In this document: positions 1 through 64,000 of the stretch, piece by piece
How the letters are laid out: every line of letters begins with the position of its first letter
Position numbering within the stretch: the stretch's first letter is position 1
From: Gammaproteobacteria bacterium
Lineage (GTDB): Bacteria; Pseudomonadota; Gammaproteobacteria; Eutrophobiales; Eutrophobiaceae
Assembly (NCBI GenBank): GCA_965261165.1
Contig: OZ253445.1
Coordinates: forward strand, 973,987-1,037,986
Reading direction: 5' to 3'
DNA: 64,000 nucleotides
The notes under the pieces: generated by a model
Databases searched by the model: none
What the model saw: the letters and a program-made list of their open reading frames with translations, nothing else
What the model was told of the DNA's origin: nothing
Made by a program: the position numbers and the translations under genes

Positions 1-45
1 TTTACCTGTTTCGGTAGAATCAGTGTGGATTATGCAAGGGTCTTT
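1..45 (-). repeat. Dispersed repeat family copy C (inverted, truncated by window edge)
   Basis: revcomp of 1-45 = ggaaagacccttgcataatccacactgattctaccgaaacaggtaaa, matching the cores at 20890-20925 and 35825-35862. Confidence 0.6.
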
Positions 46-565
46 CCTTTTTATATTCTATATTTATGGGAGGCAAGCTTTGCAGTTTATGCCGAAACTC
101 ATCTGTGATCTGTCTGGCATCATTGTTATTCCTGATCACGTGCGGTGCAAGTAATACAATCAATTCTGTTCGTCTCGACTCATCTACTGTTTGACCAAAT
201 AATTTACCCAAAAAAGGAATCTTATATAAACCAGGGACACCACTTTCATTCTTTGTTTGTGAATTCTGGATCAAACCACCAAGCACAATTGTTTCGCCAG
301 AGTTGATCGCAACCATAGTTTCAATTTCTCTTTGCTGGATTGTGGGTTCATCAATACTATAAGAGGTTGTGATAACTGCATTACTTACTTCTTGCTTAAT
401 TTCCAGAGTTGCCAGGCCACTCTTATTTACCCTTGGTGTAACCGTTAAAATTACACCTGTATTTCTGAATTGTATTTCATTAACTGTTGGGGCTTTCGGG
501 TCAATATTTATTAATCGATTAATGATACTCTGTAGTGGGTATGATGACCGGTTTGTCTTATTCAT
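20..565 (-). pseudogene. Secretin C-terminal domain fragment (GspD/PilQ/MshL-like); N-terminal N0/N1 domains absent
   Basis: 181 aa with secretin-domain motifs GETIVLGGL...SGVPGLYKIPFLGKLFG...ELIVLLAPHVI; only 140 nt separate it from the next gene, so no room for the ~400-aa N-terminal half. Confidence 0.6.
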
Positions 566-705
566 GATGATGATGATGGATTTAAATAACCACTGACATG
601 AAATCGAACCTCAATTTGATTATTTCGTTGTCTTTCTCTCGAACTGGCACGCACCCCATGGATTGATGTATCTTCAGTAAACAATAAGGGCCGGTTAATG
701 GCAAT

Positions 706-1140
706 CTAACAAAATACATCACGTAGCGCATGTATATCAACCCGCATATGAACCTTCACCATAATTTCAGAAAATAACCCCTCTTTTCTATCAGTTAAAG
801 TATGTGTACTAACTAAATCGCCACCACTTGATTCAATCAATGCCTTTATCTTTTTTTGTAGATCCGCAGCAACAGTTCCTAGCTTTTTATCTTCTAGGAA
901 ATCTGTCTTACTTGGGTTTTGCTTTTTCAGATGACCTATTTCATCTTTTATTAAATCGCTTTCCTGACTTGAAAGAATAAGTCTACTGGACTGAAACATC
1001 AAATCTTCTATATGTTCAGTATTTTCTCTCTCGGTGGATATTGCAGGTTGTACCAGTATCATATAAAAAGCTAAGATGACTAAAAGCAATATCCCTAGTG
1101 AGTAAATACTCTGCTGCAATTCAGGAGAAAAATTATTCAT
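706..1140 (-). CDS. GspM/PilO/MshJ-like inner-membrane pilus/T2SS assembly protein (possibly decayed)
   Basis: 144 aa, single N-terminal TM then soluble domain; sits directly upstream of the secretin fragment. Confidence 0.35.
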   Translation of the reverse strand: MNNFSPELQQSIYSLGILLLVILAFYMILVQPAISTERENTEHIEDLMFQSSRLILSSQESDLIKDEIGHLKKQNPSKTDFLEDKKLGTVAADLQKKIKALIESSGGDLVSTHTLTDRKEGLFSEIMVKVHMRVDIHALRDVFC

Positions 1141-1436
1141 ATCTCATTCTTTGCAACAGGATCTATGAGGATCTTGTTCATTGAAGTAGTTATTAATTTT
1201 GCAGATAGATGAAATACATCCTTACCGCTCACATTAGTTTTCTGTCACAGGCGATCTAAATTGCGCGTCTGAAAATCTCTCGGATGATTCGACAATCTGT
1301 ATTAACGAAAAGACATTGAATGACTCCCCTTGGATTTGTAACTCACCATTTTTTTATGACTAAACGTGTTAATCACATATCGTCTGGGATAATGCTTGTA
1401 ATTTCGTTAAACAATTCAACGCTACTTTAATTGTGA

Positions 1437-1475
1437 GACCTTTGCATAATTCACACTAATTCTACCAATGTTTAA
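1437..1475 (+). repeat. Dispersed repeat family partial copy D
   Basis: gacctttgcataattcacactaattctacc matches the start of copy B (35821-35855). Confidence 0.45.
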
Positions 1476-2074
1476 GATACTCATCCTTACTAGCATGGGA
1501 TGACCTAAGTGATGAATATACTGAAACAAATGCGTTATTTGGAGGCGCATTGCGTCTGAATGTTCGATAATTGAGAGGTTTTTATGGTGTTGATGTGACG
1601 ATTGAGGGAAAATTCTCGCAAAACGAAACCTTTTCATACAAACTTTATATAATAATGATGTTGCCTATATGATATTACCTGTACATTTTGTTCGGTGGTT
1701 TTGAATTATGCAAAAGTCTCATTGTATTTTTATGTTTGTTTTCCAGCAAATGAATTTGCTCAATAATATTTTGTTTCTCATCTTTTAATTTTTGCAGCTC
1801 AATGACGGTTTTTCTATTTATCTTTATCTCTCTTTTATAGAGTATCGAGTCGCTGTGCTTATTGTATTAGCGGCACATAAAGAACGGTAAGGAATAAGAA
1901 AAAAACAGATGCGGCCAAGGATAAAGTGAGATAATAAATATTGTTATTTGTATTGTCTCGTTGTTCCTTTGTTATTAAATTGATGTCTGTTTCATCAGGA
2001 TGCCGAGAAACATATTTTAGTGCATCAACCGTAATCCCCCAATTATTTAGTAATGTCAGAAATGGATTAATGTT

Positions 2075-2323
2075 TTATCTGAGCACAAGAAAGAGCTCGA
2101 CTTGCAACTTGTTTGCTTGTTTATCATGACCAACAATTTGATGATCATAATAAACTTGATTCTGACTAAAAGGGGTTCTACGATTCAGTTCAAAACCAAG
2201 CGCTTCCCTGAGGTTTGATTCAGCTGCTGATGGAAACGACAGCGTCTTCTTAAGCAGTATATTTTCAGGGGCAACTAAAACTAATTTTGCATGTTCTTCC
2301 TGGGTAAGCTGTGTCTGTTTCAT
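2075..2323 (-). pseudogene. GspL-like N-terminal (cytoplasmic domain) fragment
   Basis: 82 aa; VLVAPENILLKKTLSFPSAAESNLREALGFELNRRTPF parallels the GspL N-terminus (VLLLPAEQVLLLSVTLPKM..LAQALPYLLEEQL); remainder of the gene missing. Confidence 0.35.
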
Positions 2324-2663
2324 TATGCTCCTCTTTCTTGGTGGTTAGAGAAAGCTGTGAATAATAACGCAGCTTACCCGCTAACCAACTCATTAAGAGT
2401 TGCACTTAAAAATTGAATTCATATTATAAATCTAAACGATAAATTATATTCAGTTGTTTACAGTAATATCCGAGAAAAATGAATTTCCATCATATTTTCA
2501 TATCACTGCCATATTTGAGCCACATTGTTACTGCACTATATAACTCTCACTAGAATTAATTGGAGTTAAAATGAAAAATACGATCACTGCTTTTAAAGAT
2601 GAATCTTTCTTTGATTCTGACACTATTCATAAAAACCAGATTCTACAGCACCAGGCTATAGAT

Positions 2664-2670
2664 CCCCCCC
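2664..2670 (+). repeat. Poly-C tract (7 nt) inside a degraded small ORF region
   Basis: gatccccccctaag; surrounding frames 2571-3030 read as fragments of one gene split across two frames. Confidence 0.4.
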
Positions 2671-3055
2671 TAAGTTTACCTTAAGGATGGTCTTCAGAAA
2701 TATTATTATTTCATTGAAGAACAAAGGAATAATATCGAGCAACTACGTTCCCTGAAATTACATATACAAGCTACAGGGAAAATATGCCAGAAAGCTTGGC
2801 ATTGGGGTCGATTTTATAAATCATTTCATCCTATGCATGAATCATTCTGACTAACCACCTGGCGGAAAACGACAGATGATGAGAAACGGGTTCGTTTCAA
2901 TGAACAATTAAACTATTTGGCGACTCAGACTATTCGATTTAAATATGCGTACGAATTTTTATTAAAAATTGAAGATAGGTTTTGGCGTTATAAAAATAAT
3001 ATTCAAGTTTATGATTCAACATCCTAACTTATGTTATCTATCCTGGAATATAACC

Positions 3056-3436
3056 CTAATAAAAAAGATGCTCTGCGATATAGGCAAAGAAAAAACCTAC
3101 ACACAATATTCCTACTGAAATCCAATATAGCCAACAGTTCCATTGATGTGCCTTGGTACATAAGGCAGCTAACCCTGGATCAGTGGGACAGACACGCCCT
3201 GGTCGATAAAGTAACCAACCTCCTAAAAAAAATAATAAACATGATCCAGTAAATACCCATTTTTTGTGTAAGCTCAGAGTGATCAGAAATGGTAGATTAG
3301 ATGCCATAGCAGCAACTACAGCGCCCATGCCCAGACTTACAAGCATGATAGGTAAAGCACAACACAATAAGGTGCCGACAGAAGTAAATAAAATAAGCCA
3401 GCCCCATTTTTTTTGTTCGAGTTCTTGTTTTCGCAT
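3056..3436 (-). CDS. merT: MerT-like thiophilic-metal inner-membrane transporter
   Basis: 126 aa, 3 TM; vicinal CC in TM1 (GTLLCCALP), second Cys pair in loop (YRPGRVCPTDPGLAALC), C-terminal FY as in MerT. Confidence 0.65.
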   Translation of the reverse strand: MRKQELEQKKWGWLILFTSVGTLLCCALPIMLVSLGMGAVVAAMASNLPFLITLSLHKKWVFTGSCLLFFLGGWLLYRPGRVCPTDPGLAALCTKAHQWNCWLYWISVGILCVGFFFAYIAEHLFY

Positions 3437-3462
3437 GATTGATCTCTTAAAAAAAGTAACAC

Positions 3463-4341
3463 CTAAAAAGTTATGCCTATGGCAATTGAAAATTCAGAGC
3501 CACGAGAGTTGCTAATACCACTCTTTTTTTCATACACAGAATGTTTGTATTCAGTACGAAACATAAAGTTATCTTTGTAGAGAACCAATACAGGCCCCAT
3601 CTGTATCCGCTGCCCGCCTGAAGCTGTAGTTAAAGTAGCACTATTTGGATCATCATTATAACGAGCTGTTATATCCCACATTACAAAGACACCGGAATTT
3701 GTTTCATTACTATGAAAGGGGTGATAACCTAAATTGATGTCCAACCCGAGTTCATCTCCTTCATTCATTCCATGCTCGCCTTCTGTATTGAGCCAGTAAA
3801 TGAGATCGATCAACGTGTAATATTTAGGGCTTTCGCTACTGTAAGAAAAGCTTAATCCCAAATCCACACTACCATCACTAATGGGGAAATCTCCGGATGA
3901 ACTACCTGTAGGGACACGAACTGAAGGAGTAAAACTAAAATTTTCCGTGAATGCTCTTTTGTTGCGGTAGTATTTCAAGGGTAAGCCCAAGATCAGATCG
4001 CCTGGGCCAGCATTTGATTGCCGTACTCCAACGCTAGCAATTTTCTTTGTTCGTCTTTGCTCGACATAGGGTAATTTGAATGTTGCACGAATAGAACGAT
4101 CAAAAGTGTAAATACCTTCCAGCCATAGTGTCTCTACATAGCGTTTTAATCCAAGAGGATTAGATATCTCGGAATCTCCATCCATTAAATCATTTGATCC
4201 ATAATTCTGATAACGAACCTGATAACCAAATCCTTCACTCCAGCGAGGCGCCATATCCATGACCGGTTGATGTGCTGATACTGAAAATGAACATATCCAG
4301 ATTGACAATAAGAAAAGTGATTTTTTTATTTTAAGCACCAT
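3463..4341 (-). CDS. Outer-membrane beta-barrel protein (signal peptide, C-terminal Phe)
   Basis: 292 aa; cleavable signal peptide MVLKIKKSLFLLSIWICSFSVSA; alternating amphipathic strands; ends ...IAIGITF; 11-nt overlap with the upstream gene (translational coupling). Confidence 0.55.
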   Translation of the reverse strand: MVLKIKKSLFLLSIWICSFSVSAHQPVMDMAPRWSEGFGYQVRYQNYGSNDLMDGDSEISNPLGLKRYVETLWLEGIYTFDRSIRATFKLPYVEQRRTKKIASVGVRQSNAGPGDLILGLPLKYYRNKRAFTENFSFTPSVRVPTGSSSGDFPISDGSVDLGLSFSYSSESPKYYTLIDLIYWLNTEGEHGMNEGDELGLDINLGYHPFHSNETNSGVFVMWDITARYNDDPNSATLTTASGGQRIQMGPVLVLYKDNFMFRTEYKHSVYEKKSGISNSRGSEFSIAIGITF

Positions 4342-4789
4342 CTGCCTTATGCAGCGTCACCTTCCCATCAGCATCACTCACATAAGCCTCGACTGGCTCA
4401 TAGCCACCTTTAAGAATGGATTTAAAGACTTGCTCTAGATCTAAGAGGTCATTAGGTTTGATAGCAATGGTAACTTTTTGATCTTCAATTTCGACTTTCA
4501 CACCTTTCGTGTATTTTGATTTGTCGATAAATGGAAGTTTCGATAAATTACGCGTAACCCCTTGTGAACAGAAAGAGCAGACTATTCCATGCACAATAAT
4601 GACAGTTTCGCTCGGTAGTACAGATACATCAGCAGCGTCAACAGGCTTATCAAATCTTGGTTTAGATTTATGATCATGCCCTTCGAACCCATTGTGTTCA
4701 GCATAAACGGGAATTGATCCCACTGAGATAAACAGCACGAATGCTGAAAGAATTTTTCTTTTAAACATAACAACCTCATTTTTAAACAT
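4331..4789 (-). CDS. Periplasmic heavy-metal-associated (HMA) domain protein, MerP/CopZ-like, with His-rich N-terminus
   Basis: Signal peptide, EHNGFEGHDHKSK His-rich stretch, HMA motif HGIVCSFCSQG (GxxCxxC); 21-bp tandem duplication at the 5' end creates two in-frame Met codons. Confidence 0.6.
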   Translation of the reverse strand: MFKNEVVMFKRKILSAFVLFISVGSIPVYAEHNGFEGHDHKSKPRFDKPVDAADVSVLPSETVIIVHGIVCSFCSQGVTRNLSKLPFIDKSKYTKGVKVEIEDQKVTIAIKPNDLLDLEQVFKSILKGGYEPVEAYVSDADGKVTLHKADGA

Positions 4790-4868
4790 AACAACCTTAT
4801 AATAAACAAACTAATTCTTTAAATACGCTGATGCATAACTCCTGCATCACTCGTATCTCACTTCAGAT

Positions 4869-5222
4869 TTAAAGTATTATTTTTGGAGGTCGTATCGGTG
4901 GTGAGGAACTATTGGGAACTGTATGTTCGTTCTGAAGAAATTGGACTGATTGTTGAATCATTTGCACGATTATTAACGACGAATTGGAAATAAATACTAT
5001 TGAGCTACTACATATATTCATATCCTGACAGCAATTATTTGATGAGCTATCTGAAGACTTTTTTTGATCGGTATGACAATTATTACTTATCGTGTCTAAG
5101 GGCGTCTGCTGTGTATCAGTCTTATCAGACATGTCACAGCAACGTAGTACACTGCCTGCAGTTACATTTAGCGCAAAACTACAGAGTACAACAAGGTAGA
5201 TTATTCCAGATAGCTTATGCAT
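4869..5222 (-). CDS. Small secreted Cys-rich protein (candidate metal-binding, first gene of the metal operon)
   Basis: 117 aa; signal peptide MHKLSGIIYLVVLCSFALNVTAG; CC...C.H...CC...C pattern; low complexity so real translation is uncertain. Confidence 0.3.
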   Translation of the reverse strand: MHKLSGIIYLVVLCSFALNVTAGSVLRCCDMSDKTDTQQTPLDTISNNCHTDQKKSSDSSSNNCCQDMNICSSSIVFISNSSLIIVQMIQQSVQFLQNEHTVPNSSSPPIRPPKIIL

Positions 5223-5346
5223 GCTTTCAAGTTTAGTCCGATTACAGTAAAAAAAGATACACTAACGTGTTAGTAATTGGATTTATAGCAAAGTTCAATG
5301 GACATTGGGAACTGCAAGTTATAGCAGACTTACTTTGTTTTTTTCT

Positions 5347-5800
5347 TCACATACAAATCCGTGATACTACCGGCCTGTATCTCTGCTGAGAAATTAAGTG
5401 TTTCAGAAAAGGTGGGGATGAGGATGAATCGTTAGACTTATATCTTCCCAATCTGCGCCCATTTCTAATGCTAATACGGCTTCGGCGATTAGTCCCCCCC
5501 CCCCCCCGCATTTGGACCAACAATACCTGCGTCAAGTATTCGCTGATTGTCTGGATTCCATAATATTATTGTCAACCCTTCATCACGACCAATACTCAAG
5601 GCACGGCCACTGGCGGCCCAGGGGGAAACAGATTTTTCATATTTAATATGAGCTTTTCTTAGCATCGGTTTCTGCCAATTCCATCCATGCGAGCTCAGGA
5701 TCAGGGTACGCAGCTGAGGGAATAGTTAAGGCATCAAAAGATAAACCTACCCCAGTTTGACTCACCCTTTCTAAAAGGGACGGTTGTCCTAGAGGAGAGT
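5347..5800 (-). pseudogene. lpd: Dihydrolipoamide-dehydrogenase-like (pyridine nucleotide-disulfide oxidoreductase) C-terminal pseudogene with at least three homopolymer frameshifts
   Basis: Across three frames it reads ...FDALTIPSAAYPDPELAWMELAETDAKK / KAHIKYEKSVSPWAASGRALSIG..ILDAGIVGPNAG / LIAEAVLALEMGADWEDISLTIHPHP / TFSETLNFSAEIQAGSITDL. This is collinear with the Lpd C-terminus (FPWAASGRA...IVGxNGGEL..LAIEMG.DAEDIALTIHAHPTL...GSITDL). Frameshifts sit at the A4, C15 and G4 runs; the N-terminus is replaced by an IS3 fragment. Confidence 0.6.
5488..5502 (+). repeat. Poly-C tract, 15 nt
   Basis: agtccccccccccccccccgcatt; lies inside the lpd-like pseudogene at a frameshift point. Confidence 0.8.
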
Positions 5801-5821
5801 GAAGATAACAAGAGCAATAAG

Positions 5822-5975
5822 AAAGAGATTTAAGTGCGGAATTTAAACAAGAAGCGGTGAGATTACTGGAGCAAGGCGATAAAGAAGTCTCGCAGTTAGC
5901 CAGAGAACCGGGTGTTGCTGATGATGTTTTGTGCGCTGCCATTGAAGGTGGTGTCTATGGCCTTGACACGTCGTA
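5822..5975 (+). mobile_element. IS3-family transposase OrfA N-terminal fragment (remnant)
   Basis: Translation RDLSAEFKQEAVRLLEQGDKEVSQLAREPGVADDVL matches the IS3 OrfA HTH start (FSAEFKxEAV...); no start codon, stops after 51 aa. Confidence 0.55.
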
Positions 5976-6123
5976 AGCCATCTCGGCTGTAGTCTACTAC
6001 TCTGCCACTTGGTAAGGTCATCTGGGTAATATGGTCGCCATCGTCATAGAGATAACCCATCTTGTAGCGGGTGCCTTGGCTTTCGGTAAAGCTACCGTTG
6101 CTTATGTTGCTATTTAAAACCAA
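5976..6123 (-). pseudogene. Rhs YD-repeat stub (duplicated leader of the Rhs module, truncated by the IS3 fragment)
   Basis: LVLNSNISNGSFTESQGTRYKMGYLYDDGDHITQMTLPSGRVVDYSRDG; 5' region 6060-6200 is about 95% identical to 9262-9402. Confidence 0.6.
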
Positions 6124-6347
6124 AGAATACTTTCCTAGTTATGTTTCCTGGCCATGCTCTAAACTCCTTTTCAATTAAATAATTCTGTCACCTTTTTCAC
6201 AGTAATCAGATTAAGGGGCTTGTCACAAACTAATAATTTATTTCAACATCATTAAAAAAAGACGCGGCCCGTTTAATTCAGGGCTAGGGTAATTCTGTTC
6301 GTTATTTATACCGGTTTAAATATCTAATTTGGTACATTTGCCTTTAT

Positions 6348-6686
6348 CTATCCGCCAGTAAATATGGTTAAGGAGACGCCTCCACAAACAACCCAATCAA
6401 TAAAAATAAAAAAAAGAATATATTTACGATAAATTAAAAATTTATCATTAACCTTAAAACATAAGGCATATAAGACAACACATAATAATACTATTGGAAT
6501 CAATGAAAACAGTGATTCACGCACAAGAATAAATGGAGATAATCCAAATAAAATTAATGCAGATATAGTAGTAAAGAATGTTGAAAAAGCTAATTCTTTA
6601 AATAAAAAAAACAATAAGAAGATTAGATATACACCAATTCCGGCATATAAAATATCTTTAAGAAAGCTTTTAATTCTTACATCCAT
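6348..6686 (-). CDS. Putative Rhs immunity protein, small polytopic membrane protein
   Basis: 112 aa, 3-4 TM helices, immediately downstream of the Rhs C-terminal toxin ORF on the same strand. Confidence 0.45.
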   Translation of the reverse strand: MDVRIKSFLKDILYAGIGVYLIFLLFFLFKELAFSTFFTTISALILFGLSPFILVRESLFSLIPIVLLCVVLYALCFKVNDKFLIYRKYILFFIFIDWVVCGGVSLTIFTGG

Positions 6687-6704
6687 AACAGAGTAATCAA
6701 GGAG

Positions 6705-7367
6705 CTACTTCTGATCATTAAAATAGTTATATGATTCAATAGCTGCTGGAATACCTTCAAATGCTGGACCACCTGTATCCCAGAATGTATGACCAAGAAC
6801 GTCTAACATATCATCCAAATCATATTCACTAACTGGTCCATCTGGCATGGGATATTCATCAGGGGTGCCTTTACAACCTGCATATTTATGATTTTCATCT
6901 ACAAGCCCTCCATCATCATCATAAAAGCATTCTGCAATTGGACCTTCATCACATTTATCATCCCTTACCTCAAGGAATCCCCTAAAACCACAATGGAATA
7001 CGCGAGGATCACCAACATAAGGTTTCCAATCAGAATTATGTATTGGCGGTAAAGATGGACACGATGCAGTTAATCCATTTATATCAACTCCAATAATTGG
7101 ATTTTGTTCTACATACCCATAGGTATTCATCCCACCTCTCAACCCTATCGGATCACTGGTAATATACCTGCCTAACTCAGGATCATAATATCTAAAGTGG
7201 TTGTAATGCAGATTAGTCTCCGCATCATAGTATTGTCCAGGAAAGCGAAGGTTGACACTGACACTGCCTGATGCTGGGGTATTCCCAAACGCCTCACCTT
7301 CCCAGCGCCAGATGACCTTACGTGCCGCATCGACAGGCAAGCCGCTCAAAGTAAAGAAACCATTCAC
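6705..7367 (-). CDS. Orphan Rhs C-terminal module: core tail (RVxWRxE..DPxGL motif) + about 130-aa toxin domain of unknown type
   Basis: KVIWRWEGEAFGN...RYYDPELGRYITSDPIGLRGGMNTYGYVEQNP marks the end of the Rhs core; the following domain (TASCPS...FHCGFRGFLEVRDDKCDEGPIAEC...GHTFWD...) has no motif I recognise; GTG start, no full-length rhs upstream. Confidence 0.65.
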   Translation of the reverse strand: MNGFFTLSGLPVDAARKVIWRWEGEAFGNTPASGSVSVNLRFPGQYYDAETNLHYNHFRYYDPELGRYITSDPIGLRGGMNTYGYVEQNPIIGVDINGLTASCPSLPPIHNSDWKPYVGDPRVFHCGFRGFLEVRDDKCDEGPIAECFYDDDGGLVDENHKYAGCKGTPDEYPMPDGPVSEYDLDDMLDVLGHTFWDTGGPAFEGIPAAIESYNYFNDQK

Positions 7368-7654
7368 GTCTGTGGTGGTGGTGACCCCACTATTTAAAAA
7401 GCTAATGCAATTAGGGTATTGCCTATACTTACATGAAACGATAAGACAGATTCATACTCGGCTAAGAATACTATTATCAATAGACTTGACCAGTTTATTC
7501 TACTCTTGGTGTCTTCGCGGAACTGACAGTACTCAATTACTCAGGCACTGCTCCGCTGTACTACCGGGGTGAATGCGCAATTCCCCGGACGGGACCTTAA
7601 TCCGCTAGATAGCTTGCTAGTAACGGCGTACTACCTGACCCCGTTGTTTTGACC

Positions 7655-8320
7655 TCAATGTGATAGTAAGAGATAAATTCTAAACCAATTTAATTGACAT
7701 TGATCATTTAATTGACATTGATCTAAACTAAATTCAAACCCAGACCTCACATCATAAACTCTATGATCATCTAGCATTTTTTTGTCATCATATCTGTAAG
7801 CGTAAAAAGAAGAGTTCTCAAACGAGGGTTTACCAAAAAAATATTTAATGTTAGAAACTTCTAAATCTAGCGATAATTCATTGACTTTCATCGTCTTGCG
7901 ATCAATTAAATTAGACTTTGCACATCTCTTTGGATCAGTAAAGTCAGCTTTCCCAATCCATATAGCGGTGATGGTACTCCACCCACCTAAAGGGCCAGAC
8001 TGAAATATTACACTGGTATCATCTTCTTCTGATCTATAGCAAATCAGTTTTGGAGAATAGTTTTTCCTATTTGGTCTATAAAACATCGACTCACCAAAAA
8101 TAGCAATCACTTCATCAAATGTTGATGTGCCTATTATTATATTTGCTATTCTTAAATAGCTCTTATCAATAGTTTTATTATCGTATCTTGAATCCCATCC
8201 TAGTTCACCTAGTTCAGGTAAAGCAAATGGAACATCTGCAACACTTGCGCATGAAATTAAAAAACACATAATGAAACTTAATGTTTTCCTTATATTCTTA
8301 CGTATGAAATTAATTTCCAT
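7655..8320 (-). CDS. Putative Rhs immunity lipoprotein (periplasmic)
   Basis: 221 aa; signal peptide with lipobox LISC; directly downstream of the toxin ORF 8323..9324; 18-bp tandem duplication at the 3' end gives LDQCQLNDQCQLN. Confidence 0.5.
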   Translation of the reverse strand: MEINFIRKNIRKTLSFIMCFLISCASVADVPFALPELGELGWDSRYDNKTIDKSYLRIANIIIGTSTFDEVIAIFGESMFYRPNRKNYSPKLICYRSEEDDTSVIFQSGPLGGWSTITAIWIGKADFTDPKRCAKSNLIDRKTMKVNELSLDLEVSNIKYFFGKPSFENSSFYAYRYDDKKMLDDHRVYDVRSGFEFSLDQCQLNDQCQLNWFRIYLLLSH

Positions 8321-8322
8321 AG

Positions 8323-9324
8323 CTACTGAACCGTCAAGGTACCACCGCCAGCAGCGTCAATTGCATTCCTTGTATTAAGCGAACATATTATGCATCCTTC
8401 AGAAGCCGATTGATTATTCTTTCCATTATCTCCATGCATTAAAAATGAATTTGGATCACGTGTTGATGGGAATTGATTATTACTTGGTGTAGGCATCAAC
8501 GGTAATGACTGCAAACCCGTTTTAGGATTATCAACACCAGTTCCAATATCATAATCTCCACGCGGGATAGGCCCTACATTAGGAACATTTTGTTGTAAAG
8601 GATCGTTTGTTGCTCCTGGTGCACCAGAGTAACACTGCTCATTTACATCCTGATTGCCTGTACTATCGTTGGTACAGATTAACTGACCACTAGCTTGATC
8701 GTAAGAACAGCTAACGGTTAATCCATTTATATCAACTCCAATAATTGGATTTTGATTCACATACCCATAAGTATTCATCCCGCCAATAATACCAATCGGA
8801 TCACTGGTAATATACCTGCCTAACTCAGGATCATAATATCTAAAGTGGTTGTAATGCAGATTAGTCTCCGCATCATAGTATTGTCCAGGAAAGCGAAGGT
8901 TGACACTGACACTGCCTGATGCTGGGGTATTCCCAAACGCCTCACCTTCCCAGCGCCAGATGACTTTACGTGTTGCATCGGTGGCGAGTCGGTTGGTCAG
9001 CAAATGGTCGGTGTGGAGGTAGATGATGCCTTCTGAGGGCATCCCTGCCTGTACAGGCATGCTGGCATCGATCTGTGCCACTGGATGCAGGCCTTGTTGC
9101 CAGATGTAATCTTTGATCAAGGCACCGGTCTCGGTGGTCTCGGTGATGAGATAACCCCGTTGGTCATAGTGATAGATGGTAATACTGTCTATGCTGATGC
9201 CATCACCTTGATAGACAGTCTTTCTGGTTCTCTGTCCGCTATCGTTATAGAGATAACTCATCTTGCAGCGGGTGCCTTGGCTTTCGGTAAAGCTACCGTT
9301 GCTTATGTTGCTATTTAAAACCAA
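8323..9324 (-). CDS. Orphan Rhs C-terminal module: YD-repeat core tail + toxin domain with YkuD/L,D-transpeptidase-like motif
   Basis: YD repeats, then DPIGIIGGMNTYGYVNQNP, then C-terminal domain containing FLMHGDNGKNNQSASEGCIIC, which resembles the L,D-transpeptidase catalytic HG...S.GC(I/V) signature; TTG start; no N-terminal Rhs portion. Confidence 0.65.
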   Translation of the reverse strand: MVLNSNISNGSFTESQGTRCKMSYLYNDSGQRTRKTVYQGDGISIDSITIYHYDQRGYLITETTETGALIKDYIWQQGLHPVAQIDASMPVQAGMPSEGIIYLHTDHLLTNRLATDATRKVIWRWEGEAFGNTPASGSVSVNLRFPGQYYDAETNLHYNHFRYYDPELGRYITSDPIGIIGGMNTYGYVNQNPIIGVDINGLTVSCSYDQASGQLICTNDSTGNQDVNEQCYSGAPGATNDPLQQNVPNVGPIPRGDYDIGTGVDNPKTGLQSLPLMPTPSNNQFPSTRDPNSFLMHGDNGKNNQSASEGCIICSLNTRNAIDAAGGGTLTVQ

Positions 9325-10164
9325 AGAATACTTTCCTAGTTATGTTTCCTGGTCATGTTCTAAACTCCTTTTCAATTAAATAATTCTGTCACCTTTTTCG
9401 GTGACAATCAATTAGTCGTGGTCTGTCTCTGGTTGTTTGATGAATGGGATGGATGATTGACGGGGTATTACCTGCCTCCGTGACTGAACATCGTATTGAA
9501 AATATTTATGTCTTGATGCTAATGCATGGTAACCACCAATCTGCTTGTCTTTGAATAGGTCATTTGCTGGTTCTGGTGAACATAAAGAGAAAATTGCTAA
9601 TGAAACAGAAAAGTAATTGTAATAAGGCGCAGGAATTCATCAACTACAGATGAATTTGTTTAGAAATTGAGCCATTTATCTCAAGAATTGTCTATCGGTC
9701 AGTCGGACGGGACACCTTAAATTTCATTCAACAATACTAATTTAACAATATTAAGATAAATTCCAATATTAAGATAAATTCCAATATAGTGACTACTGAA
9801 AAAATACACAGCGTGAACCATCCGCTAGCACGTTCTTATTTTTTATCATAATTCTCAATGATATAACTCGCCAAGAAATTCCCAGTGAGTACAGACAAAA
9901 CAAGAAAGGGAAGCGGGTATTTTGATGGATTACGCCCTAGATCGTCAATGTAATTAGTATAATAAAAGCAATACATTCCAAGGCTTACATTTACAGCACA
10001 AATCACCCTGTGATTAATCCAGCTCTCATCAAAAAAACTTAAGTAATTTGTTCGTCACTATTTAACCAATGCAATAAACGATCTTACAGGCAATTATCCG
10101 GTTCCGGCTGGCAATTCGGTGCACTTGGATTTATCTTACAATCTAATGAAGCGGCATTCGCATT

Positions 10165-10320
10165 AGAAATGCCAACTTGCAATCGTGCCGCCACTGATTA
10201 ATAAATCCAAGCCTAAGGCATCAATAACACGAACTGGGTCGTTCTCGCCGAGATAATCCTCTAGCCGCTCTGAGAATAACAGTTGTTGCTGGCGATTTAA
10301 TCCGCGTATGTAATCACTCA
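10165..10320 (-). mobile_element. IS1182/IS5-like transposase N-terminal fragment (remnant)
   Basis: Minus-strand translation MSDYIRGLNRQQQLLFSERLEDYLGENDPVRVIDALGLD matches the conserved N-terminus (LLPxxLDDYIxEDNPVRxIDAFVD) of this transposase family; about 50 aa only. Confidence 0.5.
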
Positions 10321-10478
10321 TAAAGCCTCTGTTTAATGATTAGAATCAGTTAGTTATGTTTGTTATTGTATCATAATTGGGCTAGGGTTTGGAGGTTTAT
10401 GCGTCCAAGTTTTCAGGTATTTTGCAGGGGCGGTGTATTAGCTTGAAATGCCAGCAACGTCGGTAAATTAGGGCAGTA

Positions 10479-10841
10479 ATGAGAATGCGCATAGGGGTAG
10501 TGGGTTTGTTGCACAGTCTCTTGGCTGGAGTCACGCTCGAAGACTTACCTTATGAAAAATTCATCAAACTTTATGACAAACCAAGCACGCTATTTTATTT
10601 AGATCCGCCCTACTATCATTCGGAATCATGCTACGGTGCTAGCTTATTCAGCAGAGAAGACTTCATGCACATCAGAGATATGCTTAGCGAGATAAAAGGG
10701 CGTTTCATCTTGTCGCTCAACGATGTTCCGGAAATACGCAAACTATATAAAGACTTCAATATTGAGATAGTCGAGACTAGATACACAATCAATGTAAAGG
10801 GGAAATCCCCAAAAAGAAACGAACTTCTCATCTCGAACTAA
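10479..10841 (+). pseudogene. Dam-type N6-adenine DNA methyltransferase, C-terminal half only
   Basis: FYLDPPYY (DPPY motif IV) and downstream region collinear with the E. coli Dam C-terminus; SAM-binding N-terminal half absent or frameshifted upstream. Confidence 0.55.
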
Positions 10842-10949
10842 TGGATATATCTCTAATCAAGAGCGTATTACCGACCAGAGGAGCAAACTAAAAGGCCTGC
10901 TGCTGACTAGAACAAACAGGGCTAGGGAGCAATACTTAGCCAAGAAAAC

Positions 10950-11046
10950 GAGCTAAAAATCCCACGAAATCCCAGGGTAATCCCACATAATCCCGTCAAC
11001 ACTTGTTTGATTTTGATTCCGTTTTATTCCGTTTTATTCCACTGCA
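10950..11046 (+). repeat. Iteron-like short direct repeats (AATCCCA x4 at about 10-11 bp spacing; ATTCCGTTTT x2.5)
   Basis: aaatcccacgaaatcccagggtaatcccacataatcccgtcaac ... gattccgttttattccgttttattcc. Confidence 0.4.
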
Positions 11047-11093
11047 CAACGATGTTTCGCACTTTCCCCTACCTATCTTTCACATTCCTCTAG

Positions 11094-12014
<921 letters not shown>

Positions 12015-12118
12015 TCATCGACCCTATTTATTCAGGTCTATTTCTTTGGTCATAGGATGGCAAGTCTTGGGTCAAGAGGTTATAATTTTTTTTCAGGATA
12101 GCGGGCATTATAAGAGTA

Positions 12119-12712
12119 ATGGTGAATAGAAGCGCAACAATTAAGCGAAAAACCAATGAGACTCAAATTGAAGTTAGCATTGATCTCGATGGAACAGGTG
12201 AGGCAAATCTTGAGTTAGGCGTGCCTTTTCTTGAGCACATGCTGGATCAGGTCGCTAGACATGGCATGTTTGATTTAAGCATCAAGGCAAAAGGCGATTT
12301 AGAGATTGATGCACATCACACTGTAGAAGATGTAGGCATTACTTTAGGTCAGGCCTTTACAAAAGCATTGGCTGACAAAAAAGGTATCCGTAGATATGGC
12401 CATGCCTATGTGCCTTTGGATGAAGCCTTATCGCGTGTCGTTCTGGATTGTTCTGGTAGACCCGGCCTAGAATATTCTGCTGAATATCCGCGCGCTCGGG
12501 TCGGGGACTTTGATCTCGACCTGCTTTTCGAATTTTTTCAGGGCTTTGTCAATCAAGGCATGGTGACTTTACATATTGATAAGCTCAAGGGACGCAATGC
12601 ACACCACATTGCCGAAACCATATTCAAGGCCTTTGGCCGTGCATTACGCATGGCCGTAGAACCTGATCCAAGAATGCAAGGTATATTACCTTCTACCAAA
12701 GGTACTTTATAA
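12119..12712 (+). CDS. hisB: Imidazoleglycerol-phosphate dehydratase
   Basis: 197 aa, IGPD motifs ([30 protein letters not shown]). Confidence 0.9.
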
Positions 12713-12743
12713 ACCGAATGCTATGACCCAAACGCCATAACAA

Positions 12744-13394
12744 ATGAGTAAAGTCGCTATCCTTGATTACGGAACCAGTAATCTGCGTTCTGTTGCCAAA
12801 GCCCTTGAGTTTGTTGCGGGGTCTCAACATGACATTCTCGTCACCGATCAGCATCAGGATATCCTCGCGGTTGATCGTATTGTTTTCCCGGGGCAGGGAG
12901 CGGTGGGTCAATGTATGAAAAGTCTTAAGGAATCTGGTCTTGATGAAGTAATTAAAGAGTGCATTAACAACAAACCCTTTCTGGGTATTTGTCTGGGCCT
13001 GCAATCATTGATGCAGGAAAGCGATGAGGATGGTAGAGTCGCTGGTCTAGGCATCATCCCCGGCAAAGTCATCCGTTTCCCAGATAATATCAAAGATGAA
13101 CATGGTGATATTTGTAAAATCCCGCACATGGGCTGGAACCGTGTCGTCCAACAAAAACCACATCCCTTATGGAAAAATATTGAAGATGGTGCTCGCTTCT
13201 ATTTTGTCCATAGTTACTATGCGCAAACAGAGAACGATGAAGATATTGCAGCTAAAACAAACTACGCCACTGAGTTTATTTCAGCAGCCGCCAGAGATAA
13301 TGTCTTCGCGACACAATTCCACCCCGAGAAAAGTCAGTGCGCAGGATTAACCTTGCTTAAAAATTTTTTGTCTTGGGACGGTAAAGATAACTAA
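12744..13394 (+). CDS. hisH: Imidazole glycerol phosphate synthase, glutamine amidotransferase subunit
   Basis: 216 aa class I GATase (GICLGLQ, FHPEKS). Confidence 0.9.
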   Translation: MSKVAILDYGTSNLRSVAKALEFVAGSQHDILVTDQHQDILAVDRIVFPGQGAVGQCMKSLKESGLDEVIKECINNKPFLGICLGLQSLMQESDEDGRVAGLGIIPGKVIRFPDNIKDEHGDICKIPHMGWNRVVQQKPHPLWKNIEDGARFYFVHSYYAQTENDEDIAAKTNYATEFISAAARDNVFATQFHPEKSQCAGLTLLKNFLSWDGKDN

Positions 13395-13399
13395 AATCG

Positions 13400-14677
13400 T
13401 CACCGGCTAATGGCATGGTGCCCAATGTCCTTTCGATAAAACATTCCATCCCAGTTGATCTTTGCCACTGCCTGATAAGCTAACTGCTGTGCCTGCAACA
13501 CTGTTTCACCAAGTGCTGTCACACACAAAACACGTCCACCTGCTGTTATCACATCATTATCTTGTTTTGATGCTCCGGCATAAAAGACTTTCGTTGTCTC
13601 TGGAAAGTCATTATTCAGTCCTGAAATTATATCGCCTTTGCTAACGCTAGCCGGATAGCCCGCCGATGCCAACACAACTCCTAGGGCAGCTCGTTCATCC
13701 CAGTTTGCTGTCACTTCATTCAATCTTCCATTCAATGCTGATTTGCACAGATCAATCAGATCGCTTTTCAAACGCATCATAATGGGTTGCGTTTCCGGAT
13801 CACCAAAACGGCAATTAAATTCCAGTACCTTGGGTGTGCCATCTGCAATAATCATAACGCCTGCATAGAGAAACCCGACGTATTCACGACCTTCTTCGGC
13901 CATGCCTCTGATCGTAGGTTCGATCACTTCACGCATAATACGATCATGCATTTCATCTGTGACCACGGGCACTGGAGAATATGCGCCCATGCCTCCTGTG
14001 TTGAGTCCTTGATCGCCTTCATCTCTTGCCTTGTGATCTTGAGAACTCGCTAATGGCAAAATATTTTTACCATCGGACATAACGATAAAACTGGCTTCTT
14101 CACCCTGCATGAACTCTTCGATAACAACACGATGCCCGGCATCACCAAACTTGTTTCCAGTCAGCATATCCTTAATAGCAACAATGGCTTCATCCTCTGT
14201 CATTGCAATAATGACGCCTTTGCCCGCAGCTAGGCCATCCGCCTTGACCACAATTGGCGCACCTTTTTCTTTCACGTATGCTTTTGCGGCACCGATTTCG
14301 GTGAATACCCGATATTCCGCCGTGGGGATATTGTGTTTTTGTAAAAAGTCTTTACTGAAGGATTTCGAACCTTCAAGAATTGCTGCTTTTTTTGAGGGAC
14401 CAAAACAGGCCAGACCAGCTTGTTGGAATTCATCGACTATACCGTCAACTAGTGGAGTTTCCGGACCAATGATGGTGAGGTCTATTTTTTCATTTTCGGC
14501 ATAGGCTTTCAGTGCTGAAATATCTTCAGCACCAATATTGATATTACTCACTTTATCTTCACTAGAAGTTCCAAGATTACCCGGCGCAACAAATACCTGC
14601 TTCACCCGATCTGACTGCGCTGCCTTCCATGCCAAAGCATGTTCCCGGCCACCACCACCAACAATTAATACTTTCAT
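13400..14677 (-). CDS. purD: Phosphoribosylamine--glycine ligase
   Basis: 425 aa, ATP-grasp PurD. Confidence 0.9.
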   Translation of the reverse strand: MKVLIVGGGGREHALAWKAAQSDRVKQVFVAPGNLGTSSEDKVSNINIGAEDISALKAYAENEKIDLTIIGPETPLVDGIVDEFQQAGLACFGPSKKAAILEGSKSFSKDFLQKHNIPTAEYRVFTEIGAAKAYVKEKGAPIVVKADGLAAGKGVIIAMTEDEAIVAIKDMLTGNKFGDAGHRVVIEEFMQGEEASFIVMSDGKNILPLASSQDHKARDEGDQGLNTGGMGAYSPVPVVTDEMHDRIMREVIEPTIRGMAEEGREYVGFLYAGVMIIADGTPKVLEFNCRFGDPETQPIMMRLKSDLIDLCKSALNGRLNEVTANWDERAALGVVLASAGYPASVSKGDIISGLNNDFPETTKVFYAGASKQDNDVITAGGRVLCVTALGETVLQAQQLAYQAVAKINWDGMFYRKDIGHHAISR

Positions 14678-16240
14678 TTAATGCAAAAAATGTCTCATGC
14701 CAGTAAACACCATGGCTATGTTTGATTCATCCGCGGCTACAATCACTTCATCATCACGCATAGAGCCACCTGGTTGAATAATCGCCGTCACACCCACTTT
14801 TGCAGCTGAGTCTATCCCGTCCCGAAATGGGAAAAAGGCATCCGAGGCCATTACTGAACCAGCAATCTCAAGACCTTCATCTTCCGCTTTGATCGCAGCG
14901 ATACGCGCACTGTAAACCCGACTCATTTGACTGGCGCCGATACCCAATGTTTGTTTCTCTCTGGCATAAACGATGGCATTCGATTTCACATATTTCACGA
15001 CCTTCCAAGTAAATAGCAGATCTTCAATTTCTTTTTCTGTCGGCGGGCGTTTACTGACGATCTTCAGATCGCCTCTTTCAATAATGCCTCGATCATTATC
15101 CTGTATCAGTAAACCACCACTCACCCGTTTCATTATTAACTGCTGTATCTCATGCTCTCTTATGCCGGCTTCAAGAATTCGGATATTCTCCTTGACAGAA
15201 ACAATATCCAGTGCTTCTTGACTGATAGATGGCGCAATAATGACTTCGACAAACTGCCGATTAATAATTGCTTTAGCTGTTGCTGCATCAAGCGGACAAT
15301 TAAATGCAATGATGCCTCCAAAGGCAGAAGTCGGATCTGTCTGATAGGCATGTTCATAGGCCTGAAGGGCATTATCACCCACAGCAACACCACAAGGATT
15401 TGAATGCTTCACAATCACACAGGCAACTTCCTCATAAGATAATACACATTCAAGCGCGGCATCAGTATCAGCAACATTATTATAGGAAAGTACCTTGCCC
15501 TGTAATTGTTTTGCTCCAGCGAGTGTCCCTGAAGGTGGATTTGGCTGTCCATAAAATGCGGCACTTTGATGTGGATTTTCGCCGTAGCGCATGTCTTGAA
15601 TCTTCTTGAATTGTGTTGAGAAAGTCAGTGGATAATTCAAGTCATCACCCTCTGTCGTAATAGCACTCAAATAATTTGAGACGTTGGCATCATAGTTTGC
15701 CGTATGTGCAAATACCTTTTGTGCCAGAGAGAATCGTGTCGCATCAGTTAATGCTCCCTCATTCGTATCAATTTCATTAATGATATCTTTATAATCAGAT
15801 GCATTGACAACAACACCTACATAGGCATGATTCTTTGCCGATGAACGCAACATTGTCGGACCGCCGATATCAATATTTTCAATAGCATCGGCTAATGCGC
15901 AATCAGCTTTATTCACTGTTACTTCAAACGGATAAAGATTAACAACCACAAGGTCAATCGGATCAATATTGTTTTCGGCCATGACCTTATCATCTGTGCC
16001 ACGCCGACCCAACAAACCGCCATGAATTTTGGGATGCAATGTCTTGACTCTGCCATCCATAATTTCAGGGAAACCCGTATGATCTGAAACCTCAACCACC
16101 TCAATACCATTATCTGCAAGAAGACTGGCTGTCCCTCCCGTGGATAAAATGATGATATTGCGACTTACCAATTGACTAACAAATTCAACGATGCCAGTTT
16201 TATCAGAAACGCTGATAAGTGCTCGTTTGATTTTGTTCAT
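14678..16240 (-). CDS. purH: Bifunctional AICAR transformylase / IMP cyclohydrolase
   Basis: 520 aa, MGS-like + AICARFT domains; stop abuts purD start. Confidence 0.9.
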
Positions 16241-16295
16241 AAAATTAGGTGGCTCTGAGATAACTATTGATGATATTGGAATAATCCCAACTGCT

Positions 16296-16580
16296 TTATT
16301 CCAGATCGTACTTCTTTAATTTTTTACGTAAAGTTGCTCTGTTGATGCCTAATATTTCCGCAGATTTTGTGATGTTTCCTTGCGTCTGTTTCAAAACAAC
16401 TTCAAGCATAGGCCTTTCAGTCTGGGATAACACAAGCTCATAGAGAGCGCTTGGATCGTGACCATCCATATCTTCAAAATAAAGTTCTAGAGCACTTTCT
16501 ACACAATGCTGTATAGATTGAGTACGTTTCCCTTTGTACTCTTTTTGTGATGTTTTTTTACCACTCGGCTTAACCATCAT
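16296..16580 (-). CDS. fis: DNA-binding protein Fis
   Basis: 94 aa, C-terminal [27 protein letters not shown]; 4-nt overlap with dusB. Confidence 0.9.
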
Positions 16581-17563
16581 GCTGCTAATGCTTCTCCATT
16601 ATTTATCGCACTAAAATAATTATTTGTCACGAGCAATTGTTTCTTGATACTCTCTAATTTATTAACCCTGCTACGCAATACCTCTCCATTTTCGAGATAT
16701 TTGCTGTAACAGCCAACATGTTTTCGTGCGACACGTACACCTATGTATTCACCATATAATTCGTACAGACTGTATAGATGCTGCAGCACAACTTGTTGAA
16801 CCTCCTTAGTGTCTGGCCTTGATAAGCGGATACCTATTTTCAGGAAATAGCTAATTTCATTGAATATCCATGGATTTCCCAAAGCAACTCGCCCTAGCAT
16901 GATGCCATCTACCCCCGTTATATGTAAGACCTCCACAGCTTTTTCTGGCGCTGTTATATCACCATTGGCAATCACTGGAATTGAAACATTATCTTTTACT
17001 TGTTTGATTGCTTGATATTCCGCTTCGCCCTTGAAACCACAAGCGCGGGTTCTGCCATGCACTGTCAACATTTAAATGCCTGAATTTTCTGCAATCTGTG
17101 CGATCTTGACTACATTCTTATTTTCTTTGTTCCAACCTGTCCGCATCTTCAGTGACACTGGCATATCCACCGCATCGACCACACTTTGCAGTATTTTTGT
17201 GACCAGTTTCTCATCCTGCATAAGTGCTGATCCAGAAAATACATTGCAGACCTTCTTGGCTGGGCAACCCATATTGATATCAATGATTTTTGCGCCGAGA
17301 TCAGCATTATGCCTGGCTGTATTTGCCATCGCTTGTGGATCTGCGCCAACAATCTGTACCGCACGAGGGGTCTCTCCCTCATAGTGATTCAGTCTTAATT
17401 GCGATTTTTTAGTGTCTCGGTATACTGGATTGGATGCCATCATTTCAGACGCAGCAAGACCCACGCCGTGCATTCTGCATAGCTGTCGAAATGGTTTATC
17501 TGTCACCCCCGCCATAGGCGCAAGCAACAGATTGTTATCGAGTGTGTATGAACCTAATCTCAT
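16577..17563 (-). pseudogene. dusB: tRNA-dihydrouridine synthase B interrupted by in-frame TAA (split into 163-aa and 164-aa ORFs)
   Basis: ...KIAQIAENSGI*MLTVHGRTRACGF... versus E. coli ...CGIQALTIHGRTRAC; the stop replaces the conserved Gln codon (CAA to TAA) and is followed immediately by ATG (TAAATG at 17069-17074). Confidence 0.8.
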
Positions 17564-17635
17564 TTCCTGACCGCTTCTAATTATTCTGGCGGTTATTTTG
17601 ATTGGGGACGGGAATCATAACATGACAACAGATGA

Positions 17636-18538
17636 TTAGAGGAAATGAAATTCGAAACTGACTGCACTTTCTGCCGGCGCAACCACTTCTAATACGAAAT
17701 GAATTGGTGATTCTGGCACCATTCCCGCTGGAATATCAACGCTCTCATTCAGATACTCTCTTGGCTTAAATTCCCTGTAACCAATGACTTTGCCGCCAGT
17801 ATTGAACAGAGCAAGCTGAATCCGTGGGAATGGCTGAATGGTTGCCGATTTATTTGCCATGGTCGCATTTACCAACAGCCTACCCTTATCCTCGTACAAT
17901 GGGTGATTTCGCACATCACGGTTTAACAGTTTAATGGCGCTGATATCCTTGTACCTAAGTACTTGGCACTGTAGCCTGTCGCAAATTTTTCTGGCAACAG
18001 GGCCTAATTGTGAGTAACGCAACAATAATTCATCTCGGTTAAACCATGCCAGCTGCGCAATAATGCTGATCAATAACAATAATACGCCAATTCCCCAGCT
18101 TATTGTCGCCAATATATTTCGCTTTATCGGCAGGTCTTCACGTAATTCATTAGGAATGTCTCCAAGAATCTCATATGGGTATTCACTCAGAAAGTCTATT
18201 TCCTCGCTATTCGCTATCTTAGAGCTAGCCTTCTTGTCAGACTCACCTTCATCAGGTCTATTTTCATTAGGGATTACAAATTCAGGCTCTTCATTTAAAT
18301 CCGCTCCTACCAATGAATTTTTTGCAGTCACATAATCAAATTTAGAACTCATTTTATCAGGCATTAGTGGAACATCGCTCAAGCGAGAAAGTGCGTTAAA
18401 TTCATGGCCACAGACCCCACACCTAACCCGACCATCGGCAATGGATAATTGCGATGCTTGAATACGAAATTGTTTCAGGCAACTGGGACAAGAGGTAAAC
18501 ATCCTTCCAGTTAACGATGGTGATTCTGAGTTTTGCAT
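17636..18538 (-). CDS. MJ0042-type zinc-ribbon / DUF3426 domain protein
   Basis: 300 aa, N-terminal CPSC...CGVCGH zinc ribbon, central TM; conserved position between prmA and dusB. Confidence 0.6.
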   Translation of the reverse strand: MQNSESPSLTGRMFTSCPSCLKQFRIQASQLSIADGRVRCGVCGHEFNALSRLSDVPLMPDKMSSKFDYVTAKNSLVGADLNEEPEFVIPNENRPDEGESDKKASSKIANSEEIDFLSEYPYEILGDIPNELREDLPIKRNILATISWGIGVLLLLISIIAQLAWFNRDELLLRYSQLGPVARKICDRLQCQVLRYKDISAIKLLNRDVRNHPLYEDKGRLLVNATMANKSATIQPFPRIQLALFNTGGKVIGYREFKPREYLNESVDIPAGMVPESPIHFVLEVVAPAESAVSFEFHFL

Positions 18539-18569
18539 TAATCTTTGACTACAGAATTATCTTGAACAT

Positions 18570-19451
18570 TCATTTTCTAGTTCCGTGCAGTAATGACCAC
18601 TCTTGTTTGAATATAGGCTCATCCATATTAAACCAGCTTCGATATGCCTCCAAACATTCCTCGGCCTGGGTCGATAATAAGCCAGATAGCACCAGATCTC
18701 CTGCTGGCAGCACCAATTGTGAAAATAGACTGGCTAATTCCTGTAATGGATTCAACAAAATATTTGCGACTAGAATATCCACAGCCGGTAGCCGAATATT
18801 ATCAGGATGCGCTATAACCAAACGATCAGTAATTCCATTTCTTTTTGCATTTTCTTTGCTGGCTTGCAAGGCTTGTGAATCAATATCGACCGCATAGACT
18901 TTTGCCGCGCCAAGTTTTATAGCCGCCAACGCCAGAATGCCAGAGCCACTTCCAAAATCAATGACGATTTTATCTTTGATATCGTTTCCGGCTAACCATT
19001 CAAGATGGGCAGCAGTCGTTTCATGTGCGCCGGTACCAAAGGCCAGACCAGGATCAAGGATAATGTGAGGAATATCATCGCGCGGTAGTTCACACCAGCT
19101 AGGACAAACGCATAAGTGATCTGCAAATATTTTTACGCCGTGAGCAGATTTAAATTCGTTAACCCAATCACGATCTTCCAACATTGCTATCTCATGCTTG
19201 CCGATCTTGCCCTCACCAACACGATTACGCAGGCACACGAGCAATGTATCCAGATCGGTATCTTCATGAAGTAGAGCCATAACTTGTGTTTGTTGCCACA
19301 ACACCAGATCTTTTTCTATTGCCTGACCAAATATTTTTTCATTATTCATCGCCGTTAGGCTAATAGAAACTGCGCCGAATTGTTCGAGGAGTTCAGATAA
19401 CTGCTCAGCACTTTCAAGATCACTTTCCAGTATAAGCTGCAACCAGGGCAT
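18570..19451 (-). CDS. prmA: Ribosomal protein L11 methyltransferase
   Basis: 293 aa, PrmA family, SAM motif DFGSGSGILA. Confidence 0.9.
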   Translation of the reverse strand: MPWLQLILESDLESAEQLSELLEQFGAVSISLTAMNNEKIFGQAIEKDLVLWQQTQVMALLHEDTDLDTLLVCLRNRVGEGKIGKHEIAMLEDRDWVNEFKSAHGVKIFADHLCVCPSWCELPRDDIPHIILDPGLAFGTGAHETTAAHLEWLAGNDIKDKIVIDFGSGSGILALAAIKLGAAKVYAVDIDSQALQASKENAKRNGITDRLVIAHPDNIRLPAVDILVANILLNPLQELASLFSQLVLPAGDLVLSGLLSTQAEECLEAYRSWFNMDEPIFKQEWSLLHGTRK

Positions 19452-19504
19452 ATTTAGGGTAACTCTATAAATTCCGGGCGAAGTAGATTGATAAATGTGA
19501 CCTT

Positions 19505-20848
19505 TTATTTTAGCCCTAACTCGTCTTCCAGATAGTGAATGTCTGTTCCACCAGCCATAAATGCGGCATTGGTAATCAGTTTTTGATGCAACAGTATGTT
19601 GGTTTTGATCCCATCGATAACGATTTCTGATAGTGCTGTCGACATACGCTTCAAGGCCAGATTACGATCATCACCATGGACAATTAATTTACCAATCATG
19701 GAGTCATAATGCGGCGGCACTTTGTAGCCTTGGTAGACGTGTGTATCAACGCGCACACCCGGCCCACCTGGCGGATGATAATGCTCAATCGTTCCAGGTG
19801 ATGGCATGAAAGTTTCCGGATCCTCGGCGTTAATTCTACATTCAACAGCGTGGCCTCTAATTTGAATATCTTCCTGTTTGTAAGTGAGTTCATTACCATT
19901 GGCAATTCGTAATTGTTCCTTAACAATATCCACGCCTGTGACTAATTCAGTGACTGGATGCTCAACCTGAACACGAGTGTTCATTTCGATAAAATAAAAA
20001 TTGTCATTTTCATATAAAAATTCGAAGGTTCCTGCGCCGCGATAAGCAATACGTTGACAGGCTTTGACGCAACAAGCCCCGATGGTATTCCTGACTTTTT
20101 CTGTAATGCCTGGCGCTGGCGCTTCTTCGATAACTTTTTGATTCCGACGTTGCATAGAACAATCTCGTTCTCCAAGATGAATGACATTGCCATGCTCATC
20201 TGCCAGCACCTGAACCTCAACATGTCTTGGATGCTGTAAAAATTTCTCCATATAAACCATGTCATTGCCAAATGTTGTTGTTGCTTCAGCTTTGGTCAGC
20301 GAGATTGCATTCTTTAATGCTGCCTCACTGTTCACCACACGCATACCTCGGCCGCCGCCTCCACCAGATGCCTTAATAATAACCGGATAACCAATGTCTC
20401 GTGCAATCTGGAAAACACTTTCTGAATTCTCACTGATAGAACCATCGGAACCAGGCACGCACGATACACCGGCTTCTTTCATGGCCGCAATTGCTGAAAC
20501 CTTATCCCCCATAATACGAATGGTCTCAGCACGAGGACCGATGAAGATAAATCCACTTTTTTCAACACGTTCTGCAAAGTCAGCATTTTCTGAAAGGAAA
20601 CCATAGCCAGGGTGTATGGCCACTGCATCGGTCACTTCAGCCGCACTAATCACAGCAGGAATATTAAGATAACTTTCAGATGATGCCGCTGGACCTATAC
20701 AGACTGATTCATCTGCAAGGAGTACATGTTTTTGCTCCCTATCTGCTTCGGAATATGCCGCCACCGTCTTAATGCCCAGTTCTCTACAGGCACGAAGTAT
20801 ACGGAGTGCAATTTCGCCACGATTGGCAATGACAATTTTTTCAAGCAT
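19505..20848 (-). CDS. accC: Acetyl-CoA carboxylase biotin carboxylase subunit
   Basis: 447 aa ATP-grasp biotin carboxylase; no accB upstream. Confidence 0.9.
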
Positions 20849-20854
20849 GATTCC

Positions 20855-21025
20855 TCTAAAGAAAATTTCTACGAATTGAGACTTTTACATAATCCGCACT
20901 GATTCTACCGAAACAGGAACAATAAGACCATTCTAAAAACCTTAAGGATTATTCATCATGTCTTGGAAAGAATATCCCGAAAAGAATATCCCGTAGGACT
21001 ACCCAAGGTTGGTTCGCAGATATGC
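20855..21025 (+). repeat. Dispersed repeat family copy A (about 170 bp), immediately upstream of accC
   Basis: ttacataatccgcactgattctaccgaaacaggaacaataagaccattctaaaaaccttaaggattattcatc...cccgtaggactacccaaggttggttcgcagat; about 75-80% identical to 35813-36000. Confidence 0.6.
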
Positions 21026-21243
21026 CTTTAGTAGGACATCAATCAATAAAGATTTAGCTGAAAAAAGCATTATTGTTGTGATAGGCCCTATCAATAGCAT
21101 TGATGCCACTGTTTGCGAGGTGCAACAATGTTGGATGAAAAAGAATAAACAAAAGAATAAACATTAAAGAACAAACAAGGGCACAATACCCAAGACCCAC
21201 AAGCAACATACAATATAAAGACCATAGCAGACGGCAAGCATAA

Positions 21244-21253
21244 CCCCCCCCCC
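21244..21253 (+). repeat. Poly-C tract, 10 nt, intergenic
   Basis: cataaccccccccccgatgg; followed by ttttgttcggtggtttt, which also occurs at 1687-1703. Confidence 0.7.
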
Positions 21254-21515
21254 GATGGATTTAAGCGTTTTGTTCGGTGGTTTTATGATGTGAAGGTCTT
21301 AATGTTGGTGTTCATGGTTCTTATAGTGCGTACCATGGTTGTGAAAATGCTGATTAGCCTCGAAACCAGAGGGTTTATTTCGTTGGTGTATTCGGGTCGG
21401 TGATCTGCCTGACTGTCTCATAGTCAATGCAGTTAAATCAAGGTGGAGAGATTATTTTACATTGCTTATCCGAGACAGCCGCAAACTTTTATTCGGTGCG
21501 GCAATGGAGCCGTTC

Positions 21516-22172
21516 TCAATCCAGAACTTGCACGCTACTGTCGCCAGCAATAAGCAGGACATCCGCAGGTCGTTGGGCAAACAAGCCATTGGTGACGATG
21601 CCAGTAAGTTTATTTAATTCCTGCTCTAGCTCAACAGGCTTAAGAATGTTCAGGTTATGTACATCAAGAATAATATTGCCATTATCCGTAGTAAAGCCTT
21701 CACGTAATATCGGTTGCCCACCCAGCTTGATAATCTCTCTGGCGATATAACTTTGCGCCATAGGAATGACTTCTATTGGCAAGGGAAAAATCCCCAGCAC
21801 ATCGACCAATTTGGTTTCATCAACAATACAGACAAATTTCTTGCTGGCTGCCGCAACAATTTTTTCTCTTGTCAGCGCACCACCACCGCCTTTGATCAAG
21901 TGCAGATGTTTGGTTACTTCATCCGCTCCGTCTATGTAGACAGGAACGTCATTTGCACTGTTGAGACTTAGCACGGGAATATGATGTTGTTTCAGTAGTG
22001 CTTCTGTGGCGTCTGAACTTGGTACCGCACCATCAATTCTGTGTTTAATGGTGGCAAGGCAATCGATGAAAAAATTAACCGTGCTACCTGTTCCCACTCC
22101 GACAATCGTATCGTCTTCTACATAGACAAGTGCAGATTCTGCAGCCTGTTTCTTTTTTTCATCTTGTGTCAT
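21516..22172 (-). CDS. rpiA: Ribose-5-phosphate isomerase A
   Basis: 218 aa RpiA family. Confidence 0.9.
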
Positions 22173-22271
22173 GTCTATTTTCCGTAGAGCGTATCTTCAT
22201 AATGAATCTGAAATGTTTACCCAAAAAAGGTTAATAGCAATGATTCCCAGTTTTAATGGTATCTTACACGC

Positions 22272-23789
22272 ATGGAAGACTATAAAAAAATGATCGGTGA
22301 GGCTTGCGAGCGAGTTTATGAGGTTGCCCGAAAAACTTCCCTGGATTTTGCTCCAGAAGTTTCAAGGCGGCACGGCAATAAGATACGACTGAAACGTGAG
22401 GATCAGCAGCCGGTTTTTTCTTACAAGTTGCGTGGTGCCTATAATTTGATGGCCAGTTTGTCAGATACTGAAAGGCAAAAAGGCGTCATTGCCGCATCTG
22501 CTGGGAATCATGCTCAAGGTGTTGCGCTTGCTGGAAAAAAATTAGCTATTAAAGCTGTTATAGTGATGCCCAAGACAACACCAGAAATTAAAATTACTGC
22601 GGTAAAGCGTTTGGGTGCAGAAGTCATCCTACATGGCAATAACTACGATGAAGCCAAGGATTATGCTGCCGGAGTCGCAAAACAGGAAGGTAAGGCCTAT
22701 ATCCCTCCTTACGATCACCCCATCGTAATTGCTGGTCAGGCAACTATCGCCGTTGAAATATTGGATCAGCATCCAACACAGCCCGATATTATTTTTGTCC
22801 CAGTCGGCGGCGGCGGTTTAATTGCAGGTATTGTTGCTTATCTAAAGGAGACTTCGCCGGAGATAACGATTATCGGTGTTGAACCGGATGAAGCGCCTTG
22901 CATGCATGCGGCATTGGCTGCTGGCGAACGTGTTGATCTGGAACATATTGGTATTTTTGCCGATGGTGCAGCAGTTCGACAGGCTGGTGAAGAACCTTTT
23001 CGCCTGATTCGGGATGTTGTTGATGAAATCCTGTTAGTGAATGTTGATGAAATCTGTGCGGCAATAAAAGATATTTTCGAAGATACTCGTTCGATTCCAG
23101 AACCTGCAGGCGCACTGGCACTGGCCGGACTCAAACAATATGTCGCCAGAGAAGGTATTAGAGATAAAGAGCTGGTGGCTATTTTCAGTGGTGCCAATGT
23201 GAATTTTGATCGTCTGCGTCATATCGCAGAACTTTCAGCGTTGGGCGAAAATCGAGAAGCATTGATCGGCACGACAATCCCGGAAAAGCCTGGAAGTTTC
23301 CTTGAATATTGTCATGACTTAGGTCCAAGACAAATCACTGAGTTTAATTATCGCTATGATGATTCAAAAACTGCTCACGTATTTACAGGCTTGCAACTAC
23401 GTCACGGTGTCGATGAAAAAAATAAATTGATAGCTAATTTGAAAAGCAAAGGTTATGAAGTCGTCGATCTAAGTAGTGATGAAGTCGCAAAAATGCATGT
23501 TCGTTATATGGTTGGTGGTCATGCGGCTAAAGCAGGGAATGAATTGCTTTATCGCTTTGAATTTCCAGAACGCTCGGGAGCCTTATTGCATTTTCTCGGG
23601 CAAATGGGTGAGCGTTGGAATATTAGTTTGTTTCATTATCGCAATCATGGTGCTGCCTATGGTCGCGTACTGATGGGGATTCAAGTTCCTGATAAGGAAT
23701 GCCCTGAGTTTCAGAAATTTCTGGATGGTCTGGGGATGCAGTATTGGGATGAGAGCGGTAATGCAGCGTATGAGATATTTTTGAGTTAG
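22272..23789 (+). CDS. ilvA: Biosynthetic threonine dehydratase (threonine ammonia-lyase)
   Basis: 505 aa, PLP fold plus two C-terminal ACT-like regulatory domains. Confidence 0.9.
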   Translation: MEDYKKMIGEACERVYEVARKTSLDFAPEVSRRHGNKIRLKREDQQPVFSYKLRGAYNLMASLSDTERQKGVIAASAGNHAQGVALAGKKLAIKAVIVMPKTTPEIKITAVKRLGAEVILHGNNYDEAKDYAAGVAKQEGKAYIPPYDHPIVIAGQATIAVEILDQHPTQPDIIFVPVGGGGLIAGIVAYLKETSPEITIIGVEPDEAPCMHAALAAGERVDLEHIGIFADGAAVRQAGEEPFRLIRDVVDEILLVNVDEICAAIKDIFEDTRSIPEPAGALALAGLKQYVAREGIRDKELVAIFSGANVNFDRLRHIAELSALGENREALIGTTIPEKPGSFLEYCHDLGPRQITEFNYRYDDSKTAHVFTGLQLRHGVDEKNKLIANLKSKGYEVVDLSSDEVAKMHVRYMVGGHAAKAGNELLYRFEFPERSGALLHFLGQMGERWNISLFHYRNHGAAYGRVLMGIQVPDKECPEFQKFLDGLGMQYWDESGNAAYEIFLS

Positions 23790-23859
23790 TAAGTCTACTT
23801 TTTTGAGTTACCTAGGGCAGTCCCTAGCTCATAAACAATTTTGGCACTAGATGATTAAG

Positions 23860-24080
23860 ATTTAGGCGGGTATCAACCGCAGTGTCGCTACAAACCTCAG
23901 AACTTGAACCGTGAGTTCAAGTGGGAAGTAATCATGACATATCAGGCTCCCCACGAATGGATGTGCACACAACGTCAAAAATCAGATTCCCTTAGTAGTA
24001 TAGATAGGCTCAAGTCACCACCAGCCTGCTCACGAACACCGCAGAAAATACCCTAAACTGCTTGTCGCTACTCCAATTCG
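23860..24080 (-). ncRNA. ssrS: Candidate 6S RNA
   Basis: About 220-nt non-coding gap immediately downstream of zapA on the same strand, which is the conserved ssrS position. The minus-strand RNA ends with ...CUUGAACUCACGGUUCAAG... resembling the E. coli 6S 3' hairpin CCUUGAACCAAGGGUUCAAGG. Its central part GCGGUGUUCGUGAGCAGGCUGGUGG resembles E. coli GCGGUUGGUGAGCAUGCUCGG. Confidence 0.45.
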
Positions 24081-24106
24081 GCGCTATGTTTTAATTGATC
24101 CTGCTA

Positions 24107-24418
24107 CTAAATCCCCATCTGATTACCTTTCATCAGGACATCATCTATTTTGTTTTGTAAACGCCGAACTACTCCGCCCACGTCCGAAGTATAGCCCTCA
24201 TTTTCTTTTTTGTATGCAAGCATTTCATGGGCAATATTCAGGGCAGCTAAAACAGCAATCTGCTCGCTACCAATGATTTTCCCCGAGGTTTTTACTTCCT
24301 GCATTCTTTCGTTCAATAAACTTGCTGCATCATCGAGAACCTCACGTTCCTCATTACTACATGCAATTAGGTATTCTTTGTCGAGGATGGTGATGCTGGC
24401 TGGTTTTGTTTTTCTCAC
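24107..24418 (-). CDS. zapA: Cell division protein ZapA
   Basis: 103 aa, ZapA family. Confidence 0.85.
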   Translation of the reverse strand: MRKTKPASITILDKEYLIACSNEEREVLDDAASLLNERMQEVKTSGKIIGSEQIAVLAALNIAHEMLAYKKENEGYTSDVGGVVRRLQNKIDDVLMKGNQMGI

Positions 24419-24639
24419 GGACGCGTTTCCATTGCACGTAGTCTGGAGATCATTGATTCAATACGGGTTCTTGCCTGTTCAGTTTTCTCTATCAATTCAG
24501 CGCGTTCGGTCACCAGATTACTCTGTTGGCTTCGCAGCGCGGTATTTTCTGATGTCAATTTATTGACTGTGCTGATGAGTTCATCAACGCGCAATTCCAA
24601 CGCCTTAAGATCGACTGCTTCATTATTTTGATCTGCCAT
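24415..24639 (-). CDS. Small coiled-coil protein (TIGR02449/ZapB-like), 4-nt overlap with zapA
   Basis: 74 aa, all heptad coiled-coil; conserved partner upstream of zapA in the Pseudomonas-type arrangement. Confidence 0.5.
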   Translation of the reverse strand: MADQNNEAVDLKALELRVDELISTVNKLTSENTALRSQQSNLVTERAELIEKTEQARTRIESMISRLRAMETRP

Positions 24640-24868
24640 GAATTTATCCCGAAAAATTATGCCCGGCTGTGGTCAAAAGCCTCTGTTTGTTTGTTATCAT
24701 TTGTGCAATATAGAACGAGCGATGGGAGTGGTCAAGATGTGCAGGGGAAAAGCTGACCTGAAACTTGCATTTACAAGCAGTTTGGGTGCGGTTGATTTTA
24801 AAAATCAATGAATTCGACAACGGTTTAGGGCTCATACTCACGATTAAATAGATAGATATTCCGAGAAC

Positions 24869-25444
24869 ATGGATAATATACAAAATTTTGAACAATTAAA
24901 TGAAATATTGATCACTTCAGGAGTTGGATTTCACGCACCAGAATGCCATGGGTTTTTATGTGCATTGGTATGTGGAAATGGGCAGGTTCAGGAGCAGAAA
25001 ATAAGGGAATATTTTTTATTGGATAATGATGGAACTGCAAACCCAGATGAATGTTTCAATCGTTTAAAAGCATTAGCTAAAGATATAGAGATTAAGATGC
25101 GCTCCCCCGATCTTGATTTGCAGTTGTTACTTGCGGACGAAGATGAAGCGCTTGCAGAGCAGAGTCGTTCACTTGCAAAGTGGTGTCAGGGCTTTATGAG
25201 CGGCATGGGTTTATCCGGTGTGAAAGATGAACAAATTCCTTCTGAATCGCAGGAATTGATTAATGATTTTTACAAGATAGCAAATCTGGATGCCGACAAT
25301 GGAGATAGTTTGGACCAGGAGAATGATTTAGCCCTGATGGAATTGATCGAATATGTACGGATAGGAACGATTTATATCTTTGAGGATTTACAGGGCAATG
25401 CCAATAGTTCAGGAAATTATCAGCCTGAGGTATTACATCAATGA
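24869..25444 (+). CDS. ygfB: UPF0149 family protein YgfB
   Basis: 191 aa; conserved ygfB-pepP-ubiH-ubiI order. Confidence 0.7.
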   Translation: MDNIQNFEQLNEILITSGVGFHAPECHGFLCALVCGNGQVQEQKIREYFLLDNDGTANPDECFNRLKALAKDIEIKMRSPDLDLQLLLADEDEALAEQSRSLAKWCQGFMSGMGLSGVKDEQIPSESQELINDFYKIANLDADNGDSLDQENDLALMELIEYVRIGTIYIFEDLQGNANSSGNYQPEVLHQ

Positions 25445-26754
25445 ACGCCAGGGAATTTACGCATCGACGCAAACGTTTAATGGACATGATGGGCAATGAA
25501 AGTATTGCGATCTTGCCCACTGCCTCGGTATATCTCAGGAACAATGATGTCGAATTTCCCTTTCGTCCGAATAGTGATTTTTATTATATGACAGGTTATC
25601 CGGAGCCTGAGGCGATTGCTGTACTGATTGCTGACCGCCCCCATGGCGAATATGTTTTGTTTTGCAGGGAACGTGATCCATACAAGGAAACTTGGAATGG
25701 CAAGCGCGCTGGTCTGGAAGGGGCTTGCGAGATTTATGGCGCAGATGATGCCTTTCCTATCGAAGATATGGATGACATTCTACCCAGTCTACTCGAAGAT
25801 AGAGAACGTATCTTTTACACCATGGGTAATGATGCAGTTTTTGATCAACGTGTCCTAGGGTGGGTGAATGAGGTTCGAAACAAGGCTCGCACAGGTGTGA
25901 ATGCACCTGATAAATTTATCTCGCTGACACATATCTTGCACGATATGCGACTTTATAAAAGTCGTCAGGAAATTACTGTCATGCGCAAGGCAGCGAAGAT
26001 CTCAGCAGTAGCACATAAAAGCGCAATGCAAATTTGTCAGCCAGGTTTAATGGAATACCAGATTGAAGCTGAATTAGTCCACAAATTTATGCAACAGGGC
26101 TCAAAAATTCCTGCCTATCCATCGATTGTGGGTGGTGGTGCAAACAGTTGTATTCTGCATTACACGGATAATGACGAAGAACTCAAAGAAGGTGATGTTT
26201 TGTTGATCGATGCTGGCGCTGAATATGAAGGTTATGCTAGTGATATCACGCGAACATTTCCGGTCAATGGAAAATTTAGCAAGGCACAAAAAGATATTTA
26301 TAAAGTTGTTTTGCACGCACAGTTGTTAGCGATAGCAGAGATTAAGCCGGGGAACCATTGGAATGATCCTCATAAAGCTGCAGTAAAAGCCATTACTGAA
26401 GGTTTGTTATACTTGGGAATCCTCAAGGGCAAGTTAAGCACATTATTGAAGGAGCATGCCTATAGTAAATATTATATGCATCGTACCGGCCACTGGCTGG
26501 GCATGGATGTGCATGATGTCGGTGATTACAAGGTCGATGGTGAGTGGCGTATGCTGGAGCCGGGAATGGTGCTGACGGTTGAGCCTGGTTTATATTTGCC
26601 AGCTAAGACTAAAGGTCTGGCAAAGAAATGGTGGGATATCGGCATCAGAATAGAAGATGATGTTCTGGTGACTAAAGATGGTCATGATGTGCTTAGCAAA
26701 GACACACCAAAAACAATCAATGAGATAGAAATGTTGATGGCTGACATTGCCTAA
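25441..26754 (+). CDS. pepP: Xaa-Pro aminopeptidase
   Basis: 437 aa, M24B family, metal ligands (D..D..H..E..E) in place. Confidence 0.9.
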   Translation: MNAREFTHRRKRLMDMMGNESIAILPTASVYLRNNDVEFPFRPNSDFYYMTGYPEPEAIAVLIADRPHGEYVLFCRERDPYKETWNGKRAGLEGACEIYGADDAFPIEDMDDILPSLLEDRERIFYTMGNDAVFDQRVLGWVNEVRNKARTGVNAPDKFISLTHILHDMRLYKSRQEITVMRKAAKISAVAHKSAMQICQPGLMEYQIEAELVHKFMQQGSKIPAYPSIVGGGANSCILHYTDNDEELKEGDVLLIDAGAEYEGYASDITRTFPVNGKFSKAQKDIYKVVLHAQLLAIAEIKPGNHWNDPHKAAVKAITEGLLYLGILKGKLSTLLKEHAYSKYYMHRTGHWLGMDVHDVGDYKVDGEWRMLEPGMVLTVEPGLYLPAKTKGLAKKWWDIGIRIEDDVLVTKDGHDVLSKDTPKTINEIEMLMADIA

Positions 26755-26782
26755 CGATATTCTATAAATATGGCTTATCAAT

Positions 26783-28042
26783 ATGCCTCATGATTATGAT
26801 GTCATCATTGTTGGCGGCGGCGCTGTTGGTGCGGCGCTGGCATGTGCTTTAAGGAACAGCAATCTTAAGATAGCTATTGTCGAAGCTGTTTCACCAAAGG
26901 CCGACACCCAACCAAGTTTTGATGACAGAGGTTTATCTATATCTCTGTCATCAAAAAATATCCTTGATAATCTTGGCCTTTGGCAGAAAATTTCGTCTCA
27001 TTCAAATCCTATTAAACACATCCATGTGTCTGATCAGAATCATTTTGGTTTTGTCAGGATGGATGCTGAATCAATGAATGTATCAGCACTTGGCCACATT
27101 GTGTTAGCTAGAGAATTGGGCAAGGCGTTTATGCAAACTATTGAAATGGCTGACAATATTAGCCTCCTATGTCCTGCTTCGGTAACGGCTGTAGAAGTTT
27201 CTGCTTTATCAGTCACCGTCACCGTGGATATTGATGGTGTTGAGAAGATCATTAGCAGTAAATTACTGGCCGCCGCCGATGGTGCAGAATCCAGAACTAG
27301 AGATATATTGGGGATAAAAGCCACAATTGAAGATTATCAACAGGTTGCTATCGTCAGCAATGTTCTCTTGGAAAGACCGCATTTGAATACCGCGTACGAA
27401 CGATTTACTGAAACAGGGCCTCTAGCACTGTTGCCGTATTCGGAGCGGCGTTGTGTTCTGGTTTTTACTGTTGTAGCAAATGAGGCAGAAAAATATTTAC
27501 AGATGGAAGAGATGAAATTTCTGGATATTTTACTGCAACGTTTCGGGCGTCGTTTGGGTAAATTTTCAAAATTAGGTCAACGGAAAGATTATCCATTAAA
27601 AATGTTACAGACCGAAGAACAAGTAAAACATCGGGCGGTGATCCTAGGAAATGCCGCACATGTTGTTCATCCAAATGGTGCGCAAGGTTTTAATTTTGGG
27701 CTGCGTGATGCAGTGGCACTTGCCGAAGTGTTGATCGAGGCACAACAAGAGAATAAAGATATTGGAGAGTTATCACTACTGGAATCTTATTTACAGTCAA
27801 GAATGGAAGATCAGCAACGGGTATTGAAATTTACAGACAGGTTGGCAAAGAATTTTTATAACAGGCAGCCGCTGAAAATTATTGCACGAAACCTTGTTAT
27901 GCTGGCTACTGATTTAACGCCACCATTGAAACATCGGTTTACAAGGAGAGCAATGGGTTTTTGGGGTCATCAGCCATCCCTGATTAAGTCAACAATGGCG
28001 AAGTCACCTACGACTTCTAAACCTTCTTCGTTGTCCAGATAG
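26783..28042 (+). CDS. ubiH: 2-octaprenyl-6-methoxyphenol hydroxylase (FAD monooxygenase)
   Basis: 419 aa; GxGxxG FAD motif DVIIVGGGAVG; position after pepP. Confidence 0.85.
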   Translation: MPHDYDVIIVGGGAVGAALACALRNSNLKIAIVEAVSPKADTQPSFDDRGLSISLSSKNILDNLGLWQKISSHSNPIKHIHVSDQNHFGFVRMDAESMNVSALGHIVLARELGKAFMQTIEMADNISLLCPASVTAVEVSALSVTVTVDIDGVEKIISSKLLAAADGAESRTRDILGIKATIEDYQQVAIVSNVLLERPHLNTAYERFTETGPLALLPYSERRCVLVFTVVANEAEKYLQMEEMKFLDILLQRFGRRLGKFSKLGQRKDYPLKMLQTEEQVKHRAVILGNAAHVVHPNGAQGFNFGLRDAVALAEVLIEAQQENKDIGELSLLESYLQSRMEDQQRVLKFTDRLAKNFYNRQPLKIIARNLVMLATDLTPPLKHRFTRRAMGFWGHQPSLIKSTMAKSPTTSKPSSLSR

Positions 28043-28054
28043 GGATTACGCAGA

Positions 28055-29290
28055 TTGAATCCTTTAGGGCATATTCAAGTAGACGTAATTATTGTTGGTG
28101 CGGGTGTTGCAGGGGCAACATTTGCAGCCATTCTTAAAGATAGTGGCATCAGTTGTTTTTTAGTTGAAGTAGAGGCTGCTAGTAAAAACAAGAGTAAGCA
28201 AAAAAATATTGATCCTCGGGCTTTAGCGCTAACTCATGCCTCGAAAAATATACTACAGTCTGTCGGTGCCTGGGATGAAATTCCATATAACTGTATTGGA
28301 TTATTTCGTAGGATGCATATCTGGGACGAAAATGGTCTAGGCGAGGTCAATCTCAGTAGTGCTGATATATCAGAATCAGTAATGGGTTATATTGTTGAGC
28401 AGAAGATTGTAGAGTACGCGCTCGAAACGGTATTGAATAAAACCGAACATCTCACATGGTTTCGTCCTGCCGAGGCAAAATCATTAGATAACGAAAAAGA
28501 TAAGATCTGTCTTGGTCTGGATGACGGTCGTCGATTATCGGCCAAATTATTGGTCGCGGCTGATGGTCAATCATCTGCGATTCGAGAATTGGCAGGGATT
28601 AATTCTAGAACCCGTGAATATCATCAACATGCTTTGGTCTGTGTCGCCGAAACTGAACATCCACATCAAGAGGTTGCTCGGCAAAGATTTTTGCATCGTG
28701 GCCCATTGGCTTTTTTACCGATGGCGGGAGCTAATCAGTGCGGGACTGTCTGGTCGACGACACCAGAACATGCGACGGAATTAAAGGCCATGAATGAAAA
28801 AGTATTTAACAAGATCCTGGCCGAGGCATTCGATTACCATGCGGGTGATATTTTCAAAACTAGTCCTCGCGCAACATTTCCGTTGGCACGGGCACATGCG
28901 GATGAATATTGTCGTTCACGTCTCGCCCTTGTGGGTGATGCCGCTCATCGAATACACCCGCTTGCGGGACACGGCGCGAATCTGGGCTTGCTGGATGTCG
29001 CTTGTTTGGCCGAAATTATTTTACAGGCAAAAGACAAAGGTAGAGACATTGGTGCATTTTCTGTCTTGCGTAAATATGAACGTTGGCGCAAGGGTGAAAA
29101 TAGCACCATGATGATGACCACGGAAGGTTTAAAATATTTATTCGAGAACAAAACTGAAATTGTATCCCGACTACGTAATGCGGGGATGGATATGTTTGAT
29201 TCGATGAAGCCCATTAAACATGAAGTGATGAGACGAGCCATGGGTTTGGTAGGGGATTTACCAGATATCGCCCGTAAACGCTATGGTTAA
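28055..29290 (+). CDS. ubiI: 2-octaprenylphenol hydroxylase (UbiI/VisC-type FAD monooxygenase)
   Basis: 411 aa FAD monooxygenase paralog following ubiH. Confidence 0.8.
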   Translation: MNPLGHIQVDVIIVGAGVAGATFAAILKDSGISCFLVEVEAASKNKSKQKNIDPRALALTHASKNILQSVGAWDEIPYNCIGLFRRMHIWDENGLGEVNLSSADISESVMGYIVEQKIVEYALETVLNKTEHLTWFRPAEAKSLDNEKDKICLGLDDGRRLSAKLLVAADGQSSAIRELAGINSRTREYHQHALVCVAETEHPHQEVARQRFLHRGPLAFLPMAGANQCGTVWSTTPEHATELKAMNEKVFNKILAEAFDYHAGDIFKTSPRATFPLARAHADEYCRSRLALVGDAAHRIHPLAGHGANLGLLDVACLAEIILQAKDKGRDIGAFSVLRKYERWRKGENSTMMMTTEGLKYLFENKTEIVSRLRNAGMDMFDSMKPIKHEVMRRAMGLVGDLPDIARKRYG

Positions 29291-29370
29291 CCAGCTTACA
29301 TATTCAGGTACAATGCCCGCCCTGTTTTAAGCCGAATATTAAAGGATGCAGTAAGTAGAGAGATTGAAGT

Positions 29371-31056
29371 ATGGCTAATGTGGAAAAAATACTGACTGCA
29401 AATTTCATTCGCAATATTATTGCGAATGACCTGCAAGAAAATAAAAACGATGGTCGTATACACACGCGTTTCCCCCCTGAACCAAATGGTTATCTGCATA
29501 TTGGTCATGCCAAATCTATCTGTCTGAATTTCGGAATCGCTAACGAAAATAACAGTGGCGTGTGTAATTTACGTTTTGATGACTCAAACCCTGAAAAAGA
29601 ATCCTTTGAATATGTGGAAGCCATTAAAGAAGATGTTCGCTGGCTAGGTTTTGACTGGGAAGACAGATTATTTTTTGCTTCTGATTATTACCAGCAACTT
29701 TATGACTATGCTGTATCTCTGATTAATGCTGGTAAAGCATATATCGAGAGCTTGAGTTCTGATGAGATTCGTAAATATCGAGGCACATTGACAAGCCCCG
29801 GCAAAGAAAGTCCAGATCGCAGTCGTTCTATTGAAGAAAATCTCGAATTGTTTGAGAAGATGCGAGCAGGAGAATTTGAAGATGGCAAATATATATTGCG
29901 TGCCAAAATTGATATGGCTTCACCGAATATGAATCTTCGTGATCCAGCCATCTATCGAATCAAGCGATCTCATCATTATCGTACTGGAAATGAATGGTGC
30001 ATTTATCCTATGTATGACTTTACTCATGGTATTTCTGATGCTCTTGAAGGTATTACACATTCGTTGTGCACCCTAGAGTTTGAAGATCATCGCCCTCTGT
30101 ATAATTGGTTCCTGGAACAATTAGATGTTCCCTGTCATCCGCAGCAAATAGAATTCTCACGTCTTAATCTTAATTACACTGTGACCAGTAAACGAAAATT
30201 AAATGAGTTGGTAACGGGTGGTGATGTAGAAGGCTGGGATGATCCTCGTATGCTGACTATTGCTGGAATGCGTAGACGTGGTTATACAGCAGCGGCCATT
30301 AGAGATTTTTGTGAACGTATCGGTGTAACCAAAAACGATACTGTTCTTGATATGTCGGTGTTGGAAAATTGTGTGCGTGAAGACCTTGATAAAATAACGC
30401 AAAGAGTAATGGGTGTGCTAAATCCATTACGTGTGGTGATTGAAAATTATCCAGAAAATCAAAGTGAAGAATTAGATGCGCCGTATCACCCAAATGATCC
30501 GGATATGGGCGATCGAAAGGTTCCATTTTCAAAAGTCATCTACATAGAGCACGATGATTTTATGGAAGAACCACCAAAAAAATTTTTCCGCCTTGGTCCT
30601 GGCCGAGAAGTGCGTTTGCGCTATGCATATTTTATTACCTGTAATGATCTTGTAAAAGATGAAAATGGTAAAGTCATCGAATTGCGTTGTACTTATGATC
30701 CAGAAACTAAAGGTGGTAATGCGCCTGACGGAAGGAAGGTTAAAGGCACGATTCACTGGGTATCTGCAGAACATGCGTTAGCAGCAGAAGTGCGTGTCTA
30801 TGATCGTTTATTTAATGATCCAGAACCCGATAGCAATAAACATGATAAAAACTGGAAAGAATTTTTGAACTCGGATTCAATAAAAATTCTTAGCAGTGCT
30901 AAATTAGAACCGAGTCTTGCAAATGCGACGGCTGGCGATCAATTTCAGTTCGAGCGCCTAGGATACTTTAATGTCGATATAAAAGCTTCCGAAGTAGGTA
31001 ATCCAGTGTTTAATAGAACCATTACCTTAAGGGATTTCTGGGCAAAGAAGCATTAG
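29371..31056 (+). CDS. glnS: Glutaminyl-tRNA synthetase
   Basis: 561 aa, class I HIGH motif ([12 protein letters not shown]). Confidence 0.9.
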
Positions 31057-31103
31057 ATGCTGGAACAAATACCAAAAAATCATAATGAAAATCTGGTGTT
31101 GAA

Positions 31104-31997
31104 ATGACCTCATCTTTGACTGCCTTGTGTCAGTTTGACATCAAAAGCTTGCCTTTACTTAATCAAGGCAAGGTACGTGATATCTATGATATTGATGAAG
31201 AACATATGTTAATTGTGACCACAGATCGCCTGTCCGCCTTTGATGTAATTTTACCTGATCCCATTCCTAATAAGGGTGTGATTTTAACAACTGTATCAAA
31301 TTTTTGGTTCGATAAGACAAGGCATATTATTATCAATCATCTGACTGAAAAAACACTGAAAGATATCCTGCCTGATGTAGCAGAACGCAATACGATTGAA
31401 GGCCAAGGTATTATTGTACGCAAGCTGAATCCATTGCCAGTTGAGGCTATTGTTCGTGGTTATTTGATAGGCTCGGGATGGAATGATTATCAAGAGACTG
31501 GTGCAGTATGTGGGATATCCTTGCCTGAAGGGCTGCAACAAGCACAGCAATTACCCGAAGCCATTTTCACGCCTTCGACCAAGGCTGATGTTGGCGGTCA
31601 CGATGGAAATATTAATTTTGAAAAAATGGTAGATCTGCTGGGCCAGAACATGGCAGAACAGGTGCGGGATGTCAGTATCAAGCTATATCAGGAGGCTGCA
31701 GCCTATGCCATGGAAAGGGGGATTATTATTGCTGATACCAAGTTTGAATTCGGTACGGATGCTGATGGGAAGTTAGTATTGATTGATGAAGTATTGACAC
31801 CAGATTCATCACGGTTTTGGCCTGCAGATTCATATCAAGTTGGCATCAACCCTCCAAGTTTTGACAAGCAATATGTACGAGATTACCTTGAAACACTAGA
31901 TTGGGACAAAACTGCCCCGGGTCCGAGTTTACCGGAAGAAATTATCCAACGAACCGGAGATAAATATCGCGAAGCTATGAATTTACTAATGGGCTAG
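31104..31997 (+). CDS. purC: SAICAR synthetase, long (about 300-aa) form
   Basis: 297 aa, PurC family. Confidence 0.9.
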
Positions 31998-32046
31998 CAG
32001 GAGTAAGGCAAAGTATATTAGCGATCCTAGTATTTATTTTTGTCAC

Positions 32047-32328
32047 TCAGTCGGCACGATTGGTAATTTCCAATAGGTGGTAACCGAATTGGGTTTTCAC
32101 AGGTCCATGCACGACACCGATCTCATTATTAAATACAATCTCATCAAATTCTTTGACCATTTGACCAGGGCCAAACTTACCTAAATCTCCGCCCGTTTTT
32201 CCTGAAGGGCAGCTAGAATTATCTCTGGCAACATCGGCAAAGTCTGCGCCATCTGCTATTTGTTGTTTCAGTTCGTTACATTTTTCTTCTGTGTCTACGA
32301 GAATGTGACGTGCTTGTGCTTTAGCCAT
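32047..32328 (-). CDS. ppiC: Parvulin-type peptidyl-prolyl cis-trans isomerase
   Basis: 93 aa PpiC family. Confidence 0.85.
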   Translation of the reverse strand: MAKAQARHILVDTEEKCNELKQQIADGADFADVARDNSSCPSGKTGGDLGKFGPGQMVKEFDEIVFNNEIGVVHGPVKTQFGYHLLEITNRAD

Positions 32329-32368
32329 AACTATTCTCCAAATAAGTGATTAAAATGTTTAGTCAATA

Positions 32369-32998
32369 TTATTTTTGAGTAGCCCACAGTTTCATTTTTT
32401 TCTCAGGGGAATATAAAGGACCGTTCTGGTCACCATAATATTCAATCAGTAAGGCTCCCGATGCCTCATCTCCTGCTTTAATGCCTTCCTGCAAAATGTA
32501 CTCGGCTTGCAAAGGTTCTTTATCAACTCCTTGTCCATAGTAATGCATTTTTGCAAATAGTGGTCGATTTAGAAGCCCCATTCTCGCCGCTTGTGATAGA
32601 TGTAAATAAGCGCGGCTGTAATTTGCTTCACCTAAATGACCTTCATAATATAAATTCGCTAAATGAATATGTGCGACAGGTGTTTGATAGGATGCAGCAA
32701 CATTTAATAGCGCCAAAGCTCTCTTGGGATCTTTATCAACACAGCGTCCTGTCAGATGCATATTGCCTAGGTTGATCATGGCGCCTGATACGCCGTCGTT
32801 GGCCAGCCTAGTGTAAAGAGGTAGCGCTTTATCACAGTCACCTGCTTCATCTGCAACCAATGCGATCATAAATTCATTTTCCAGTTCATGATCATCGGCA
32901 AGGATGGGCATCGGGAGTAATAGGCCGCTGAATAAAAATGAAAGGAAATAAAGCATGTTTCTAAATAGGGAAGGAATCATTTCTTTAAGTATTAGCAA
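32369..32998 (-). CDS. Secreted Sel1-like repeat (TPR-like) protein
   Basis: 209 aa; signal peptide; repeated Sel1-like units (A..Y..A...G...A...LG..Y..G.GV..D...A). Confidence 0.65.
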   Translation of the reverse strand: MLILKEMIPSLFRNMLYFLSFLFSGLLLPMPILADDHELENEFMIALVADEAGDCDKALPLYTRLANDGVSGAMINLGNMHLTGRCVDKDPKRALALLNVAASYQTPVAHIHLANLYYEGHLGEANYSRAYLHLSQAARMGLLNRPLFAKMHYYGQGVDKEPLQAEYILQEGIKAGDEASGALLIEYYGDQNGPLYSPEKKMKLWATQK

Positions 32999-33008
32999 AA
33001 TTAGGAAG

Positions 33009-33281
33009 TTAAGTCATTTTCTTGATTAGTTGCATTCTCTCATCTGGATCGTTTACTTCACGCATGGCATTGTTAAATTCTGCTACGGTTTTGCTATGAG
33101 TCCGCAGCATTGCAGCAAGCTTCTGGTTTTCTTCTTCCGAAGGTTTTTCGCCTTTATCGTATTTCTGGTCGAGTGATTGCATAAATTCATAATAGGTATT
33201 CTTGGTTGCAGACATACGCATATAGACCTCCCATGCTGCCTGAACGACGGCTGGGAGTTCTTCATTACTGTCTTCAGTCAT
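33009..33281 (-). CDS. Small hypothetical protein (90 aa, acidic/helical)
   Basis: ORF with reasonable codon usage between the Sel1 gene and fba; no recognised motif. Confidence 0.3.
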   Translation of the reverse strand: MTEDSNEELPAVVQAAWEVYMRMSATKNTYYEFMQSLDQKYDKGEKPSEEENQKLAAMLRTHSKTVAEFNNAMREVNDPDERMQLIKKMT

Positions 33282-33287
33282 TTATTA

Positions 33288-34307
33288 CTATACTGCATCA
33301 CTCTCGGGATCATATTTGCCAAGTGATGCTTGGCTATTGCATTTTTCTCTGTGTAGTAGAATTTCCTGTGCCTCGACAACATTTTCTTCTTTACCCTGCC
33401 AAGCAGCGAGACAAGGTGCCTGTAGTGCGCGACCATAAGAAAAGCTCAGTGGCCAGGGTAGTGGAGCGTAGGTTGTGTTCATTGCATTCAAGTGTTCTGT
33501 TGCCTTCTCGGCTGATTGACCGCCGGAAAGAAAGGCAATCCCTGGCAGCGATGCTGGGACTGCATTCAGTAGGCAATCAACTGTCAGACCAGCAACATCA
33601 TTGATATCCGCTTGTTCGGAGCAGTCTTTGCCAGAAACAATCATATTGACTTTTAATATGGTGTGTTCCAAAGAAACGCTTTGTTTATATAATTCATTAA
33701 ACAGTGCTTTCAGTGTTGCTTCGGTAACCATATAACAAAGTTCGATGTTATGGTCTCCGTCCATCAGCACTTCCGGCTCGACCATTGGCACAATGCCAGC
33801 TTCCTGACAAAGTGAAGCATAGCGTGCCAAGGCATGAACATTGGCTTCGATGCAACCCTGGCTAGGGGTACCTTTGTCGATAGTAATGACGGCACGCCAC
33901 TTGGCAAATTTGGCACCAAGTTTTTTGTATTCAGTCAAACGTTCACGTAAACCATCCAGACCTTCCGTGACTTTTTCGCCAAGATGCCCAGCAAGCTCTT
34001 TAGCGCCGGCATCAACTTTTATCCCCGTCATGATGTTTTGTTTTTCCAGAGCTTTAGCAAAAGGTGTTCCGTCTGTTGTAGACTGTCTGATAGTTTCATC
34101 AAACAAGATCATGCTACTGATATATTCATTACCACCGGGGTTGGTGATTAAAAGATCACGGTAGGCTCTGCGGGAGGCTTCTGTAGATTCTACATTGATG
34201 CTATCCAAACGACTCTTAATAGTTGGCATACTTTCGTCAATTGCAAGAATGCCCTTGCCTGCAGCAAACATTGCTTCAGTTGTTTGATCCAGTTCTTCTG
34301 TGCTCAT
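33288..34307 (-). CDS. fba: Fructose-bisphosphate aldolase, class I
   Basis: 339 aa, class I FBA family. Confidence 0.85.
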   Translation of the reverse strand: MSTEELDQTTEAMFAAGKGILAIDESMPTIKSRLDSINVESTEASRRAYRDLLITNPGGNEYISSMILFDETIRQSTTDGTPFAKALEKQNIMTGIKVDAGAKELAGHLGEKVTEGLDGLRERLTEYKKLGAKFAKWRAVITIDKGTPSQGCIEANVHALARYASLCQEAGIVPMVEPEVLMDGDHNIELCYMVTEATLKALFNELYKQSVSLEHTILKVNMIVSGKDCSEQADINDVAGLTVDCLLNAVPASLPGIAFLSGGQSAEKATEHLNAMNTTYAPLPWPLSFSYGRALQAPCLAAWQGKEENVVEAQEILLHREKCNSQASLGKYDPESDAV

Positions 34308-34369
34308 ACTTTAGCCTCTGCATTTAGTTTGATTAAATTAAATTCTCTTAAAATATTTTCAAGCTACCG

Positions 34370-35812
34370 CTAGATAGTATGTTCTGTTGCTTCGCCGACA
34401 CGAATAAGCTTCATATTATTGGTGCCACCCCGAGTCCCTCGCAGATCCCCTTTGGTAATAATGACGTAGTCGCCATCTTTTACGAAATTATTAGCTACGA
34501 GTTCATTAAGAATTTCTTTATTGGTTTCAAGTGGATCCGTGTGTGTGATATCAAATTTTATGGGGTAAACGCCACGATATAAAGAAACCCTTCGACGGGT
34601 TGATGCATGACGCGTGAACGCAAAAATCGGGATGCCTGATTTAATACGCGACATCCATAAACAGGTGCAGCCTGTTTCTGTAAGTGCGGCAATGGCTTTC
34701 GCGCAAATATGATTTGCCGCATACATGGTCGACATAGCGACGGCTTCATTGATTGATTCAAAACGTCTGTTAATCCGGTGATCTGAAACGGTGACGCTTT
34801 TTTGTTTTTCTGCTTCTTCACAAATGCCAGACATAGAAACAACGGCCTTGACTGGATAATGTCCCACACTGGTTTCCGCTGACAACATTACGGCATCTGC
34901 ACCATCGATAATCGCATTAGCGACATCAAATACTTCAGCTCGTGTCGGCATCTGATGTTCAATCATGGATTCCATCATTTGTGTTGCGATGATGACAGCG
35001 CGATCCATTCCTCTTGCCATCTTGGTCAATCTTTTTTGTACGGGAGGTAAGCTAGCATCGCCAATCTCAACGCCAAGATCTCCACGAGCAATCATGATGG
35101 CATCTGAAGCTTCGATAATAGCCTCAATATCATCAAGTGCTTCAGCTCTTTCTATCTTGGCGATAATATGCGCAGTACTGTCCAGCTGTTTGAGCAGCGT
35201 GCGCGTATGGGTAATATCAGCGGCGATACGTGGAAAGGAGACAGCCACAAAATCAACACCAATACTGACAGCATGTTCCAGATCGCGAATGTCTTTTTCA
35301 GTCAGCGCGCTGGCCGAGAGCCCACCGCCCTGAAGGTTAATACCTTTATTATTCGAGAGTTCACCTCCTGTAATAATTTCACAATTAATTTCATGCTCAC
35401 CGACTTCCTTGACGCGCATGACGATACGTCCATCATCAATCAACAAGATATCCTCGGCACGTACGTCTTGGGGTAAATTTTTGTAACTTACGCCAACGTG
35501 TTTTTCATTTCCTGCTTTGCTATCCAGATTGGTATCAATGACAAATTCTGCACCTTCAACAAGTTGAATCTTGTCACCATCAAAATGTTCTATACGAATC
35601 TTTGGGCCTTGCAGATCAGCCACGACACCAACGGCATACGTATATTTTTTTGATAATGCACGAATTTCATGCAGTCTTTTTTCATGATGGGCATGAGTCT
35701 GGTGGGAGTAGTTAAGACGGAACACATCTACCCCTGCTTTGAAAAGCTCTTCTAATACTCCTGGCTCATCGGTTGCCGGGCCTAGTGTTGCTATTATTTT
35801 TGTTCTTCTCAT
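34370..35812 (-). CDS. pyk: Pyruvate kinase
   Basis: 480 aa, PK barrel plus C-terminal domain. Confidence 0.9.
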   Translation of the reverse strand: MRRTKIIATLGPATDEPGVLEELFKAGVDVFRLNYSHQTHAHHEKRLHEIRALSKKYTYAVGVVADLQGPKIRIEHFDGDKIQLVEGAEFVIDTNLDSKAGNEKHVGVSYKNLPQDVRAEDILLIDDGRIVMRVKEVGEHEINCEIITGGELSNNKGINLQGGGLSASALTEKDIRDLEHAVSIGVDFVAVSFPRIAADITHTRTLLKQLDSTAHIIAKIERAEALDDIEAIIEASDAIMIARGDLGVEIGDASLPPVQKRLTKMARGMDRAVIIATQMMESMIEHQMPTRAEVFDVANAIIDGADAVMLSAETSVGHYPVKAVVSMSGICEEAEKQKSVTVSDHRINRRFESINEAVAMSTMYAANHICAKAIAALTETGCTCLWMSRIKSGIPIFAFTRHASTRRRVSLYRGVYPIKFDITHTDPLETNKEILNELVANNFVKDGDYVIITKGDLRGTRGGTNNMKLIRVGEATEHTI

Positions 35813-36000
35813 TTAAACTGATGGAGACCTTTGCATAATTCCCGCTGATTCTACCGAAACAGGCAAAATAAGACCATTCTTAATAAACCCTAAAGATTAT
35901 TCATCCATGTCCTAGGAAAAAATCCTGGGAAATAATATCTTGAAAAAAACTACCCAAGGTTCGTTCGTAGATTAAAGACAATAACTAGAATAAACAATAA
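35813..36000 (+). repeat. Dispersed repeat family copy B, immediately upstream of pyk; related cccgtaggga segment further on at 36030-36130
   Basis: gacctttgcataattcccgctgattctaccgaaacaggcaaaataagaccattcttaataaaccctaaagattattcatc...ctacccaaggttcgttcgtagat. Confidence 0.6.
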
Positions 36001-36319
36001 TCAGAAAAGCACGAAAATCTAAAATCCCGTAGGGATGATGCCTTTGTAGTCAGATAAATAATCACAGCCCTAAGCTCCGTAGGAGCGACATAATATCTCT
36101 GTGGTCTCGACTTCTGTTCCAGATTCAGTTCTACCTCCTGCATCCATGCAGTCGTCTGTGTCAAAATATTTTCGTCATTATCTCCTCTGTTACTACCCCT
36201 CTGAAGAAGTCAAAAAAGCATTTTAGCTTTGGGCTAACAGCTAATCTGCCTCCATTGACAAATATGGTCAGACATTATACCTTTGCCGACCAGTTGCATC
36301 AGGTCTCTGAGCATTTTTT

Positions 36320-36480
36320 GCTACAGAGTTAAACGGGAAGTCGGTGCGTATTTATGCAATTCCGACACTGCCCCCGCAACGGTAAATAAGTAAAGGCTGA
36401 TTATTCATGCCACTGTGTCTGAGGTGTACATGACATGGGAAGGCGATCAACCTACTGGAATTAATATCTTGCAGTACTTA
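36320..36480 (+). promoter_or_regulatory. Cobalamin (AdoCbl) riboswitch in the btuB leader
   Basis: gttaaacgggaagtcggtgcg...aattccgacactgcccccgcaacggtaa...catgccactgtgtctgag contains the conserved GGGAAG..GGUG, AAUUCC and B12-box GCCACUG elements. Confidence 0.6.
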
Positions 36481-36640
36481 TGAGTCCGGAGACCGACCTT
36501 TTGCCAGAACCATATCGCGGTGGGCGATGGCGGCGGTTTGGTAGGTCAATTTTTCAACCTTTTCCGCACAAATCCCTTCAGCGATATACCGTTTAATTTA
36601 TCGATCCCGGGCGGGTATCGGGTATTAGGGAGTCGTTTTC

Positions 36641-38566
36641 ATGTTACGTAGATTACTTACTTTTAGTTTTTTTCTTATTTCTTTTTCAGTACTATCAGAA
36701 CCAAATACTTCTTATCCTGATGATTTGATTGTTACAGGTTCACATACAGCCATCACTATCGATGAAATCGGTAGTTCTTATACAGTTATTACCGCGGAGC
36801 AGATAAAACAGCAGCAGGCTGTCCTAGTTTCTGATTTATTACGAGATGTCCCTGGTTTTGCTGTCAGTCGTAGTGGCGTGGTAGGAGGCCAGATACAAAT
36901 TAGGGTGCGTGGTGCAGAAGCCAATCAGTTGCTGATACTGATTGATGATGTGGAGGCCAATGATATTGCTGGAGGTGATGAATTTAATTTTGCACATTTA
37001 GTAACGAACAATATTGAACGGATTGAAATTATCCGTGGCCCACAAAGTGCGCTCTATGGTAGCGATGCACTCGTAGGTGTGGTGAATATTATCACCAAAA
37101 AAGGCAGTGGAACGACAACACTTTCAAGTTATGCCGAAAGTGGTTCTTTCGGTACTTTTAACGGTGGCGGGAGTATTTCAGGAAGCGGGAAGCGTTATCA
37201 CTATAATTTACAAGGTTCATATTTAAGCACAGCCGGGAATAATATCGCTCCTGTAGGCAGTGAAGATGATGGTTATGATAATAGAACGATCTCATTTGCG
37301 GCAGGCTCAACTCCGCTTGATAATCTGAAGCTCGATATTACTGGTAGACATACGGAGGCTGATAGTGAAACTGATACTCAGGATTTTGTCATGACGGGAT
37401 TTGCCGTTGATGCCGATGAAGAAACTCAGGTAAGTCAGGATTATTTAAGGGGGCAAGCAACGTTTGGCTTATTCAAGCAGGATTGGCAGCACACAGTAAG
37501 TGCTGCGATTACCAGTACGGAGAATGATAATTTTGTCTCTGGTATTGAGTCGGCTAGCACTCAAGGCAAGAAATTCCGGTTCGACTACAAAACTAATTTT
37601 TATTTTGGTACAAAAGCCTTTGTAAATGCATCACATGTTTTAACCTTTGGAATTGACCATGAAAAAGATTTTTTTACACAAAGAGGCGCAATTATTTTCG
37701 GCAATCCAAATCAGGAGCAAACTGCAAAAACGATGGGGGTTGTTGCGGGTTATCGTGTGAATTTATGGAAACAATTATTTTTATCCAGCAGTGTGCGGCA
37801 CGATAATAATTCTGAATTTAAAGATGCAACTACCTATCGTGTGACGGCAGCTTATAAAATCTCTGATTTGGGAACTCGTATTCATGGTAGTTATGGGACG
37901 GGTGTCAAGCGCCCTACCTTTACAGAAAGATTTGGTTTCTTCCCTAGTAGGTTTGTTGGTAACCCTAGCCTGAAACCAGAAAGATCCAGAGCGTGGGATG
38001 TGGGGGTGGAGCAGGATATATGGAATAGCTGGGCAAATATTGGTCTGATTTATTTTCACTCAAGGCTTGAAGATGAAATAATGACAATGTTTGGTTTTCC
38101 AACATCAACTGCCGAAAACCTTGGCGGCATCAGTAAACGTCAGGGTATCGAAATCAAAGCAGATGCAGGACTCACAGATAATTTGAACATATCTGCGGCA
38201 TACACATGGCTGGATGCGAAACAACCTGATGCAAGGGGCGCACAAATTTTTGAGGTGCGTCGTCCGAGGAATACTGCCAATATCAATCTGAATTATGCTT
38301 TTCCGAATGATCGTGCCAATGCAAATTTAAATATCAGCCATACAGGTACACAAAAAGATTCAAATTTTGGGACATTCCCAGCTACCGTTGTAGATTTGGG
38401 AAGCTATACACTGATTAATTTGGCTGTTTCTTATCGTGTTAATAAAAACATGAATATCTATGCCAGAGCTGAGAATTTACTGGATAAGGATTATGTCGAT
38501 GTTTTCGGTTTTCAAACGCCTGGAATAGGCGGCATTGTCGGTCTGAATATGACGTTCCAACCTTAA
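36641..38566 (+). CDS. btuB: TonB-dependent outer-membrane cobalamin receptor
   Basis: 641 aa; signal peptide, TonB box (DDLIVTG), plug and 22-strand barrel, terminal ...NMTFQP aromatic end; riboswitch upstream. Confidence 0.8.
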   Translation: MLRRLLTFSFFLISFSVLSEPNTSYPDDLIVTGSHTAITIDEIGSSYTVITAEQIKQQQAVLVSDLLRDVPGFAVSRSGVVGGQIQIRVRGAEANQLLILIDDVEANDIAGGDEFNFAHLVTNNIERIEIIRGPQSALYGSDALVGVVNIITKKGSGTTTLSSYAESGSFGTFNGGGSISGSGKRYHYNLQGSYLSTAGNNIAPVGSEDDGYDNRTISFAAGSTPLDNLKLDITGRHTEADSETDTQDFVMTGFAVDADEETQVSQDYLRGQATFGLFKQDWQHTVSAAITSTENDNFVSGIESASTQGKKFRFDYKTNFYFGTKAFVNASHVLTFGIDHEKDFFTQRGAIIFGNPNQEQTAKTMGVVAGYRVNLWKQLFLSSSVRHDNNSEFKDATTYRVTAAYKISDLGTRIHGSYGTGVKRPTFTERFGFFPSRFVGNPSLKPERSRAWDVGVEQDIWNSWANIGLIYFHSRLEDEIMTMFGFPTSTAENLGGISKRQGIEIKADAGLTDNLNISAAYTWLDAKQPDARGAQIFEVRRPRNTANINLNYAFPNDRANANLNISHTGTQKDSNFGTFPATVVDLGSYTLINLAVSYRVNKNMNIYARAENLLDKDYVDVFGFQTPGIGGIVGLNMTFQP

Positions 38567-38580
38567 AGAGGATTATTGCC

Positions 38581-39102
38581 ATGAAAAAGCGAAACCTGAT
38601 TACGAGTTATCTGTTAATTTTATTGGTGGCATTTTCACGACTTGCACCACACCCACTTGGGTTCACACCTATCGGTGCATTGGGTTTGTTCTCAGGTGCC
38701 TATATGAATAATCGATGGTCGTGGGCTGTTCCTGCTATTGCATTATTCATTGGTGATGTGATAACTGGTCTTTACAATTCATTAATTATGACTTCCGTTT
38801 ATTTCGGCTTCGTTCTTTCTTCCTGTATTGGTAGAGCATTACTCGGCAAAAAGCGTAGTTTTGTTCGAATAGGTACGGCTATTTTTGTTTCCGCTTTGAT
38901 ATTTTTTATCGTGTCCAACACAAGTTCCTGGTGGGTTTATTATCCACACACTCTTGATGGACTGTCATTATGTTACATTAACGGGATTCCTTATTTCGGT
39001 AGGGCAATATTAGCGGATACCTTCTATTGCGCCATACTATTTGGTGGGTATGAATATTCTCAACGCTGTTCATTACGTAGCTTGGGTGCAACAACAAATT
39101 GA
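38581..39102 (+). CDS. Small 6-TM membrane protein, candidate BtuM-like (ECF-S-type) cobalamin uptake component
   Basis: 173 aa, about 6 TM helices, conserved Cys (SSCIG); co-transcribed position 15 nt after btuB; no btuC/btuD in the window. Confidence 0.35.
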   Translation: MKKRNLITSYLLILLVAFSRLAPHPLGFTPIGALGLFSGAYMNNRWSWAVPAIALFIGDVITGLYNSLIMTSVYFGFVLSSCIGRALLGKKRSFVRIGTAIFVSALIFFIVSNTSSWWVYYPHTLDGLSLCYINGIPYFGRAILADTFYCAILFGGYEYSQRCSLRSLGATTN

Positions 39103-39300
39103 AAAGCGCCAACGTGTGATTTTGTCATGGAGTTGCGGCAAAGATTCTGCGTGGGTATTACATGGATTGTAGCAATAAGGTGAAGCATGAGGTTATCGGT
39201 TTGTTGACGATATTTAATGAAGAGTTTGGTCGTTCAACAATGCCATGGTGTCAGGCGGGAGCTTGTCGATCCTTGTGGGGAGAATATGGAGAGTTTCATG
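39103..39300 (+). pseudogene. Remnant of a PP-loop ATPase (MJ0570/Dph6-like, DUF71) gene
   Basis: Frame fragments RQRVILSWSCGKDSAWVLHGL (SGGKDS-like PP-loop), HEVIGLLTIFNEEFGRSTMPW and (M)HGVRRELVD (RVSMHGVRxxLL motif) lie in three different frames. Confidence 0.4.
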
Positions 39301-39413
39301 CCTTTGCCTAGGATGGCTCCATGCTTAAACAGTCGATACATATTCAGTCAGGAGCAACGGCAGAATAGAGAGGGTTTTGTTTTTATAGATATTTTTCTGA
39401 AAGAAGAATTGCA

Positions 39414-40337
39414 ATGAGGATTGTTTCACTTTTACCCAGCGCTACCGAAATCATTTGTTCTCTAGGTCTGCGAGAATATCTGGTAGGAGTGACGCATGAG
39501 TGTGATTATCCTGTAGATGTTATAGGTTTGCCGATTGTAACAAAAAGTGCGATCCCTCATGACGCTTCGAGCATTGAGATTGATCATCTGGTACGCAGTC
39601 AACTGGAAACAACTACGGCGCTGTATTCTCTCAATGTGGAATTACTGGAAGAGTTGCAGGCAGACATCATGGTCACTCAGGCGTTATGTGAGGTATGTGC
39701 GGTTGCAGAGGCGGAAATAGAGGAAATAATCTGTCAATTATCAAATCAACCTCGTGTGGTGAATCTGGAGCCCATGTGTCTACAAGATGTATTTGATACT
39801 TTATTATTACTGGGGAAAGAAACTGGGCAAGAGGCAATTTCTGTCAATGTTGTTGATACATTAAATGCACGGGTTGAAAGGGTTCGTGCGCTCACCGAAA
39901 CCCGCATTAAAAAAGGGCAATATCCAAAGGCTGTCTTTCTTGAATGGGTAGATCCACCCTTTAATGCAGGGCACTGGACGCCTGAGTTAATTGAAATGGC
40001 TGGCGGCATAGATTGCTTGGGCAACAAGCACCAACCATCAGAGACAACTCTATGGGAGCGTATTATCGAAGCTCAGCCTGATGTAATGTTTGTCGCTTGC
40101 TGTGGCTTTTCTCTGGAAAGGGCGCTGGAAGATTTGCCGATACTACAGGCAAATGTAGGTTGGGGTGATTTGCCTTGCGTCAGGAATAAGCGAGTCTATT
40201 TTTCTGATGGCAATTCCTATTTTAATCGGCCGGGACCACGTCTAGTGGATAGTCTGGAGATAATTGCTAATGCATTGCATCCTGATGTACATATACTTGG
40301 TTTAGATCTTCCGGCTGCTGTCAGGGTTTTGAATTGA
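39414..40337 (+). CDS. BtuF-like cobalamin-binding protein (TroA-fold) without signal peptide
   Basis: 307 aa; begins MRIVSLLPSATEIICSLGL, which is the start of the mature BtuF fold (RVVSLSPSxTE), so no leader peptide. Confidence 0.65.
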   Translation: MRIVSLLPSATEIICSLGLREYLVGVTHECDYPVDVIGLPIVTKSAIPHDASSIEIDHLVRSQLETTTALYSLNVELLEELQADIMVTQALCEVCAVAEAEIEEIICQLSNQPRVVNLEPMCLQDVFDTLLLLGKETGQEAISVNVVDTLNARVERVRALTETRIKKGQYPKAVFLEWVDPPFNAGHWTPELIEMAGGIDCLGNKHQPSETTLWERIIEAQPDVMFVACCGFSLERALEDLPILQANVGWGDLPCVRNKRVYFSDGNSYFNRPGPRLVDSLEIIANALHPDVHILGLDLPAAVRVLN

Positions 40338-40358
40338 TTAGATATAGCGGGCTTACTT

Positions 40359-40913
40359 ATGGGACATAGGCTTTCAAAGATTTATACAAAAACTGGAGAT
40401 GATGGAGCAACAGGTTTGGCCGATGGAAGTCGTATTGATAAAGACAGTACCTGTGTTAATGCGTTTGGTGATATTGATGAGTTAAATACTATATTAGGGC
40501 TTCTAATTGCGAATAACACTGATAAAAGAATTAATGACTATTTATTGGATATACAACATGTTTTATTTGACTTGGGAGGTGAACTTGCCATTCCTTATAG
40601 CGTGACAATTATTGAATCACGTGTTGAATATCTTGAAAAGATTATCGATGAATACAATTCATCTTTACCTCCACTGAAAGAATTTATCCTCCCCGGAGGA
40701 TCTGTTCCTGCGGCAACATGTCATATTGCGCGTGCAGTTTGTCGCCGTGCAGAGCGGCAGCTTGTGAGTTTATCCAGAGAGATTTCAATTAATCAGGTGT
40801 CACTGAAATTTTTGAATCGATTGTCTGATTTATTGTTTGTTTTTGCCAGGGTTCTGGCGCGCAGTAAAGGAGCTGAGGAGATCTACTGGCAGAGTAATCG
40901 AATCAAAATTTAA
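40359..40913 (+). CDS. PduO-type ATP:cob(I)alamin adenosyltransferase
   Basis: 184 aa; N-terminal KIYTKTGDDGATGL signature of the PduO/MMAB family. Confidence 0.85.
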   Translation: MGHRLSKIYTKTGDDGATGLADGSRIDKDSTCVNAFGDIDELNTILGLLIANNTDKRINDYLLDIQHVLFDLGGELAIPYSVTIIESRVEYLEKIIDEYNSSLPPLKEFILPGGSVPAATCHIARAVCRRAERQLVSLSREISINQVSLKFLNRLSDLLFVFARVLARSKGAEEIYWQSNRIKI

Positions 40914-40923
40914 CGATGGTTAT

Positions 40924-41583
40924 CTAATATGGTTTTTCTTCCAGTTTCAATAGACGACCTTCACGAATCATTTTGACTCTACTGAGAAAAGTATTTCCCA
41001 ATAATATGATTCTGGGAAAACCCCCATCGTGCACCGAAGCCTTTACGTTATCTATTTTAATATCTCCGACCATTACTGTTTTAAGACTAACAGTATAGAT
41101 CTTGTCCAGACCAGAGGCGGTTTCTGATAACCCTTCTATGCCTTCCATTTTGTAGTCAATGCCAATACGTTTGGCATGGTTTGCATTCATGGATATGAAT
41201 GTTGCGCCGGTATCGACTAGAAATTTCACCTGAAATCCATTAATACTACCGTTAACTTTATACATCCCGGTCCTACTGGGTGCGATAGTGACCGCATTGC
41301 CTCCGATTGGTTTTTTAAAGTTGCCACCTATCTGTGTACTCAAGGTGTAGGTATTCTGTTCGCCATCAATCTCTATAACCGCCTCCCTGGAATTTGCCGA
41401 GATAAGTAAAACCCCTTCAGGGCTTGGTTTGCCAACCTTTAGTAATCTTTGTTTGCCATCAATGGTGACGATGACTTTATTCTCAAATAAGCCCAGAATA
41501 GCGAGCTTGTCTACGGCAAATAGATTTATAGAAAAAAGTAATAATAAGAGATATTGCGGTCGTCTTAACATAACATTAAGCAT
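40924..41583 (-). CDS. Retropepsin-like (clan AA) aspartic protease, TIGR02281-type, membrane-anchored
   Basis: 219 aa; N-terminal TM; catalytic FLVDTGAT motif. Confidence 0.7.
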   Translation of the reverse strand: MLNVMLRRPQYLLLLLFSINLFAVDKLAILGLFENKVIVTIDGKQRLLKVGKPSPEGVLLISANSREAVIEIDGEQNTYTLSTQIGGNFKKPIGGNAVTIAPSRTGMYKVNGSINGFQVKFLVDTGATFISMNANHAKRIGIDYKMEGIEGLSETASGLDKIYTVSLKTVMVGDIKIDNVKASVHDGGFPRIILLGNTFLSRVKMIREGRLLKLEEKPY

Positions 41584-41600
41584 AATTTAAAAATAAGTAT

Positions 41601-42311
41601 GTGCCTATGAAACCAATCCTGATCTTCCGTCATATTGTCTGCGAAGGGCCCGGCTATTTGAGTGATTATCTCACATCTCGGGATATTCCGTTTAAGATTA
41701 TTTGTATCGATCAAGGCGAAGAGGTCCCCGAAGATATGGATAACTGCTCAGGTTTGGTCTTTATGGGTGGGCCAATGAGTGTCAATGACAGACTTCCATG
41801 GATAGCAAGGGAATTGAAGCTGATCCGTGCAGCTCATTACAGGAATATGCCCGTACTTGGACATTGTTTGGGGGGGCAACTGATTAGTCAGGCGCTAGGC
41901 GGAGAAATCACCCCGAATCCTGTTCCTGAGATGGGATGGCATCCTGTGACAGGGCATAACAATGAGAATGCGCGAGATTGGCTAAAAGATTTGCCCGAAA
42001 ATTTTGAAGTATTTCATTGGCATGGTGAAACATTTTCACTCCCTGATGGCGCTGTCCCATTATTGCAAAGTGATGTCTGTAAAAATCAGGCTTTTATTCT
42101 TGGCAATTGCCTAGCCTTTCAGTGTCATGTAGAGATGAAAAACAATATGGTGCAGGAATGGTTTGATCTTTATAAAGCTGATATCCCTGAACCTTCATTT
42201 AGTGTGCAGTCATATGAGCAGATGTTAGAGAATCTGGAGCGAAGAATTGAAAATTCGAAAGCTGTCGCCAGTGTGTTTTATGATAAATGGCTATCTGGAG
42301 TGAATCTCTAA
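41601..42311 (+). CDS. Class I glutamine amidotransferase-like protein
   Basis: 236 aa; GATase1 triad context (GHCLGGQ, H..E). Confidence 0.7.
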   Translation: MPMKPILIFRHIVCEGPGYLSDYLTSRDIPFKIICIDQGEEVPEDMDNCSGLVFMGGPMSVNDRLPWIARELKLIRAAHYRNMPVLGHCLGGQLISQALGGEITPNPVPEMGWHPVTGHNNENARDWLKDLPENFEVFHWHGETFSLPDGAVPLLQSDVCKNQAFILGNCLAFQCHVEMKNNMVQEWFDLYKADIPEPSFSVQSYEQMLENLERRIENSKAVASVFYDKWLSGVNL

Positions 42312-43180
42312 GGTATATCTACTGCAATTGAGTTTTGTCTGGGGATTTTCTCTGATGACCAATGCCTGATTCCCCACTGAATAATTTCTTCTGTACTCGC
42401 TTGTGATAGTGATTTTTCAGGATGTTGCCCCAGGAAATCAAGTGCCAAGATTAATGTCATCATGGGATTTCCGTCATCTATAGGGCTTGCATGGTATTGC
42501 TTGCTTAATTTATAGCCTTGTTTATCAATAGCGATAGGTATATGTGAATACACGGGTGTAGGATAATCTAGCGATTCCTGTAAATAGATTTGTCTTGGTG
42601 TCGAGTCAAGCAAATCTGCTCCTCGTACAATTTCTGTGATTCTCTGATAGGCATCATCAACAACAGTAGCAATATGATAGGCAACAAGACCATCAGCGCG
42701 ATGGACGATGAAATCTCCTGTTTCAGTTTTCAGAACCTGTTGAAAATTACCCTGAATTCTATCATCTATTTTGATTGCTATTTGATTGGTGATGATACGG
42801 AGTGCGTGTTGTTGATCATAATTATGTCTTTTATTCCGGCAAGTGCCCGAGTATGCCTTGCCCTGTAACTGTTTTCGGGTACAAATACATCGGTAGATAA
42901 GGTCTTTTCCTGAGAGAAAATTTAAGGCTTCTTGATAGGCATCCCGTCTATGACTCTGGAATAAAACTTCGTCATCCCAGTAAAGGCCTAATATCTCCAG
43001 TGATTTGAGTATGGAAGTATCAATACCTATCTGGTTGCGAGGAGTGTCGATATCGTCCATACGCACCAACCATTTCCCGTGCCGACTTTTTGCCTGCATG
43101 TAACTGGCAACGGCGGCTAAGACTGAACCGAAATGCAAGGGACCAGTAGGTGAAGGTGCGAATCGACCTATTACTGACAT
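42308..43180 (-). CDS. gluQ: Glutamyl-Q tRNA(Asp) synthetase
   Basis: 290 aa; truncated GluRS-like catalytic domain (GRFAPSPTGPLHFGS, KLSKQ). Confidence 0.85.
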   Translation of the reverse strand: MSVIGRFAPSPTGPLHFGSVLAAVASYMQAKSRHGKWLVRMDDIDTPRNQIGIDTSILKSLEILGLYWDDEVLFQSHRRDAYQEALNFLSGKDLIYRCICTRKQLQGKAYSGTCRNKRHNYDQQHALRIITNQIAIKIDDRIQGNFQQVLKTETGDFIVHRADGLVAYHIATVVDDAYQRITEIVRGADLLDSTPRQIYLQESLDYPTPVYSHIPIAIDKQGYKLSKQYHASPIDDGNPMMTLILALDFLGQHPEKSLSQASTEEIIQWGIRHWSSEKIPRQNSIAVDIP

Positions 43181-43220
43181 TAGATTAAATCACAGTCTGG
43201 AAGTGACTATGAGAAAAAAC

Positions 43221-44015
43221 CTAACCCAGATGACGTTCCTTAATTTCATCCAGAGTTTTGCAGTCTATACATTGTGATGCTGTGGGGCGTGCCTCAAGTC
43301 GGCGAATACCAATTTCTATTCCACAAATCTCACAGAAGCCATATTCATCAGAATCAAGCATGGAAATTGATTCTTCAATCTTGCTTATGAGCTTACGTTC
43401 TCTATCGCGTGTACGTAATTCCAATGCAAATTCTTCTTCTTGTGATGCGCGATCATTTGGATCTGGAAAATTGGTAGCATCGTCCTGCATGTGATGCACT
43501 GTCCTATCGACTTCCTGCATGAGTTCTGTTTTCCAGGCGAGCAATATCTTTCTGAAATATTCCGTTTGTTCTTTTCCCATATAATCTTCATTCTTCCTTC
43601 TCTGTTTATATGGAGTAATTTTCCTTTTTAGTTTTCCTGTTGTTTTTTTCTTTTTGGCAGGGGTTTTTTTACTTACTTTCTTTTTAGCAACTGATTTCTT
43701 AGCTACCTTTTTGGCCGCCTTCTTTTTGGAGGTTTTCTTTTTGGCAGGGGTTTTTTTACTTACTTTCTTTTTAGCAACTGATTTCTTAGCTACCTTTTTG
43801 GCCACCTTCTTTTTGGAGGTTTTCTTTTTGGCAGGGGTTTTTTTACTTACTTTCTTTTTAGCAACTGATTTCTTAGCTACCTTTTTGGCCACCTTCTTTT
43901 TGGAGGTTTTCTTTTTGGCAGGGGTTTTTTTACTTACTTTCTTTTTAGCAACTGATTTCTTAGCTACCTTTTTGGCCACCTTCTTTTTGGCAGTTGCTTT
44001 TTTCTTGGCAGGCAT
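43221..44015 (-). CDS. dksA: DksA (RNA polymerase-binding transcription factor) with a 125-aa N-terminal Lys/Ala-rich histone-H1-like repeat extension
   Basis: C-terminal 140 aa collinear with E. coli DksA (DRTVHHMQDDATNFPDPNDRASQEEEF...CEICGIEIGIRRLEARPTASQCIDCK); N-terminus is 4 copies of VAKKVAKKSVAKKKVSKKTPAKKKTSKKK. Confidence 0.85.
   Translation of the reverse strand: MPAKKKATAKKKVAKKVAKKSVAKKKVSKKTPAKKKTSKKKVAKKVAKKSVAKKKVSKKTPAKKKTSKKKVAKKVAKKSVAKKKVSKKTPAKKKTSKKKAAKKVAKKSVAKKKVSKKTPAKKKKTTGKLKRKITPYKQRRKNEDYMGKEQTEYFRKILLAWKTELMQEVDRTVHHMQDDATNFPDPNDRASQEEEFALELRTRDRERKLISKIEESISMLDSDEYGFCEICGIEIGIRRLEARPTASQCIDCKTLDEIKERHLG
43651..44010 (-). repeat. Tandem repeat, 87-bp unit x about 4.1 (three near-perfect copies) within dksA
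   Basis: ctttttggcaggggtttttttacttactttctttttagcaactgatttcttagctacctttttggcc(g/a)ccttctttttggaggttttc repeated at 43651, 43738, 43825, 43912. Confidence 0.85.
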
Positions 44016-44122
44016 AACCTGATTACTCCAAACTACTTAAAAAATTCAGCGGGCATAAATAACAGAAAGTTTGCCTTTAGGCAATCTGGATTTTCTCTAA
44101 AAACCGCTTGGCTGCGATTATA

Positions 44123-44833
44123 TCAAAAATTTGTAATCAGGACGGATTTTAATTTATCTGCCCACATTTTACTTGCGCCAGCGACGGCAATGGGCATAGC
44201 AATAAAATTTATGATGGGTGTAAATGTCAGCAACATCACTCCTAAGCCAAAACCAAAAGTTTGTTTTTTCTGCATTGCCATGATTCTGCGTTGTTCTGGA
44301 AATATAATGCCATGATTAGCCATGGGGTAGTCTATATATTCCAATGCCAGCATCCATGCGCCAAAAAGCAACCAGAGGAATGATGCTATTATCTGAACAA
44401 CAGGGATAATGGATAATAAAAACAACGGGAGTGCCCAGACGATAAGATAGAGAAATTTTCCGATTTCAGACCTTATAGCCTTAATTATTTTTAACTCATC
44501 AGTATTGTTCAAGGTCATGTTTGACAGTTTGCTTTCTACTGCTTTTGCTAGAAATCCGTTGAATGGTGCAGCAATCAGATTTGCCGCGATAGTAAAGCAA
44601 AAAAAGATAAGGCTCAGACAGAAAACAGCAAAAAGTGGCCAAATTATCCAGCTTGTCCACCCCCACCAACCGCTTAATAAATCCGAGAGATTATTAGAAC
44701 TATAGGCAATAACAGATATAAATAAAAGCACATTAACTAATAAAGGGATGAATACATAAGCTCTAATTCCGGGCTGTACTATCAATTTAAAACCAGAGAA
44801 AGCATATTTAAAACCTGTAATAAAATCACTCAT
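44123..44833 (-). CDS. cysZ: CysZ-family sulfate transporter
   Basis: 236 aa, collinear with E. coli CysZ (QPGIR..F..PLLVN.LL...AAPFNGFLA...W.LA..Y.DYP..NH). Confidence 0.8.
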   Translation of the reverse strand: MSDFITGFKYAFSGFKLIVQPGIRAYVFIPLLVNVLLFISVIAYSSNNLSDLLSGWWGWTSWIIWPLFAVFCLSLIFFCFTIAANLIAAPFNGFLAKAVESKLSNMTLNNTDELKIIKAIRSEIGKFLYLIVWALPLFLLSIIPVVQIIASFLWLLFGAWMLALEYIDYPMANHGIIFPEQRRIMAMQKKQTFGFGLGVMLLTFTPIINFIAMPIAVAGASKMWADKLKSVLITNF

Positions 44834-44849
44834 TTAGATAGGAATAGCG

Positions 44850-45275
44850 TCAAGGCAAAGAGATTGCCTCTGCTGGATGCCACCCATCCATTCTATGTTC
44901 TGTGGCCACTGTGGTGCGGAGCCCGCCCCTGACGTTGAATTTTGCCGTGAGTCGCATAAATCTTGGGGATATTGCCGTAGTAATGTCTTCTAATATTTTA
45001 TTGGCAATAGCTTCATGAAAGGCACCTTTATCTCTGTATGACCAGATATAGAGTTTTAATGCCTTCAGTTCGATACATAGTGCGTCGGGGATGTAATCAA
45101 ATTCTAACGTCGCAAAATCTGGTTGCCCAGTTTTGGGGCACAAACAGGTAAATTCATGGGTTGAAATATGTATCAAGTAATCCCTCTCTGGCGATGGATT
45201 TGGGAATGTTTCTAATTGTTCTGAAGGTCTTGTTGCCATATCGTTAATCGTTATAAAAAATTGCGCGTGAACCAT
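44850..45275 (-). CDS. queF: NADPH-dependent 7-cyano-7-deazaguanine reductase (type I)
   Basis: 141 aa; [16 protein letters not shown] catalytic Cys motif. Confidence 0.85.
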
Positions 45276-45435
45276 AGCATAATTTTAAAAAAAGTTACTG
45301 ACGTAAGTTAATGAAGCGCTTTAATTTATGAGTAAAAATCAATATAAATCAATTATATATATAAATAAATTAAAGTTATTAATAGTTTTTTGTTTTGCTT
45401 GTTTGTATCGCTTAATCTTTGTATTGTAACGCCTC

Positions 45436-48400
45436 ATGCGCTTAGGCAAAGTCAAACTAGCTGGATTTAAATCTTTCGTCGATCCTACCACCCTTAAGCT
45501 GCCCGGAAATCTGGTTGGTGTGGTCGGACCTAACGGATGCGGCAAGTCTAATATCATTGATGCCGTCATGTGGGTTATGGGTGAAAGTTCTGCTAAGCAT
45601 TTGCGTGGTGATTCGCTCACCGATGTCATTTTTAACGGCTCAACAGCAAGAAATCCTGTCGGTCAAGCCTCTGTAGAACTGCTTTTTGATAATTCAGAAG
45701 GCAGAGTTGGCGGTCAATATGCCAGCTATAGTGAGATCGCAATCAGACGCCAGATTAATCGTGATGCAATCTCGACCTATTATCTCAATGGCGCACGATG
45801 TCGTCGTCGAGATATTCAGGAAATCTTTTTAGGTACAGGCTTAGGCCCCAGAAGTTATGCCATTATTGAACAGGGGACAATCTCCCGCTTAATCGAAGCG
45901 AAACCAAATGAATTACGCACATTCATTGAAGAAGCGGCTGGCATCTCCAAGTATAGGGAAAGACGTCGGGAAACTGAAAATAGAATAAAACATACCAAAG
46001 AAAATATTAGCCGACTCACAGATGTTCGTAATGAGTTAGAAAAACAACTGAATCACCTGCAACGTCAGGCAAAAGCCGCAGAAAGATATCAAGGATTAAA
46101 AAAAGATGAACGCCATCTACAGGCAGAGTTATTAGCGTTTAATTGGAAACATCTGAAAGTTCACATGAAAGATGAAGAAGAGCTGATGATTGCCCGGGAG
46201 AATCTGGTCGAAGCTGGGCTTGCGGGTTTACGAGAAGTTGAGAGTGATATAGAGAAGCATCGTGATGAGCTGGTGTCAGCCAATGAAGGCTTCAATATTG
46301 CGCAATCGAATTTTTATGGTATCGGTGGCGAAATTTCTCAGCTAGAACAAAAAATTCAACACACAAAAGAAAGAATCGCATCCATTAAACAGGATATTGA
46401 ACAGGCTCAGCAGGAAGAAGCTGGAGCCAATCAACATCTGCAACAAGATAAAAATAAACTGGAGATGCTCGTGGCCAAAGCGAGTTCACTGGAACCAAAG
46501 TTGCGAGGCTATAGAAATGAAAGTGACAAGGCCTATGAGTTTTTGAACGAAGCCGAACAGGCAATGCAGAGTTGGCAGGCCGAGTGGGATACTTTTAATG
46601 AGGCAGCAGCGGATTGTTCGCAGCAGGAACAAATCGGTAGGACACGACTAGAGCACCTACAACAAGATATTGATGCAGCATTGCAGCGGCGTAAGGTCTT
46701 AGAACGAGAGTTAAATGCCGTTGATATAGAAGCAAATCGTAAAACAATTGAGGAGCAAACAACATCAGTAAAAATATCAGAAGGAAAACAAGCTAAATTT
46801 ACAGAACAACTTGGAGCTAAAAGTGAAACATTATTATCTTTTCGCGATGAAGCTCAGGCACTTAACGAAAAAGCAAATGAACAGCGTCAAGCACAGCAGA
46901 AATTGGCAGGTCGATTATCATCACTTGAGGCACTACAGCAATCTTCTTTTGGTAAGGATCAAGGGAAAATCAGCAATTGGCTTGAATCTGCCGGGTTGAC
47001 AGATAAACCAAGATTGTCACAAAAATTAGCAGTTGAAGCGGAATGGCTTCGTGCCGTTGAAATTGTTCTAGAAGATAACTTGCAGGATATTGTTGTTGAT
47101 GACCATGGGCAATACACTGCGGAGTTGGCCGCTTTAAGTGAAGGCAATTTAGGTCTTATCTCGGCAGCAGGAAAAGAAGTATTCCCAGCGCAGACAGAGT
47201 TCACTCTACTGTCAGATAAAATTAATGCTTCTTTTTCACTGGTTGGTTTGCTTGATGGTATTTATATTGCCGAGAGTCTTGAATCTGCAAAAGAAATAAG
47301 AACGCAATTAAAAGATAATGAATCTGTTATTACTAACGATGGAATATGGCTTGGTCGCAGTTGGTCTAGAGTCTGTAGAGGTATGGATGAACAAAACAGG
47401 ACTTTGACCAGAGAGCAGGAGATTCAAGAGCTTAAATCACAGCATGCGATGGCTGAGCGGCAACTACAAAAACTTGAAGCAAACATTGAAAGTAGTCGAG
47501 TCTCACATGAACAGGTAGAGCAGGTATTAAATGATCTACAATCGAGTCTACGCCAGAATCAAGAAGAATTATCCGATTCTCGAGCATCATTGGCCGCAAG
47601 CCTAGCGCAACAGGAACAGCTTGAAGCAAGAGCCACAAAAATTAATGAAGAGTTAGTTTCTCTGGACGAACAGACAAGAGATGACGAATTCGAAATAGAG
47701 ACGATTAATAATAATCTGCAAGGTGTCTCTGATAATCGTCAGGATATAGAAGGACAGCGTGAAACCTTGATCACGTTGAAAGAACAGCATAGAACTTCAC
47801 TGGAGAGTGCACGTCAACGCTGGCAGTCAACACATGAAGAGAGTCATGGAGTAGCACTTCAGCTTGAATCAATCAGTTCGCAACGTGCATCTCTTGAGCA
47901 GGGAATGAAGCGCAACCAGATGCAACTTGAACATTTGCAGAAGCGCTGTACAGATCTCAAACATTCCCTGAGTGAACACGAAAAACCTTTGCAAGGGTAT
48001 CAAGATGAGCTTGAATTGAAACTTAAAGACAAGATATCAACGGAAAAATGTCTGGTAGATGCCAGAACGCTGGCTCAAGCAATTGAAACAAGTCTTAGAG
48101 AAGCTGAGCAGCTTCGAAGTACTAAGGAACAAAAACAGCAGGAATTACGAGGGCTTCTGGAAAAGGCACGATTGGTGACTCAGGAAAGTCATATTCGCTT
48201 ACGAAATATTGAGGAACAGCTCGAATCTAACGGACATGAGATCGCTTCGATACTTGAGCAATTGGCAGAGGATGCCAGTATTGATATTTGGAAAGAGCGT
48301 TTAGAAAACCTGTCAAGAAAAATACAGAGACTGGATCCAATCAATCTCGCGGCGATTGATGAATTTTCCCAGTTATCAGAACGTAAAATTTATCTCGATA

Positions 48401-48948
48401 GTCAAGATGAAGATCTGACGAAGGCCTTAAAGACATTGGAAAATGCAATCCATAAGATTGATAAGGAAACAAGAACAAGATTTAAAGAAACATTTGATAA
48501 ACTGAACACCAATCTTAAGGAAAGATTCCCACAATTATTTGGCGGTGGGCATGCATATCTTGAGCTGATTGGCGAAGATCTATTACAAACAGGTGTCACT
48601 ATTATGGCCAGACCACCCGGCAAACGTAATAGTACAATTCACTTGTTGTCGGGCGGGGAGAAAGCCCTGACTGCGATAGCGCTGGTGTTCTCAATCTTTG
48701 AACTTAATCCAGCACCTTTTTGTATCCTTGATGAGGTTGACGCACCTTTAGATGACGCCAATGTTCAGCATTATAGTAATATGCTGGCAAAAATGTCAGC
48801 AGATGTTCAATTCATCTTCATTACACATAACAAGATCACAATGGAAATTGCCAATCAATTACTGGGTGTCACCATGCACGAGCCAGGCGTTTCTCGTATG
48901 GTCTCTGTTGATGTTGATGAAGCTGTCGAGATGGCACAGATAGCCTGA
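45436..48948 (+). CDS. smc: Chromosome partition protein SMC
   Basis: 1170 aa; Walker A GPNGCGKSN, long coiled coils, hinge, C-terminal LSGGEKALTAIAL signature and Walker B ILDEVDAPLD. Confidence 0.9.
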   Translation: MRLGKVKLAGFKSFVDPTTLKLPGNLVGVVGPNGCGKSNIIDAVMWVMGESSAKHLRGDSLTDVIFNGSTARNPVGQASVELLFDNSEGRVGGQYASYSEIAIRRQINRDAISTYYLNGARCRRRDIQEIFLGTGLGPRSYAIIEQGTISRLIEAKPNELRTFIEEAAGISKYRERRRETENRIKHTKENISRLTDVRNELEKQLNHLQRQAKAAERYQGLKKDERHLQAELLAFNWKHLKVHMKDEEELMIARENLVEAGLAGLREVESDIEKHRDELVSANEGFNIAQSNFYGIGGEISQLEQKIQHTKERIASIKQDIEQAQQEEAGANQHLQQDKNKLEMLVAKASSLEPKLRGYRNESDKAYEFLNEAEQAMQSWQAEWDTFNEAAADCSQQEQIGRTRLEHLQQDIDAALQRRKVLERELNAVDIEANRKTIEEQTTSVKISEGKQAKFTEQLGAKSETLLSFRDEAQALNEKANEQRQAQQKLAGRLSSLEALQQSSFGKDQGKISNWLESAGLTDKPRLSQKLAVEAEWLRAVEIVLEDNLQDIVVDDHGQYTAELAALSEGNLGLISAAGKEVFPAQTEFTLLSDKINASFSLVGLLDGIYIAESLESAKEIRTQLKDNESVITNDGIWLGRSWSRVCRGMDEQNRTLTREQEIQELKSQHAMAERQLQKLEANIESSRVSHEQVEQVLNDLQSSLRQNQEELSDSRASLAASLAQQEQLEARATKINEELVSLDEQTRDDEFEIETINNNLQGVSDNRQDIEGQRETLITLKEQHRTSLESARQRWQSTHEESHGVALQLESISSQRASLEQGMKRNQMQLEHLQKRCTDLKHSLSEHEKPLQGYQDELELKLKDKISTEKCLVDARTLAQAIETSLREAEQLRSTKEQKQQELRGLLEKARLVTQESHIRLRNIEEQLESNGHEIASILEQLAEDASIDIWKERLENLSRKIQRLDPINLAAIDEFSQLSERKIYLDSQDEDLTKALKTLENAIHKIDKETRTRFKETFDKLNTNLKERFPQLFGGGHAYLELIGEDLLQTGVTIMARPPGKRNSTIHLLSGGEKALTAIALVFSIFELNPAPFCILDEVDAPLDDANVQHYSNMLAKMSADVQFIFITHNKITMEIANQLLGVTMHEPGVSRMVSVDVDEAVEMAQIA

Positions 48949-49018
48949 TGTATAATGCGCACGGCGTATTCTCAAATAGTGTTTCCTCAAGAAATTTTCT
49001 AAATTTAATTGAAGAAAC

Positions 49019-49786
49019 ATGAATGATTTACGTTTGATACTGCTTGGTATCGGATTATTCATTATTGCGGTTATCTATCTTTGGGAAACCTTCAAGCAAA
49101 AAGCAGAAGATCGCTCTCACACAAGAAAAATCACAAGTTTTAAGAGGGATTCCTTTATAGATGCTGGGGGCATGCCAATTGATGATATCGATGATAGAGC
49201 AAGTGCAGAAACCCTAGCAGAGGCGGATGCTTTTTTGGCTAACCATGAATTTCCCTATATCAATACATCTGAGACTCCCTTGAAAACAAAGATGGAAGAA
49301 ATTGATGAACAAGAAATTAAATTATCTAGGTCAATCCCGAATAGGTCTGCTGATTTGGATACGCAACAAACTTCTGACGATCAGATTATCACCTTCCTGA
49401 TCAAATCATCTCTGGACAAAGAATTTTCTGGCATTGATATATTGAAGGCAACAGAGGCTGTTGGTTTGAAATTTGGTGAGATGAAAATTTTCCATCATCA
49501 CGGCGTGGAAGGGATGGAGACTACGGAAGCCATTTTCAGTCTGGCAAATATGTATGAACCAGGCTATTTTGATTTAGATAAAATGGAAGACTACAAAACA
49601 AAAGGGTTGGCTCTGTTTATGCAATTACCAACCCCAATAGATAGCATGCCTGCATTTGATTTAATACAGGAAACTGCAATTAAATTGTCTGATATGCTTG
49701 AGGGTGAGGTTTGGAGTTCAAAACATAAAGTAATTGATGAAGAAGCATTACTTGCGATGCGCGATATGATTGTTAAATCTTCCTGA
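49019..49786 (+). CDS. zipA: Cell division protein ZipA
   Basis: 255 aa; N-terminal TM, charged linker, C-terminal FtsZ-binding domain; conserved smc-zipA-ligA order. Confidence 0.8.
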   Translation: MNDLRLILLGIGLFIIAVIYLWETFKQKAEDRSHTRKITSFKRDSFIDAGGMPIDDIDDRASAETLAEADAFLANHEFPYINTSETPLKTKMEEIDEQEIKLSRSIPNRSADLDTQQTSDDQIITFLIKSSLDKEFSGIDILKATEAVGLKFGEMKIFHHHGVEGMETTEAIFSLANMYEPGYFDLDKMEDYKTKGLALFMQLPTPIDSMPAFDLIQETAIKLSDMLEGEVWSSKHKVIDEEALLAMRDMIVKSS

Positions 49787-49801
49787 CCCATCATCACCTG
49801 A

Positions 49802-51820
<2,019 letters not shown>

Positions 51821-52549
51821 CTACTGATCTAATTCAGATCTGCCGCCGATGATAATGGCACTAATCAGGATAAGGCTGGCAATTATGAAATAGACTGTTG
51901 CAAGCTGCATACTGAGAATAAAGTGTAATGCGACAATGACAGAGATAAGCGCCAGTATCCGAGCGCCATGTAGTTGATTCGGTCGTAACAGCCAGTGAAT
52001 GCATAGAATCAGTATTGCAAAACTGATTACCAATAGCCCTGATTGTTTGATAATAGTTTTTCCTTGCCAAGGATGTATGAGTAAATCCATGGAGATATAG
52101 GTCGAAATCCCAAATTGATTGGTTTTCACTAAGCAAAATATAGTGATTATCTGTACTGCAATAAAGATTAGACACCTTGCTCCATGTTGATTAAGGATGC
52201 CGCGTTCTTTTAGGTAATTAAATACCAAGAAATTAAGCGGGATCAAAATACAAAGGAAATTAAACAGGAGTTCTTTTTGAAACCCTGCGAGGCCTTTGCC
52301 CCAAAAGAACTGGCTTAAGGCACCAAATGAAACAGCAAGGATAATAAAAAGATTGAATTCTCGCCCTTTATGGGACAACCAACATAGCGCAAGCCCAATG
52401 GCAAAAACTACGCAGGAAAGGATGTGTAGATTGGCACCCAACCATGTATATTTTGGGAATTCAGCCCACCCAAGAGTGATTGATACTGCTGGCAACAATA
52501 GTATCAGCAATAATAATAATGCTTTAAAATTACGTGAGTTATTGCTCAA
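51821..52549 (-). CDS. Polytopic membrane protein of unknown function (about 7 TM)
   Basis: 242 aa, highly hydrophobic, between ligA and nadB. Confidence 0.4.
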   Translation of the reverse strand: MSNNSRNFKALLLLLILLLPAVSITLGWAEFPKYTWLGANLHILSCVVFAIGLALCWLSHKGREFNLFIILAVSFGALSQFFWGKGLAGFQKELLFNFLCILIPLNFLVFNYLKERGILNQHGARCLIFIAVQIITIFCLVKTNQFGISTYISMDLLIHPWQGKTIIKQSGLLVISFAILILCIHWLLRPNQLHGARILALISVIVALHFILSMQLATVYFIIASLILISAIIIGGRSELDQ

Positions 52550-52574
52550 TTATTAAAGTATAAATATTAAGTTT

Positions 52575-54209
52575 TTAGGCAGCGAAGTCTTTCCGCTGTT
52601 TTTCTGTCGGGATTAGCACTGTATTTTGTGGTGTTTTATTGTTGTCAGGTTCTGGGTAATCAAGGGAATAATGCAAGCCTCGGCTTTCCTTGCGTAATAG
52701 GGCGGAACGAATAATTAACTCGGCAACGGTGACCAGATTGCGTAATTCAATAAGGTCATTGGTGACACGGAAATTGCTGTAATACTCCATGATTTCCTGT
52801 TGCAGCAATCTAACTCGGCTTTGTGCGCGATGTAGTCGTTTCGTGGTTCTGACGATACCTACATAATCCCACATGAAACGGCGGATCTCATCCCAGTTAT
52901 GAGAGACCACAACTTCTTCGTCAGAATCCGTGACTTGGCTTTCATCCCATTCGGGTAATTGTTGCGGCATCTCTGTTTCGGCTAGTCTGATCATTATATC
53001 TCTAAAGGCAGAATGTGCGAAAACAATACATTCAAGCAGTGAATTACTGGCCATGCGATTGGCGCCATGTAGTCCCGAATTTGTGACCTCGCCAATCGCG
53101 TACAAGCCTGCTATATCTGTTCTTCCACGTTTATCGACAACAATACCGCCACAGGTGTAGTGTGCTGCGGGAACCACCGGGACAGGTTGTTTGGCCAAAT
53201 CGAAACCAAAACATAGACATTTTTGGTAGATATTCGGAAAGTGAGAAATAATAAAATCTTTCGGCCTATGGCTGATGTCCAGATAAACGCATTCACCGCC
53301 TGTTTTTTTCATTTCATGATCAATGGCACGTGCAACAACATCTCTGGGCGCGAGCTCGGCGCGTTTGTCAAAGCGTTGCATGAATGGTTTGCCATTAGCG
53401 AGTAATAATTTCGCACCTTCCCCTCGTAAGGCCTCTGAAATGAGGAAAGATTTGGCATGTGGGTGATACAGGCAGGTCGGGTGAAACTGAATGAATTCCA
53501 TATCGGCGATACTGCAGCCTGCACGCCAGGCCATGGCGATACCATCGCCGGTGCAAATATCAGGGTTGCTAGTGTAGAGATAAACCTTGCCAACACCGCC
53601 CGTCGCCAGAATCACAAATTTGGCCTTGAATACCTCAACGGCTGCTTCGGCTTCGTCATAGACATAGGCGCCGAGGCATTTATTGACAGATAAAGATTGT
53701 CCAGATTTCTCACTGGTGATCAGGTCTATGGCAGTCCGATATTCAAATAATTCGATACTTGAGTGTTCGCGCACCCGGCTTTCCAAAGTGGTTTCTATCG
53801 CACGCCCCGTGGAATCTGAGGCATGAATGATTCGACGATGGCTATGGCCACCTTCTTTATGTAGGTGGAAGTCAACGCTGCCATCAGCATCAATGACCTT
53901 GGTAAAATTGACGCCCAGATCAGTTAGCCATTGAATACTTTCACGGCCATGTTCGACAACAAAACGCACGATCTCTTCATTGCAAAGACCTGCGCCTGTA
54001 TGCAGGGTGTCCTGAACATGCGAATCTATTGAATCGCGGGTGTCGAGGACGGCAGATACGCCGCCTTGTGCGTAAAACGTCGCGCCTTCGGTAAGCTTGC
54101 CTTTAGACAGGACGGCGACGGAGGCGTGTTTTGCTAATTGTAACGCTAGGCTCAGGCCTGAAGCACCACTGCCGATTATGAGTACATCGTGTTGGTATCG
54201 GTGTGTCAT
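52575..54209 (-). CDS. nadB: L-aspartate oxidase
   Basis: 544 aa; FAD motif [12 protein letters not shown], succinate dehydrogenase/fumarate reductase flavoprotein fold. Confidence 0.9.
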
Positions 54210-54283
54210 GTGACTTAAGATGATATACGTGGAAACATATGTAAGCTATTGATTAGAATTTATTCTTAAAACTTGGCTTTGGA

Positions 54284-54312
54284 ACTCTGTTACTGGTTTT
54301 GGGTCAATAAAA
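54284..54312 (+). promoter_or_regulatory. Putative sigma-E-dependent autoregulated promoter of rpoE
   Basis: GGAACTC - 17 nt - TCAATAA resembles the sigma-E consensus GGAACTT-N16-TCtaA, about 50 nt upstream of rpoE. Confidence 0.35.
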
Positions 54313-54359
54313 GCGAGAATTATAACACATGGTATTTGCCTGAATGGGGGTTTGCCTGA

Positions 54360-54938
54360 ATGGGCGAAAGCGTTACCGATAAGCAACTGGTAGAAAGAGT
54401 ACAAAATGGTAACAAGAAAGCTTTTGATGTTCTGGTACTTAAATACCAGCAGCGCATTATCAATCTGGTTTCAAGGTTTGTCCATAATCCCAGTGATGCA
54501 CAAGATATTGCTCAAGAAGCCTTTATTAAGGCTTATAGAGCACTACCAAATTTTCGTGGTGAGAGCGCTTTTTACACATGGATGTACCGTGTTGCAGTCA
54601 ATACAGCAAAAAATCATCTGGCAGTTAAATCTAGGAGACCACTTGAATCAGCGCATGATATTGATGATGTGGAACAAATTGAAGGTGATCACGCTCTAAT
54701 GCACCAAGAAACCCCTGAACACTTGTTGTTGAGGGATGAGATACAGGGGACTATCATCAACTCGATTGAGGCCTTGCCTAAAGATTTAAAGGTGGCAATC
54801 ACCTTGAGAGAGGTGGAAGGACTGAGTTATGAAGATATTGCGGTGGCTATGAATTGTCCGATTGGTACTGTGAGGTCACGCATATTCCGAGCACGAGAAG
54901 CGATCGATAAAGAGCTAAAACCGTTAATTGAACAATAG
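54360..54938 (+). CDS. rpoE: ECF sigma factor sigma-E (sigma-24)
   Basis: 192 aa, regions 2 and 4, collinear with RpoE/AlgU. Confidence 0.9.
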   Translation: MGESVTDKQLVERVQNGNKKAFDVLVLKYQQRIINLVSRFVHNPSDAQDIAQEAFIKAYRALPNFRGESAFYTWMYRVAVNTAKNHLAVKSRRPLESAHDIDDVEQIEGDHALMHQETPEHLLLRDEIQGTIINSIEALPKDLKVAITLREVEGLSYEDIAVAMNCPIGTVRSRIFRAREAIDKELKPLIEQ

Positions 54939-54982
54939 TTAATTGAACAACAGATTACAATGAACAAACAGAGTGAAATGAG

Positions 54983-55564
54983 ATGAACGAACAAAAAAGC
55001 GAACAATTATCAGCCCAAATATCAGCCTTGATGGATGATGAACTGACTCATGAGGCATCGCTTGTCATCGATAATTTGCTGGAAGATAGTAAAGCTAAAA
55101 AAACTTGGGAACGATATCATTTGATTGGTGAGTTTTTGCGAGGCCATTTGTCAGAGTATTATGGAAATATGGCTGATAGGGTAAGCTCGGCGATTGCTTT
55201 GGAGCCGACAGTTCTTGCCCTAAGGAAAAGACCTTCGAATCTGATGAAGCCAGTTGTAGGGCTTGCCATTGCTGCCGGAGTTGCTGCGGTTGCTATTTTT
55301 AATGTTCAACAGGTCAATCAAATTCAGGGAGCAGGGCAGACTATTGCTGGGCAGCCCAGTATTGCTACAAGTCAACCATCTTTGTCCAATTCAATAGCAA
55401 GTTCGCAGTTAGTAGGCCAAGCTCAGGTGTATCAAGTCAAAAATATTGACCCTCGTCTGAGTCGATATCTGTTCAACTATAATGAATATCGAGCAAATAC
55501 GGGCGTTAGTGGTATGCTGCCTCATGCGAGGATGGTTGCTAATGAGCCAGAATCAAATAAATAG
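54983..55564 (+). CDS. rseA: Anti-sigma-E factor RseA/MucA
   Basis: 193 aa; N-terminal LSALMDDEL...WERYHLIGEFLRG anti-sigma domain, central TM. Confidence 0.75.
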   Translation: MNEQKSEQLSAQISALMDDELTHEASLVIDNLLEDSKAKKTWERYHLIGEFLRGHLSEYYGNMADRVSSAIALEPTVLALRKRPSNLMKPVVGLAIAAGVAAVAIFNVQQVNQIQGAGQTIAGQPSIATSQPSLSNSIASSQLVGQAQVYQVKNIDPRLSRYLFNYNEYRANTGVSGMLPHARMVANEPESNK

Positions 55565-55578
55565 GGTTTACTAATTAA

Positions 55579-56574
55579 GTGTTTCGTAAAGGGATTAGAT
55601 ACAACCTGTCATCGCGTTTTCTGTTTCTGTGTTTAATGCTAGTTCCAGTCTCGTCTTTTGCTGTCAATCAAACACCACCTGCGCAACAACTCATCAGGCA
55701 AATGTCTGAGGCGAATTATAGACTAAATTATAAAGGTGTTTTCATCTATCGACGGCAAGAGGAAATGGATACCATGCGTATTATCCATAAAGTTGATGAA
55801 AATGGCGTACAGGAAAGGATCGTTTCATTGACAGGTTTTGCTCGCGAGGTTATCCGTGATAAAAATTCTGTGACTTACATTTTGCCTGATGATGAATCCG
55901 TGATGGTGGAAAAAAGCAGCCCACGACAATTCAAGATTAGTCAGTTACCCGAACAAATAAACAAGGTTTCAGAATATTATATTTTTTCAATTGCTGGGCA
56001 AGATCGTGTTGCTAATCGATCAACATGGGTCGTCAATATTTTGCCAAAAGACGATTACCGTTATGGTTATCAGCTGTGGATTGATCTCAAATCGAAATTA
56101 TTACTTAAGTCTGAGTTAAAGAATAAGGCTGGCATCGCTCTTGAAGAATTCTTTTTTGTAAAATTTCAAGTTGTTGAGGAAATCCCTGATGATTGGTTAA
56201 AACCTGAAGTATCAGGTGTAGGATATACTTGGCACGACAATTCTTCAGAAGATGTTCCAGTGTATCAAGGTGATATCTCATGGAAAGCAACATGGATGCC
56301 CGATGGTTTTGTTATGAGTGCTCAGGAAAAGCAAAGTGTCGATGAAAGTCAGATGCCGGTTGAACATCTAATGTATTCGGATGGTCTGGCAACGGTCTCG
56401 ATATTTGTTGAAAAGCTTAATAAACCCGTCGATGTTGTGACTGGCTCTTCGAGTATGGGAGGCGTGAATACATTTTCAACCATAACTGATAGCTACCACC
56501 TCATAACTGCGGTTGGCGAAGTCCCTGGAGATACTGTCAAATTGTTTGCCAAATCTGTCGTTTCAAACAAGTAA
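55579..56574 (+). CDS. rseB: Sigma-E regulatory protein RseB/MucB
   Basis: 331 aa, signal peptide, MucB/RseB family. Confidence 0.8.
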   Translation: MFRKGIRYNLSSRFLFLCLMLVPVSSFAVNQTPPAQQLIRQMSEANYRLNYKGVFIYRRQEEMDTMRIIHKVDENGVQERIVSLTGFAREVIRDKNSVTYILPDDESVMVEKSSPRQFKISQLPEQINKVSEYYIFSIAGQDRVANRSTWVVNILPKDDYRYGYQLWIDLKSKLLLKSELKNKAGIALEEFFFVKFQVVEEIPDDWLKPEVSGVGYTWHDNSSEDVPVYQGDISWKATWMPDGFVMSAQEKQSVDESQMPVEHLMYSDGLATVSIFVEKLNKPVDVVTGSSSMGGVNTFSTITDSYHLITAVGEVPGDTVKLFAKSVVSNK

Positions 56575-56661
56575 ATCATCTGAAAATATTTATAGTTTTA
56601 TGTTTGTAGAAGATGTTCGATTGTCCAATTAAATTTTACTGGTAAAAGATCACCAGATTTT

Positions 56662-58113
56662 GTGGAGTGTTTTATGAATTACGGAATGCAATTATTAAAA
56701 AGAGCACAGAGTTTTGTTTTTATTTGCCTTGTTTTATCTATTCAAAATTTACAGGCTCGTTCCTTACCGGATTTTATTCCATTGGTGGAGGAAAGTGCTG
56801 CTGCAGTTGTAAATATCAGCACAACTCTGAAAAAGAATAATGGTATGCCCCAGATTCAGAGACACAATATTCCAGATATACCAAAAGGCAGTCCTTTTAA
56901 TGATTTTTTTAATAAATTCTTTGGGGAAATTCCCGAAGACATGTCACCTAGCCAACAAAGAACCTCTCTTGGATCTGGTTTTATTATGTCAAATAATGGT
57001 TACATAATCACCAATAACCATGTCGTCAAAGATGCGGATGAGATCATCGTGCGCCTCAATGATAGAAGGGAATTTGTTGCTGAAGTTATCGGTACTGATG
57101 AACGTAGTGATATTGCCGTATTAAAAATTGAAGGTCAGAAATTACCGACGTTAAAGCTGGGAGATTCTTCAAAGCTAAAAGTCGGTGAATGGGTATTGGC
57201 GATAGGTTCTCCTTTTGGATTTGATCATTCTGTTACTCAGGGAATTATCAGCGCGATGGGACGCAGCCTACCTAGGGAAAATTATGTGCCCTTTATCCAG
57301 ACAGATGTTGCAATTAACCCTGGTAATTCTGGTGGCCCCCTATTCAATCTGCAAGGGGAAGTTATTGGTGTTAACTCCCAAATTTATAGCCGTACAGGTG
57401 GTTTTATGGGTATGTCTTTCGCCATACCTGTCAATGTGGTCAAAGATGTCTATCAACAACTAAAAAACAATGGTCGTGTTTCTCGTGGTTGGTTAGGTGT
57501 GTTGATACAGGACGTGACTAGAGAATTAGCCGAGTCCTTTGGCATGAAAAAAACACATGGCGCACTTGTGGCAAAAGTTTTGCAAGATAGTCCTGCTGAA
57601 AAAGCTGGGTTTTTGGTTGGTGACGTCATTGTCCGTTTCAATGGAGATAAAATTGATGTTTCATCTGATCTACCGCCAATGGTGGGTAGTACAAAAGTTG
57701 GCAAGACTGTACCGGCTAGAGTTATTCGACATGGAAAGCCGATAAATCTTAAGGTAAAGATTGCTGAATTATTTACTAGTGAGAATGCCAAGTTATCTCC
57801 ATCAGGAAAAAATGGAGCCAAACAGCAAAATCCTTTGCATGTCGTTGTTGAAGATTTAACAGAAGAGCAACGTAAAGAACTGGAAATTGAAGATCATGGT
57901 GTAGTGGTCAGTCAGATATCATCTGGTCCTGCTCGTAAAGCAGGCGTACGCAATGGTGATGTTATACTGTTGATTAATAACATCAAAATAAAAGATGCAA
58001 AACATTTTGCTGGTCTAGTTGATCAATTGCCCGAAGACAAATCAATTCCTATCTTGATTCAGAGAAGAGGCGGACCTATTTTCCTTGCCCTAAAATTGAA
58101 AGATGGCTCCTGA
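56662..58113 (+). CDS. degP: Periplasmic serine endoprotease DegP/MucD (HtrA family)
   Basis: 483 aa; trypsin-like catalytic triad (H, D, GNSGGPL) plus two PDZ domains; no rseC between rseB and degP. Confidence 0.85.
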   Translation: MECFMNYGMQLLKRAQSFVFICLVLSIQNLQARSLPDFIPLVEESAAAVVNISTTLKKNNGMPQIQRHNIPDIPKGSPFNDFFNKFFGEIPEDMSPSQQRTSLGSGFIMSNNGYIITNNHVVKDADEIIVRLNDRREFVAEVIGTDERSDIAVLKIEGQKLPTLKLGDSSKLKVGEWVLAIGSPFGFDHSVTQGIISAMGRSLPRENYVPFIQTDVAINPGNSGGPLFNLQGEVIGVNSQIYSRTGGFMGMSFAIPVNVVKDVYQQLKNNGRVSRGWLGVLIQDVTRELAESFGMKKTHGALVAKVLQDSPAEKAGFLVGDVIVRFNGDKIDVSSDLPPMVGSTKVGKTVPARVIRHGKPINLKVKIAELFTSENAKLSPSGKNGAKQQNPLHVVVEDLTEEQRKELEIEDHGVVVSQISSGPARKAGVRNGDVILLINNIKIKDAKHFAGLVDQLPEDKSIPILIQRRGGPIFLALKLKDGS

Positions 58114-58468
58114 TCAAGGACTCAACAATTTATCAAAATTGGAATTTATTTCTGGATATTTTCTCTATTATTTCGTGTTCTGTATTTTCCAGTGAAATAA
58201 TTTTTTTATCACTCGATGGTAAAAAAGCTAAAGCAGTATATAAAGATTGAAAAGGCAACGGATACCGCAATCGTTGTAAATTGGGAAAACATTTCCTATC
58301 AGGCAATAGTGCGATGATGGGCTTTCTTGATATGCTTGGAAATGTCACGGCCACGTATAAGCTGTATATAGGGCTCTATATAAGCTAGAATCGCCCACCT
58401 TTAGCATGGATAAGAGGATTAGCCGCCATCTATTTATCTAGCTTCTATCAATTAGGCAAATAGTTAAA

Positions 58469-60265
58469 ATGCAGAATATTCGCAATTTCTCGATCATTGC
58501 GCACATTGATCATGGCAAATCCACATTAGCCGACCGGTTTATACAGCATTGTGGTGCATTAACCGAGCGAGAAATGTCTGATCAGGTGCTCGATTCTATG
58601 GATCTGGAACGTGAACGTGGTATTACCATCAAGTCTCAGAGTGTCACCCTGAAATACAAAGCTGAGAATGGGGAGATATATCAGTTAAATCTTATTGATA
58701 CTCCTGGACATGTAGATTTTAGTTATGAGGTTTCACGTTCTCTTGCGGCTTGCGATGGTGCACTACTGGTTGTGGATGCGACACAAGGTGTTGAAGCGCA
58801 GAGTGTTGCCAACTGTATGACTGCTATCGATTTGGATCTGGAAGTATTACCGGTATTGAATAAGATTGATCTTCCATCCGCAGACCCTGAACGCGTGTTA
58901 AACGAGGTTGAAGAGATTGTCGGACTTGATACCACAGACACGATACAGGTAAGTGCCAAGACTGGTCTAGGGGTGGAAGGCCTACTTGAACAAATTATAA
59001 ACGTTATCCCCGCACCATCAGGCGTAGAGGATGCACCACTCAAAGCATTAATCATAGATTCCTGGTTTGATAATTATCTGGGCGTTGTTTCATTGGTAAG
59101 GGTTATCGATGGCTGTCTGCCAGCAGGTAAGAAAATGCGTGTGATGTCTACAGGAAGAGACCATCTGGTTGATGAGATCGGTATTTTTACTCCAAAGCGG
59201 AGTGCACAAACGGCCTTGAATGCTGGAGAAGTCGGTTATGTTATTTCTGGCATTAAAGACTTGGGAGGAGCACCAGTTGGAGATACATTAACGCTGGCTG
59301 ATAATCCGGCATCTGAATCATTACCAGGTTTCCAGGAGATTAAACCGAAAGTTTTTGCTGGCATGTATCCTATAGATTCCAGTGATTATGAAGCTTTTCG
59401 TGAAGCCTTGACGAAATTAAAACTGAATGATGCAGCACTTTATTTTGAACCTGAAACCTCTCAGGCTCTGGGATTTGGTTTTCGTTGCGGCTTCCTAGGG
59501 ATGTTACATCTGGAAATTATTCAGGAACGACTTGAACGTGAGTATGATCTGAGTCTGATTACTGCAGCACCAACAGTGGTTTATGAAGTTGAAACGACGA
59601 ATGGGGAGATAGTTTCAGTTGATAATCCGGCGAAATTACCTCCTATGGATAAAATTAAGGAGGTCCGTGAACCCATTATTTATGCTGATATTCTTGTGCC
59701 ACAGAAATATTTAGGTAATGCCATTACGCTGTGTATCGAGAAACGTGGCGTACAGAAGAAACTACAATATCTGGGCAATCAAATTTCACTGGGTTTTGAA
59801 CTGCCCATGAGTGAGGTTGTTCTGGATTTTTTTGATCGTCTTAAATCAGCAAGTCGAGGCTATGCTTCCTTCGATTATCATTTTATGAGATTTCAGGCAT
59901 CTCCACTGGTCAAGCTAGACATATTAATTAATGGTGAGCGAGTCGATGCACTCTCTATTATCACGCATCAAGAACAATCTCGAAACAGAGGGCATGACTT
60001 GACGGCTAAAATTAAAGAATTTATTCCAAGGCAAATGTTTGATGTTGCCATTCAGGCTGCAATTGGCTCAAAAATTTTATCAAGGCATTCAGTTAAGGCA
60101 TTACGTAAAAATGTGACAGCAAAATGCTATGGCGGTGATATTTCTCGTAAACGCAAATTGCTGGAAAAACAAAAGGCAGGTAAGAAGCGGATGAAACAAT
60201 TTGGCTCTGTAGAAATACCACAAGATGCCTTTATGGCAATATTACATGTGGGGGAAGATAAGTGA
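58469..60265 (+). CDS. lepA: Elongation factor 4
   Basis: 598 aa, GTPase motifs AHIDHGKST / DTPGH / NKID, LepA C-terminal domain. Confidence 0.9.
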
Positions 60266-61086
60266 ATATAGATTTTTCAGCGGTTCTGGCCGTTTTAACA
60301 TTGCTAAGTGGTGCAATTTGGTTATTTGGAGTTCTATTTTTCGTTGACAAAAAAATTTTCGTTGACAAAAAAAATCAAGATGAAAATGGGGAGCTGATTT
60401 TACCGGTAATTGTTGATTTCGCCAGATCATTTTTTCCTGTATTTCTCATTGTTTTGATATTACGTTCATTTATCGTAGAGCCCTTTAGAATTCCTTCAGC
60501 GTCTATGATGCCAACCTTATTGATAGGTGATTTTATTCTGGTCAATAAATATGATTACGGTATTCGTCTACCCGTACTCGATACTAAGATAATTGAAAAC
60601 AAGACGCCAAACCGAGGAGATATCGTTGTTTTTCGTTATCCGCTGGATCCAAGTATCCCTTATATCAAGCGTGTTGTGGGGTTGCCCGGCGACAAATACC
60701 GCTATCAGGATAAAATTTTGACTATCAATGGCAAAGCCGTTGAGCAGATTGACATTGGAGCTTATCAGGCTGTGGGAGCAGGTAAAATGATGTTTGGGGC
60801 AACATTAAGTACAGAATTACTCGAAAATGCTGAACATGAAATTCTGCGGTTACCTGATAGCCCTATACATAATGTTGAAGGTATCGTCCCAAAAGGGCAT
60901 TATTTCGTTCTCGGAGATAATCGCGATAATAGTACAGATAGTCGCTATTGGGGCTTTGTTCCAGATGAAAATCTGGTTGGCAAGGCATTTATGATCTGGA
61001 TGAACTGGGATAGTAAAAACGGTGGTATTGGCTGGGGAAGAATTGGTACGATGATAAGCAATGCAAATGACAAGGGGATAAACTAA
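60262..61086 (+). CDS. lepB: Signal peptidase I
   Basis: 274 aa; SASMMPTL Ser motif, [20 protein letters not shown] box E; contains a 19-bp tandem duplication ([12 protein letters not shown]). Confidence 0.9.
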
Positions 61087-61484
61087 TGAAAAATATGAAA
61101 ATCAAGCAACGTGGAATTGGATTCATTGGTTGGTGTAGTGTTTTGGGTGTTCTTGCTTTTTTTATTCTTACAGGGCTTAGAATATTTCCGTTATATACCG
61201 AAAAATTCGCAGTTATTAAAGCAATGGAAAGCGCTGCAAAGCAGCCAGATGCTGCAAACTTATCCAAGGGCGAAGTGCGTAGAAATTTTCAGAAAAACGT
61301 AGAGATTAATTCAAATACACTACGTTTTACGAAGGAAAAGGATCTTAAAAGAATGGTCAAGATCGTTAAAAATAAAGAAAAGAAATATATACATGTCGCT
61401 TATGAAGGGAGAAATGAATATATCAAAGATATTAAATTCTTACTTGAATTTAATCACAAAGTTGAGCTAGGTGAGACACCTTAA
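61086..61484 (+). CDS. DUF4845-like small membrane-anchored protein
   Basis: 132 aa with N-terminal TM; conserved slot between lepB and rnc. Confidence 0.5.
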   Translation: MKNMKIKQRGIGFIGWCSVLGVLAFFILTGLRIFPLYTEKFAVIKAMESAAKQPDAANLSKGEVRRNFQKNVEINSNTLRFTKEKDLKRMVKIVKNKEKKYIHVAYEGRNEYIKDIKFLLEFNHKVELGETP

Positions 61485-61487
61485 TGA

Positions 61488-62180
61488 ATGAGCGCACAGC
61501 TGTCTAGTTTAGAAGGAGCAATTGATTACATATTTGATGATAAGGCACTTCTGGGAATTGCACTAACACATAGAAGTGTCGGTCGCGGCAATAATGAACG
61601 GCTTGAATATCTAGGTGATGCTGCACTAGGCTTTGTTATCGCTGATGCGATATTTAAAAAATTTCCTCAGGCGACAGAAGGCGAGCTTACTCGAATCAGA
61701 GCTTCCCTTGTCAAAGGGGAAACATTGGCTAGGCTGGGTCGAGATCTGAACTTGGGTGATTATATTAAACTCGGTCCCGGGGAAATGAGAAGCGGAGGCT
61801 GGCACCGTGATTCAATTCTTGCTAATACACTTGAAGCAATTATTGGCGCAGTTTATCTTGATGCGGATATGGAAATTTGTCGAAAGTTTGTCATTTTTCT
61901 CTATCGCCAATTACTTTCGGAAGTGTCTCTCGATAAACTCACTAAAGATCCCAAGACCACTCTACAAGAATTACTACAGTCCCGAAGGCTGGAATTGCCT
62001 AATTATAATATCATATCAGAGGGTGGCGATGCACATAGGCGGCTTTTTAATGTTGAATGTATAATTGTAGAGCCAAATATTTCAGTTCAGGCTGAAGGTC
62101 GTAGTAAACGTTTTGCCGAGCAAGCGGCAGCTGAAAAAGCTCTGTTTGAACTGGAAAAGAAATTCAATAAAATTCAGTAA
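61488..62180 (+). CDS. rnc: Ribonuclease III
   Basis: 230 aa; ERLEYLGDA signature plus dsRBD. Confidence 0.9.
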   Translation: MSAQLSSLEGAIDYIFDDKALLGIALTHRSVGRGNNERLEYLGDAALGFVIADAIFKKFPQATEGELTRIRASLVKGETLARLGRDLNLGDYIKLGPGEMRSGGWHRDSILANTLEAIIGAVYLDADMEICRKFVIFLYRQLLSEVSLDKLTKDPKTTLQELLQSRRLELPNYNIISEGGDAHRRLFNVECIIVEPNISVQAEGRSKRFAEQAAAEKALFELEKKFNKIQ

Positions 62181-62186
62181 TCACTT

Positions 62187-63098
62187 TTGCCGGAAAATAA
62201 CCCAAAAAATAATCAACCTTATTGCGGCTATGTCACCATTTTAGGTCGCTCAAATGTTGGCAAATCAACATTATTAAATAATTTGATTGGGCAAAAACTA
62301 AGCATTACTTCAAGAAAGCCACAAACAACAAGGCATCATACGCTAGGTGTGAATACCGATGAAAATCATCAAATTATATATATCGATACTCCAGGCATGC
62401 AGGATTCTCCGGCCAACGCCATGAATAGGTATATGAATAAGGAAGCAAAAAGTGCACTATCTGGAGTTGATGTGTTGGTGTATGTGGCTGAAGCATTAAA
62501 ATGGACTTCGCTTGATGAATATATACTAGGTTTGATTAAGAATAAAACAGCCCCAGTTATTCTGGTAGTGAACAAAGTGGATAAAATTAAAGACAAGGAA
62601 ATGATCTTGCCTTTTTTAAAAAAACTTTCGGGAAAAATGAATTTTAAGGAGATTATTCCTGTCTCTGCATTATCCAGAAAAAGCTTAAGACCATTAAAGA
62701 AATCAATAAAAGAATTATTGCCCACAGGGGAATTTCAATATCCAGACGATCAAATAACTGATAAATCCCAAGGTTATTTCGCAGCAGAATTTATCCGTGA
62801 GAAATTGATGAAAAGATTGGGGGAAGAATTACCCTATACCATAACGGTCACTATTGATTCGTTTATTGAGAAAGAAAATATAATTCATATTGATGCAATT
62901 ATCTGGGTTTCGACAAAAAGTCAAAAGATGATTGTGCTTGGGCAAAAAGGAACAAGGTTGAAAGCCATTGGAGGGCAGGCACGTAAGGATATGGAACGGA
63001 TGTTTGAAAATAAAGTTTTCTTGAGAACATGGGTTAAGGTCAAGGATAAATGGATGGATAATGAACTGACCATCAAACAATTAGGTTTCGATTCCTGA
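62187..63098 (+). CDS. era: GTPase Era
   Basis: 303 aa; G1 GRSNVGKST, G3 DTPG, NKVD; KH domain. Confidence 0.9.
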   Translation: MPENNPKNNQPYCGYVTILGRSNVGKSTLLNNLIGQKLSITSRKPQTTRHHTLGVNTDENHQIIYIDTPGMQDSPANAMNRYMNKEAKSALSGVDVLVYVAEALKWTSLDEYILGLIKNKTAPVILVVNKVDKIKDKEMILPFLKKLSGKMNFKEIIPVSALSRKSLRPLKKSIKELLPTGEFQYPDDQITDKSQGYFAAEFIREKLMKRLGEELPYTITVTIDSFIEKENIIHIDAIIWVSTKSQKMIVLGQKGTRLKAIGGQARKDMERMFENKVFLRTWVKVKDKWMDNELTIKQLGFDS

Positions 63099-63108
63099 AA
63101 CCACTTAC

Positions 63109-63822
63109 ATGCATACGGAGTTAACACCCTGTTTTATTCTTCATTCCAGATCGTATCTTGAATCGAGCTTGTTGCTGGATATTTTTTCCAGAGAATATGG
63201 CAGACTACACCTGATAGCAAAGGGTGCGAAACGGGAAAAATCTACATTTTCTGGACTTCTACAGCCCTATCAACGATTGTTGATGGCATGGCGAGGAAAA
63301 GGCGAGCTAATGACCTTAGTGGATGTCGAAGCTAATATTGAACCATATAATCTGTCTGCTGAAAAAGTGATCGCTGGTTTTTATGTGAACGAATTGTTAG
63401 TTCGATTGTTACATCAGCATGAATCACATCCGGAATTATTTGATTTGTATAATCAAGCCATATTAGATATCTCTATTTCAAATAGCATTGATGCAATTCT
63501 TAGATTCTTCGAGAAAGGCTTGCTTGAATCTCTCGGTTATGGCCTGTTGTTAGATCATGAGGTCGAAGAAGGTCGGGCGATAGAAGCAGGGAGAAATTAT
63601 TATTATCTTATTGATTCAGGACCAATGAAAAATACACCTATCACAGGAAACTATATTGAGATTGCAGGCAATAGCTTATTGGCATTGGGGAATGACTGTT
63701 TGCGAAACAAATCTGAATTAGAAGAAACAAAACGATTGATGCGATTCGTATTGAAACATCATCTAGGTAATAAACCCTTGGCCAGCAGAGCCTTGTATAA
63801 GGCTTATACCCAGGTTATCTGA
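63109..63822 (+). CDS. recO: DNA repair protein RecO
   Basis: 237 aa RecO family. Confidence 0.85.
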   Translation: MHTELTPCFILHSRSYLESSLLLDIFSREYGRLHLIAKGAKREKSTFSGLLQPYQRLLMAWRGKGELMTLVDVEANIEPYNLSAEKVIAGFYVNELLVRLLHQHESHPELFDLYNQAILDISISNSIDAILRFFEKGLLESLGYGLLLDHEVEEGRAIEAGRNYYYLIDSGPMKNTPITGNYIEIAGNSLLALGNDCLRNKSELEETKRLMRFVLKHHLGNKPLASRALYKAYTQVI

Positions 63823-63928
63823 AAATTGCATTATCCGGATAATTTTGGCATATACTCAAACCAACCAGAAATGCGCTAAAATGCGCCGCCTTCATCACAA
63901 AATAGATGGGTAAAGACAGGCAGAAAAC

Positions 63929-64000
63929 ATGTTGTTAGGTGTAAACATTGACCATATTGCTACGCTGAGACAGGCAAGATTAACTCCTTATCCTGATCCC
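63929..64000 (+). CDS. pdxJ: Pyridoxine 5'-phosphate synthase (5' end only, runs off the window)
   Basis: MLLGVNIDHIATLRQARLTPYPDP matches the PdxJ N-terminus (LGVNIDHIATLRNARGTxYPDP). Confidence 0.7.
   Translation, partial: MLLGVNIDHIATLRQARLTPYPDP

Follow-up and report, generated by a model that had tools for sequence, protein, structure and literature searches.

The window (the whole 64-kb stretch of DNA analysed here) carries on its minus strand, at positions 3056-5222, a cluster of four intact open reading frames (ORFs), all of which an ORF check placed at the coordinates given for them in the original prediction. In their order of transcription, these encode a Cys-rich exported protein (gene 1), a periplasmic HMA-domain protein (gene 2), an outer-membrane β-barrel (gene 3) and a MerT-like inner-membrane protein (gene 4). 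Genes 2 and 3 overlap by 11 nt (4331-4341), genes 3 and 4 are separated by 26 nt, and a comparison with three orthologous loci indicates purifying selection on all four genes, with dN/dS values of 0.09-0.33. The same gene order recurs in about 20 loci and the arrangement is therefore not due to chance; around clusters of the window type, only these four genes recur. Genes 2-4 form one operon with gene 1, and the four-gene operon that had been proposed for this strand, in this order, is thus borne out.

Gene 4 (3056-3436, minus strand) encodes a 126-residue protein with three predicted transmembrane (TM) segments, the segments and their topology having been judged by inspection. The MerT family model PF02411, suggested as a check of its identity, matches it over the full length (E = 0.0028) but scores 18.1 bits, below the cut-off of 32.9, and the stricter MerT model NF010314 gives 16.6 against a cut-off of 150; a small number of gene 4 family members do have a precomputed PF02411 match. 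The protein has 443 homologues, and across 30 of them four cysteines are invariant, the C25-C26 pair in TM1 and C83 and C93 in the cytoplasmic loop between TM2 and TM3. Both pairs align with those of Tn501 MerT in an hhalign comparison (E = 6e-4), in agreement with the MerT-like permease with a TM1 Cys-Cys and a cytoplasmic Cys pair that had been anticipated.

Gene 2 (4331-4789, minus strand) encodes a protein of 152 residues, if read from its first ATG, with a MerP-like HMA domain that passes the PF00403 cut-off (25.9 bits against 24.8) and carries the metal site GIVCSFCSQG. By inspection, its signal peptide is MFKRKILSAFVLFISVGSIPVYA, with cleavage ahead of EH. The CSFC site had been described correctly, but the His-containing stretch EHNGFEGHDH, which had been taken for a tail, is the mature N-terminus. 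The protein has no match to the MerP equivalog model TIGR02052 at E ≤ 1, and its best NCBIfam match is CopZ, at 23 bits; the HMA proteins of relatives found in mer operons do match TIGR02052, at 56 bits and still below its cut-off. Selection on gene 2 corresponds to a dN/dS of 0.12-0.19. Its start region holds two tandem units of a Shine-Dalgarno (SD) sequence and an ATG (4766-4799, minus strand), AAGG..ATG at 4787-4799 and GAGG..ATG at 4766-4778. Because an 18-nt SD+ATG unit has been duplicated in tandem, the second ATG, at 4768, is probably the true start, giving a protein of 145 residues; in L008 and L001, two orthologues, the unit occurs once, and there the HMA protein begins MFKRKIL.

Gene 3 (3463-4341, minus strand) encodes a 292-residue, 12-stranded barrel of the COG4313/PF13557 type, which scores 46.6 bits with PF13557 (cut-off 22). 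Two of the family checks proposed for the cluster, those with PF00403 and PF13557, thus gave matches above threshold, and the barrel was found as described, together with its 11-nt overlap with gene 2. Its AlphaFold2 (AF2) model has a pLDDT of 90.7, and a Foldseek search with this model retrieved Pput2725 (4rl8; TM scores 0.67/0.73, E = 6e-9) and also FapF (5o67). The predicted barrel superposes on both structures and shares with FapF and the COG4313 channels (Pput2725, TcpY, SphA) a short N-terminal segment ahead of the first strand. In a COG4313 channel the first ~14 residues occupy the lumen, and the characterised or proposed substrates of these channels are hydrophobic compounds, not ions (PMC4493636). 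At the mature N-terminus of gene 3, (H)QPVMDMAPRW, none of the residues Q25 to W34 varies, the Met-Asp-Met included; this segment is modelled at a pLDDT of 52-75, and its placement in the lumen is proposed by analogy with Pput2725. The family-wide Glu2 and Gly6 of Pput2725 are not apparent in QPVMDMAPRW by inspection. Unlike the COG4313 channels, with their hydrophobic substrates, and FapF, which serves amyloid secretion, the subfamily of gene 3 is locked to metal genes.

Gene 1 (4869-5222, minus strand) encodes a 117-residue exported protein rich in Cys, Met and His, which we consider a candidate metal-sensing arrest peptide (leader) of the CutF/CruR type. Its signal peptide, again by inspection, spans approximately residues 1-22 (MHK-LSGIIYLVVLCSFAL-NVTA, followed by GS), and its Cys/His sites are C28-C29, C49-H50 and C64-C65-x2-M-x2-C71, so that the CC..C.H..CC..C pattern noticed at the outset is indeed present in a secreted protein of 117 residues. 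Close to the C-terminus, four residues ahead of the stop, lies an invariant R111-P112-P113, 45 residues on from C65. The family comprises 262 representatives, every one of them full-length and of about 100-130 residues. A hydrophobic N-terminus is conserved throughout, C49, C65, P112 and P113 are invariant, and C28, H50, C64 and C71 are conserved in at least 90% of 62 members, while the middle region is poorly conserved. The spacing from the CC to the xPP motif peaks sharply at 40 and at 44-45 residues, equivalent to 37-39 residues when counted from the last Cys of the motif, and 132 of 152 members have their PP 4-5 residues short of the C-terminus, most commonly as RPPI, TPPP or RPPK. The dN/dS of gene 1 (0.23-0.33) is above that of genes 2-4, and its AF2 model shows no confident fold (pLDDT 50.5), only an N-terminal helix at residues 4-25 being confident.

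This anatomy is that of CutF from Rhodobacter capsulatus and CruR from Bordetella pertussis, which are likewise encoded by the first gene of a metal operon, measure about 100-145 residues, carry an export signal and combine a conserved Cys motif with a Pro-rich motif near the stop, about 45 residues apart. The two differ from gene 1 in their Cys motif, which is CxxC or CxxxC rather than CCxxMxxC (or CCxxC) with additional CC and CH motifs, and in their family model, DUF2946 (PF11162), which has no match to the window protein at E ≤ 1. DUF2946 is nevertheless the sole recurrent Pfam match in the gene 1 family, found in 5 of 62 members with weak scores (best E = 0.0024), and shared architecture together with these weak matches in relatives suggests a putative tie between the families. 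Neighbours of the HMA, COG4313 or MerT-like kind are not named for CutF or CruR in those parts of the published text that were searched. Bufferins (BufA1/BufA2, RiPP metallophores made with the help of MNIO enzymes) are also small, Sec-exported and Cys-rich and are encoded in metal-stress loci (PMC11626156). The gene 1 protein has no match to the BufA NCBIfam model, and tblastn searches of the window with the BufA2 domain and the DUF692-like (putative MNIO) ORF of relative L076, in which a BufA2 domain adjoins MerA, retrieved neither an MNIO/DUF692 gene nor a DUF2063 partner. To our knowledge, an invariant C-terminal PP at a fixed spacing is not among the features of bufferins.

In CutF, mRNA structure hides the SD of the following gene, and a comparable sequestration is predicted for the SD of gene 2. 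A predicted anti-SD segment, ACGACCUC/CCUCCA (4884-4893, minus strand), lies inside the R-P-P codons of gene 1 and pairs with GAGGUUGU at 4770-4777 in the minimum free energy (MFE) structure; the location of this predicted anti-SD within the Pro codons themselves sets gene 1 apart from CutF and CruR. The intergenic fold of the window has a z-score of -2.7, the probability that the SD pairs with the tail of the gene 1 ORF is 0.99, as against 0.27 for control tails, and the CCUC:GAGG pairs are retained in all five orthologues. Gene 2 follows gene 1 on the same strand after 79-100 nt in the window, and across 14 loci 51-130 nt separate the two, inside the limit of 1000 nt that applies to CutF/CruR-type sensors. 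In every one of these 14 loci the gene 2 SD is predicted to be paired; its partner falls within the final 48 nt of the leader ORF in nine and just past the stop in the other five. Real tails pair with the SD more than composition-matched control tails do (0.65 against 0.30; Wilcoxon p = 0.008), although the controls also pair fairly often, reaching 1.0 in some loci. The pairing could in part be a by-product, as an AT-rich genome often uses CCU-CCA for Pro, and CCUCC matches any SD of the GGAGG type. Between the two genes, a hairpin at 4829-4859 (minus strand), with an inner stem UGAUGCA/UGCAUCA at 4829-4849 and an outer stem that begins at 4859, is present in both the MFE and the centroid structure and is kept in five orthologues, with a small number of compensatory changes.

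The cluster had further been regarded as horizontally acquired, given insertion sequence and Rhs remnants nearby. The Rhs remnants were confirmed, but five transposase queries found no insertion sequence or transposase remnant in the window, cluster and lpd stand in collinear order in the nearest species, at 84.5% nucleotide identity, and the cluster's GC and GC3 match those of housekeeping genes. The fragment directly upstream (5330-5742) is a remnant of lpd and not a mobile element. An older mobility of the cluster is likely, since genomic contexts and taxa vary among its relatives, and it passes from genome to genome as a block that lacks mer genes. OZ000552.1 and OZ245331.1, two complete genomes, also contain window-type clusters.

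The MerT-like protein is encoded in some 370 species-level genomes, and the system is thus not unique to the source genome. We fetched 80 loci drawn from these genomes, and the counts that follow refer to the 53 that were assessable. The HMA gene adjoins the MerT-like gene in 50 of these and the outer-membrane protein is present in 48, so that the MerT-like protein, the HMA protein and the PF13557 outer-membrane protein constitute a conserved module, which occurs in several gene orders and of which we found no description in the literature searched. In 26 of the 53 loci, the trio has a MerR-type regulator no more than 3 kb away. The gene 1 family, where present, is always found directly upstream of the HMA, outer-membrane and MerT-like genes, and in three relatives (L006, L018 and L070) a MerR-like gene occupies its position. 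The MerR-like regulators fused to window-type operons in this way show three Cys arranged as in sensors of divalent soft metals. In relatives, the MerT-like gene is often followed by one for a DsbD-type membrane reductase.

Some relatives are part of true mer operons. In four loci (L027, L059, L076 and L057), members of the gene 4 family share an operon with merR and merA; MerA is encoded directly after the MerT-like gene in L076 and also adjoins it in L057. In the mer-operon relatives, the divergently encoded MerR passes TIGR02051 (157.7 and 150.9 bits against 150.85) and MerA passes NF010311 (826 bits against 600). Their MerT-like proteins are 57-62% identical to that of the window, and a PF13557-type outer-membrane protein and an HMA protein belong to these operons, too. 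Mercury had been discounted for the window on the grounds that MerA and MerR are missing. They are indeed absent, as tblastn detected no MerA, MerR or DsbD-like gene in the 64-kb window and neither MerA nor MerR is encoded within 10 kb of any of 19 window-type loci, but with copies of the trio in operons that hold both proteins, mercury is not to be dismissed. The predicted lack of an efflux ATPase likewise agrees with a Pfam scan of the ten large ORFs of the window, which found no P-type ATPase among them.

On these grounds, we propose that the cluster is a self-contained four-gene operon that encodes a regulatory leader and three proteins acting as a relay to import a thiophilic metal, a reading to which we assign a probability of roughly 50%. 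Gene 1 is probably a regulatory arrest-peptide leader and not a fourth structural component, and the notion of one component per envelope compartment is weakened by its CutF/CruR anatomy and by its replacement with a MerR-like regulator in three relatives. While the nascent chain of gene 1 passes through the Sec translocon, it would expose CC..CH..CCxxMxxC to the periplasm, and R-P-P, 45 residues further on, would then sit at the peptidyl-transferase centre of the ribosome. A ribosome paused on the Pro codons CCU-CCA would cover the anti-SD, which otherwise pairs with the GAGG SD of gene 2, and would therefore open the translation of genes 2-4, which are coupled in translation or lie close together. 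Binding of metal by the nascent chain would modulate the pause, and with a CutF-like polarity the metal would switch the operon on. MerR-family regulators are known as activators that excess metal switches on. We favour the CutF-like polarity because relatives hold such a regulator, assumed to be metal-activated, in the slot of gene 1.

Genes 2-4 would then work as the transport genes of a mer operon do, supplemented by a step at the outer membrane. The COG4313-type channel, with its putative Met-Asp-Met lumen plug, would admit the metal or one of its complexes, the HMA protein would capture it in the periplasm at its CSFC site, and the MerT-like protein would hand it from the TM1 Cys pair to the Cys pair of the cytoplasmic loop. 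The analysis itself shows the gene identities, the fold, the conserved residues, gene order and spacing, and the predicted RNA pairing; we infer from the model that the ribosome stalls, with what polarity, which way transport runs and what is carried. The reading that asks for the fewest assumptions is inward ligand exchange of the mer type, with a thiophilic metal as cargo. It is compatible with the route for uptake or handling of a soft metal that had been put forward, and the three transport-type proteins are as described there. The cluster encodes neither a cytoplasmic acceptor for the metal nor a component that could couple export to energy; why a cell would import a toxic metal and not encode a sink for it is hard to explain. 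As for the metal, Hg(II) or another soft divalent ion is our leading candidate, at a little short of even odds, Cu(I)/Ag(I) comes second as a possible substrate, and any other metal seems unlikely. In leader, HMA N-terminus and outer-membrane plug alike, the Met/His-rich motifs resemble ligands of Cu(I)/Ag(I) more than of Hg(II). More tentatively, we suggest that arrest peptides beyond the reach of the DUF2946 model sense a soft metal, possibly Hg(II), across the membrane, and that they control import in three steps by covering an anti-SD in their own Pro-Pro codons.

Compared with MerT/MerP, the operon has the same combination of a periplasmic HMA-fold CxxC protein and a three-TM protein with Cys pairs in TM1 and the cytoplasmic loop, but its proteins fall below the curated MerT/MerP cut-offs and no MerA or MerR accompanies them, in the window or near clusters of its type. 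It also departs from the canonical mer scheme, which shows diffusion as the only route across the outer membrane (PMC8261052, Fig. 1), in having an outer-membrane channel in the operon, and its regulation appears, judging from the sequence, to be based on a leader peptide and not on MerR.

The alternative that survives best, though we consider it unlikely, is that all four products are structural, gene 1 being a stable periplasmic metal binder or buffer in a system for nutritional uptake of Cu(I) (or Zn) under scarcity. The lack of MerA near any window-type locus agrees with this, as do motifs typical of Cu(I), such as MDM in the outer-membrane plug, CCxxMxxC and PCH in gene 1 and HDH in the HMA protein. 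Most proteins of the CutF kind that have Cys motifs, moreover, precede copper genes, and CruR, itself a DUF2946 member, comes first in an operon for copper import that copper turns off, so that even a leader would be compatible with an acquisition system, were its polarity CruR-like. A stable binding protein, however, fits poorly with an invariant PP, a fixed Cys-to-PP spacing, a weakly conserved middle region and the absence of a predicted fold. The replacement of gene 1 by a three-Cys MerR-family regulator, the frequency of MerR-type regulators within 3 kb of the trio and the use of the same trio by true mer operons speak against it as well.

Less probable still is that the cluster is the transport half of an ordinary mercury resistance system, with merA and merR elsewhere on the 2.1-Mb chromosome and gene 1 as an accessory periplasmic Hg(II) binder. 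Such a separation has precedents, as MerA is encoded kilobases away from the outer-membrane, HMA and MerT-like genes in several relatives, sometimes on the opposite strand; some members of the 90% identity cluster of gene 4 are annotated as 'mercuric ion transport protein', and the similarity to MerT-like proteins of true mer operons points the same way. In a tree of the MerT-like proteins, however, window-type clusters form a separate clade, with all MerA-linked loci outside it and none of the 19 having MerA within 10 kb. The mer-operon versions, furthermore, have the plug HDPVFGIGPHV in place of QPVMDMAPRW and a MerP-like protein of 97-104 residues in place of the window's HMA protein, and the cluster travels without mer genes. 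That the trio is not a metal importer at all, but handles a hydrophobic thiol-reactive compound (e.g., an organomercurial or organic sulfur), acts as an envelope thiol/disulfide relay or serves outward detoxification, is very improbable: the hydrophobic substrates of COG4313 channels, the DsbD-type reductase of relatives and the many sulfur-oxidising or vent and sediment bacteria among the carriers would suit it, but the HMA CxxC, the MerT-type Cys pairs, the metal-type MerR and the linkage to MerA all point to metal ions, and the energy coupling that export would need is not encoded.

With the regulatory leader and three-protein import relay as the preferred reading, the operon bears on several questions. 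The channel is genetically locked to MerT- and MerP-like genes, including those in operons with MerR and MerA, and this makes the question of how the metal enters through the outer membrane experimentally approachable. If the more tentative reading above is true, the barrel would be the first channel dedicated to metal entry through the outer membrane in a mer-type system, and the COG4313 family would gain its first metal-linked function, its members no longer being viewed as conduits for hydrophobic compounds only. The use of nascent exported peptides as metal sensors, as in CutF and CruR, is a recent discovery, and the gene 1 family would add to it a distinct, compact leader family dedicated to one transport module, for which the replacement of leader by MerR among relatives offers a natural experiment. 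As the carriers are mostly uncultured bacteria from marine sediments and vents or living as symbionts, the module may matter for the cycling of mercury or copper in these habitats.

The four minus-strand genes at 3056-5222 were confirmed as open reading frames in the order of the original prediction. The first, at 4869-5222, encodes a Cys-rich protein of 117 aa without a profile match. It is followed by an HMA protein of 152 aa (4331-4789; PF00403, 25.9 bits, narrowly above the cut-off of 24.8), an outer-membrane protein (OMP) of 292 aa (3463-4341; PF13557, Phenol_MetA_deg, corresponding to COG4313, 46.6 bits with the cut-off at 22) and a MerT-like protein of 126 aa (3056-3436), which matches the MerT model over its full length at a sub-threshold 18.1 bits (cut-off 32.9). 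The HMA and OMP frames overlap by 11 nt and 26 nt separate the OMP gene from the MerT-like gene. All four genes appear live, as each is under purifying selection when compared with the orthologous loci L008, L001 and L002, with dN/dS values of 0.10-0.12 for the MerT-like, 0.09-0.14 for the OMP, 0.12-0.19 for the HMA and 0.23-0.33 for the Cys-rich gene. The His-containing stretch ascribed to a tail of the HMA protein is present, but sits at the mature N-terminus instead. Translation of this protein probably starts at the second ATG, because the 18-nt unit AGGTTGTTATGTTTAAAA, carrying its Shine-Dalgarno (SD) sequence and start codon, is tandemly duplicated with a period of 21 nt (4759-4797, minus strand); L008 and L001 have a single copy, while the two copies of the window provide two in-frame starts. 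Searches of PDB sequences with the OMP and the MerT-like protein gave no significant match.

The absence of MerA and MerR alongside the cluster was borne out within the 64 kb: neither they nor DsbD-like genes were found by tblastn over the whole window or by a Pfam scan of ten large ORFs, and that scan also returned no P-type ATPase. Outside the neighbourhood of the cluster, the scanned ORFs encode housekeeping or ordinary chromosomal proteins, including LigA, SMC, LepA, GlnRS, PurH and pyruvate kinase. The cluster itself carries no gene for a cytoplasmic metal acceptor.

A search of the clustered protein collection gave 443 homologues of the MerT-like protein, hardly any of which has a name, and a scan with one genome per species placed relatives in 370 genomes, mostly of marine sediment, hydrothermal-vent and symbiont Proteobacteria. 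Carriers of related trios include the cultured Sinimarinibacterium flocculans DSM 104150 (L077) and Porticoccus sp. W117, as well as Kangiella sp. HD9-110m-PIT-SAG07, possibly cultured too although its name points to a single-cell genome. Four cysteines of the MerT-like protein are invariant, two adjacent ones (CC) within hydrophobic segment 1 and a C...C pair in the loop that joins segments 2 and 3, and both pairs align with those of Tn501 MerT in a profile comparison (E = 6e-4). We mapped 80 fetched loci with the window proteins and their variants, 53 of which were non-redundant and had enough flanking sequence. Among these, an HMA gene adjoins the MerT-like gene in 50 and a PF13557-type OMP gene in 48, a MerR-family gene lies within 3 kb in 26, and a true MerA within 10 kb in eight. 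HMA, OMP and MerT-like genes thus form a widespread conserved module, which occurs in several arrangements: the window type, in which a Cys-rich or MerR-like gene precedes HMA, OMP and MerT-like; MerT-like, HMA, OMP and MerR; and a divergent MerR, then OMP, HMA and MerT-like, behind which comes MerA, a DsbD-like gene or a second regulator. A neighbour-joining tree built from the MerT-like proteins groups the window-type clusters in a clade that excludes all MerA-linked loci, and no MerA lies within 10 kb of any of the 19 window-type loci. Complete genomes that carry window-type clusters include OZ000552.1 (L029), OZ245331.1 (L024) and CBDDAG010000001.1 (L014). No additional conserved partner was found near window-type clusters, other recurring 'ORFs' being antisense shadows of the four genes.

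Several variations on the module were also observed. In the tubeworm endosymbionts of Lamellibrachia and Escarpia (L062, L065 and L069), a conserved 239-aa protein without a Pfam match, encoded about 400-1500 nt past the MerT-like gene, replaces the PF13557 OMP. In nine mer-linked loci (L021, L022, L032, L040, L046, L056, L057, L083 and L084), the gene directly after the MerT-like one encodes a protein of 434 aa that has a DsbD_TM domain at its C-terminus and may hold metal-binding cysteines of the periplasm in the reduced state. Several close relatives (L001 7606-8241, L002 6569-6946, L008 8825-9460, L010 3489-4108) encode, downstream of the cluster, a small membrane ORF of 62 aa and a periplasmic protein that is Rap1a-like (PF18602), both missing from the window. 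The module can also be eroded away, as in L090 (4001-5678), where a leader-HMA-OMP-MerT-like copy has decayed and the OMP and MerT-like frames are fused and internally deleted.

True mer operons occur among the relatives. The gene directly after the MerT-like one in L076 encodes a mercuric reductase recognised by curated models (NF010311, 826 bits against 600; TIGR02053, 582 against 454), and the divergent regulators of L027 and L059, which have the MerR-type Cys layout GDGHC ... C-X8-C-P, pass the MerR equivalog cut-off of 150.85 bits with 157.7 and 150.9 bits, respectively. The MerT-like proteins of these operons are 57-62% identical to that of the window, and their association with MerA or MerR recognised by curated models argues that the family includes real Hg(II) transporters. 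These operons also contain a gene for an outer-membrane channel; the standard mer scheme has the outer membrane crossed by diffusion only and lists no channel component (PMC8261052). Beside the true MerA, L076 further encodes (12091-13622) a 237-aa protein that combines a MerC-like membrane N-terminus with a metallophore domain of the bufferin type, BufA2 (NF050166, 69.6 bits, cut-off 60); a DUF692/MNIO-like ORF comes after it. Bufferins, which were described in connection with copper, are thereby tied to a mercury operon.

The OMP was modelled with confidence by AlphaFold2 from 36 homologues (pLDDT 90.7, pTM 0.83), and the model superposes on 12-stranded barrels, namely the COG4313 channel Pput2725 (4rl8, TM 0.67/0.73) and FapF. 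The first ~14 residues of Pput2725 enter the lumen from the periplasmic side, and its family is regarded as one of channels for hydrophobic compounds (PMC4493636). In window-type OMPs the corresponding segment reads (H/D/G)QPVMDMAPRW, invariant from Q25 to W34, whereas those of true mer operons begin with HDPVFGIGPHV; a third subfamily begins with APITFNTALP. A Met-Asp-Met plug would be what one expects of a soft-metal filter, although the model places this segment with low confidence (pLDDT 52-75). An N-terminal 'histidine brace' was rejected, because only QPVMDMAPRW is invariant and the first mature residue may be H, D or G.

In almost every window-type locus, a Cys-rich gene is conserved ahead of the HMA gene, and in every context examined for more distant members of its family the order is again leader, HMA, OMP and MerT-like. 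Its product belongs to no Pfam family and has no name; an exhaustive profile search gathered 262 representatives, all full-length and of about 100-130 aa. In a set of 62 diverse members, invariance is confined to C49, C65, P112 and P113, with C28, H50, C64 and C71 at least 90% conserved and the remainder poorly so, and the AlphaFold model (pLDDT 50.5) is of low confidence except for an N-terminal hydrophobic helix. A bufferin or RiPP precursor identity was rejected, with no match to BufA models and no MNIO or BufA2 tblastn match in the window. The sole recurrent Pfam family among the 62 members, matched weakly by five of them, is DUF2946, to which Bordetella pertussis CruR and Rhodobacter capsulatus CutF belong. 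Both are small, exported and encoded by the first gene of a copper operon, and their hallmarks are a Cys motif, a Pro-rich arrest motif near the C-terminal end and a conserved spacing of ~45 residues between the two. Like them, the window family has an N-terminal signal sequence (by inspection), a Cys motif and an invariant Pro-Pro; in 132 of 152 members, the distance from this Pro-Pro to the C-terminus is 4-5 residues. The spacing from CC to xPP is sharply conserved, peaking at 40 and 44-45 residues (37-39 when counted from the last Cys), and in the window C65 and R111 are separated by exactly 45 residues. While the original prediction counted this protein as a structural component of the envelope, its Pro-Pro, fixed spacing and Cys motif point instead to gene 1 being probably a regulatory leader. 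Such a role also explains why, in L006, L018 and L070, a MerR-like regulator sits exactly in the slot of the Cys-rich gene, in L006 overlapping the HMA gene by 4 nt.

In CutF, copper on the nascent chain prolongs stalling, a stem-loop masking the SD of the next gene melts and the operon is turned on; in CruR, copper relieves the arrest, allows Rho termination and turns the operon off. The region between leader and HMA gene spans 51-130 nt, and that of the window has a predicted fold of greater stability than its shuffled counterparts (z = -2.7). The consensus fold of five orthologues retains a central hairpin and a long-range predicted helix, in which CCUC of the Pro-Pro codons pairs with the GAGG SD of the HMA gene in all five; in the minimum free energy fold of the window, it is the second of the two duplicated SDs that pairs with the Pro codons. 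Base-pair probabilities predict a paired HMA SD in 14/14 loci (P = 0.69-1.0), its partner falling in the final 48 nt of the leader ORF in nine and at most ~12 nt past the stop codon in five, both positions that would be within reach of a ribosome paused on the Pro-Pro codons. Pairing of the SD is stronger with the true ORF tail than with 48-nt segments from elsewhere in that gene (0.65 vs 0.30, Wilcoxon p = 0.008), although part of this complementarity may come free, since CCU and CCA are the favoured Pro codons in an AT-rich genome. The predicted pairing would fit a CutF-like mechanism. The loop of a conserved intergenic hairpin (4829-4849, minus strand) carries GGAG followed by an ATG that opens a five-codon mini-ORF, MHQRI*. 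Upstream of 5222, where a metal-responsive operator had been envisaged, no sigma-70 promoter was called, and the candidate palindrome ACTAACACGTTAGT was dismissed, as it is already imperfect in L008 and missing further out.

As to polarity, a metal-on leader is favoured by analogy: MerR-type regulators generally act as metal-bound activators, the leader appears interchangeable with one, and such regulators accompany the HMA-OMP-MerT-like trio elsewhere. A CruR-type polarity, and thus an acquisition system, is a less favoured but still viable reading. For the substrate, two readings stand side by side. Hg(II) or another soft divalent ion is suggested by the use of the same transporter family in true mer operons and by the regulators fused to window-type operons, which have a Cys at the MerR-C82/ZntR-C79 position and a C-X9-C loop, a layout that, by the rule separating CueR from MerR and ZntR, marks divalent-ion sensors. 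This 'divalent-type' pattern is that of L006, L018 and L070, most other regulators having an unusual C-X6-C without a third Cys. NCBIfam scores could not be used to type the metal, as the ZntR, MerR and CueR models score nearly equally and below their cut-offs on regulators fused or adjacent to the trio; for the window-type fused regulators, it is ZntR and MerR that score about equally. Cu(I) or Ag(I), on the other hand, is suggested by Met/His motifs in the leader (CCxxMxxC, PCH), the OMP plug (MDM) and the HMA N-terminus (HDH), and by the copper genes that follow most known Cys-type CutF-like leaders.

The surroundings of the cluster are decayed. On the minus strand, type II secretion fragments at 20-1140 and 2075-2323 comprise the C-terminal 181 aa of a truncated secretin, a GspM-like ORF of 144 aa and an 82-aa piece. 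An lpd 3' remnant (5330-5742, minus strand) is collinear with lpd of L008, the nearest species, where the gene is intact, and is frameshifted at a 14-nt homopolymer (5494-5507); its 5' part is lost, and Rhs fragments come next. The remnant resembles E. coli Lpd (SITDL...KKK ending) rather than MerA, having no C-terminal Cys pair. Orphan Rhs C-terminal cassettes follow on the same strand at 5896-6123 (RHS repeat), 6705-7367 and 8323-9324 (RHS and Tlde1 toxin domain); two cassettes of this array (5896-9324) have a common core ending in ...YDPELGRYITSDPIG and then diverge. The small minus-strand ORFs after them (6348-6686 and 7655-8320) belong to no family and are probably immunity genes. This debris suggests a region in decay in which the four-gene cluster is intact. 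Of the IS and Rhs remnants said to flank the cluster, the Rhs fragments are real, but five transposase queries found no transposase remnant. The cluster is collinear with the lpd 3' end in L008 at 84.5% nucleotide identity over 2.7 kb, and its GC content (0.39) and GC3 (0.31-0.33) match those of the housekeeping genes and thus give no sign of recent acquisition; the horizontal origin proposed for it is, for recent times, unsupported by composition or synteny. In distant carriers, flanking genes vary and the labelled taxa are diverse, which suggests that the module was mobile in the more distant past.

Overall, the observation behind the original prediction holds and its interpretation is partly supported, the structural reading of the Cys-rich protein being the part revised. 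In the searched text of the CutF and CruR papers, neighbours of the MerT, HMA or Phenol_MetA_deg type do not come up; likewise, a trio with a MerT-like protein and a COG4313/Phenol_MetA_deg OMP is not described in the literature searched. The relay half and the leader half are each of known kinds, and what appears undescribed in that literature is their combination, the outer-membrane component, the leader family beyond the DUF2946 model and the predicted anti-SD inside the arrest codons. Judged from its sequences, the best description of the locus is a mer-like relay for the import of a soft metal, which has its own COG4313 outer-membrane channel and is placed under a putative CutF/CruR-like sensor of the exported arrest-peptide type.

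Follow-up and report, generated by a model that had tools for sequence, protein, structure and literature searches.

A displaced orphan rhs cassette with a Tlde1-family toxin domain and its likely lipoprotein immunity gene

Three Rhs remnants among gene fragments

We analysed a 64-kb stretch of DNA (the window) that carries, at about 5900..9400 between hemF and a metal-related gene cluster, an array of three Rhs fragments; a tblastn search of the whole window with the 2612-aa Rhs protein of the related locus L008 recovered these three and nothing else. All features of the array lie on the minus strand. The first of them, module 1, consists of a 333-aa toxin ORF with a TTG start (8323..9324, stop codon 8323..8325) and a gene for a 221-aa lipoprotein (7655..8320) whose ATG follows 2 nt after the toxin stop codon. 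The spacer between modules 1 and 2 holds a group II intron D1-D4 fragment (7481..7607; Rfam RF02003, E 1e-7) that scores 44.3 bits, below the gathering score of 49. Module 2 (6705..7367) joins a shorter Rhs core tail (TIGR03696 at 89.5 bits) to a toxin domain that is unrelated to the one in module 1; this domain, about 120 aa long, has no family assignment and two homologues only. Behind it lies a 112-aa hydrophobic multi-pass membrane protein (6348..6686), recognized from its translation and without a Pfam or NCBIfam family match, which by position only is presumed to be the immunity protein of module 2. Module 3 (5896..6198) combines a copy of a junction repeat with a 76-aa Rhs core piece (RHS_repeat at 24.5 bits) that is truncated at its 3' end and is 61% identical to residues 2090-2165 of the L008 protein, placing it further upstream in the shell.

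The modules are tied together by two repeats. Repeat D1 links modules 1 and 2, with 7069..7332 being 95% identical to 8717..8980, and this neighbouring orphan is the only element with which module 1 shares its core sequence, there being no full-length rhs in the window. Repeat D2 forms the 5' junction of module 1 (9226..9399) and recurs at 6025..6198 in module 3; it comprises about 66-75 nt of non-coding sequence together with the first 33 codons, and its two copies are 94% identical. A 32-nt core of D2 occurs exactly twice, where none would be expected by chance. Its non-coding part is not Rhs coding sequence; the repeat has no further copy in the window and is absent from the metagenome collection.

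The surroundings contain further gene fragments: a lpd/merA-like piece, a truncated D12 methylase, a transposase-like fragment and the group II intron fragment. The earlier note had reported neither a full-length rhs nor a T6SS/VgrG gene with the module, and we likewise found none in the 64-kb window, PAAR and Hcp genes included; the Pfam scan took in ORFs of at least 150 aa in 11094..63822 and most ORFs below 11000, whereas hisB and hisH (12119..13394) were identified by translation alone. No tRNA gene that would mark the integration of an island lies near the array. A consensus scan picked out a G+C-rich hairpin followed by a T-rich run directly upstream of module 1 (9386..9407), which is only a hint of a terminator, as counts of promoter-like and terminator-like sites in the region do not rise above shuffled expectation. 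Elsewhere in the window the dusB frame is interrupted by a stop codon, suggesting either that selection is relaxed or that the sequence contains errors.

An Rhs core tail fused to a Tlde1/DUF2778 domain

Residues 1-202 of the toxin ORF (8719..9324) are an Rhs core tail made of YD repeats and an Rhs-associated core domain (aa 129-202). This assignment is supported by TIGR03696 (Rhs_assc_core) at 86.7 bits against a cutoff of 32.5 and by matches to solved Rhs proteins at E values from 7e-19 to 1e-16. The tail is 69% identical to residues 2325-2503 of the L008 Rhs protein, and its best match in a genome scan, at 71% identity, was found in uncultured gammaproteobacterial MAGs; two metagenome scans in search of a full-length rhs partner yielded nothing. 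The segment DPIGIIGGMNTYGYVNQNP begins at residue 175, and the tail closes with the core-end motif PIIGVDINGL (8719..8748), which keeps the Pro, Asp, Gly and Leu of PxxxxDPxGL and replaces DPxGL with DINGL. Module 2 shows this variant as well, whereas relatives carry DPLGL. Self-cleavage at DINGL instead of the canonical DPxGL is uncertain.

A full Rhs shell exceeds 1000 aa, of which module 1 keeps only about 200 core residues. The N-terminal 21 residues come from a YD repeat and were brought next to the rest by deletion of about 200 core residues between two YD repeats, and upstream of the TTG codon stops occur in all three frames, so the description of an orphan Rhs module given in the earlier note stands. 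No signal peptide, PAAR or other delivery domain is found in the 333-aa ORF. Some translation is nevertheless possible, judging from the intact frame and an AGGAAAG about 7 nt 5' of the TTG.

Following the core-end motif, residues 203-333 (131 aa; 8326..8718) make up the toxin domain, which the Pfam Tlde1_dom profile (PF10908) matches over residues 231-317 at 34.4 bits (gathering score 30.1, E 3.4e-8). The same domain is present in all 11 of the closest toxin-domain homologues. By contrast, the PF03734 (YkuD) profile gave no match to the toxin ORF at E <= 1, and a search of PDB sequences, Tlde1a included, with phmmer and with a toxin-family profile returned nothing significant; the profile's best hit was the L,D-transpeptidase 4lpq, at E 0.77 over the catalytic motif. 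A sequence-level link to YkuD or Tlde1a was thus not obtained, and because these direct searches gave no significant match, the connection to Tlde1a comes only from the PF10908 profile and the predicted fold. The predicted structure of the domain adopts an L,D-transpeptidase (YkuD) fold, with Pgp2 and Csd6 as top matches. The earlier note had called the domain YkuD-like, which holds for the predicted fold and agrees with the Tlde1_dom match but is not borne out by the PF03734 profile; as judged from profiles and the structural model, the proper label is Tlde1/DUF2778, a YkuD-fold relative.

The putative catalytic residues are well preserved. The segment FLMHGDNGKNNQSASEGCIIC begins at residue 294, and the motif H297-x13-C311 (HGDNGKNNQSASEGC; 8392..8436, His codon 8434..8436, Cys codon 8392..8394) places His297 and Cys311 14 residues apart. 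Across 12 aligned homologues the histidine never varies, nor do the Ser, Gly and Cys of the segment S308-E-G-C311-I; the 14-residue spacing recurs in 118 of 142 related cluster representatives, and the variable position of the motif is also typical. Homologues that carry the annotation "tlde1 domain-containing protein" share 33-37% identity with it across 90-98% of its length, and one of these, from Pantoea vagans, is encoded directly 3' of tssD (Hcp). More generally the homologues occur as C-terminal domains of Rhs proteins, as effectors linked to Hcp or as phage proteins; standalone relatives are common in phages. The toxin domain has a dN/dS of about 0.07-0.09; as dS is above 1 or undefined, hence saturated, the ratio indicates long-term purifying selection only and not current function.

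Tlde1, the type VI L,D-transpeptidase effector 1 (DUF2778, PF10908), is known from Salmonella Typhimurium, and its families Tlde1a/b/c are named Tae5/6/7 in a preprint (bioRxiv 10.1101/2020.02.18.954545; PMC9638812). The module 1 toxin differs from it in several respects: it shares 16% identity with Tlde1a in a structural alignment, has a His-to-Cys spacing of 14 rather than 10 and SEGC in place of SHGC, and is fused to an Rhs tail with no T6SS gene in the window, whereas Tlde1 is a small Hcp cargo. Pgp2 (Campylobacter jejuni, 6XJ7) and Csd6 (Helicobacter pylori, 4XZZ) are 13-14% identical to the domain; they differ from it in their housekeeping role in cell shape and in possessing a signal peptide and an additional NTF2-like domain. 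The sequence statements of the earlier note (ORFs, motifs, His-Cys spacing of 14, LISC) all hold, with profile matches well outside what chance would produce, and so do four of its five interpretive points; the exception is its remark that such effectors are rare and poorly characterised. The domain belongs to a named Pfam family, full-length and orphan Rhs-Tlde1 proteins are found readily, and Rhs-DUF2778 fusions were reported in 2020 from 387 genomes, 11% of those carrying Tae7/Tlde1c (bioRxiv 10.1101/2020.02.18.954545). Rhs-Tlde1 cassettes are accordingly a known kind of system whose rarity was overstated.

A lipoprotein gene behind the toxin domain

The product of 7655..8320 begins with MEINFIRKNIRKTLSFIMCFLISC, in which a basic n-region and a hydrophobic core precede L-I-S-C24. 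The lipobox LISC (residues 21-24; Cys24 codon 8249..8251) was assigned by requiring a signal peptide and the pattern [LVI][ASTVI][GAS]C, and its cysteine is aligned in all 21 family members. The family has 29 invariant positions, every one of them kept here; the protein features two invariant cysteines (C94 and C133) and an FQSGPLGGW motif. An 18-nt tandem duplication (7688..7723), which is in frame and repeats DQCQLN, is found in none of the 20 homologues. In four of five related loci a homologue of the lipoprotein lies directly 3' of a homologous toxin domain. This pairing and the conserved lipobox cysteine bear out the earlier suggestion of a cognate periplasmic lipoprotein, and we consider the product of 7655..8320 the likely immunity protein of the Tlde1-family toxin. 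Because the gene lies 2 nt behind the toxin stop codon and no promoter signal of its own exceeds chance, its expression is not assured.

Exact look-ups of the lipoprotein and of HemF retrieved no record. Searches of NCBIfam and PDB sequences with the lipoprotein returned no match, Pfam gave DUF5996 at E 0.053 and nothing else, and none of 18 homologues contained a Pfam domain. An identity with Tldi1 (DUF2195), Imm16 or Imm57 was rejected, as those profiles did not match. Kinship with the protein encoded 3' of the Pantoea tlde1 gene was likewise not significant (hhalign probability 0.6%); a similar Cys...F-x-S...TAI...C pattern is visible in the two proteins. The predicted fold is BLIP/BamE-like, as in solved T6SS immunity proteins, and resembles the periplasmic inhibitor and immunity proteins TsiN (9J9W) and BtiO (9UU1), with BLIP-like 3D4E and 3GMX, YfeY (2QZB) and the DUF4309 protein YjgB (4YGT) as further comparators. 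Unlike Tldi1a, the candidate is not a DUF2195 protein, and it carries a lipoprotein signal whereas a plain Sec signal is reported for Tai5 and Tai6 and transmembrane helices for Tai7. Two divergent groups, at about 50% and about 30% identity, make up the family, whereas the toxins remain 73-76% identical. This family is probably undescribed, which would make it the freshest element of the locus.

A probably silent toxin remnant with an intact candidate immunity gene

We read the locus, with a probability of roughly three in four, as an orphan rhs toxin/immunity cassette that has been displaced and stands first in a row of three Rhs remnants; in it a Rhs tail of about 200 residues is fused to a Tlde1-family cysteine peptidase domain that is most likely silent, and the lipoprotein is the cognate immunity protein. 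In a full-length Rhs protein the YD-repeat shell would enclose the toxin domain, which would be cut off after the core-end motif and reach the periplasm of a neighbouring cell. If the domain acts there as Tlde1a of Salmonella does, His297 and Cys311 would shorten tetrapeptide stems of peptidoglycan to tripeptides or replace the D-amino acid at their end; this would starve cross-linking, leading to swelling and lysis. The lipoprotein, anchored in the periplasm, would most likely block the active-site cleft by binding. Because module 1 lacks the shell and the N-terminal export or delivery part and has stops in all frames upstream, its toxin is most likely undeliverable and silent. Since Tlde1a is toxic only if sent to the periplasm (bioRxiv 10.1101/2020.02.18.954545), a cytoplasmic remnant would be harmless, and without a signal peptide the ORF could not get to the periplasm by itself. 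At most the remnant might be a store of sequence that recombines into a full-length rhs elsewhere in the genome, and the intact immunity gene may protect the cell against the same toxin fired by neighbours. Domain identities, predicted fold, conservation of the catalytic residues and of the gene pairing, and the truncation are thus shown, whereas the specificity of the enzyme, its inhibition by binding, the silence of the toxin and expression of the immunity gene are inferred.

This arrangement is familiar in part. That rhs modules occur as orphans and can be reactivated by recombination is established (PMC3967940, PMC3150448), and the rhs-CT/rhsI modules of Salmonella, E. coli, Dickeya and Serratia resemble module 1 in pairing a core-tail fragment with a toxin domain and an immunity gene, in missing the N-terminal part, in standing in tandem arrays and in sharing near-identical core sequence with neighbouring modules, as D1 does here at 95%. 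Classical orphans, however, lie directly 3' of a full-length rhs, whereas our array has none within 64 kb and is mixed with debris; module 1 differs further by its internal deletion of about 200 residues between two YD repeats.

That mixture raises the question whether the array in its entirety, with the immunity gene, is no more than non-functional debris heading for deletion. We hold this to be unlikely, if worth keeping in mind: gene fragments lie all round (lpd/merA-like, D12 methylase, transposase-like, group II intron), module 3 is truncated, the duplication in the immunity gene is unique, dusB has its in-frame stop and promoter signals do not exceed chance, but neither the 333-aa nor the 221-aa frame is broken, the duplication keeps the frame, and all 29 invariant immunity-family positions survive along with the toxin catalytic residues. 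Somewhat more doubtful is a YkuD-fold domain with a bond specificity other than that of Tlde1a, either as a Lpp-peptidoglycan amidase like DpaA/LdtF or as an L,D-endopeptidase, in which case killing would not proceed by tetrapeptide trimming; Pfam assigns the domain to Tlde1_dom, and its top structural matches, Pgp2 and Csd6, are L,D-carboxypeptidases, the activity shown for Tlde1a.

It is improbable that the 333-aa protein, made from the TTG or from Met22, is active alone after export or delivery without a Rhs shell or N-terminal domain. In its favour are the intact frame, the AGGAAAG before the TTG, the purifying selection on the toxin domain and a 5' junction conserved in two copies, leader of 66-75 nt included. 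Against it count the missing signal peptide and PAAR or other delivery domain, a YD-repeat piece of 21 residues at the N-terminus joined on by the core deletion, the terminator-like hairpin just upstream, and the position of equally long orphans of relatives 3' of a full-length rhs. That the locus encodes no toxin pair but a housekeeping L,D-transpeptidase or carboxypeptidase and its accessory lipoprotein, as suggested by the YkuD fold and the conserved His/Cys dyad, is scarcely credible given the in-frame fusion to a Rhs core tail, the lack of a signal peptide and the nature of the homologues, which belong to Rhs C-termini, Hcp-linked effectors or phages.

Related loci offer a view of the displaced cassette in its canonical setting. 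In L044 and L008 orphans lie 3' of a full-length rhs, some of them of the same length as module 1, and in L044 the first of these orphans carries the same pair of toxin and immunity genes. Among full-length Rhs proteins the closest relatives have signal peptides and Ig, SBBP or DUF6531 domains, and no PAAR match was found in them. T6SS genes are near in only 42.6% of Tae7-carrying genomes (bioRxiv 10.1101/2020.02.18.954545). As a speculative extension, the lipoprotein of about 200 aa may represent an undescribed BLIP/BamE-like immunity family dedicated to Rhs-borne Tlde1 toxins, and this Rhs lineage, whose closest full-length members begin with a Sec signal peptide and continue with Ig, beta-propeller or DUF6531 domains and gave no PAAR match, may carry a peptidoglycan toxin that acts in the periplasm from one Gram-negative cell to another with no T6SS involved.

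Module 1 is one more example of the documented Rhs proteins tipped with Tlde1/DUF2778 cell-wall toxins, and the general understanding of such toxin systems is unchanged by it. The lipoprotein family, the Sec-exported look of the full-length Rhs proteins and the standalone phage relatives go slightly beyond the literature consulted. That the related full-length proteins look Sec-exported and not PAAR-linked poses the question of how a periplasmic toxin of this kind is delivered, and the divergent immunity groups beside toxins that are 73-76% identical provide a convenient system for immunity specificity.

An Rhs core tail carrying a Tlde1-family domain

The ORF at 8323..9324 (-) encodes a 333-aa protein from a TTG start codon, and the 221-aa ORF at 7655..8320 (-) begins 2 nt after it. 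Its N-terminal two thirds are the tail of an Rhs core (NCBIfam TIGR03696, 86.7 bits against a cutoff of 32.5); residues 22-213 match solved Rhs proteins with E values of 7e-19 to 1e-16, and the core tail is 69% identical to residues 2325-2503 of a 2612-aa Rhs protein from an uncultured gammaproteobacterium (locus L008). All of the motifs quoted in an earlier note on this sequence were found, including DPIGIIGGMNTYGYVNQNP from residue 175, FLMHGDNGKNNQSASEGCIIC from residue 294 with 14 residues from His297 to Cys311, and the lipobox LISC of the downstream product; the core-end motif PIIGVDINGL occupies residues 193-202. All three frames are stopped 5' of the TTG and no Rhs-like sequence was found there, which rules out a mis-called start, and a tblastn search of the whole window with the L008 Rhs protein returned only three pieces (9267..8719, 7340..7035 and 6132..5905). 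The 333-aa gene is therefore a fragment.

The C-terminal 131 residues match Pfam PF10908 (Tlde1_dom, formerly DUF2778) at 34.4 bits against a gathering score of 30.1, and the same domain is present in 11 of the 11 closest database relatives. Among annotated plasmids, tblastn matches named 'tlde1 domain-containing protein' or 'DUF2778 domain-containing protein' show 33-37% identity over 90-98% of the toxin domain; pVag1 of Pantoea vagans has one such gene immediately 3' of tssD (Hcp) and 5' of a gene for a small signal-peptide protein, as is classical for type VI cargo effectors. The domain had been described as YkuD-like, with the PF03734 YkuD profile proposed as a check. That profile gave no match to the toxin domain; the fold itself was upheld by an AlphaFold model built from 12 sequences (mean pLDDT 80.8), for which each of the best 45 Foldseek matches in the PDB is an L,D-transpeptidase or a YkuD protein. 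Sequence searches of the PDB do not reach Tlde1a, the Salmonella Typhimurium member of the family; their only weak match, the L,D-transpeptidase 4lpq (E 0.77), aligns gap-free over the catalytic motif, with the same His-to-Cys spacing of 14. This spacing is shared by 118 of 142 related cluster representatives, whereas Tlde1a has a spacing of 10, between H121 and C131 (bioRxiv 10.1101/2020.02.18.954545). His297, Ser308, Gly310 and Cys311 are invariant in the toxin-domain alignment; the residue preceding Gly-Cys varies among the 142 representatives (E 56, H 22, N 16, Q 14, D 14), so SEGC where the canonical motif has SHGC is normal in this branch.

The adjacent lipoprotein as an immunity candidate

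The 221-aa protein begins with a basic n-region and a hydrophobic core leading to L-I-S-C24, with the lipobox at residues 21-24. Its 18 homologues, of about 200 aa, contain no Pfam domain; the alignment shows no variation at the lipobox cysteine, at C94 and C133 or in an FQSGPLGGW motif. In four related loci (L001, L003, L044 and L046) a homologue lies directly 3' of a homologous toxin domain, and this pairing, together with the invariant lipobox cysteine, agrees with the earlier proposal of a cognate periplasmic lipoprotein. The toxins of these loci are 73-76% identical to that of the window, whereas the lipoproteins are only 30-55% identical to the window's and form two groups. A conserved toxin beside a divergent immunity protein is the asymmetry expected of toxin/immunity pairs. 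The same asymmetry has also been reported for Tlde1 (bioRxiv 10.1101/2020.02.18.954545). Since dS is saturated, dN/dS values of 0.07-0.09 for the toxin domain and 0.13-0.42 for the lipoprotein speak to long-term constraint only.

The predicted structure of the lipoprotein (pLDDT 79.8) resembles BLIP/BamE-like proteins, with structural likeness to DUF4309 YjgB (9.1), lipoprotein YfeY (7.3), the T6SS immunity protein TsiN (7.1), a putative beta-lactamase inhibitor protein (6.3), the T6SS immunity protein BtiO (5.8) and BamE (5.6). Assignment to DUF2195 (Tldi1a) or another profiled immunity family was rejected, as Pfam, NCBIfam and comparison with the product of the gene that follows tlde1 in Pantoea gave no such match. 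Taken together, sequence and model are best read as those of a candidate cognate periplasmic immunity lipoprotein. Near its C-terminus, the gene carries an in-frame 18-nt tandem duplication (7688..7723 (-), DQCQLN twice) that is absent from 20 of 20 homologues. In L045 the lipoprotein homologue (10001..10609 (+)) has no Tlde1 domain next to it and is a putative orphan immunity gene; a different Rhs orphan there (7844..8965 (+)) bears a YkuD domain proper (PF03734, 34.6 bits).

A three-module array and its surroundings

The toxin/lipoprotein pair is the first of three Rhs modules. Module 2 (6705..7367 (-)) and module 1 have a 264-nt stretch of core tail in common (95% identical); module 2 then continues into an unrelated toxin domain (6705..7058 (-)), followed by a 112-aa multi-pass membrane protein (6348..6686 (-)) that is presumably its immunity protein. 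The module 2 toxin domain matches nothing in Pfam or NCBIfam, and a search of 5.8 billion proteins gave just two homologues (45-47% identity), one of which is in phage-like contigs (L047, L048) near P22-type portal and capsid genes; the domain is rare, of unassigned activity, and occurs both at an Rhs tip and in phages. Module 3 (~5896..6198 (-)) repeats the 174-nt 5' junction of module 1 at 94% identity (9226..9399 and 6025..6198, both (-)) and then continues into a core piece corresponding to residues 2090-2165 of the L008 Rhs, ~235 residues further upstream than that of module 1. Within the repeat, 66-75 nt are not Rhs coding; they include a strong AAAGGAG ahead of a 6-codon mini-ORF (MTRKHN). 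Searches of the rest of the window and of the metagenome collection gave no other copy of this shared leader. Because the junction shared with module 3 maps so far upstream, we infer that module 1 is a chimera, its first ~26 codons deriving from an upstream core position and joined at a YxYxD repeat to ~2328 of the L008 Rhs, which would amount to an internal deletion of ~200 residues of shell. The orphan downstream of the L008 rhs gene begins at the same homology boundary, LKAEYIYNDGGQRTRKT. In the relative L044, three orphans follow a full-length rhs gene, the homologous pair coming first; the product of that rhs gene begins with a Sec-type signal peptide and a DUF6531 domain.

The array is flanked and interrupted by gene fragments. 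Between the immunity gene and module 2 is a 127-nt group II intron fragment (7481..7607 (-); Rfam RF02003, D1-D4; 44.3 bits, below the gathering score of 49; E 1e-7) with no intron-encoded protein, and a similar short motif, AAGGTGTCCCGTCCG, also occurs near 9725. One further fragment (lpd/merA-like, 5489..5665 (-)) resembles the C-terminal region of a dihydrolipoyl dehydrogenase or a mercuric reductase, another (10163..10321 (-)) resembles a transposase N-terminus, and a D12-class adenine methyltransferase is represented by its C-terminal 120 aa (10479..10841 (+)). A Pfam scan of ORFs of at least 150 aa, covering all in 11094..63822 except hisB and hisH (12119..13394, named from translations only) and most below 11000, recovered housekeeping or envelope genes, 51821..52549 alone lacking a match, and no T6SS genes; tblastn found no rhs-like sequence in the 64 kb beyond the three pieces. 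Within the window, the module thus stands apart from any full-length rhs or T6SS gene, as the earlier note had held. A dusB-like tRNA-dihydrouridine synthase gene (16577..17563 (-)) has a single in-frame TAA at 17072..17074 (..AENSGI*MLTVHGRT..), attributable to a nonsense mutation or to a sequencing error; this stop and the fragments by the array hint at relaxed selection or gene decay in the genome. The DksA gene (43221..44015 (-)) has an N-terminal extension of ~130 aa matching the histone H1-like HC2 profile (50.7 bits). A cobalamin riboswitch (36284..36515 (+)) 5' of a TonB-dependent receptor gene and a 6S RNA gene (23870..24050 (-)) exceed their Rfam gathering scores and seem ordinary.

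Proposed action and relation to known systems

As part of a full-length Rhs protein, the toxin would be enclosed by the shell, and after export of the protein it would be freed into the periplasm of a neighbor. By analogy with Tlde1a, for which this activity has been demonstrated (PMC9638812; bioRxiv 10.1101/2020.02.18.954545), the Cys/His dyad would attack tetrapeptide stems at their mDAP-D-Ala bond, either as an L,D-carboxypeptidase or by exchange of the terminal D-amino acid. Because module 1 is missing the delivery part, its toxin is most likely silent, and leaky translation would cost little since Tlde1a is harmless in the cytoplasm (bioRxiv 10.1101/2020.02.18.954545). Any transcription of the intact putative immunity gene would probably come through the toxin fragment; a search for promoter signals gave none above chance, and a terminator-like hairpin lies directly upstream of module 1. 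Reactivation of orphan modules by recombination with a full-length rhs gene is known (PMC3967940).

A profile search with the toxin domain returned 3622 cluster representatives at E <= 0.001, most of which are standalone and 120-135 aa long; the best 150 include four Rhs proteins of 1287-1815 aa and several orphans of 420-440 aa. Standalone homologues of 120-130 aa (32-44% identity), mostly annotated as hypothetical proteins, also occur in jumbo Erwinia and Dickeya phages and in phage-like metagenome contigs (L004-L007 and 58 phage records, including Erwinia phage pEa_SNUABM_17, MZ443777.1). DUF2778 has been reported at the Rhs C-terminus in 387 of 3510 Tae7-family genomes (bioRxiv 10.1101/2020.02.18.954545). 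From these published fusions and the Rhs and orphan representatives in our search, the Rhs-borne Tlde1/DUF2778 module belongs to an already-known kind; less familiar are the unannotated family of putative immunity lipoproteins, the lack of PAAR matches in the related full-length Rhs proteins and the position of the array, away from any full-length rhs gene.

Follow-up and report, generated by a model that had tools for sequence, protein, structure and literature searches.

DusB is an FMN enzyme that makes dihydrouridine-17 in E. coli tRNA, and in E. coli and Salmonella its gene has fis directly downstream. In E. coli the two genes lie 25 nt apart, dusB is translated ~100–150 times less than fis, and full-length mRNA is produced even though dusB is so sparsely translated (PMC5318159, PMC10516669); the translation efficiencies are 0.02 for dusB and 2.06 for fis (PMC5318159). 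For fis to be translated efficiently, E. coli needs the dusB ORF in cis (PMC4751926), and the E. coli AU element (Nafissi, 2012, quoted in PMC5318159 and PMC4751926) is the basis of the analogy that we draw below for an AU-rich stretch. Environmental V. cholerae has natural DusB variants without dihydrouridylation activity, and V. cholerae DusB has been assigned an NADPH-oxidase role in oxidative stress (PMC12700106).

Interruptions of such a gene can be set beside several kinds of described system, among them the nonsense pseudogenes, disabled by a single lesion, of dispensable bacterial housekeeping genes. Enzymes with a (beta-alpha)8 fold can be active in pieces, the halves of HisF being one case of fragment complementation. 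TIM barrels tolerate such complementation in TrpA as well, where fragments 1–188 and 189–268 restore activity (PMC7008512). Termination-reinitiation is efficient at overlaps or very short distances only (PMC10666635), and the pairs studied by Huber et al. (2019, 2023) have overlapping or abutting stop and start codons and are conserved as two genes, often coding for the subunits of a complex.

Here we describe a dusB-fis locus from a gammaproteobacterial contig, within a stretch of 64,000 nucleotides that we analyzed as a whole and call the window, in which dusB is interrupted by an in-frame TAA. The locus resembles that of E. coli and Salmonella in its gene order, with fis directly downstream, and in a conserved AU-rich dusB 3′ end; whereas in E. 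coli 25 nt separate the genes and their translation differs ~100-fold (PMC5318159), in the window they overlap in an ATGA and dusB is interrupted. The likeness to the pairs of Huber et al. lies in the adjacent stop and start codons (0 nt), but the dusB junction is a mutation inside one gene and no relative has it. As in TrpA, the break falls at an inter-unit loop and the active site is shared by the pieces; however, the TrpA and HisF pieces were made in the laboratory or by proteolysis, whereas the DusB pieces are known here from sequence alone. With the single-lesion pseudogenes the locus shares one transition-made stop in an otherwise collinear gene and a conserved synteny, although this dusB has neither a second lesion nor a measurable rise in dN/dS, and the neighboring core genome is not decaying. 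If dusB belongs with these pseudogenes, it is an isolated member and a very young one.

Results and Discussion

The reading frame of dusB

Direct reading of the minus strand gave a dusB frame of 328 codons (17563..16577) that is collinear with its orthologues and contains one internal stop, the joined translation being ...KIAQIAENSGI*MLTVHGRTRACGF.... The stop is a TAA at codon 164 (17074..17072, minus strand), it is followed at once by an ATG (17071..17069), and the DNA around the TAA|ATG junction reads ...TCAGGCATTTAAATG.... At this point the ORF finder splits the gene into two abutting ORFs on the minus strand. The N-terminal fragment (17563..17072, 163 aa) consists of 163 codons plus the TAA and comprises beta-alpha units 1–5, and the C-terminal fragment (17071..16577, 164 aa) consists of 164 codons plus a TGA and comprises beta-alpha units 6–8 and the C-terminal helical tRNA-binding domain. 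When compared with the Pfam Dus profile (PF01207, 311 positions), the former matches positions 1–152 (E = 2e-51) and the latter positions 154–301 (E = 6e-39), so that together they span 1–301 of the 311. The joined protein aligns without gaps with residues 1–318 of E. coli DusB (PDB 6EI9, E = 2e-99), whose Gln164 (...CGIQALTIHGRTRAC...) stands opposite the stop.

A first-pass annotation, made from the letters of the window, had described a gene collinear with E. coli DusB in which a conserved Gln codon was replaced by TAA and followed by ATG; the gapless alignment agrees with the collinearity, and direct reading bears out both the sequence and the coordinates. What is split is a genuine orthologue that contains a single in-frame stop, not a chance pattern of ORFs. 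The TAA at codon 164 deprives the gene of the single uninterrupted frame that would encode both the barrel and the helical domain of DusB, and the change from CAA is a disabling lesion when set against the intact orthologues, as expected of a pseudogene. Translation of the whole gene revealed no further stops or frameshifts, and its length is exactly conserved. For annotation purposes, a single disrupted dusB is the right label for both ORFs, and not two genes of the Dus family.

Origin of the stop codon

To place the stop among its homologues, we used a search of 5.8 billion proteins, in which all the dusB homologues found were uninterrupted, the closest being 83% identical and 328 aa long. 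We aligned 110 full-length DusB homologues of 320–345 aa (mostly 328 aa), which are 72–83% identical within the clade. The column at codon 164 holds Q in 105 of them, K in two, R in two and A in one, with no interruption in any. In the DNA of the relatives, the site and its two neighboring codons read ATT/ATC-CAA-ATG in L001, L002, and L004 and ATT-CAG-ATG in L003, L005, and L007, and the ATG that encodes Met165 is invariant in all the close relatives. The comparison with orthologues that the first-pass annotation had suggested thus yields CAA or CAG followed by ATG, and a stop in none. Judged from these codons, the dusB stop was created by one C>T transition (CAA>TAA), and because the ATG is ancestral in all close relatives, it was not acquired together with the stop. 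Furthermore, the gene order accC-prmA-DUF3426-dusB-fis-purH-purD is common to the window and to the loci of the nearest relatives.

We then looked for the same event in other places. A degenerate DNA pattern with either TAA or TAG fixed at codon 164 had no match in the JGI metagenomes. A search with a window-specific DNA pattern with N at the mutated base, intended to recover more genomes of the same species, gave no match, and a scan of genome contigs for that species gave nothing closer than 81%. As for the position of the stop within the gene, 133 one-step nonsense changes are possible in dusB and in four of them (3%) the next codon is ATG; when only transitions are counted, this holds for one of 22. 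The probability that a stop would be followed by ATG by chance is therefore ~0.03–0.045, which makes the juxtaposition uncommon, and rarer than chance, yet it is a single post-hoc observation.

Selection on dusB and its genomic setting

The pairwise dN/dS of dusB between the window and L001 is 0.115 (dS 0.875), and that of the intact relatives among themselves is 0.09–0.14. As the value for the window is not above those of the intact relatives, any neutral phase must have been short; if dusB had been neutral for more than a few percent of the branch, we would by inference expect a visibly higher dN/dS. Of the 90 columns that are invariant in the other 110 sequences, 85 are kept in the window. 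The five replacements (A34V, L48Y, T137S, T185A, and W285C) are the most found in any of the 111 sequences, the next highest count being four and most being zero, and in this alignment they are a weak hint that the constraint on the window dusB may have been relaxed. In Tajima-type counts of lineage-specific changes, dusB has 2.6–3.6 times those of L001, versus ~1.8 times lineage-wide, and the acceleration specific to dusB was not significant when compared with six neighboring genes pooled (Fisher p = 0.11–0.30). In the region 13400–20848, compared with L001–L005, the window has ~1.8 times the lineage-specific amino-acid changes of L001, its nearest relative, in most of the neighboring genes, fis and purD being the exceptions, and these counts suggest that the lineage may evolve faster in general. 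Since the dN/dS of dusB is not raised and 85 of the 90 invariant residues are kept, the stop is young on the scale of the divergence from known relatives, or the gene is still constrained.

Taken with the origin of the stop, these results lead us to conclude that the split of dusB is probably a recent CAA>TAA nonsense mutation, which has produced an ordinary young pseudogene with Fis expected to survive. Pseudogenisation was one of the alternatives listed in the first-pass annotation, and it is the best supported of them, as the lesion derives from one transition and the relatives are intact. Several observations weigh against this conclusion: nothing besides the single stop speaks positively for decay; in relative rate, dusB does not significantly exceed the lineage-wide 1.8 times; the stop is followed by ATG in just 3% of the possible nonsense mutations; and a break in a loop at a beta-alpha boundary with an ATG adjacent to it is the best arrangement for an enzyme made of two pieces.

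If dusB is a young pseudogene, it would have stayed in place for two reasons, the short time available for decay and the fis signals contained in its 3′ end. Full-length DusB would no longer be made, its activity would presumably be lost, and the loss would be tolerated. Such a loss is biologically plausible, since inactive natural variants of DusB are documented in V. cholerae (PMC12700106). The consequence would be one more dispensable tRNA-modification gene lost, which in itself matters little. The interruption suggests that, in the absence of compensation by a further Dus enzyme, the organism may lack the dihydrouridine that depends on DusB (D17 in E. coli), and, going by the work on V. 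cholerae, it may also have lost the NADPH-oxidase function of DusB in oxidative stress. The teaching value of the case would be that the sequence of dusB can persist as a carrier of signals for the expression of fis.

The rest of the window provides the setting of the mutation. Between 11 and 64 kb, all of the ~45 core-gene ORFs that we checked by means of profile matches are full length. These include hemF, hisB, hisH, purD, purH, prmA, accC, rpiA, ilvA, pepP, and ubiH; glnS, purC, fba, pyk, btuB, smc, zipA, ligA, and nadB; and rpoE-rseAB, degP, lepA, lepB, rnc, era, and recO. A scan of the window for other pairs of ORFs split by one in-frame stop gave true neighboring genes only. Remnants of genes are confined to a low-GC island at 1–11 kb, so the genome reduction that the first-pass annotation had offered as a background to pseudogenisation is not evident. 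Genome reduction is not the setting of this mutation, and dusB is an isolated casualty.

Expression of fis downstream of the interrupted gene

The fis gene (16580..16296, minus strand) is intact and encodes 94 aa, of which residues 51–91 match HTH_8 (E = 4.5e-15); this match confirms the first-pass annotation in placing fis downstream of dusB. The product is 72–80% identical to those of the relatives over its full length, with dN/dS of 0.08–0.18, and it has the features of a Fis protein, namely a length of ~95–100 aa, a C-terminal HTH_8 and a gene directly after dusB, the position that fis also occupies in the relatives. The start codon of fis and the TGA stop of dusB overlap in an ATGA (16577..16580, minus strand) that is conserved in all close relatives. 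On the same strand, the last codons of dusB include an AU-rich stretch (16598..16624), whose nucleotide conservation in the alignment of the relatives makes it a candidate translational enhancer of fis, and a Shine-Dalgarno-like GGAG (16594..16597) that precedes the fis ATG by 13 nt, a long and poor spacing. Synonymous-site identity reaches 0.84 in the last 18 codons of dusB, as opposed to 0.62 gene-wide, and the third-position identity of these codons is attained by five of the 310 18-codon windows. This analysis indicates that the dusB 3′ end at 16594–16624 likely embeds a cis signal for the translation of fis. A search for an internal fis promoter turned up nothing on the minus strand within dusB, and its matches as a whole did not exceed those in shuffled sequences.

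The first-pass annotation stated that the expression of fis depends on translation through dusB, and it concluded that a premature stop could alter the levels of Fis. This is right insofar as the sequence of dusB is needed in cis in E. coli (PMC4751926), but it is too strong, as in that species dusB itself is barely translated and lies 25 nt from fis. Given the ~100-fold lower translation of dusB than of fis in E. coli, we do not expect Fis to be lost here. We also considered the RNA itself: the mRNA of the C-terminal half of dusB contains 15.8% C and 24.8% G, with C exceeding G in no window, and because it is G-rich, the loading of Rho on it should, by this heuristic, be poor. We infer that Fis is probably still made despite the stop in dusB. 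Its transcription would start from a promoter upstream of dusB; the 3′ half of the gene, whether left untranslated or translated again, would offer Rho a G-rich and poor substrate; and the mutation leaves untouched the AU-rich/GGAG region that is conserved ahead of the fis start codon.

A further element could be added to the pseudogene, although we consider it rather improbable: that fis is coupled to dusB through the ATGA, and that reinitiation at Met165 keeps ribosomes flowing toward fis and has let the allele spread. The C-terminal ORF would then stay open for the sake of Fis rather than of DusB. All close relatives have the ATGA overlap where E. coli has a spacer of 25 nt, and the 13 nt between the GGAG and the fis ATG are a poor spacing. 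Coupling needs an overlap or a very short distance, and the juxtaposition of the dusB stop with an ATG has a chance probability of only ~0.03–0.045. The argument from juxtaposition, however, is a single post-hoc one; the AU-rich element suggests that fis has initiation signals of its own, as in E. coli; and, with a G-rich 3′ half, polarity through Rho is unlikely even if that half goes untranslated.

Could the two fragments form an enzyme?

In the AlphaFold model of an 83%-identical homologue (P0002, pLDDT 88.7), residue 164 lies in a short loop, and the break is thus predicted to fall in the loop between helix 151–161 and strand 165–169, where beta-alpha unit 5 gives way to unit 6. The N-terminal fragment carries the catalytic Cys100, which is strictly conserved and aligned with that of E. 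coli DusB, as well as the invariant Lys139 and Arg141, while the C-terminal fragment carries the FMN-binding residues His169, Asn200-Asp202, Gly224, and Arg225 together with the helical tRNA-binding domain (catalytic and FMN-binding roles according to PMC5814906). C100, K139, R141, H169, R171, N200-D202, G224, and R225, the catalytic cysteine and the FMN-binding residues among them, are all retained in the window. Because the active site is divided between them, neither fragment can act alone, and any activity would need their assembly. The first-pass annotation held that a split in the middle of the barrel makes two functional halves unlikely; this was overstated, given that the break lies in a loop between two units and that TIM barrels tolerate fragment complementation (PMC7008512).

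As to the translation of the second fragment, the first-pass annotation observed that a stop followed by a start allows termination-reinitiation, and the distance of 0 nt between TAA and ATG is indeed within the efficient range (PMC10666635). Genuine coupled pairs are conserved as two separate ORFs, and in this respect dusB differs, since it is one ORF in every relative examined. The ancestral Met165 codon (17071..17069, minus strand) is a possible reinitiation codon, and the only Shine-Dalgarno-like motif before it is a weak AGG 7 nt upstream. At 14675–14680 (minus strand), the junction between purH and purD has an identical TAAATG, and abutting stop-start pairs are therefore used natively in this genome.

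It is thus conceivable, if unlikely, that translation terminates at the TAA and reinitiates at the ATG, and that the two fragments, made in about equal amounts, assemble into an active two-chain DusB. Apart from the 0-nt distance, which suits efficient termination-reinitiation (PMC10666635, PMC6728339), and the precedent of purH-purD, this would agree with a break in the loop from helix 151–161 to strand 165–169, between units of the barrel in a fold for which complementation is known (PMC7008512), with the retention of 85 of 90 invariant residues, the catalytic ones included, under an unraised dN/dS, and with an ATG that follows only 3% of random nonsense mutations. Against it stand the five replacements at otherwise invariant positions, the weakness of the AGG before ATG165, and the fact that no relative is split and that the JGI metagenomes yielded no stop at the site, which leaves no evidence of long-term maintenance. 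A very recent mutation fits the data equally well. Moreover, stability and activity are usually lost when a monomeric enzyme without an evolutionary history as a heterodimer is cut into fragments, which also counts against a split DusB.

The fullest form of this idea, a natural two-gene DusB in which termination at the TAA and reinitiation at ATG165 give an active split TIM-barrel flavoenzyme and at the same time preserve the coupling to fis, is slightly less likely still. If true, it would show a tRNA-modifying enzyme caught during the fission of its gene. Given access to the genes or to the organism that bears them, the TAA|ATG junction would make a simple natural test bed for both reinitiation and fragment complementation.

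Authenticity of the mutation

The nonsense mutation that we favor supposes that the TAA is genuine, and a single base substitution separates the dusB of the window from an intact gene. The first-pass annotation had listed a sequencing error among its alternatives. Exact look-ups placed both half-proteins and Fis on two contigs, an NCBI contig of 2,125,472 bp that is presumably the source of the window and ENA ERZ26051151 ctg141392 (L081/L082), a metagenome contig of 8.4 kb that carries the same TAA. Among ~15 billion proteins the half-proteins are present on these two contigs only, and their 90%-identity clusters hold just those two. Outside a patch in prmA, the second contig differs from the window by one SNP (17348, synonymous, in dusB) and one single-base indel. 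The patch itself (window 18891–19306) is 415 bp long, is ~15% divergent from the window and has three frameshifting indels; it is 95.6% identical to L001 and ~85% identical to the window, a pattern that points to either inter-species recombination or a chimeric consensus of low coverage.

As a second contig from the same population also has the TAA, an error in the base call is unlikely, with the reservation that this contig is of limited independence, since it shares its population, and perhaps even its sample, with the window. We regard the mutation as almost certainly genuine. An artefact of sequencing or assembly, or else a minority allele, which would leave CAA as the true consensus and dusB intact, seems to us quite unlikely. 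Such an artefact would be helped by the modest quality of the second contig, with its “5x” coverage, its frameshifting indels in prmA and purD and its foreign-looking patch. On the other side, two separately assembled contigs agree at the base of the stop though they differ elsewhere, the L001-like donor of the prmA patch reads CAA where L081 reads TAA, and every other core ORF that we checked is intact, which argues against an error-prone consensus.

Is the stop codon recoded?

The first-pass annotation also mentioned read-through or recoding, which found no support in our analysis. In the window, TAA ends 19 of the 50 long ORFs, being the commonest real stop, with TAAA as the commonest stop context, and purH, which is as long here as in its relatives, is also terminated by TAA. 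UAA is recognized by both release factors. A 151-nt segment around the dusB stop folds no better than its shuffled versions (z = +0.82), and there are no tRNA genes in the 64-kb window. It is very improbable that full-length DusB arises by read-through, for instance with a suppressor tRNA that inserts Gln, even though the replaced codon is one for Gln, one step away from TAA, and rare read-through might supply some of an enzyme that E. coli needs at a very low level (translation efficiency 0.02), for TAA is an ordinary terminator in the window, no stable local structure surrounds it, the relatives lack the stop and the window holds no tRNA gene. We therefore rejected programmed read-through or recoding, given that TAA is the main genuine stop, that the RNA around it is unstructured and that the stop is not conserved.

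Other features of the window

Finally, we note some other features of the window. The island at 1–11000, with a GC content of 36–39%, contains a secretin reduced to its C-terminal domain (20–565), a T2SS M_b (706–1140), a Pyr_redox_dim fragment (5489–5665), and a C-terminal fragment of a D12 DNA methyltransferase (10479–10841). It also holds two C-termini of RHS-type toxins with a near-identical core (8323–9324, with a Tlde1 domain, and 6705–7367), and a duplicated N-terminal peptide at 5896–6123.

Upstream of accC, there is an ORF-free gap of 670 bp (20849–21515) in the usual place of accB, which is adjacent in L008. Neither a remnant of accB (tblastn) nor a cluster of DnaA boxes was found in this gap, which includes a C9 homopolymer at ~21246–21254; the GC skew changes sign near 20–24 kb. 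Farther along, a 6S RNA gene is located at 23870–24050 (minus strand). DksA (43221–44015, minus strand) has an N-terminal extension of ~130 aa with KKxAKK-type repeats that matches Pfam HC2 (histone H1-like) and is unusual for DksA. A cobalamin riboswitch (36284–36515, plus strand) lies upstream of a btuB-like gene for a TonB-dependent receptor (36641–38566).

Follow-up and report, generated by a model that had tools for sequence, protein, structure and literature searches.

A cobalamin riboswitch-controlled gammaproteobacterial locus encoding a candidate DUF6580 corrinoid carrier and a leaderless BtuF-fold protein

The 64-kb window (the whole stretch of DNA analysed here) contains a cobalamin riboswitch followed, in order, by genes for a BtuB-like receptor, a six-helix membrane protein, the remnant of a PP-loop ATPase, a leaderless BtuF-fold protein and a PduO-type adenosyltransferase, a layout found again in numerous uncultured Gammaproteobacteria from the sea and from fresh water. 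The features are as follows.

36255..36290, + strand: probable sigma-70 promoter (TTGACA, about 17 nt, TATACC/ATTATA), read by eye from the sequence
36284..36515, + strand: cobalamin riboswitch aptamer (RF00174), from the Rfam covariance model
36516..36640, + strand: expression platform and btuB leader, from sequence inspection
36641..38566, + strand: BtuB-like TonB-dependent outer-membrane receptor, 641 residues, with signal peptide (Plug and TonB_dep_Rec_b-barrel domains)
38581..39102, + strand: DUF6580 protein, 173 residues, six helices; candidate inner-membrane corrinoid carrier (PF20221, AF2, Foldseek, synteny)
39104..39417, + strand: pseudogene of a Dph6-like PP-loop ATPase (PF01902), in fragments in three frames
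39414..40337, + strand: leaderless Cys/His-rich BtuF-fold protein, 307 residues; predicted cytoplasmic corrinoid-binding protein (PF01497)
40359..40913, + strand: PduO-type ATP:cob(I)alamin adenosyltransferase, 184 residues (PF01923, TIGR00636)

The B12 riboswitch of the original prediction (36320-36480) corresponds to a match over the full RF00174 model (positions 1-189; 98.6 bits, gathering threshold 31.5, E = 2e-23) and is somewhat longer than proposed. The probable promoter lies just 5' of it; a consensus scan gave no flag at that position. No intrinsic terminator was found in the leader (36516..36640), which carries a ribosome-binding site (AGGGAG, 36627-36632) and a possible anti-RBS (TCCCT, at about 36574), and by analogy with E. 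coli btuB the riboswitch probably acts at translation initiation. The gene that it precedes, predicted to be btuB, does encode a TonB-dependent receptor, whose top NCBIfam family is TIGR01779 (TonB-B12) at 280 bits, against an equivalog cut-off of 600 bits. Scoring below the equivalog cut-off of TIGR01779/NF007926, the receptor is BtuB-like by sequence only, but its direct cobalamin riboswitch control places it in the functional class of BtuB.

The DUF6580 reading frame starts 14 nt past the stop codon of the receptor gene. Its product is, as had been noticed, a 173-residue protein with six membrane helices and a conserved cysteine, which proves to be C131, situated where helix 6 reaches the outer side and conserved to at least 90%; C82 is variable. 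DUF6580 (PF20221; 150.4 bits against a gathering threshold of 27, residues 4-162 of 173) is the sole Pfam family at E ≤ 0.01, and we found no literature on it. The AlphaFold model (AF2; pLDDT 90) has six helices, and a Foldseek search with it gave 4HUQ_S, BtuM (8OVV and 8C7P; TM 0.65-0.68), FolT, ThiT and RibU as the leading matches. S-components or BtuM make up all of the top 14 PDB hits (TM 0.44-0.68), with BtuM within the top three, and the modelled fold is that of an ECF S-component. Conserved residues map in the model to predicted periplasmic helix ends and to loops 1 and 5, and the positive-inside rule (MKKRN at the N-terminus, a GKKRS loop) is consistent with an N-in topology.

The suggestion that this protein is a BtuM-like ECF-S carrier thus stands as regards the fold and the B12 operon context, but not as regards the BtuM family: neither phmmer nor a 34-sequence profile, run against all PDB chains (BtuM entries included) at E ≤ 10, matched any BtuM chain. 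The ligand cysteine that BtuM carries in loop 3 has no counterpart here, where L3 reads G63-F-Y65-N. The same comparison did yield one remote link to the S-components, CbrT (6FNP_A), which was the only sequence-level match among solved structures (profile E = 2.6e-5, nearly full length; hhalign probability 74%; 15% identity). Membership of the CbrT family was rejected, no match to PF12822 (ECF_trnsprt) being found above threshold for the 173-residue protein.

ECF-CbrT of Lactobacillus delbrueckii (PDB code 6FNP) transports cobalamin and cobinamide and, like DUF6580, is clustered with pduO (nrdJ-cbrS-cbrT-pduO). It differs in belonging to PF12822, in its Gram-positive host, in the lack of btuB, of a BtuF-like partner and of a cysteine equivalent to C131, and in requiring EcfT/A/A'; without its ECF module CbrT did not support B12-dependent growth (PMC5997447). 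This requirement and the profile match favour an alternative that we regard as improbable, in which DUF6580 is a conventional S-component dependent on EcfT/EcfA/EcfA' encoded elsewhere and the locus is one part of an ECF-type B12 transporter. The likeness to CbrT may, at such low identity, mirror the superfamily only, and no EcfT- or EcfA-like genes occur within ±10 kb in 80 related loci or in the 64-kb window. ECF modules are, moreover, reportedly uncommon in Gammaproteobacteria and are said to be lacking from BtuM hosts.

The search for btuCD and ECF genes covered the 64-kb window and, in the 80 relatives, 10 kb to either side; open reading frames of the window were screened for Walker A motifs, ABC signatures and hydropathy, with Pfam run on part of them. 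The claim that BtuCD is missing holds for the window, in which this screen revealed neither a FecCD-type permease nor, apart from SMC, an ABC ATPase. Only three ABC-like reading frames were seen in about 1.3 Mb of flanking sequence, none of them adjoining DUF6580 except in locus L065, where an ABC ATPase and a signal-peptide BtuF adjoin the module; DUF6580 and BtuF(CD) can therefore occur together. A btuCD pair may be encoded outside the window, which counts against a BtuCD-free reading. The locus shares with the E. coli BtuB-BtuF-BtuCD system a riboswitch-controlled btuB and a BtuF-fold (class III binding protein) component, but neither in the operon nor in the window was a BtuC permease or BtuD ATPase seen, and its BtuF-fold protein differs from E. 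coli BtuF in having invariant Cys/His motifs and no export signal.

The absence of an export signal, part of the original prediction, is borne out. An in-frame TAG (39366-39368) lies 48 nt 5' of the ATG with no start codon between the two, and therefore no signal peptide can be encoded, which also rules out the alternative upstream start that might have supplied one. In alignments with solved BtuF and iron-binding proteins, residue 2 falls at the beginning of the mature domain. The family begins with the conserved stretch MRIVSLLPSATE, and (M/I/L/P)-(R/K)-(I/V/L)-(V/I)-(S/T)-LLPSATE stands at the very start, or no more than a few residues from it, in 36 related loci (window copy excluded); judged from these sequences, the leaderless state is a trait of the family. 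The protein matches PF01497 at 57 bits, which assigns it to the class III binding-protein fold, and scores 19 bits against NF002894, far from the 234 bits required of a BtuF equivalog. In neither the window nor the immediate neighbourhood in relatives is it partnered by BtuC/BtuD genes.

Seven residues of the family are invariant, five cysteines and two histidines (C15, H28, C30, C92, C95, H187 and C230), in HxCD, CxxC, GHW and CCG motifs that are absent from both signal-peptide BtuF paralogs found (L082 and L065), and they might serve as metal or Fe-S ligands instead of binding corrinoid. Together with a sequence identity across phyla (about 60%) that is unusual among binding proteins for being so high, these motifs lend some weight to a different and, in our judgement, rather unlikely view, that the protein is a cytoplasmic metalloprotein with an Fe-S or Zn site formed by C30, C92, C95 and C230, serving not as a corrinoid chaperone but in cob(III)/cob(II)alamin reduction, decyanation or dealkylation (as a bacterial CblC analog) or in some unrelated role. 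The SCOP fold of this protein (chelatase-like, c.92) also houses cluster-binding nitrogenase-type proteins alongside chelatases. On the other hand, the closest folds to the AF2 model (pLDDT 90) are heme and B12 binding proteins rather than enzymes, with heme binding proteins ranking first and Vibrio cholerae BtuF matched by Foldseek at E = 1e-14. The gene context, moreover, is always one of corrinoid transport or assembly, the family adjoining cobT-cobS in L083 and a riboswitch-btuB-btuF cluster in L082, and chaperone and metalloprotein roles can coexist. For the preferred role of cytoplasmic corrinoid capture, a functional analogy may be proposed with human CblC (MMACHC)/CblD, whose folds are unrelated and with which no homology is claimed. 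These cytosolic proteins receive incoming cobalamin, may strip its upper ligand and pass it to adenosyltransferase or methionine synthase. Decyanation by CblC has been described (PMC6072759).

The adenosyltransferase predicted to follow the BtuF-like gene is readily identified at 40359-40913 (PF01923, 194 bits; TIGR00636, 200.4 bits against an equivalog-domain cut-off of 108.45). The module as a whole is conserved in the 80 related loci. A TonB-dependent receptor lies directly 5' of DUF6580 in 53 of the 69 loci with enough upstream sequence, and it is followed by a BtuF-like gene in 33, by pduO in 31 and directly by one or the other in 54 of the 64 with enough downstream sequence; of 21 loci examined for the riboswitch, 20 have it, and metH lies within 10 kb of DUF6580 in 26 of 80. 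About half of the loci have no BtuF-like gene adjacent to DUF6580 (it is lost in L006), so that transport cannot strictly require it. For some DUF6580 members (Eisenbacteria and others) no connection with B12 is visible in the surrounding genes.

Taken together, these observations lead us to propose, with a probability of roughly 55%, that the operon is a B12-repressed corrinoid salvage system in which DUF6580 serves as a solitary, ATPase-free carrier, followed by capture by the BtuF-like protein and trapping by PduO. Low cellular cobalamin would permit expression through the riboswitch, probably at translation initiation; the BtuB-like receptor, energized by TonB, would move corrinoid into the periplasm, where DUF6580 may take it up in a periplasm-facing pocket containing the conserved residues H24, D59, N113, W117, Y121 and C131. 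The loaded carrier might then topple and so bring its cargo across the inner membrane, in a facilitated-diffusion cycle of the kind proposed for BtuM, needing no ATPase. In the cytoplasm the Cys/His-rich BtuF-fold protein would capture the corrinoid and PduO adenosylate it, binding and metabolic trapping drawing uptake forward and feeding B12-dependent enzymes. Import of B12 would thus probably proceed via DUF6580 in place of the classical BtuCD pump.

We predict that the locus represents an altered form of the BtuM-type 'solitary S-component plus adenosyltransferase' route. BtuM of Thiobacillus denitrificans (PDB codes 6FFV, 8C7P and 8OVV) is likewise a small protein whose six helices adopt the ECF S-component fold, with a conserved cysteine near the periplasmic pocket, and its gene adjoins btuB in B12-salvaging Gram-negative bacteria with no ECF module nearby. 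It is paired with an adenosyltransferase (btuM-btuR), and metabolic trapping has been proposed for it (PMC6072759); the DUF6580 locus shows the same co-localization with btuB and an adenosyltransferase gene. The two proteins have no detectable sequence similarity (14% identity in the structural alignment) and belong to different Pfam families, and the conserved cysteine lies in loop 3 in BtuM_Td (C80, invariant and cobalt-ligating) as against helix 6 in DUF6580 (C131). The partner transferase is of BtuR/CobA type for BtuM and of PduO type here, and the DUF6580 module has two extra accessory genes, for the leaderless BtuF-like protein and the PP-loop ATPase. The hosts also differ, DUF6580 occurring in SAR86, Pseudohongiella, Thiotrichaceae and Halieaceae, and BtuM in Xanthomonadaceae, Nitrosomonas and methylotrophs.

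The substrate of DUF6580 need not be cobalamin itself. It might instead be another B12-related compound (cobinamide or another incomplete corrinoid, the lower ligand or alpha-ribazole), or the protein might be a membrane-bound processing enzyme (a decyanase or reductase), with import left to a BtuCD encoded elsewhere. Cobinamide salvage, too, begins with PduO-type adenosylation, the BtuF-like family neighbours cobT-cobS in L083, C131 could be catalytic in the manner of Cys80 in BtuM, and in L065 a canonical BtuF and an ABC ATPase are encoded close by. We nevertheless consider this doubtful: the operon in the window contains no cobU, cobS, cobT or cobC, the gene follows a TonB-dependent receptor whose cargo must still pass the inner membrane, and S-component folds are substrate-binding carriers in all characterized cases.

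The three-frame remnant of a Dph6-like PP-loop ATPase gene, also noticed at the outset, is real. Its PF01902 fragments at 39104-39417 read RVILSWSCGKDSAWVLHGL followed by a stop, EVIGLLTIFNEEFGRS, and DPCGE.../GEYGEFHAFA, the last followed by a stop and then by REGFVF, so that the SGGKDS PP-loop and the C-terminal DPCGExGEFHT motif are both recognizable but broken up, and no intact reading frame survives. Relative to the intact ortholog in L001 the remnant has premature stops, frameshifts and about 379 nt deleted. Intact orthologs of 218-223 residues occupy the same position in L001, L002, L004, L009, L017 and L022 and match PF01902, yet score under the Dph6 equivalog cut-off. Within the module the PP-loop ATPase is accessory; having decayed to a pseudogene here, it is therefore dispensable in this lineage.

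The locus opens with a cobalamin riboswitch, and the elements below lie collinearly downstream of its aptamer, all on the forward strand.

36284-36515 (+): full-length cobalamin riboswitch aptamer (Rfam, 98.6 bits, E = 2e-23)
36641-38566 (+): TonB-dependent receptor of 641 aa with plug and barrel (best NCBIfam match TIGR01779, the B12 receptor, 280 bits)
38581-39102 (+): DUF6580 membrane protein of 173 aa (sole Pfam match DUF6580, 150 bits)
39104-39417 (+): non-coding stretch, remnant of a PP-loop gene, with fragments in three frames
39414-40337 (+): BtuF-like protein of 307 aa (Pfam PF01497)
40359-40913 (+): PduO-type adenosyltransferase of 184 aa (TIGR00636, 200 bits, above the cut-off)

The receptor score falls below the TIGR01779 equivalog cut-off of 600 bits. 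Only 14 nt separate the receptor stop codon from the DUF6580 start, and the far end of the operon meets a convergent aspartic-protease gene. A plausible promoter and ribosome-binding site can be read around the riboswitch and btuB leader. Riboswitch control of btuB is probably translational, since no intrinsic terminator was found between the aptamer and btuB (36516-36640). The window ORFs were screened for Walker A and ABC-signature motifs and, by hydropathy, for hydrophobic segments; this gave no FecCD-like permease, and SMC as the only ABC ATPase. The arrangement that had been read from the sequence, a riboswitch followed by a receptor, a six-helix protein, a gene remnant, a BtuF-like protein and PduO, is thus borne out.

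The original prediction took the six-helix protein to be possibly BtuM-like, and this family assignment proved to be wrong. A phmmer search with the DUF6580 protein against all PDB sequences did not retrieve BtuM, and a profile built from 34 DUF6580 homologs matched a single PDB chain, 6FNP_A (E = 2.6e-5, positions 5-157). 6FNP is the ECF-CbrT complex of L. delbrueckii (PMC5997447). Its 182-aa 'membrane protein' chain, presumably CbrT judging by its length, matches PF12822 (ECF_trnsprt), and hhalign related it to DUF6580 with a probability of 74%; on this evidence, the sequence similarity to S-components is remote, at the superfamily level. The AlphaFold model (pLDDT 90.3) has six helices, and its structural matches in the PDB are the S-components 4HUQ_S, BtuM, FolT, ThiT and RibU, with the BtuM structures 8OVV and 8C7P giving TM scores of 0.65-0.68 at 14% identity. 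The predicted fold is therefore that of an ECF S-component.

Near-invariant positions in the family are R20, H24, P51, D59, G63, Y74, N113, W117, Y121, C131 and P137. An N-in topology, suggested by the MKKRN N-terminus and GKKRS loop together with the model's helix map, would place these residues in loops 1 and 5, at the outer ends of helices 3 and 5, and where helix 6 begins. S-components bind their substrates in this region. A conserved cysteine had been noted, and one does exist (C131; C82 is not conserved). In BtuM, however, the cobalt-ligating Cys80 sits in loop 3, where DUF6580 has no cysteine, and C131 is therefore not the BtuM cysteine. This difference in position, together with the lack of a sequence match, rules out membership of the BtuM family.

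An exhaustive HMM search (E ≤ 1e-3) yielded 6,905 DUF6580 clusters at 50% identity; in databases the proteins already bear the label 'DUF6580 family putative transport protein'. One genome per GTDB species was scanned with 14 closer sequences, which gave 80 loci, the nearest being 75% identical to that of the window. Most are from uncultured Gammaproteobacteria, including Pseudohongiella, SAR86, Thiotrichaceae, Halieaceae and 'Ca. Porisulfidus', and the remaining few from Armatimonadota, Eisenbacteria and others. Neighbouring genes were mapped by tblastn, counting only loci with at least 2.5 kb on the side concerned. A TonB-dependent receptor lies directly upstream of DUF6580 on the same strand in 53 of 69 loci, and of the 21 loci tested by Rfam scans, on which the riboswitch counts in relatives rest, 20 have a cobalamin riboswitch ahead of the receptor. 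Downstream, 54 of 64 loci carry the BtuF-like gene or pduO: the former directly follows DUF6580 in 33, the latter is present in 31 and both occur in ten, with the PP-loop gene found in 11.

The methionine synthase gene metH is within 10 kb of DUF6580 in 26 of the 80 loci, often divergent and downstream of an SAH riboswitch [5376-5455 (-) in the related locus L004; also in L005, L018, L024, L032, L036 and L050]. In these relatives the importer and its main client enzyme stand back to back under two different riboswitches; the operon of the window has no metH beside it.

The BtuF-like protein was described as leaderless, and this holds. An in-frame TAG (39366-39368) precedes its ATG with no start codon between them, ruling out an upstream start or a hidden signal peptide. 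Residue 2 lines up with the beginning of the mature part of solved BtuF and iron-binding proteins, and the first β-strand of the model comprises residues 3-5. Full-length copies are present in 36 related loci, and in these the motif MRIVSLLPSATE lies at, or a few residues from, the start. The longer ORFs of some relatives arise by reading through the DUF6580 gene out of frame; the added sequence is rich in Cys and Arg and not signal-like.

The family is large and highly conserved, with about 60% identity among members from Gammaproteobacteria, Armatimonadota and Chlorobiota, and NCBI names its members 'cobalamin-binding protein'. A Foldseek search with the model gave the periplasmic heme binders ShuT, RhuT, PhuT and IsdE, and BtuF, as nearest structures. 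C15, H28, C30, D31, C92, C95, H187, W188, C230, R272 and R276 are invariant and in the model occupy loops after β-strands of both lobes, where they would line the inter-lobe cleft; the signal-peptide BtuF paralogs of loci L082 and L065 do not have these Cys/His motifs. In other phyla, the gene adjoins a riboswitch–btuB–btuF cluster (L082) or cobT–cobS (L083, an Armatimonadota-like contig; 6001-8765), in the latter case overlapping the cobT start, with cobS next. The L083 layout connects the family not only with uptake but also with nucleotide-loop assembly. The best-fitting predicted function is to bind or process corrinoids in the cytoplasm; the protein may be an escort that acts passively, an enzyme (decyanase or reductase), or a protein that carries a metal or a cluster.

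Between DUF6580 and the BtuF-like gene, the three-frame remnant of a PP-loop gene was correctly recognized. Its fragments at 39104-39417, in three reading frames, are RVILSWSCGKDSAWVLHGL*, EVIGLLTIFNEEFGRS and DPCGE.../GEYGEFHAFA*...REGFVF, with asterisks marking stops, and about 379 nt are absent relative to L001 in a DNA alignment. An intact gene of around 220 aa occupies exactly this position in L001, L002, L004, L009, L017 and L022, its stop overlapping the start of the BtuF-like gene; it belongs to PF01902 (Diphthami_syn_2; 94 bits) and scores well under the archaeal Dph6 equivalog cut-off. In L003 (10512-11045) an internal deletion has shortened the PP-loop gene without shifting its frame, and in L006 (10525-10683) that gene is gone and the BtuF-like gene is reduced to residues 1-53. 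Decay of the accessory genes is thus a lineage trend among the closest relatives of the window.

One of the 6,905 clusters, P0299 (685 aa), is an apparent in-frame fusion of DUF6580 with the PP-loop ATPase. The last 240 aa of P0299 resemble read-through, and this single record may be a read-through artefact. In L053 (10537-12255), an asparagine-synthase-type amidotransferase lies downstream of DUF6580. The two cases hint at an ATP-dependent amidation step accompanying DUF6580, and re-amidation of corrinoid side chains as that step is speculation.

In function, the nearest precedent is BtuM, a solitary protein resembling S-components whose gene accompanies btuB and the adenosyltransferase gene btuR; its proposed mechanism is toppling and facilitated diffusion, coupled to metabolic trapping (PMC6072759). 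The present locus follows the same logic with an unrelated S-component family, DUF6580, and a PduO-type transferase instead of btuR. A BtuF-fold protein of the cytoplasm and, optionally, a PP-loop ATPase come in addition. The function originally proposed is largely right, even with the family misassigned. By analogy with BtuM, we consider solitary S-component uptake of B12 with metabolic trapping to be the favoured reading, with a probability of roughly 55%. S-components of the CbrT type may depend on an ECF module (PMC5997447), and the same may apply here; btuCD or ecfT elsewhere in the genome could likewise undermine a solitary mechanism. ABC-like ORFs number three in all flanks of the 80 loci and stand beside the module only in L065 (6870-7718, 12033-13824), where the neighbours of the DUF6580 operon are an ABC ATPase, a BtuF with a lipoprotein signal and a CobD/CbiB-like gene. 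DUF6580 and parts of the classical system can therefore coexist.

A doubtful extension of this scheme would make DUF6580 and the leaderless Cys-rich protein an 'inside-out' binding-protein-dependent importer. The solitary S-component would topple and present B12 to the cytoplasm, where a high-affinity BtuF-like protein would strip it off the carrier. The Cys/His cleft might then remove the upper ligand or reduce the cobalt before the corrinoid passes to PduO, with binding energy and adenosylation taking the place of ATP hydrolysis. In lineages with an intact PP-loop ATPase, this enzyme might mend damaged corrinoids or restore their amide groups.

The system encoded at this locus is best described as a widespread, uncharacterized and new form of solitary-S-component B12 uptake route. 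Searches with weak coverage of subscription journals found no papers on DUF6580 or PF20221 in a B12 context or on cytoplasmic BtuF-like proteins, and nothing relevant to a link between PP-loop proteins and B12. DUF6580 is a large family tightly embedded in riboswitch–btuB operons of abundant uncultured aquatic Gammaproteobacteria. Human CblC and CblD are so far the main known examples of a cytoplasmic role in cobalamin escort or processing, and the leaderless Cys-rich BtuF-fold protein would be a first candidate for a dedicated bacterial counterpart. A large proportion of B12-auxotrophic Gram-negative bacteria have no known transporter for B12 at the inner membrane (PMC6072759). If DUF6580 is the carrier, it would provide another route beside BtuCD, ECF-CbrT, BtuM and BacA and supply a piece missing from models of B12 cross-feeding in the sea.

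Elsewhere in the window, a 6S (SsrS) RNA gene is located at 23870-24050 (-) (Rfam RF00013, 70.9 bits). The near-identical N-termini (MVLNSNISNGSFTESQGTR...) of the ORFs at 5896-6123 (-) and 8323-9324 (-) suggest a duplicated or cassette-like gene family, possibly of the Rhs/YD type. A DksA homolog at 43221-44015 (-) carries an N-terminal extension of about 145 aa with Lys/Ala-rich repeats that matches Pfam HC2 (histone H1-like nucleoprotein). DksA with a histone-like tail is an unusual fusion, and similar Lys-rich N-termini are found on the syntenic ORF in L001, L003, L004, L006, L013 and L022.

Follow-up and report, generated by a model that had tools for sequence, protein, structure and literature searches.

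In Proteobacteria, ppGpp acts with DksA as its central protein cofactor, and to our knowledge nearly all that has been learned about DksA comes from the tail-less proteins of E. coli, Pseudomonas and Salmonella. A described protein that does carry a tail is DdbA (SCO2075) of Streptomyces coelicolor (Aldridge et al. 2013), which combines an H1-like N-terminal domain with a DksA-like C-terminal domain, is encoded near ftsZ, was reported to be Streptomyces-specific and contains S/T-A/T-A-K-K pentapeptides (PMC3643593). EMSA showed that its N-terminal domain, which varies in length among species, binds both supercoiled and linear DNA and that its C-terminal domain does not, and the protein shows distant similarity to E. 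coli DksA (BLASTP 8e-11) (PMC3643593). The KPAA tail of Pseudomonas aeruginosa AlgP likewise binds DNA (PMC9239181). In the open-access literature, no description of a tailed DksA from Gammaproteobacteria was found, DdbA being the one such fusion encountered.

We analyzed a 64-kb stretch of gammaproteobacterial DNA (the window), in which a dksA gene lies between cysZ and gluQ on the reverse strand, as do all features of the dksA locus given below unless marked otherwise. The ORF (43221..44015) starts with ATG and encodes 264 amino acids followed by a stop codon. The gluQ gene, encoding glutamyl-Q tRNA(Asp) synthetase (42308..43180), follows 40 nt downstream; dksA-gluQ is a classic gene pair. 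The order smc-queF-cysZ-dksA-gluQ is common to the window and two syntenic relatives, L081 and L083 (2.3-2.4 Mb contigs), while a third, L082 (1.7 Mb), has smc-queF-dksA in common with it. NCBI/ENA already hold an identical protein, annotated as 264 aa, and the closest named match to its core, among the matches listed, was from Thiotrichaceae bacterium UBA7359 (78% identity). On balance, we think it somewhat probable that this is the organism's housekeeping dksA, combining a canonical secondary-channel regulator with a polycationic nucleoid tether. A second, tail-less dksA copy may be present beyond the window.

The C-terminal half, residues 133-264 (43224..43619), aligns with residues 20-149 of E. 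coli DksA at 62% identity over 130 aa (81/130), and E. coli DksA 1tjl was matched at E=2.5e-52. The curated DksA family model TIGR02420 scored 167.3 bits, above its threshold of 115.5, as did Pfam DksA_N (119, cut-off 27, E=1e-34) and zf-dskA_traR (37.2, cut-off 24.9, E=3e-9) above theirs; the stricter, enterobacterial-type DksA model NF008045 scored 190, under its cut-off of 289. The Pfam, TIGR02420 and E. coli DksA matches bear out the view of the first-pass annotation that this part of the protein is a canonical DksA. At the coiled-coil tip, DPNDRA (43446..43463), residues D185, D188 and A190 correspond to E. coli D71, D74 and A76 of the DxxDxA motif, which was invariant across 52 tailed homologues. 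The C4 zinc finger (43260..43334) is made up of C228, C231, C249 and C252, equivalent to E. coli C114, C117, C135 and C138. In E. coli, the basic residues contributing to ppGpp site 2 are, as we take it, R91, K94, K98, R129 and K139; all five are kept at the sequence level (R205, K208, K212, R243 and K253), and the further E. coli DksA residues L95, R125, E143 and E146 are conserved in the core.

In the AF2 model of the core (pLDDT ~70-90), helices 148-181 and 189-221 pair as a coiled coil with the tip loop between them, and a zinc-finger region and a C-terminal helix (250-263) are also present. Foldseek matched it to 1tjl_A (2.3e-10) and 7khi_M (9.4e-10) with modest TM-scores (TMt 0.56-0.57); PDB 1TJL is E. 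coli DksA, and 5VSW and 7KHI are its complexes with RNAP. By orthology, the core should work as in E. coli, including in its binding to RNAP.

The remaining N-terminal residues, 1-132 (43620..44015), form a Lys-rich tail that is predicted to be disordered. It contains 67 K, 20 A, 15 V, 11 S, 10 T and 5 P (51% K, 15% A), giving a net charge of +68, and the AlphaFold model has no secondary structure over residues 1-140 (pLDDT ~45-57). The tail opens with a leader, MPAKKKATAKKK (43980..44015), that resembles the end of the repeat unit and whose N-terminal MPAKKK is conserved in relatives. Next, at 43719..43979, come three tandem copies of an 87-bp (29-aa) unit, VAKKVAKKSVAKKKVSKKTPAKKKTSKKK, with no differences between them; located at 43979-43893, 43892-43806 and 43805-43719, they make up 261 bp of 100% DNA identity, and the unit length of 29 codons keeps them in frame. 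A partial fourth unit (43632..43718), with 1 mismatch in its first 69 nt (GTG>GCG, V>A) and a diverged 3' end, runs into the linker KKTTGKLKRK. Tandem Repeats Finder (TRF) reported 4.0 copies of an 87-bp unit with 99% matches (43646..43990), and a 28-nt probe from the repeat unit had 4 matches in the window compared with 0 in 100 shuffles.

This agrees in outline with the first-pass annotation, which had described a DksA joined to Lys-rich repeats resembling histone H1; the fusion is in frame. Its statement that three 87-bp units are identical was reproduced unit by unit with 0 pairwise differences, and its call of a recent expansion is upheld, since such identity implies recent duplication. 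Its count of four tandem repeats is right for three perfect copies, the fourth amounting to only ~0.8 copy, and the Lys-rich N-terminus that it put at 125 aa is real and 132 aa long.

Pfam HC2 matched the full-length protein at 50.7 bits and the tail alone at 33.6 bits, relative to a gathering score of 40. The match was lost in 6/6 composition-preserving shuffles of the tail, and an explanation by composition alone was rejected on that ground. Two NCBIfam H1-like models, covering Hc2 and Burkholderia H1-like proteins, scored far under threshold (NF038052, 18.1 against 135; NF038053, 28 against 80). Since the tail alone also stays under the gathering score, the HC2 match need not mean homology and may instead reflect convergent AKKK-type periodicity. 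No other ORF of the window has a Lys-rich tract of comparable kind; the sole exception, a 607-aa ORF (58442-60262), has a basic C-terminus of the ordinary sort. The confinement of the tract to dksA within the window argues against genome-wide drift.

A search with the core only, covering 1.84 billion representatives, gave 128 scorable proteins among the 150 best matches, of which 74 had an N-terminal extension of at least 40 aa, K/R-rich in 44 of these. Tails of 230-410 aa were present in 13/13 Alcanivorax/Alloalcanivorax genomes sampled. Among 120 listed homologues, an in-frame K-rich tail was found in all except two 157-aa forms (P0099 and P0119), which we attribute to alternative start calls. 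The tailed homologues begin with MPAKKK, MAAKKK or MATKKK and are 213-303 aa in length. The first-pass annotation had suggested comparing repeat number in related genomes, and this comparison revealed arrays and tail lengths that vary by species: perfect repeats of their own, lineage-specific and with periods of 10-36 aa, occur in 28 of the 120 homologues, and the tails of L082 and L081 carry 45-bp x 7 and 45-bp x 2.7 arrays, respectively. Orthologous DksA in many environmental Gammaproteobacteria bears an H1-like polycation of 100-400 aa. The earlier impression that it is uncommon for a secondary-channel factor to carry a DNA-tethering tail must therefore be revised, as tails are the majority among the closest DksA representatives and are found in cultured Alcanivorax/Alloalcanivorax, with the Streptomyces DdbA of 2013 as a precedent. 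Judged from these sequences, tailed DksA is common in environmental Gammaproteobacteria, and the window gene is interesting rather than unique.

We propose that the coiled coil would enter the RNAP secondary channel with its tip residues D185/D188 brought close to the active site, and that the globular and zinc-finger part would sit on the beta-prime rim helices and form ppGpp site 2 together with RNAP. The tail would emerge from the N-terminus of the globular domain, which is exposed to solvent and not within the channel. By analogy with the histone H1 C-terminal domain, and with the DdbA N-terminal domain, for which binding was shown directly, it most likely binds DNA non-specifically. A DNA-bound tail would draw the pool of DksA to the nucleoid and raise the local DksA concentration near promoter-bound RNAP, and might add to DNA compaction under starvation. 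We regard as most likely a canonical secondary-channel regulator whose tail tethers it to the nucleoid, or possibly to polyphosphate (polyP) or RNA.

A +68 polycation fits RNA or polyP as readily as DNA, so the sequence does not set the ligand. It is conceivable, though we consider it unlikely, that the main ligand is polyP or RNA (nascent, rRNA or ribosome-associated) and not DNA, and a role of the tail in linking DksA to polyP granules or polyP-dependent proteolysis in starvation is to be regarded with similar doubt. The H1-like KPAA tail of AlgP localizes to polyP granules and is required for their even spacing (PMC9239181), stretches of at least three Lys in a row help EngA and SrmB to bind polyP strongly and non-covalently (PMC12077175), and KKK runs abound in the window tail. 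In addition, a reference cited in PMC12077175 reports that E. coli requires DksA in order to accumulate polyP. However, DdbA, the only characterized H1-like/DksA fusion, has directly shown DNA binding (PMC3643593), RNAP as the target of DksA works on DNA, and dksA had no link to ppk or ppx within the window. Binding of DNA and binding of polyP or RNA by the tail are compatible, not exclusive.

We also considered an essentially neutral tail, a low-complexity expansion that arose when replication slipped in A-rich coding sequence and that serves no specific function, which we judge improbable; equally improbable is the corollary that the protein tolerates it owing to a solvent-exposed DksA N-terminus. 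In favor of neutrality, the tails of the homologues differ widely, and by lineage, in sequence, length and repeat period. Tail dN was ~5 times that of the core, and tail dN/dS ~0.14-0.18 compared with 0.05-0.13 for the core, values that carry the uncertainty of low-complexity alignment and of saturated dS between the window and its relatives. A crude NJ tree of ~110-aa cores, too weak to separate tail gains from losses, clustered the tailed forms into at least two groups with tail-less sub-clades nested among them, and these sub-clades also favor neutrality. Nevertheless, the tails keep their richness in Lys, their frame and the N-terminal MxAKKK motif between lineages with cores only ~55-65% identical, every sampled Alcanivorax/Alloalcanivorax genome has a tail, the dN/dS of the tail stays below 0.2, and no ORF elsewhere in the window has a similar tract other than the basic C-terminus mentioned above. 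Under the preferred reading of a functional polycation, the tail would be under selection for charge and composition with its exact sequence free, and would be remodeled by tandem duplications and deletions that preserve the frame; the three identical 87-bp units would then represent the most recent such event in the window lineage. In favor of such selection are the predominance of tailed proteins even in the core-only search, the tails of all 13 Alcanivorax/Alloalcanivorax loci and the clustering of tailed forms on the core tree.

It is quite unlikely that the assembled copy number (3 perfect units and 1 partial) is wrong through repeat collapse or expansion. Short reads do not span the 261 bp of perfect tandem identity, and exact-DNA scans of metagenome contigs, using a 27-mer of unique flank and a 28-mer of the repeat unit, found 0 other copies of the dksA repeat allele; the cluster of the 264-aa protein has 1 member. 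On the other hand, the source contig, at 2.13 Mb, points to a finished or long-read assembly, the units keep the reading frame, and even a wrong count would leave the gene identity unaffected. The first-pass annotation had named an assembly artefact as a concern; with 264 aa, the protein falls mid-range among relatives (226-303 aa), and nothing suggests an artefactual expansion.

The start of translation was examined in the syntenic relatives. A Shine-Dalgarno sequence, GGAG (44026..44029), lies 10 nt upstream of the ATG, and both are invariant in 4 syntenic genomes (the window and three relatives), with the tail in frame in every syntenic relative. The dksA leader contains a small hairpin, TTGCC-TAAA-GGCAA (44071..44084), that is conserved in relatives with G-U-compatible changes. 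Further upstream, ~100 nt from the ATG and overlapping the cysZ stop, is an extended -10-like box, TGATATAAT (44117..44125), conserved in L081 and L083, i.e. in 2/3 syntenic relatives, by eye and alignment; a two-hexamer promoter scan upstream of dksA gave no candidate. The window ORF has no ATG between M1 and M146, and M146 falls inside the region alignable with E. coli DksA, which begins at residue 133 (E. coli residue 20). An internal start codon was ruled out by the position of M146, the conserved ATG and Shine-Dalgarno sequence and the in-frame tails of relatives. A 122-aa antisense ORF (43654..44022, plus strand) was rejected as a Phe/Leu mirror of Lys codons. The tail being untranslated, whether through an internal start, as in public annotations of some relatives that use an internal Met to give 157-aa proteins (P0099, P0119, P0125 and P0126), or because the repeat belongs to that antisense ORF, is thus extremely improbable, given also the K-rich in-frame tails of all listed relatives but two. 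Orthologues starting downstream of the repeats, a scenario raised by the first-pass annotation, gave way on comparison to the upstream ATG, which, on sequence grounds, is the real start, and the tail is translated. Public records are inconsistent on this point, giving the same gene as 157 aa or ~270 aa.

For the window itself the result is modest: one more member of the tailed DksA proteins, with a notably fresh repeat expansion. More broadly, we tentatively suggest that a canonical DksA doubles as a nucleoid- or polyP-associated polycation in a large, mostly uncultured marine and environmental gammaproteobacterial group and in Alcanivorax. Stringent-response control of RNAP might there be physically coupled to chromosome compaction or polyP granules, with rapid in-frame repeat gain and loss tuning the coupling between lineages or strains, in an arrangement evolved independently of DdbA. 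The H1-like polycation on DksA in many environmental Gammaproteobacteria suggests that the picture of a freely diffusing DksA at constant concentration may not apply in organisms with a tailed DksA, where transcription control and nucleoid (or polyP) organization may share one polypeptide, as proposed for DdbA.

Compared with known systems, the window protein shares with E. coli DksA the DxxDxA tip, the C4 zinc finger, the ppGpp site-2 basic residues, the C-terminal helix and the dksA-gluQ pair. It differs in having 132 residues with 51% Lys where, in E. coli DksA, the conserved PY motif is preceded by only ~19 non-basic residues, and in the replacements N88 to T, H39 to Y and K147 to R. With Chlamydia Hc2 (PF07382, HC2) and other bacterial H1-like proteins it shares Lys-rich, AKK-type periodic repeats, although Hc2 is a stand-alone nucleoid condenser. 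The KPAA tails of P. aeruginosa AlgP (AlgR3) and of PhaF are similar in their disordered, Lys/Ala/Pro-rich tandem repeats of H1-like composition, and their repeat number changes between clones (PMC9239181). In contrast, AlgP carries its tail at the C-terminus, with an unrelated helical domain before it; this tail has a 4-aa unit (KPAA) and is associated with polyP granules, and the protein has no RNAP secondary-channel domain.

DdbA is similar in its basic H1/Hc2-like N-terminal domain with short Lys-rich repeats, in its DksA-like C-terminal domain with D71/D74 equivalents and four Cys, and in size, its constructs of 138 and 124 aa comparing with 132 and 132 aa in the window protein. However, DdbA is an actinobacterial DksA-like paralogue encoded near ftsZ and built on pentapeptides, whereas the window protein is a canonical gammaproteobacterial orthologue encoded beside gluQ and built on 29-aa units. 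Set against the published description of SCO2075, these differences in lineage, location, repeat unit and similarity to E. coli DksA indicate that the fusion of tail and DksA most likely arose independently of DdbA, by convergence.

The window's dksA gene (ORF 43221..44015, - strand, ATG start, 264 aa) encodes an N-terminal tail (residues 1-132) followed by a core (residues 133-264). The protein matched Pfam DksA_N (1e-34) and zf-dskA_traR (3e-9), and scored 167 bits against NCBIfam TIGR02420 (cut-off 115.5). Residues 20-149 of E. coli DksA align with window residues 133-263 (E=2.5e-52, 81 of 130 positions identical). In E. coli numbering, the coiled-coil tip D71, D74 and A76, all four zinc-finger cysteines, the basic residues R91, K94, K98, R129 and K139, and likewise L95, R125, E143 and E146 are kept, while N88T, H39Y and K147R distinguish the two proteins. 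In an AlphaFold model based on 52 homologues, helices 148-181 and 189-221 form the coiled coil and flank its tip loop, and a zinc-finger region and a C-terminal helix follow; core pLDDT is ~70-90. The top Foldseek matches were 1tjl (E. coli DksA) and the DksA chain of 7khi (RNAP/rrnB P1/ppGpp complex). As in E. coli, gluQ comes next, 40 nt downstream, and the order smc-queF-cysZ-dksA-gluQ-GATase-Asp protease is common to the window and its syntenic relatives L081 and L083 (2.3-2.4 Mb contigs); a third, L082 (1.7 Mb), has smc-queF-dksA-Asp protease, and cysZ, gluQ and GATase genes were not called there. Family models, key residues, fold and gene context all agree with the first-pass annotation that the C-terminal part is a canonical DksA, and the gene is the housekeeping dksA. 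By orthology, the core would bind the RNAP secondary channel and cooperate with ppGpp.

Several other features of the window were recorded. The product of a conserved neighbour at 40924-41583 (-) is 219 aa long and has a signal-like N-terminus; its syntenic counterparts carry retropepsin-like Asp-protease domains (PF13650, PF13975). A 6S RNA (SsrS) gene lies at 23870-24050 (-) (Rfam RF00013, full-length match, 70.9 bits versus a gathering score of 46.4), and a cobalamin riboswitch at 36284-36515 (+) (RF00174, 98.6 bits); its vicinity in the syntenic relatives holds a TonB-dependent receptor, a periplasmic binding protein and a cob(I)alamin adenosyltransferase.

The tail contains 67 K, 20 A, 15 V, 11 S, 10 T and 5 P, without acidic residues, giving a net charge of +68 compared with -7 for the core. 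AlphaFold assigned it no secondary structure (pLDDT ~50), and it is thus predicted to be a disordered polycation. Pfam HC2, the family of the Chlamydia H1-like protein, scored 50.7 bits with the full-length protein and 33.6 bits with the tail alone (gathering score 40). No HC2 match was obtained with any of six composition-preserving tail shuffles, which rules out composition alone and places the likeness in an AKK-type periodicity. Two NCBIfam H1-like models scored far under their cut-offs; the tail is H1-like in kind, with homology unproven.

Judging from E. coli structures and by analogy with Streptomyces coelicolor DdbA (SCO2075) and Pseudomonas aeruginosa AlgP, the globular domain would have its N-terminus solvent exposed at the channel mouth, so that a flexible 132-aa tail could reach DNA. 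The tail would tether DksA to DNA non-specifically, thereby concentrating the factor on the nucleoid, and might also aid compaction. It is also plausible, and compatible with DNA binding, that its preferred ligand is polyP or RNA: Lys runs confer tight polyP binding on EngA and SrmB (PMC12077175), and AlgP is found at polyP granules, which it spaces (PMC9239181).

Tandem Repeats Finder reported an 87-bp unit x 4.0 at 43646..43990 (99% matches). Delimited in the coding register, three units (43979-43893, 43892-43806 and 43805-43719, -) show zero base differences, each encoding VAKKVAKKSVAKKKVSKKTPAKKKTSKKK. The fourth (43718-43632, -) carries a single change, GTG>GCG (V>A), within its first 69 nt, and then diverges into KKTTGK. 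A 12-aa leader, MPAKKKATAKKK, looks like the end of a repeat unit. A 28-nt unit-derived probe had four matches in the window, against none in 100 shuffles. The array of four tandem units described in the first-pass annotation is therefore present with three identical copies, but the real count is 3 perfect units plus ~0.8 copy, and the basic N-terminal region, put there at 125 aa, measures 132 aa. There is a small chance that assembly got the copy number wrong, which would be immaterial to gene identity; neither two exact-DNA metagenome scans nor the 90%-identity cluster nor the contig index gave a second copy of the window allele.

Repeat turnover is the norm in the DksA tail. Perfect tandem repeats of their own occur in 28 of 120 homologues, with periods of 10, 11, 12, 14-16, 20, 25, 29 and 36 aa. 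Arrays of 45 bp x 7 and 45 bp x 2.7 were found in L082 and L081, and none in the L083 tail. The window's 29-aa unit resolves approximately into sub-units of 14 and 15 aa, corresponding to the 15-aa (45-bp) units of relatives. The tail turns over through in-frame repeat change, and with repeats so common, the three identical units are the newest instance of a general process; their base-for-base identity upholds the proposed recent expansion. A neutral low-complexity expansion is disfavoured, since charge, frame and N-terminal motif are kept across distant lineages. Nei-Gojobori dN/dS was ~0.14-0.18 for the tail and ~0.05-0.13 for the core, with tail dN ~5-fold above core dN, values subject to uncertain low-complexity alignment and, for dN/dS, to dS saturation in more distant pairs. 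Separately, a ~25-aa linker (MGKVTNIKKSPT..., KKxMGKVTNIKKSPTxK...) between the Lys repeats and the PY motif, kept in nearly all close relatives (database homologues P0002-P0033), is missing from the window protein (43620-43650, -).

That the tail is not translated is effectively refuted. After M1 no further ATG occurs before M146, which itself falls within the stretch aligning to E. coli DksA. All three syntenic relatives keep the ATG, the GGAG Shine-Dalgarno that precedes it by 10 nt, and a small hairpin in the leader; an extended -10-like TGATATAAT is shared by two, L081 and L083. In-frame Lys-rich N-extensions, opening with MPAKKK, MAAKKK or MATKKK (total lengths 213-303 aa), are present in all of the 120 closest database proteins except two 157-aa forms (P0099 and P0119), apparently alternative start calls. 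The same 264-aa product is already annotated in NCBI/ENA on a 2.13-Mb contig. Orthologues thus do not place the start downstream of the repeats, and the tail is conserved and translated.

The hairpin (TTGCC-TAAA-GGCAA, 44071-44084, -) lies in the dksA 5' leader, and changes in relatives from GGCAA to GGCGG preserve pairing via G-U. E. coli dksA is autoregulated, and the conserved hairpin may be a leader regulatory element. Public records annotate the start of the same gene inconsistently (P0099, P0119, P0125, P0126): 157-aa versions begin at an internal MGKVTNIKK and share 90% clusters with 271-286 aa versions, RKZ47491.1, named DksA, being one example. Database records probably under-annotate the tail. 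An antisense 122-aa Phe/Leu-rich ORF (43654..44022, +) was rejected as a mirror artefact of AAA/AAG Lys codons; this stretch also yields three spurious terminator-like matches on the + strand.

The fusion was regarded as unusual in the first-pass annotation, which its distribution contradicts. A core-only query, free of Lys-rich words, was searched against 1.84 billion cluster representatives, giving 284 proteins at E<=1e-30. Among the best 150, 128 were scorable by a recognisable tip motif, and 74 of these carry an N-extension of at least 40 aa relative to E. coli, 44 of the 74 being at least 25% K+R; the counts are of clusters, not organisms, and at 50% identity clustering over-represents proteins with variable tails. 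Such tails occur in ~30 of 80 species-representative genomes, including 13/13 Alcanivorax/Alloalcanivorax loci (230-410 aa), and are absent there from Pseudomonas, Aeromonas, Psychrosphaera and Beggiatoa-like genomes. Woeseiaceae and Sulfuriflexus are further source names. A rough NJ tree of cores gave at least two tailed groups, Alcanivorax and a large group of unnamed gammaproteobacterial MAGs including the window, with some tail-less sub-clades nested inside. One MAG labelled Klebsiella pneumoniae (L018, CAMBTO010000007.1) encodes a DksA with a ~180-aa extension that groups with marine gammaproteobacterial MAGs, apart from enterobacterial DksA; the label is probably wrong.

No description of tailed gammaproteobacterial DksA was found in the open-access full-text literature; the fusion is common in the window's clade and apparently unstudied there. 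The single locus is of moderate interest, and the broader pattern may be relevant to stringent-response and bacterial-chromatin research. In AlgP, a KPAA tail binds DNA and repeat number differs between clones (PMC9239181). DdbA, described in 2013 and regarded by its authors as Streptomyces-specific, has the same architecture: a basic N-domain resembling H1 and Hc2, of differing length among species, joined to a DksA-like C-domain that has four Cys and counterparts of D71 and D74 (PMC3643593). In EMSA, full-length DdbA and its N-domain shift DNA and the C-domain does not; ddbA mutants are altered in nucleoid condensation and in their supercoiling responses, and DdbA over-expression suppresses a relA phenotype (PMC3643593). 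The window gene is thus a DksA-family factor with an H1-like N-terminal tail, an architecture already known, in a fusion that very probably arose independently of DdbA.
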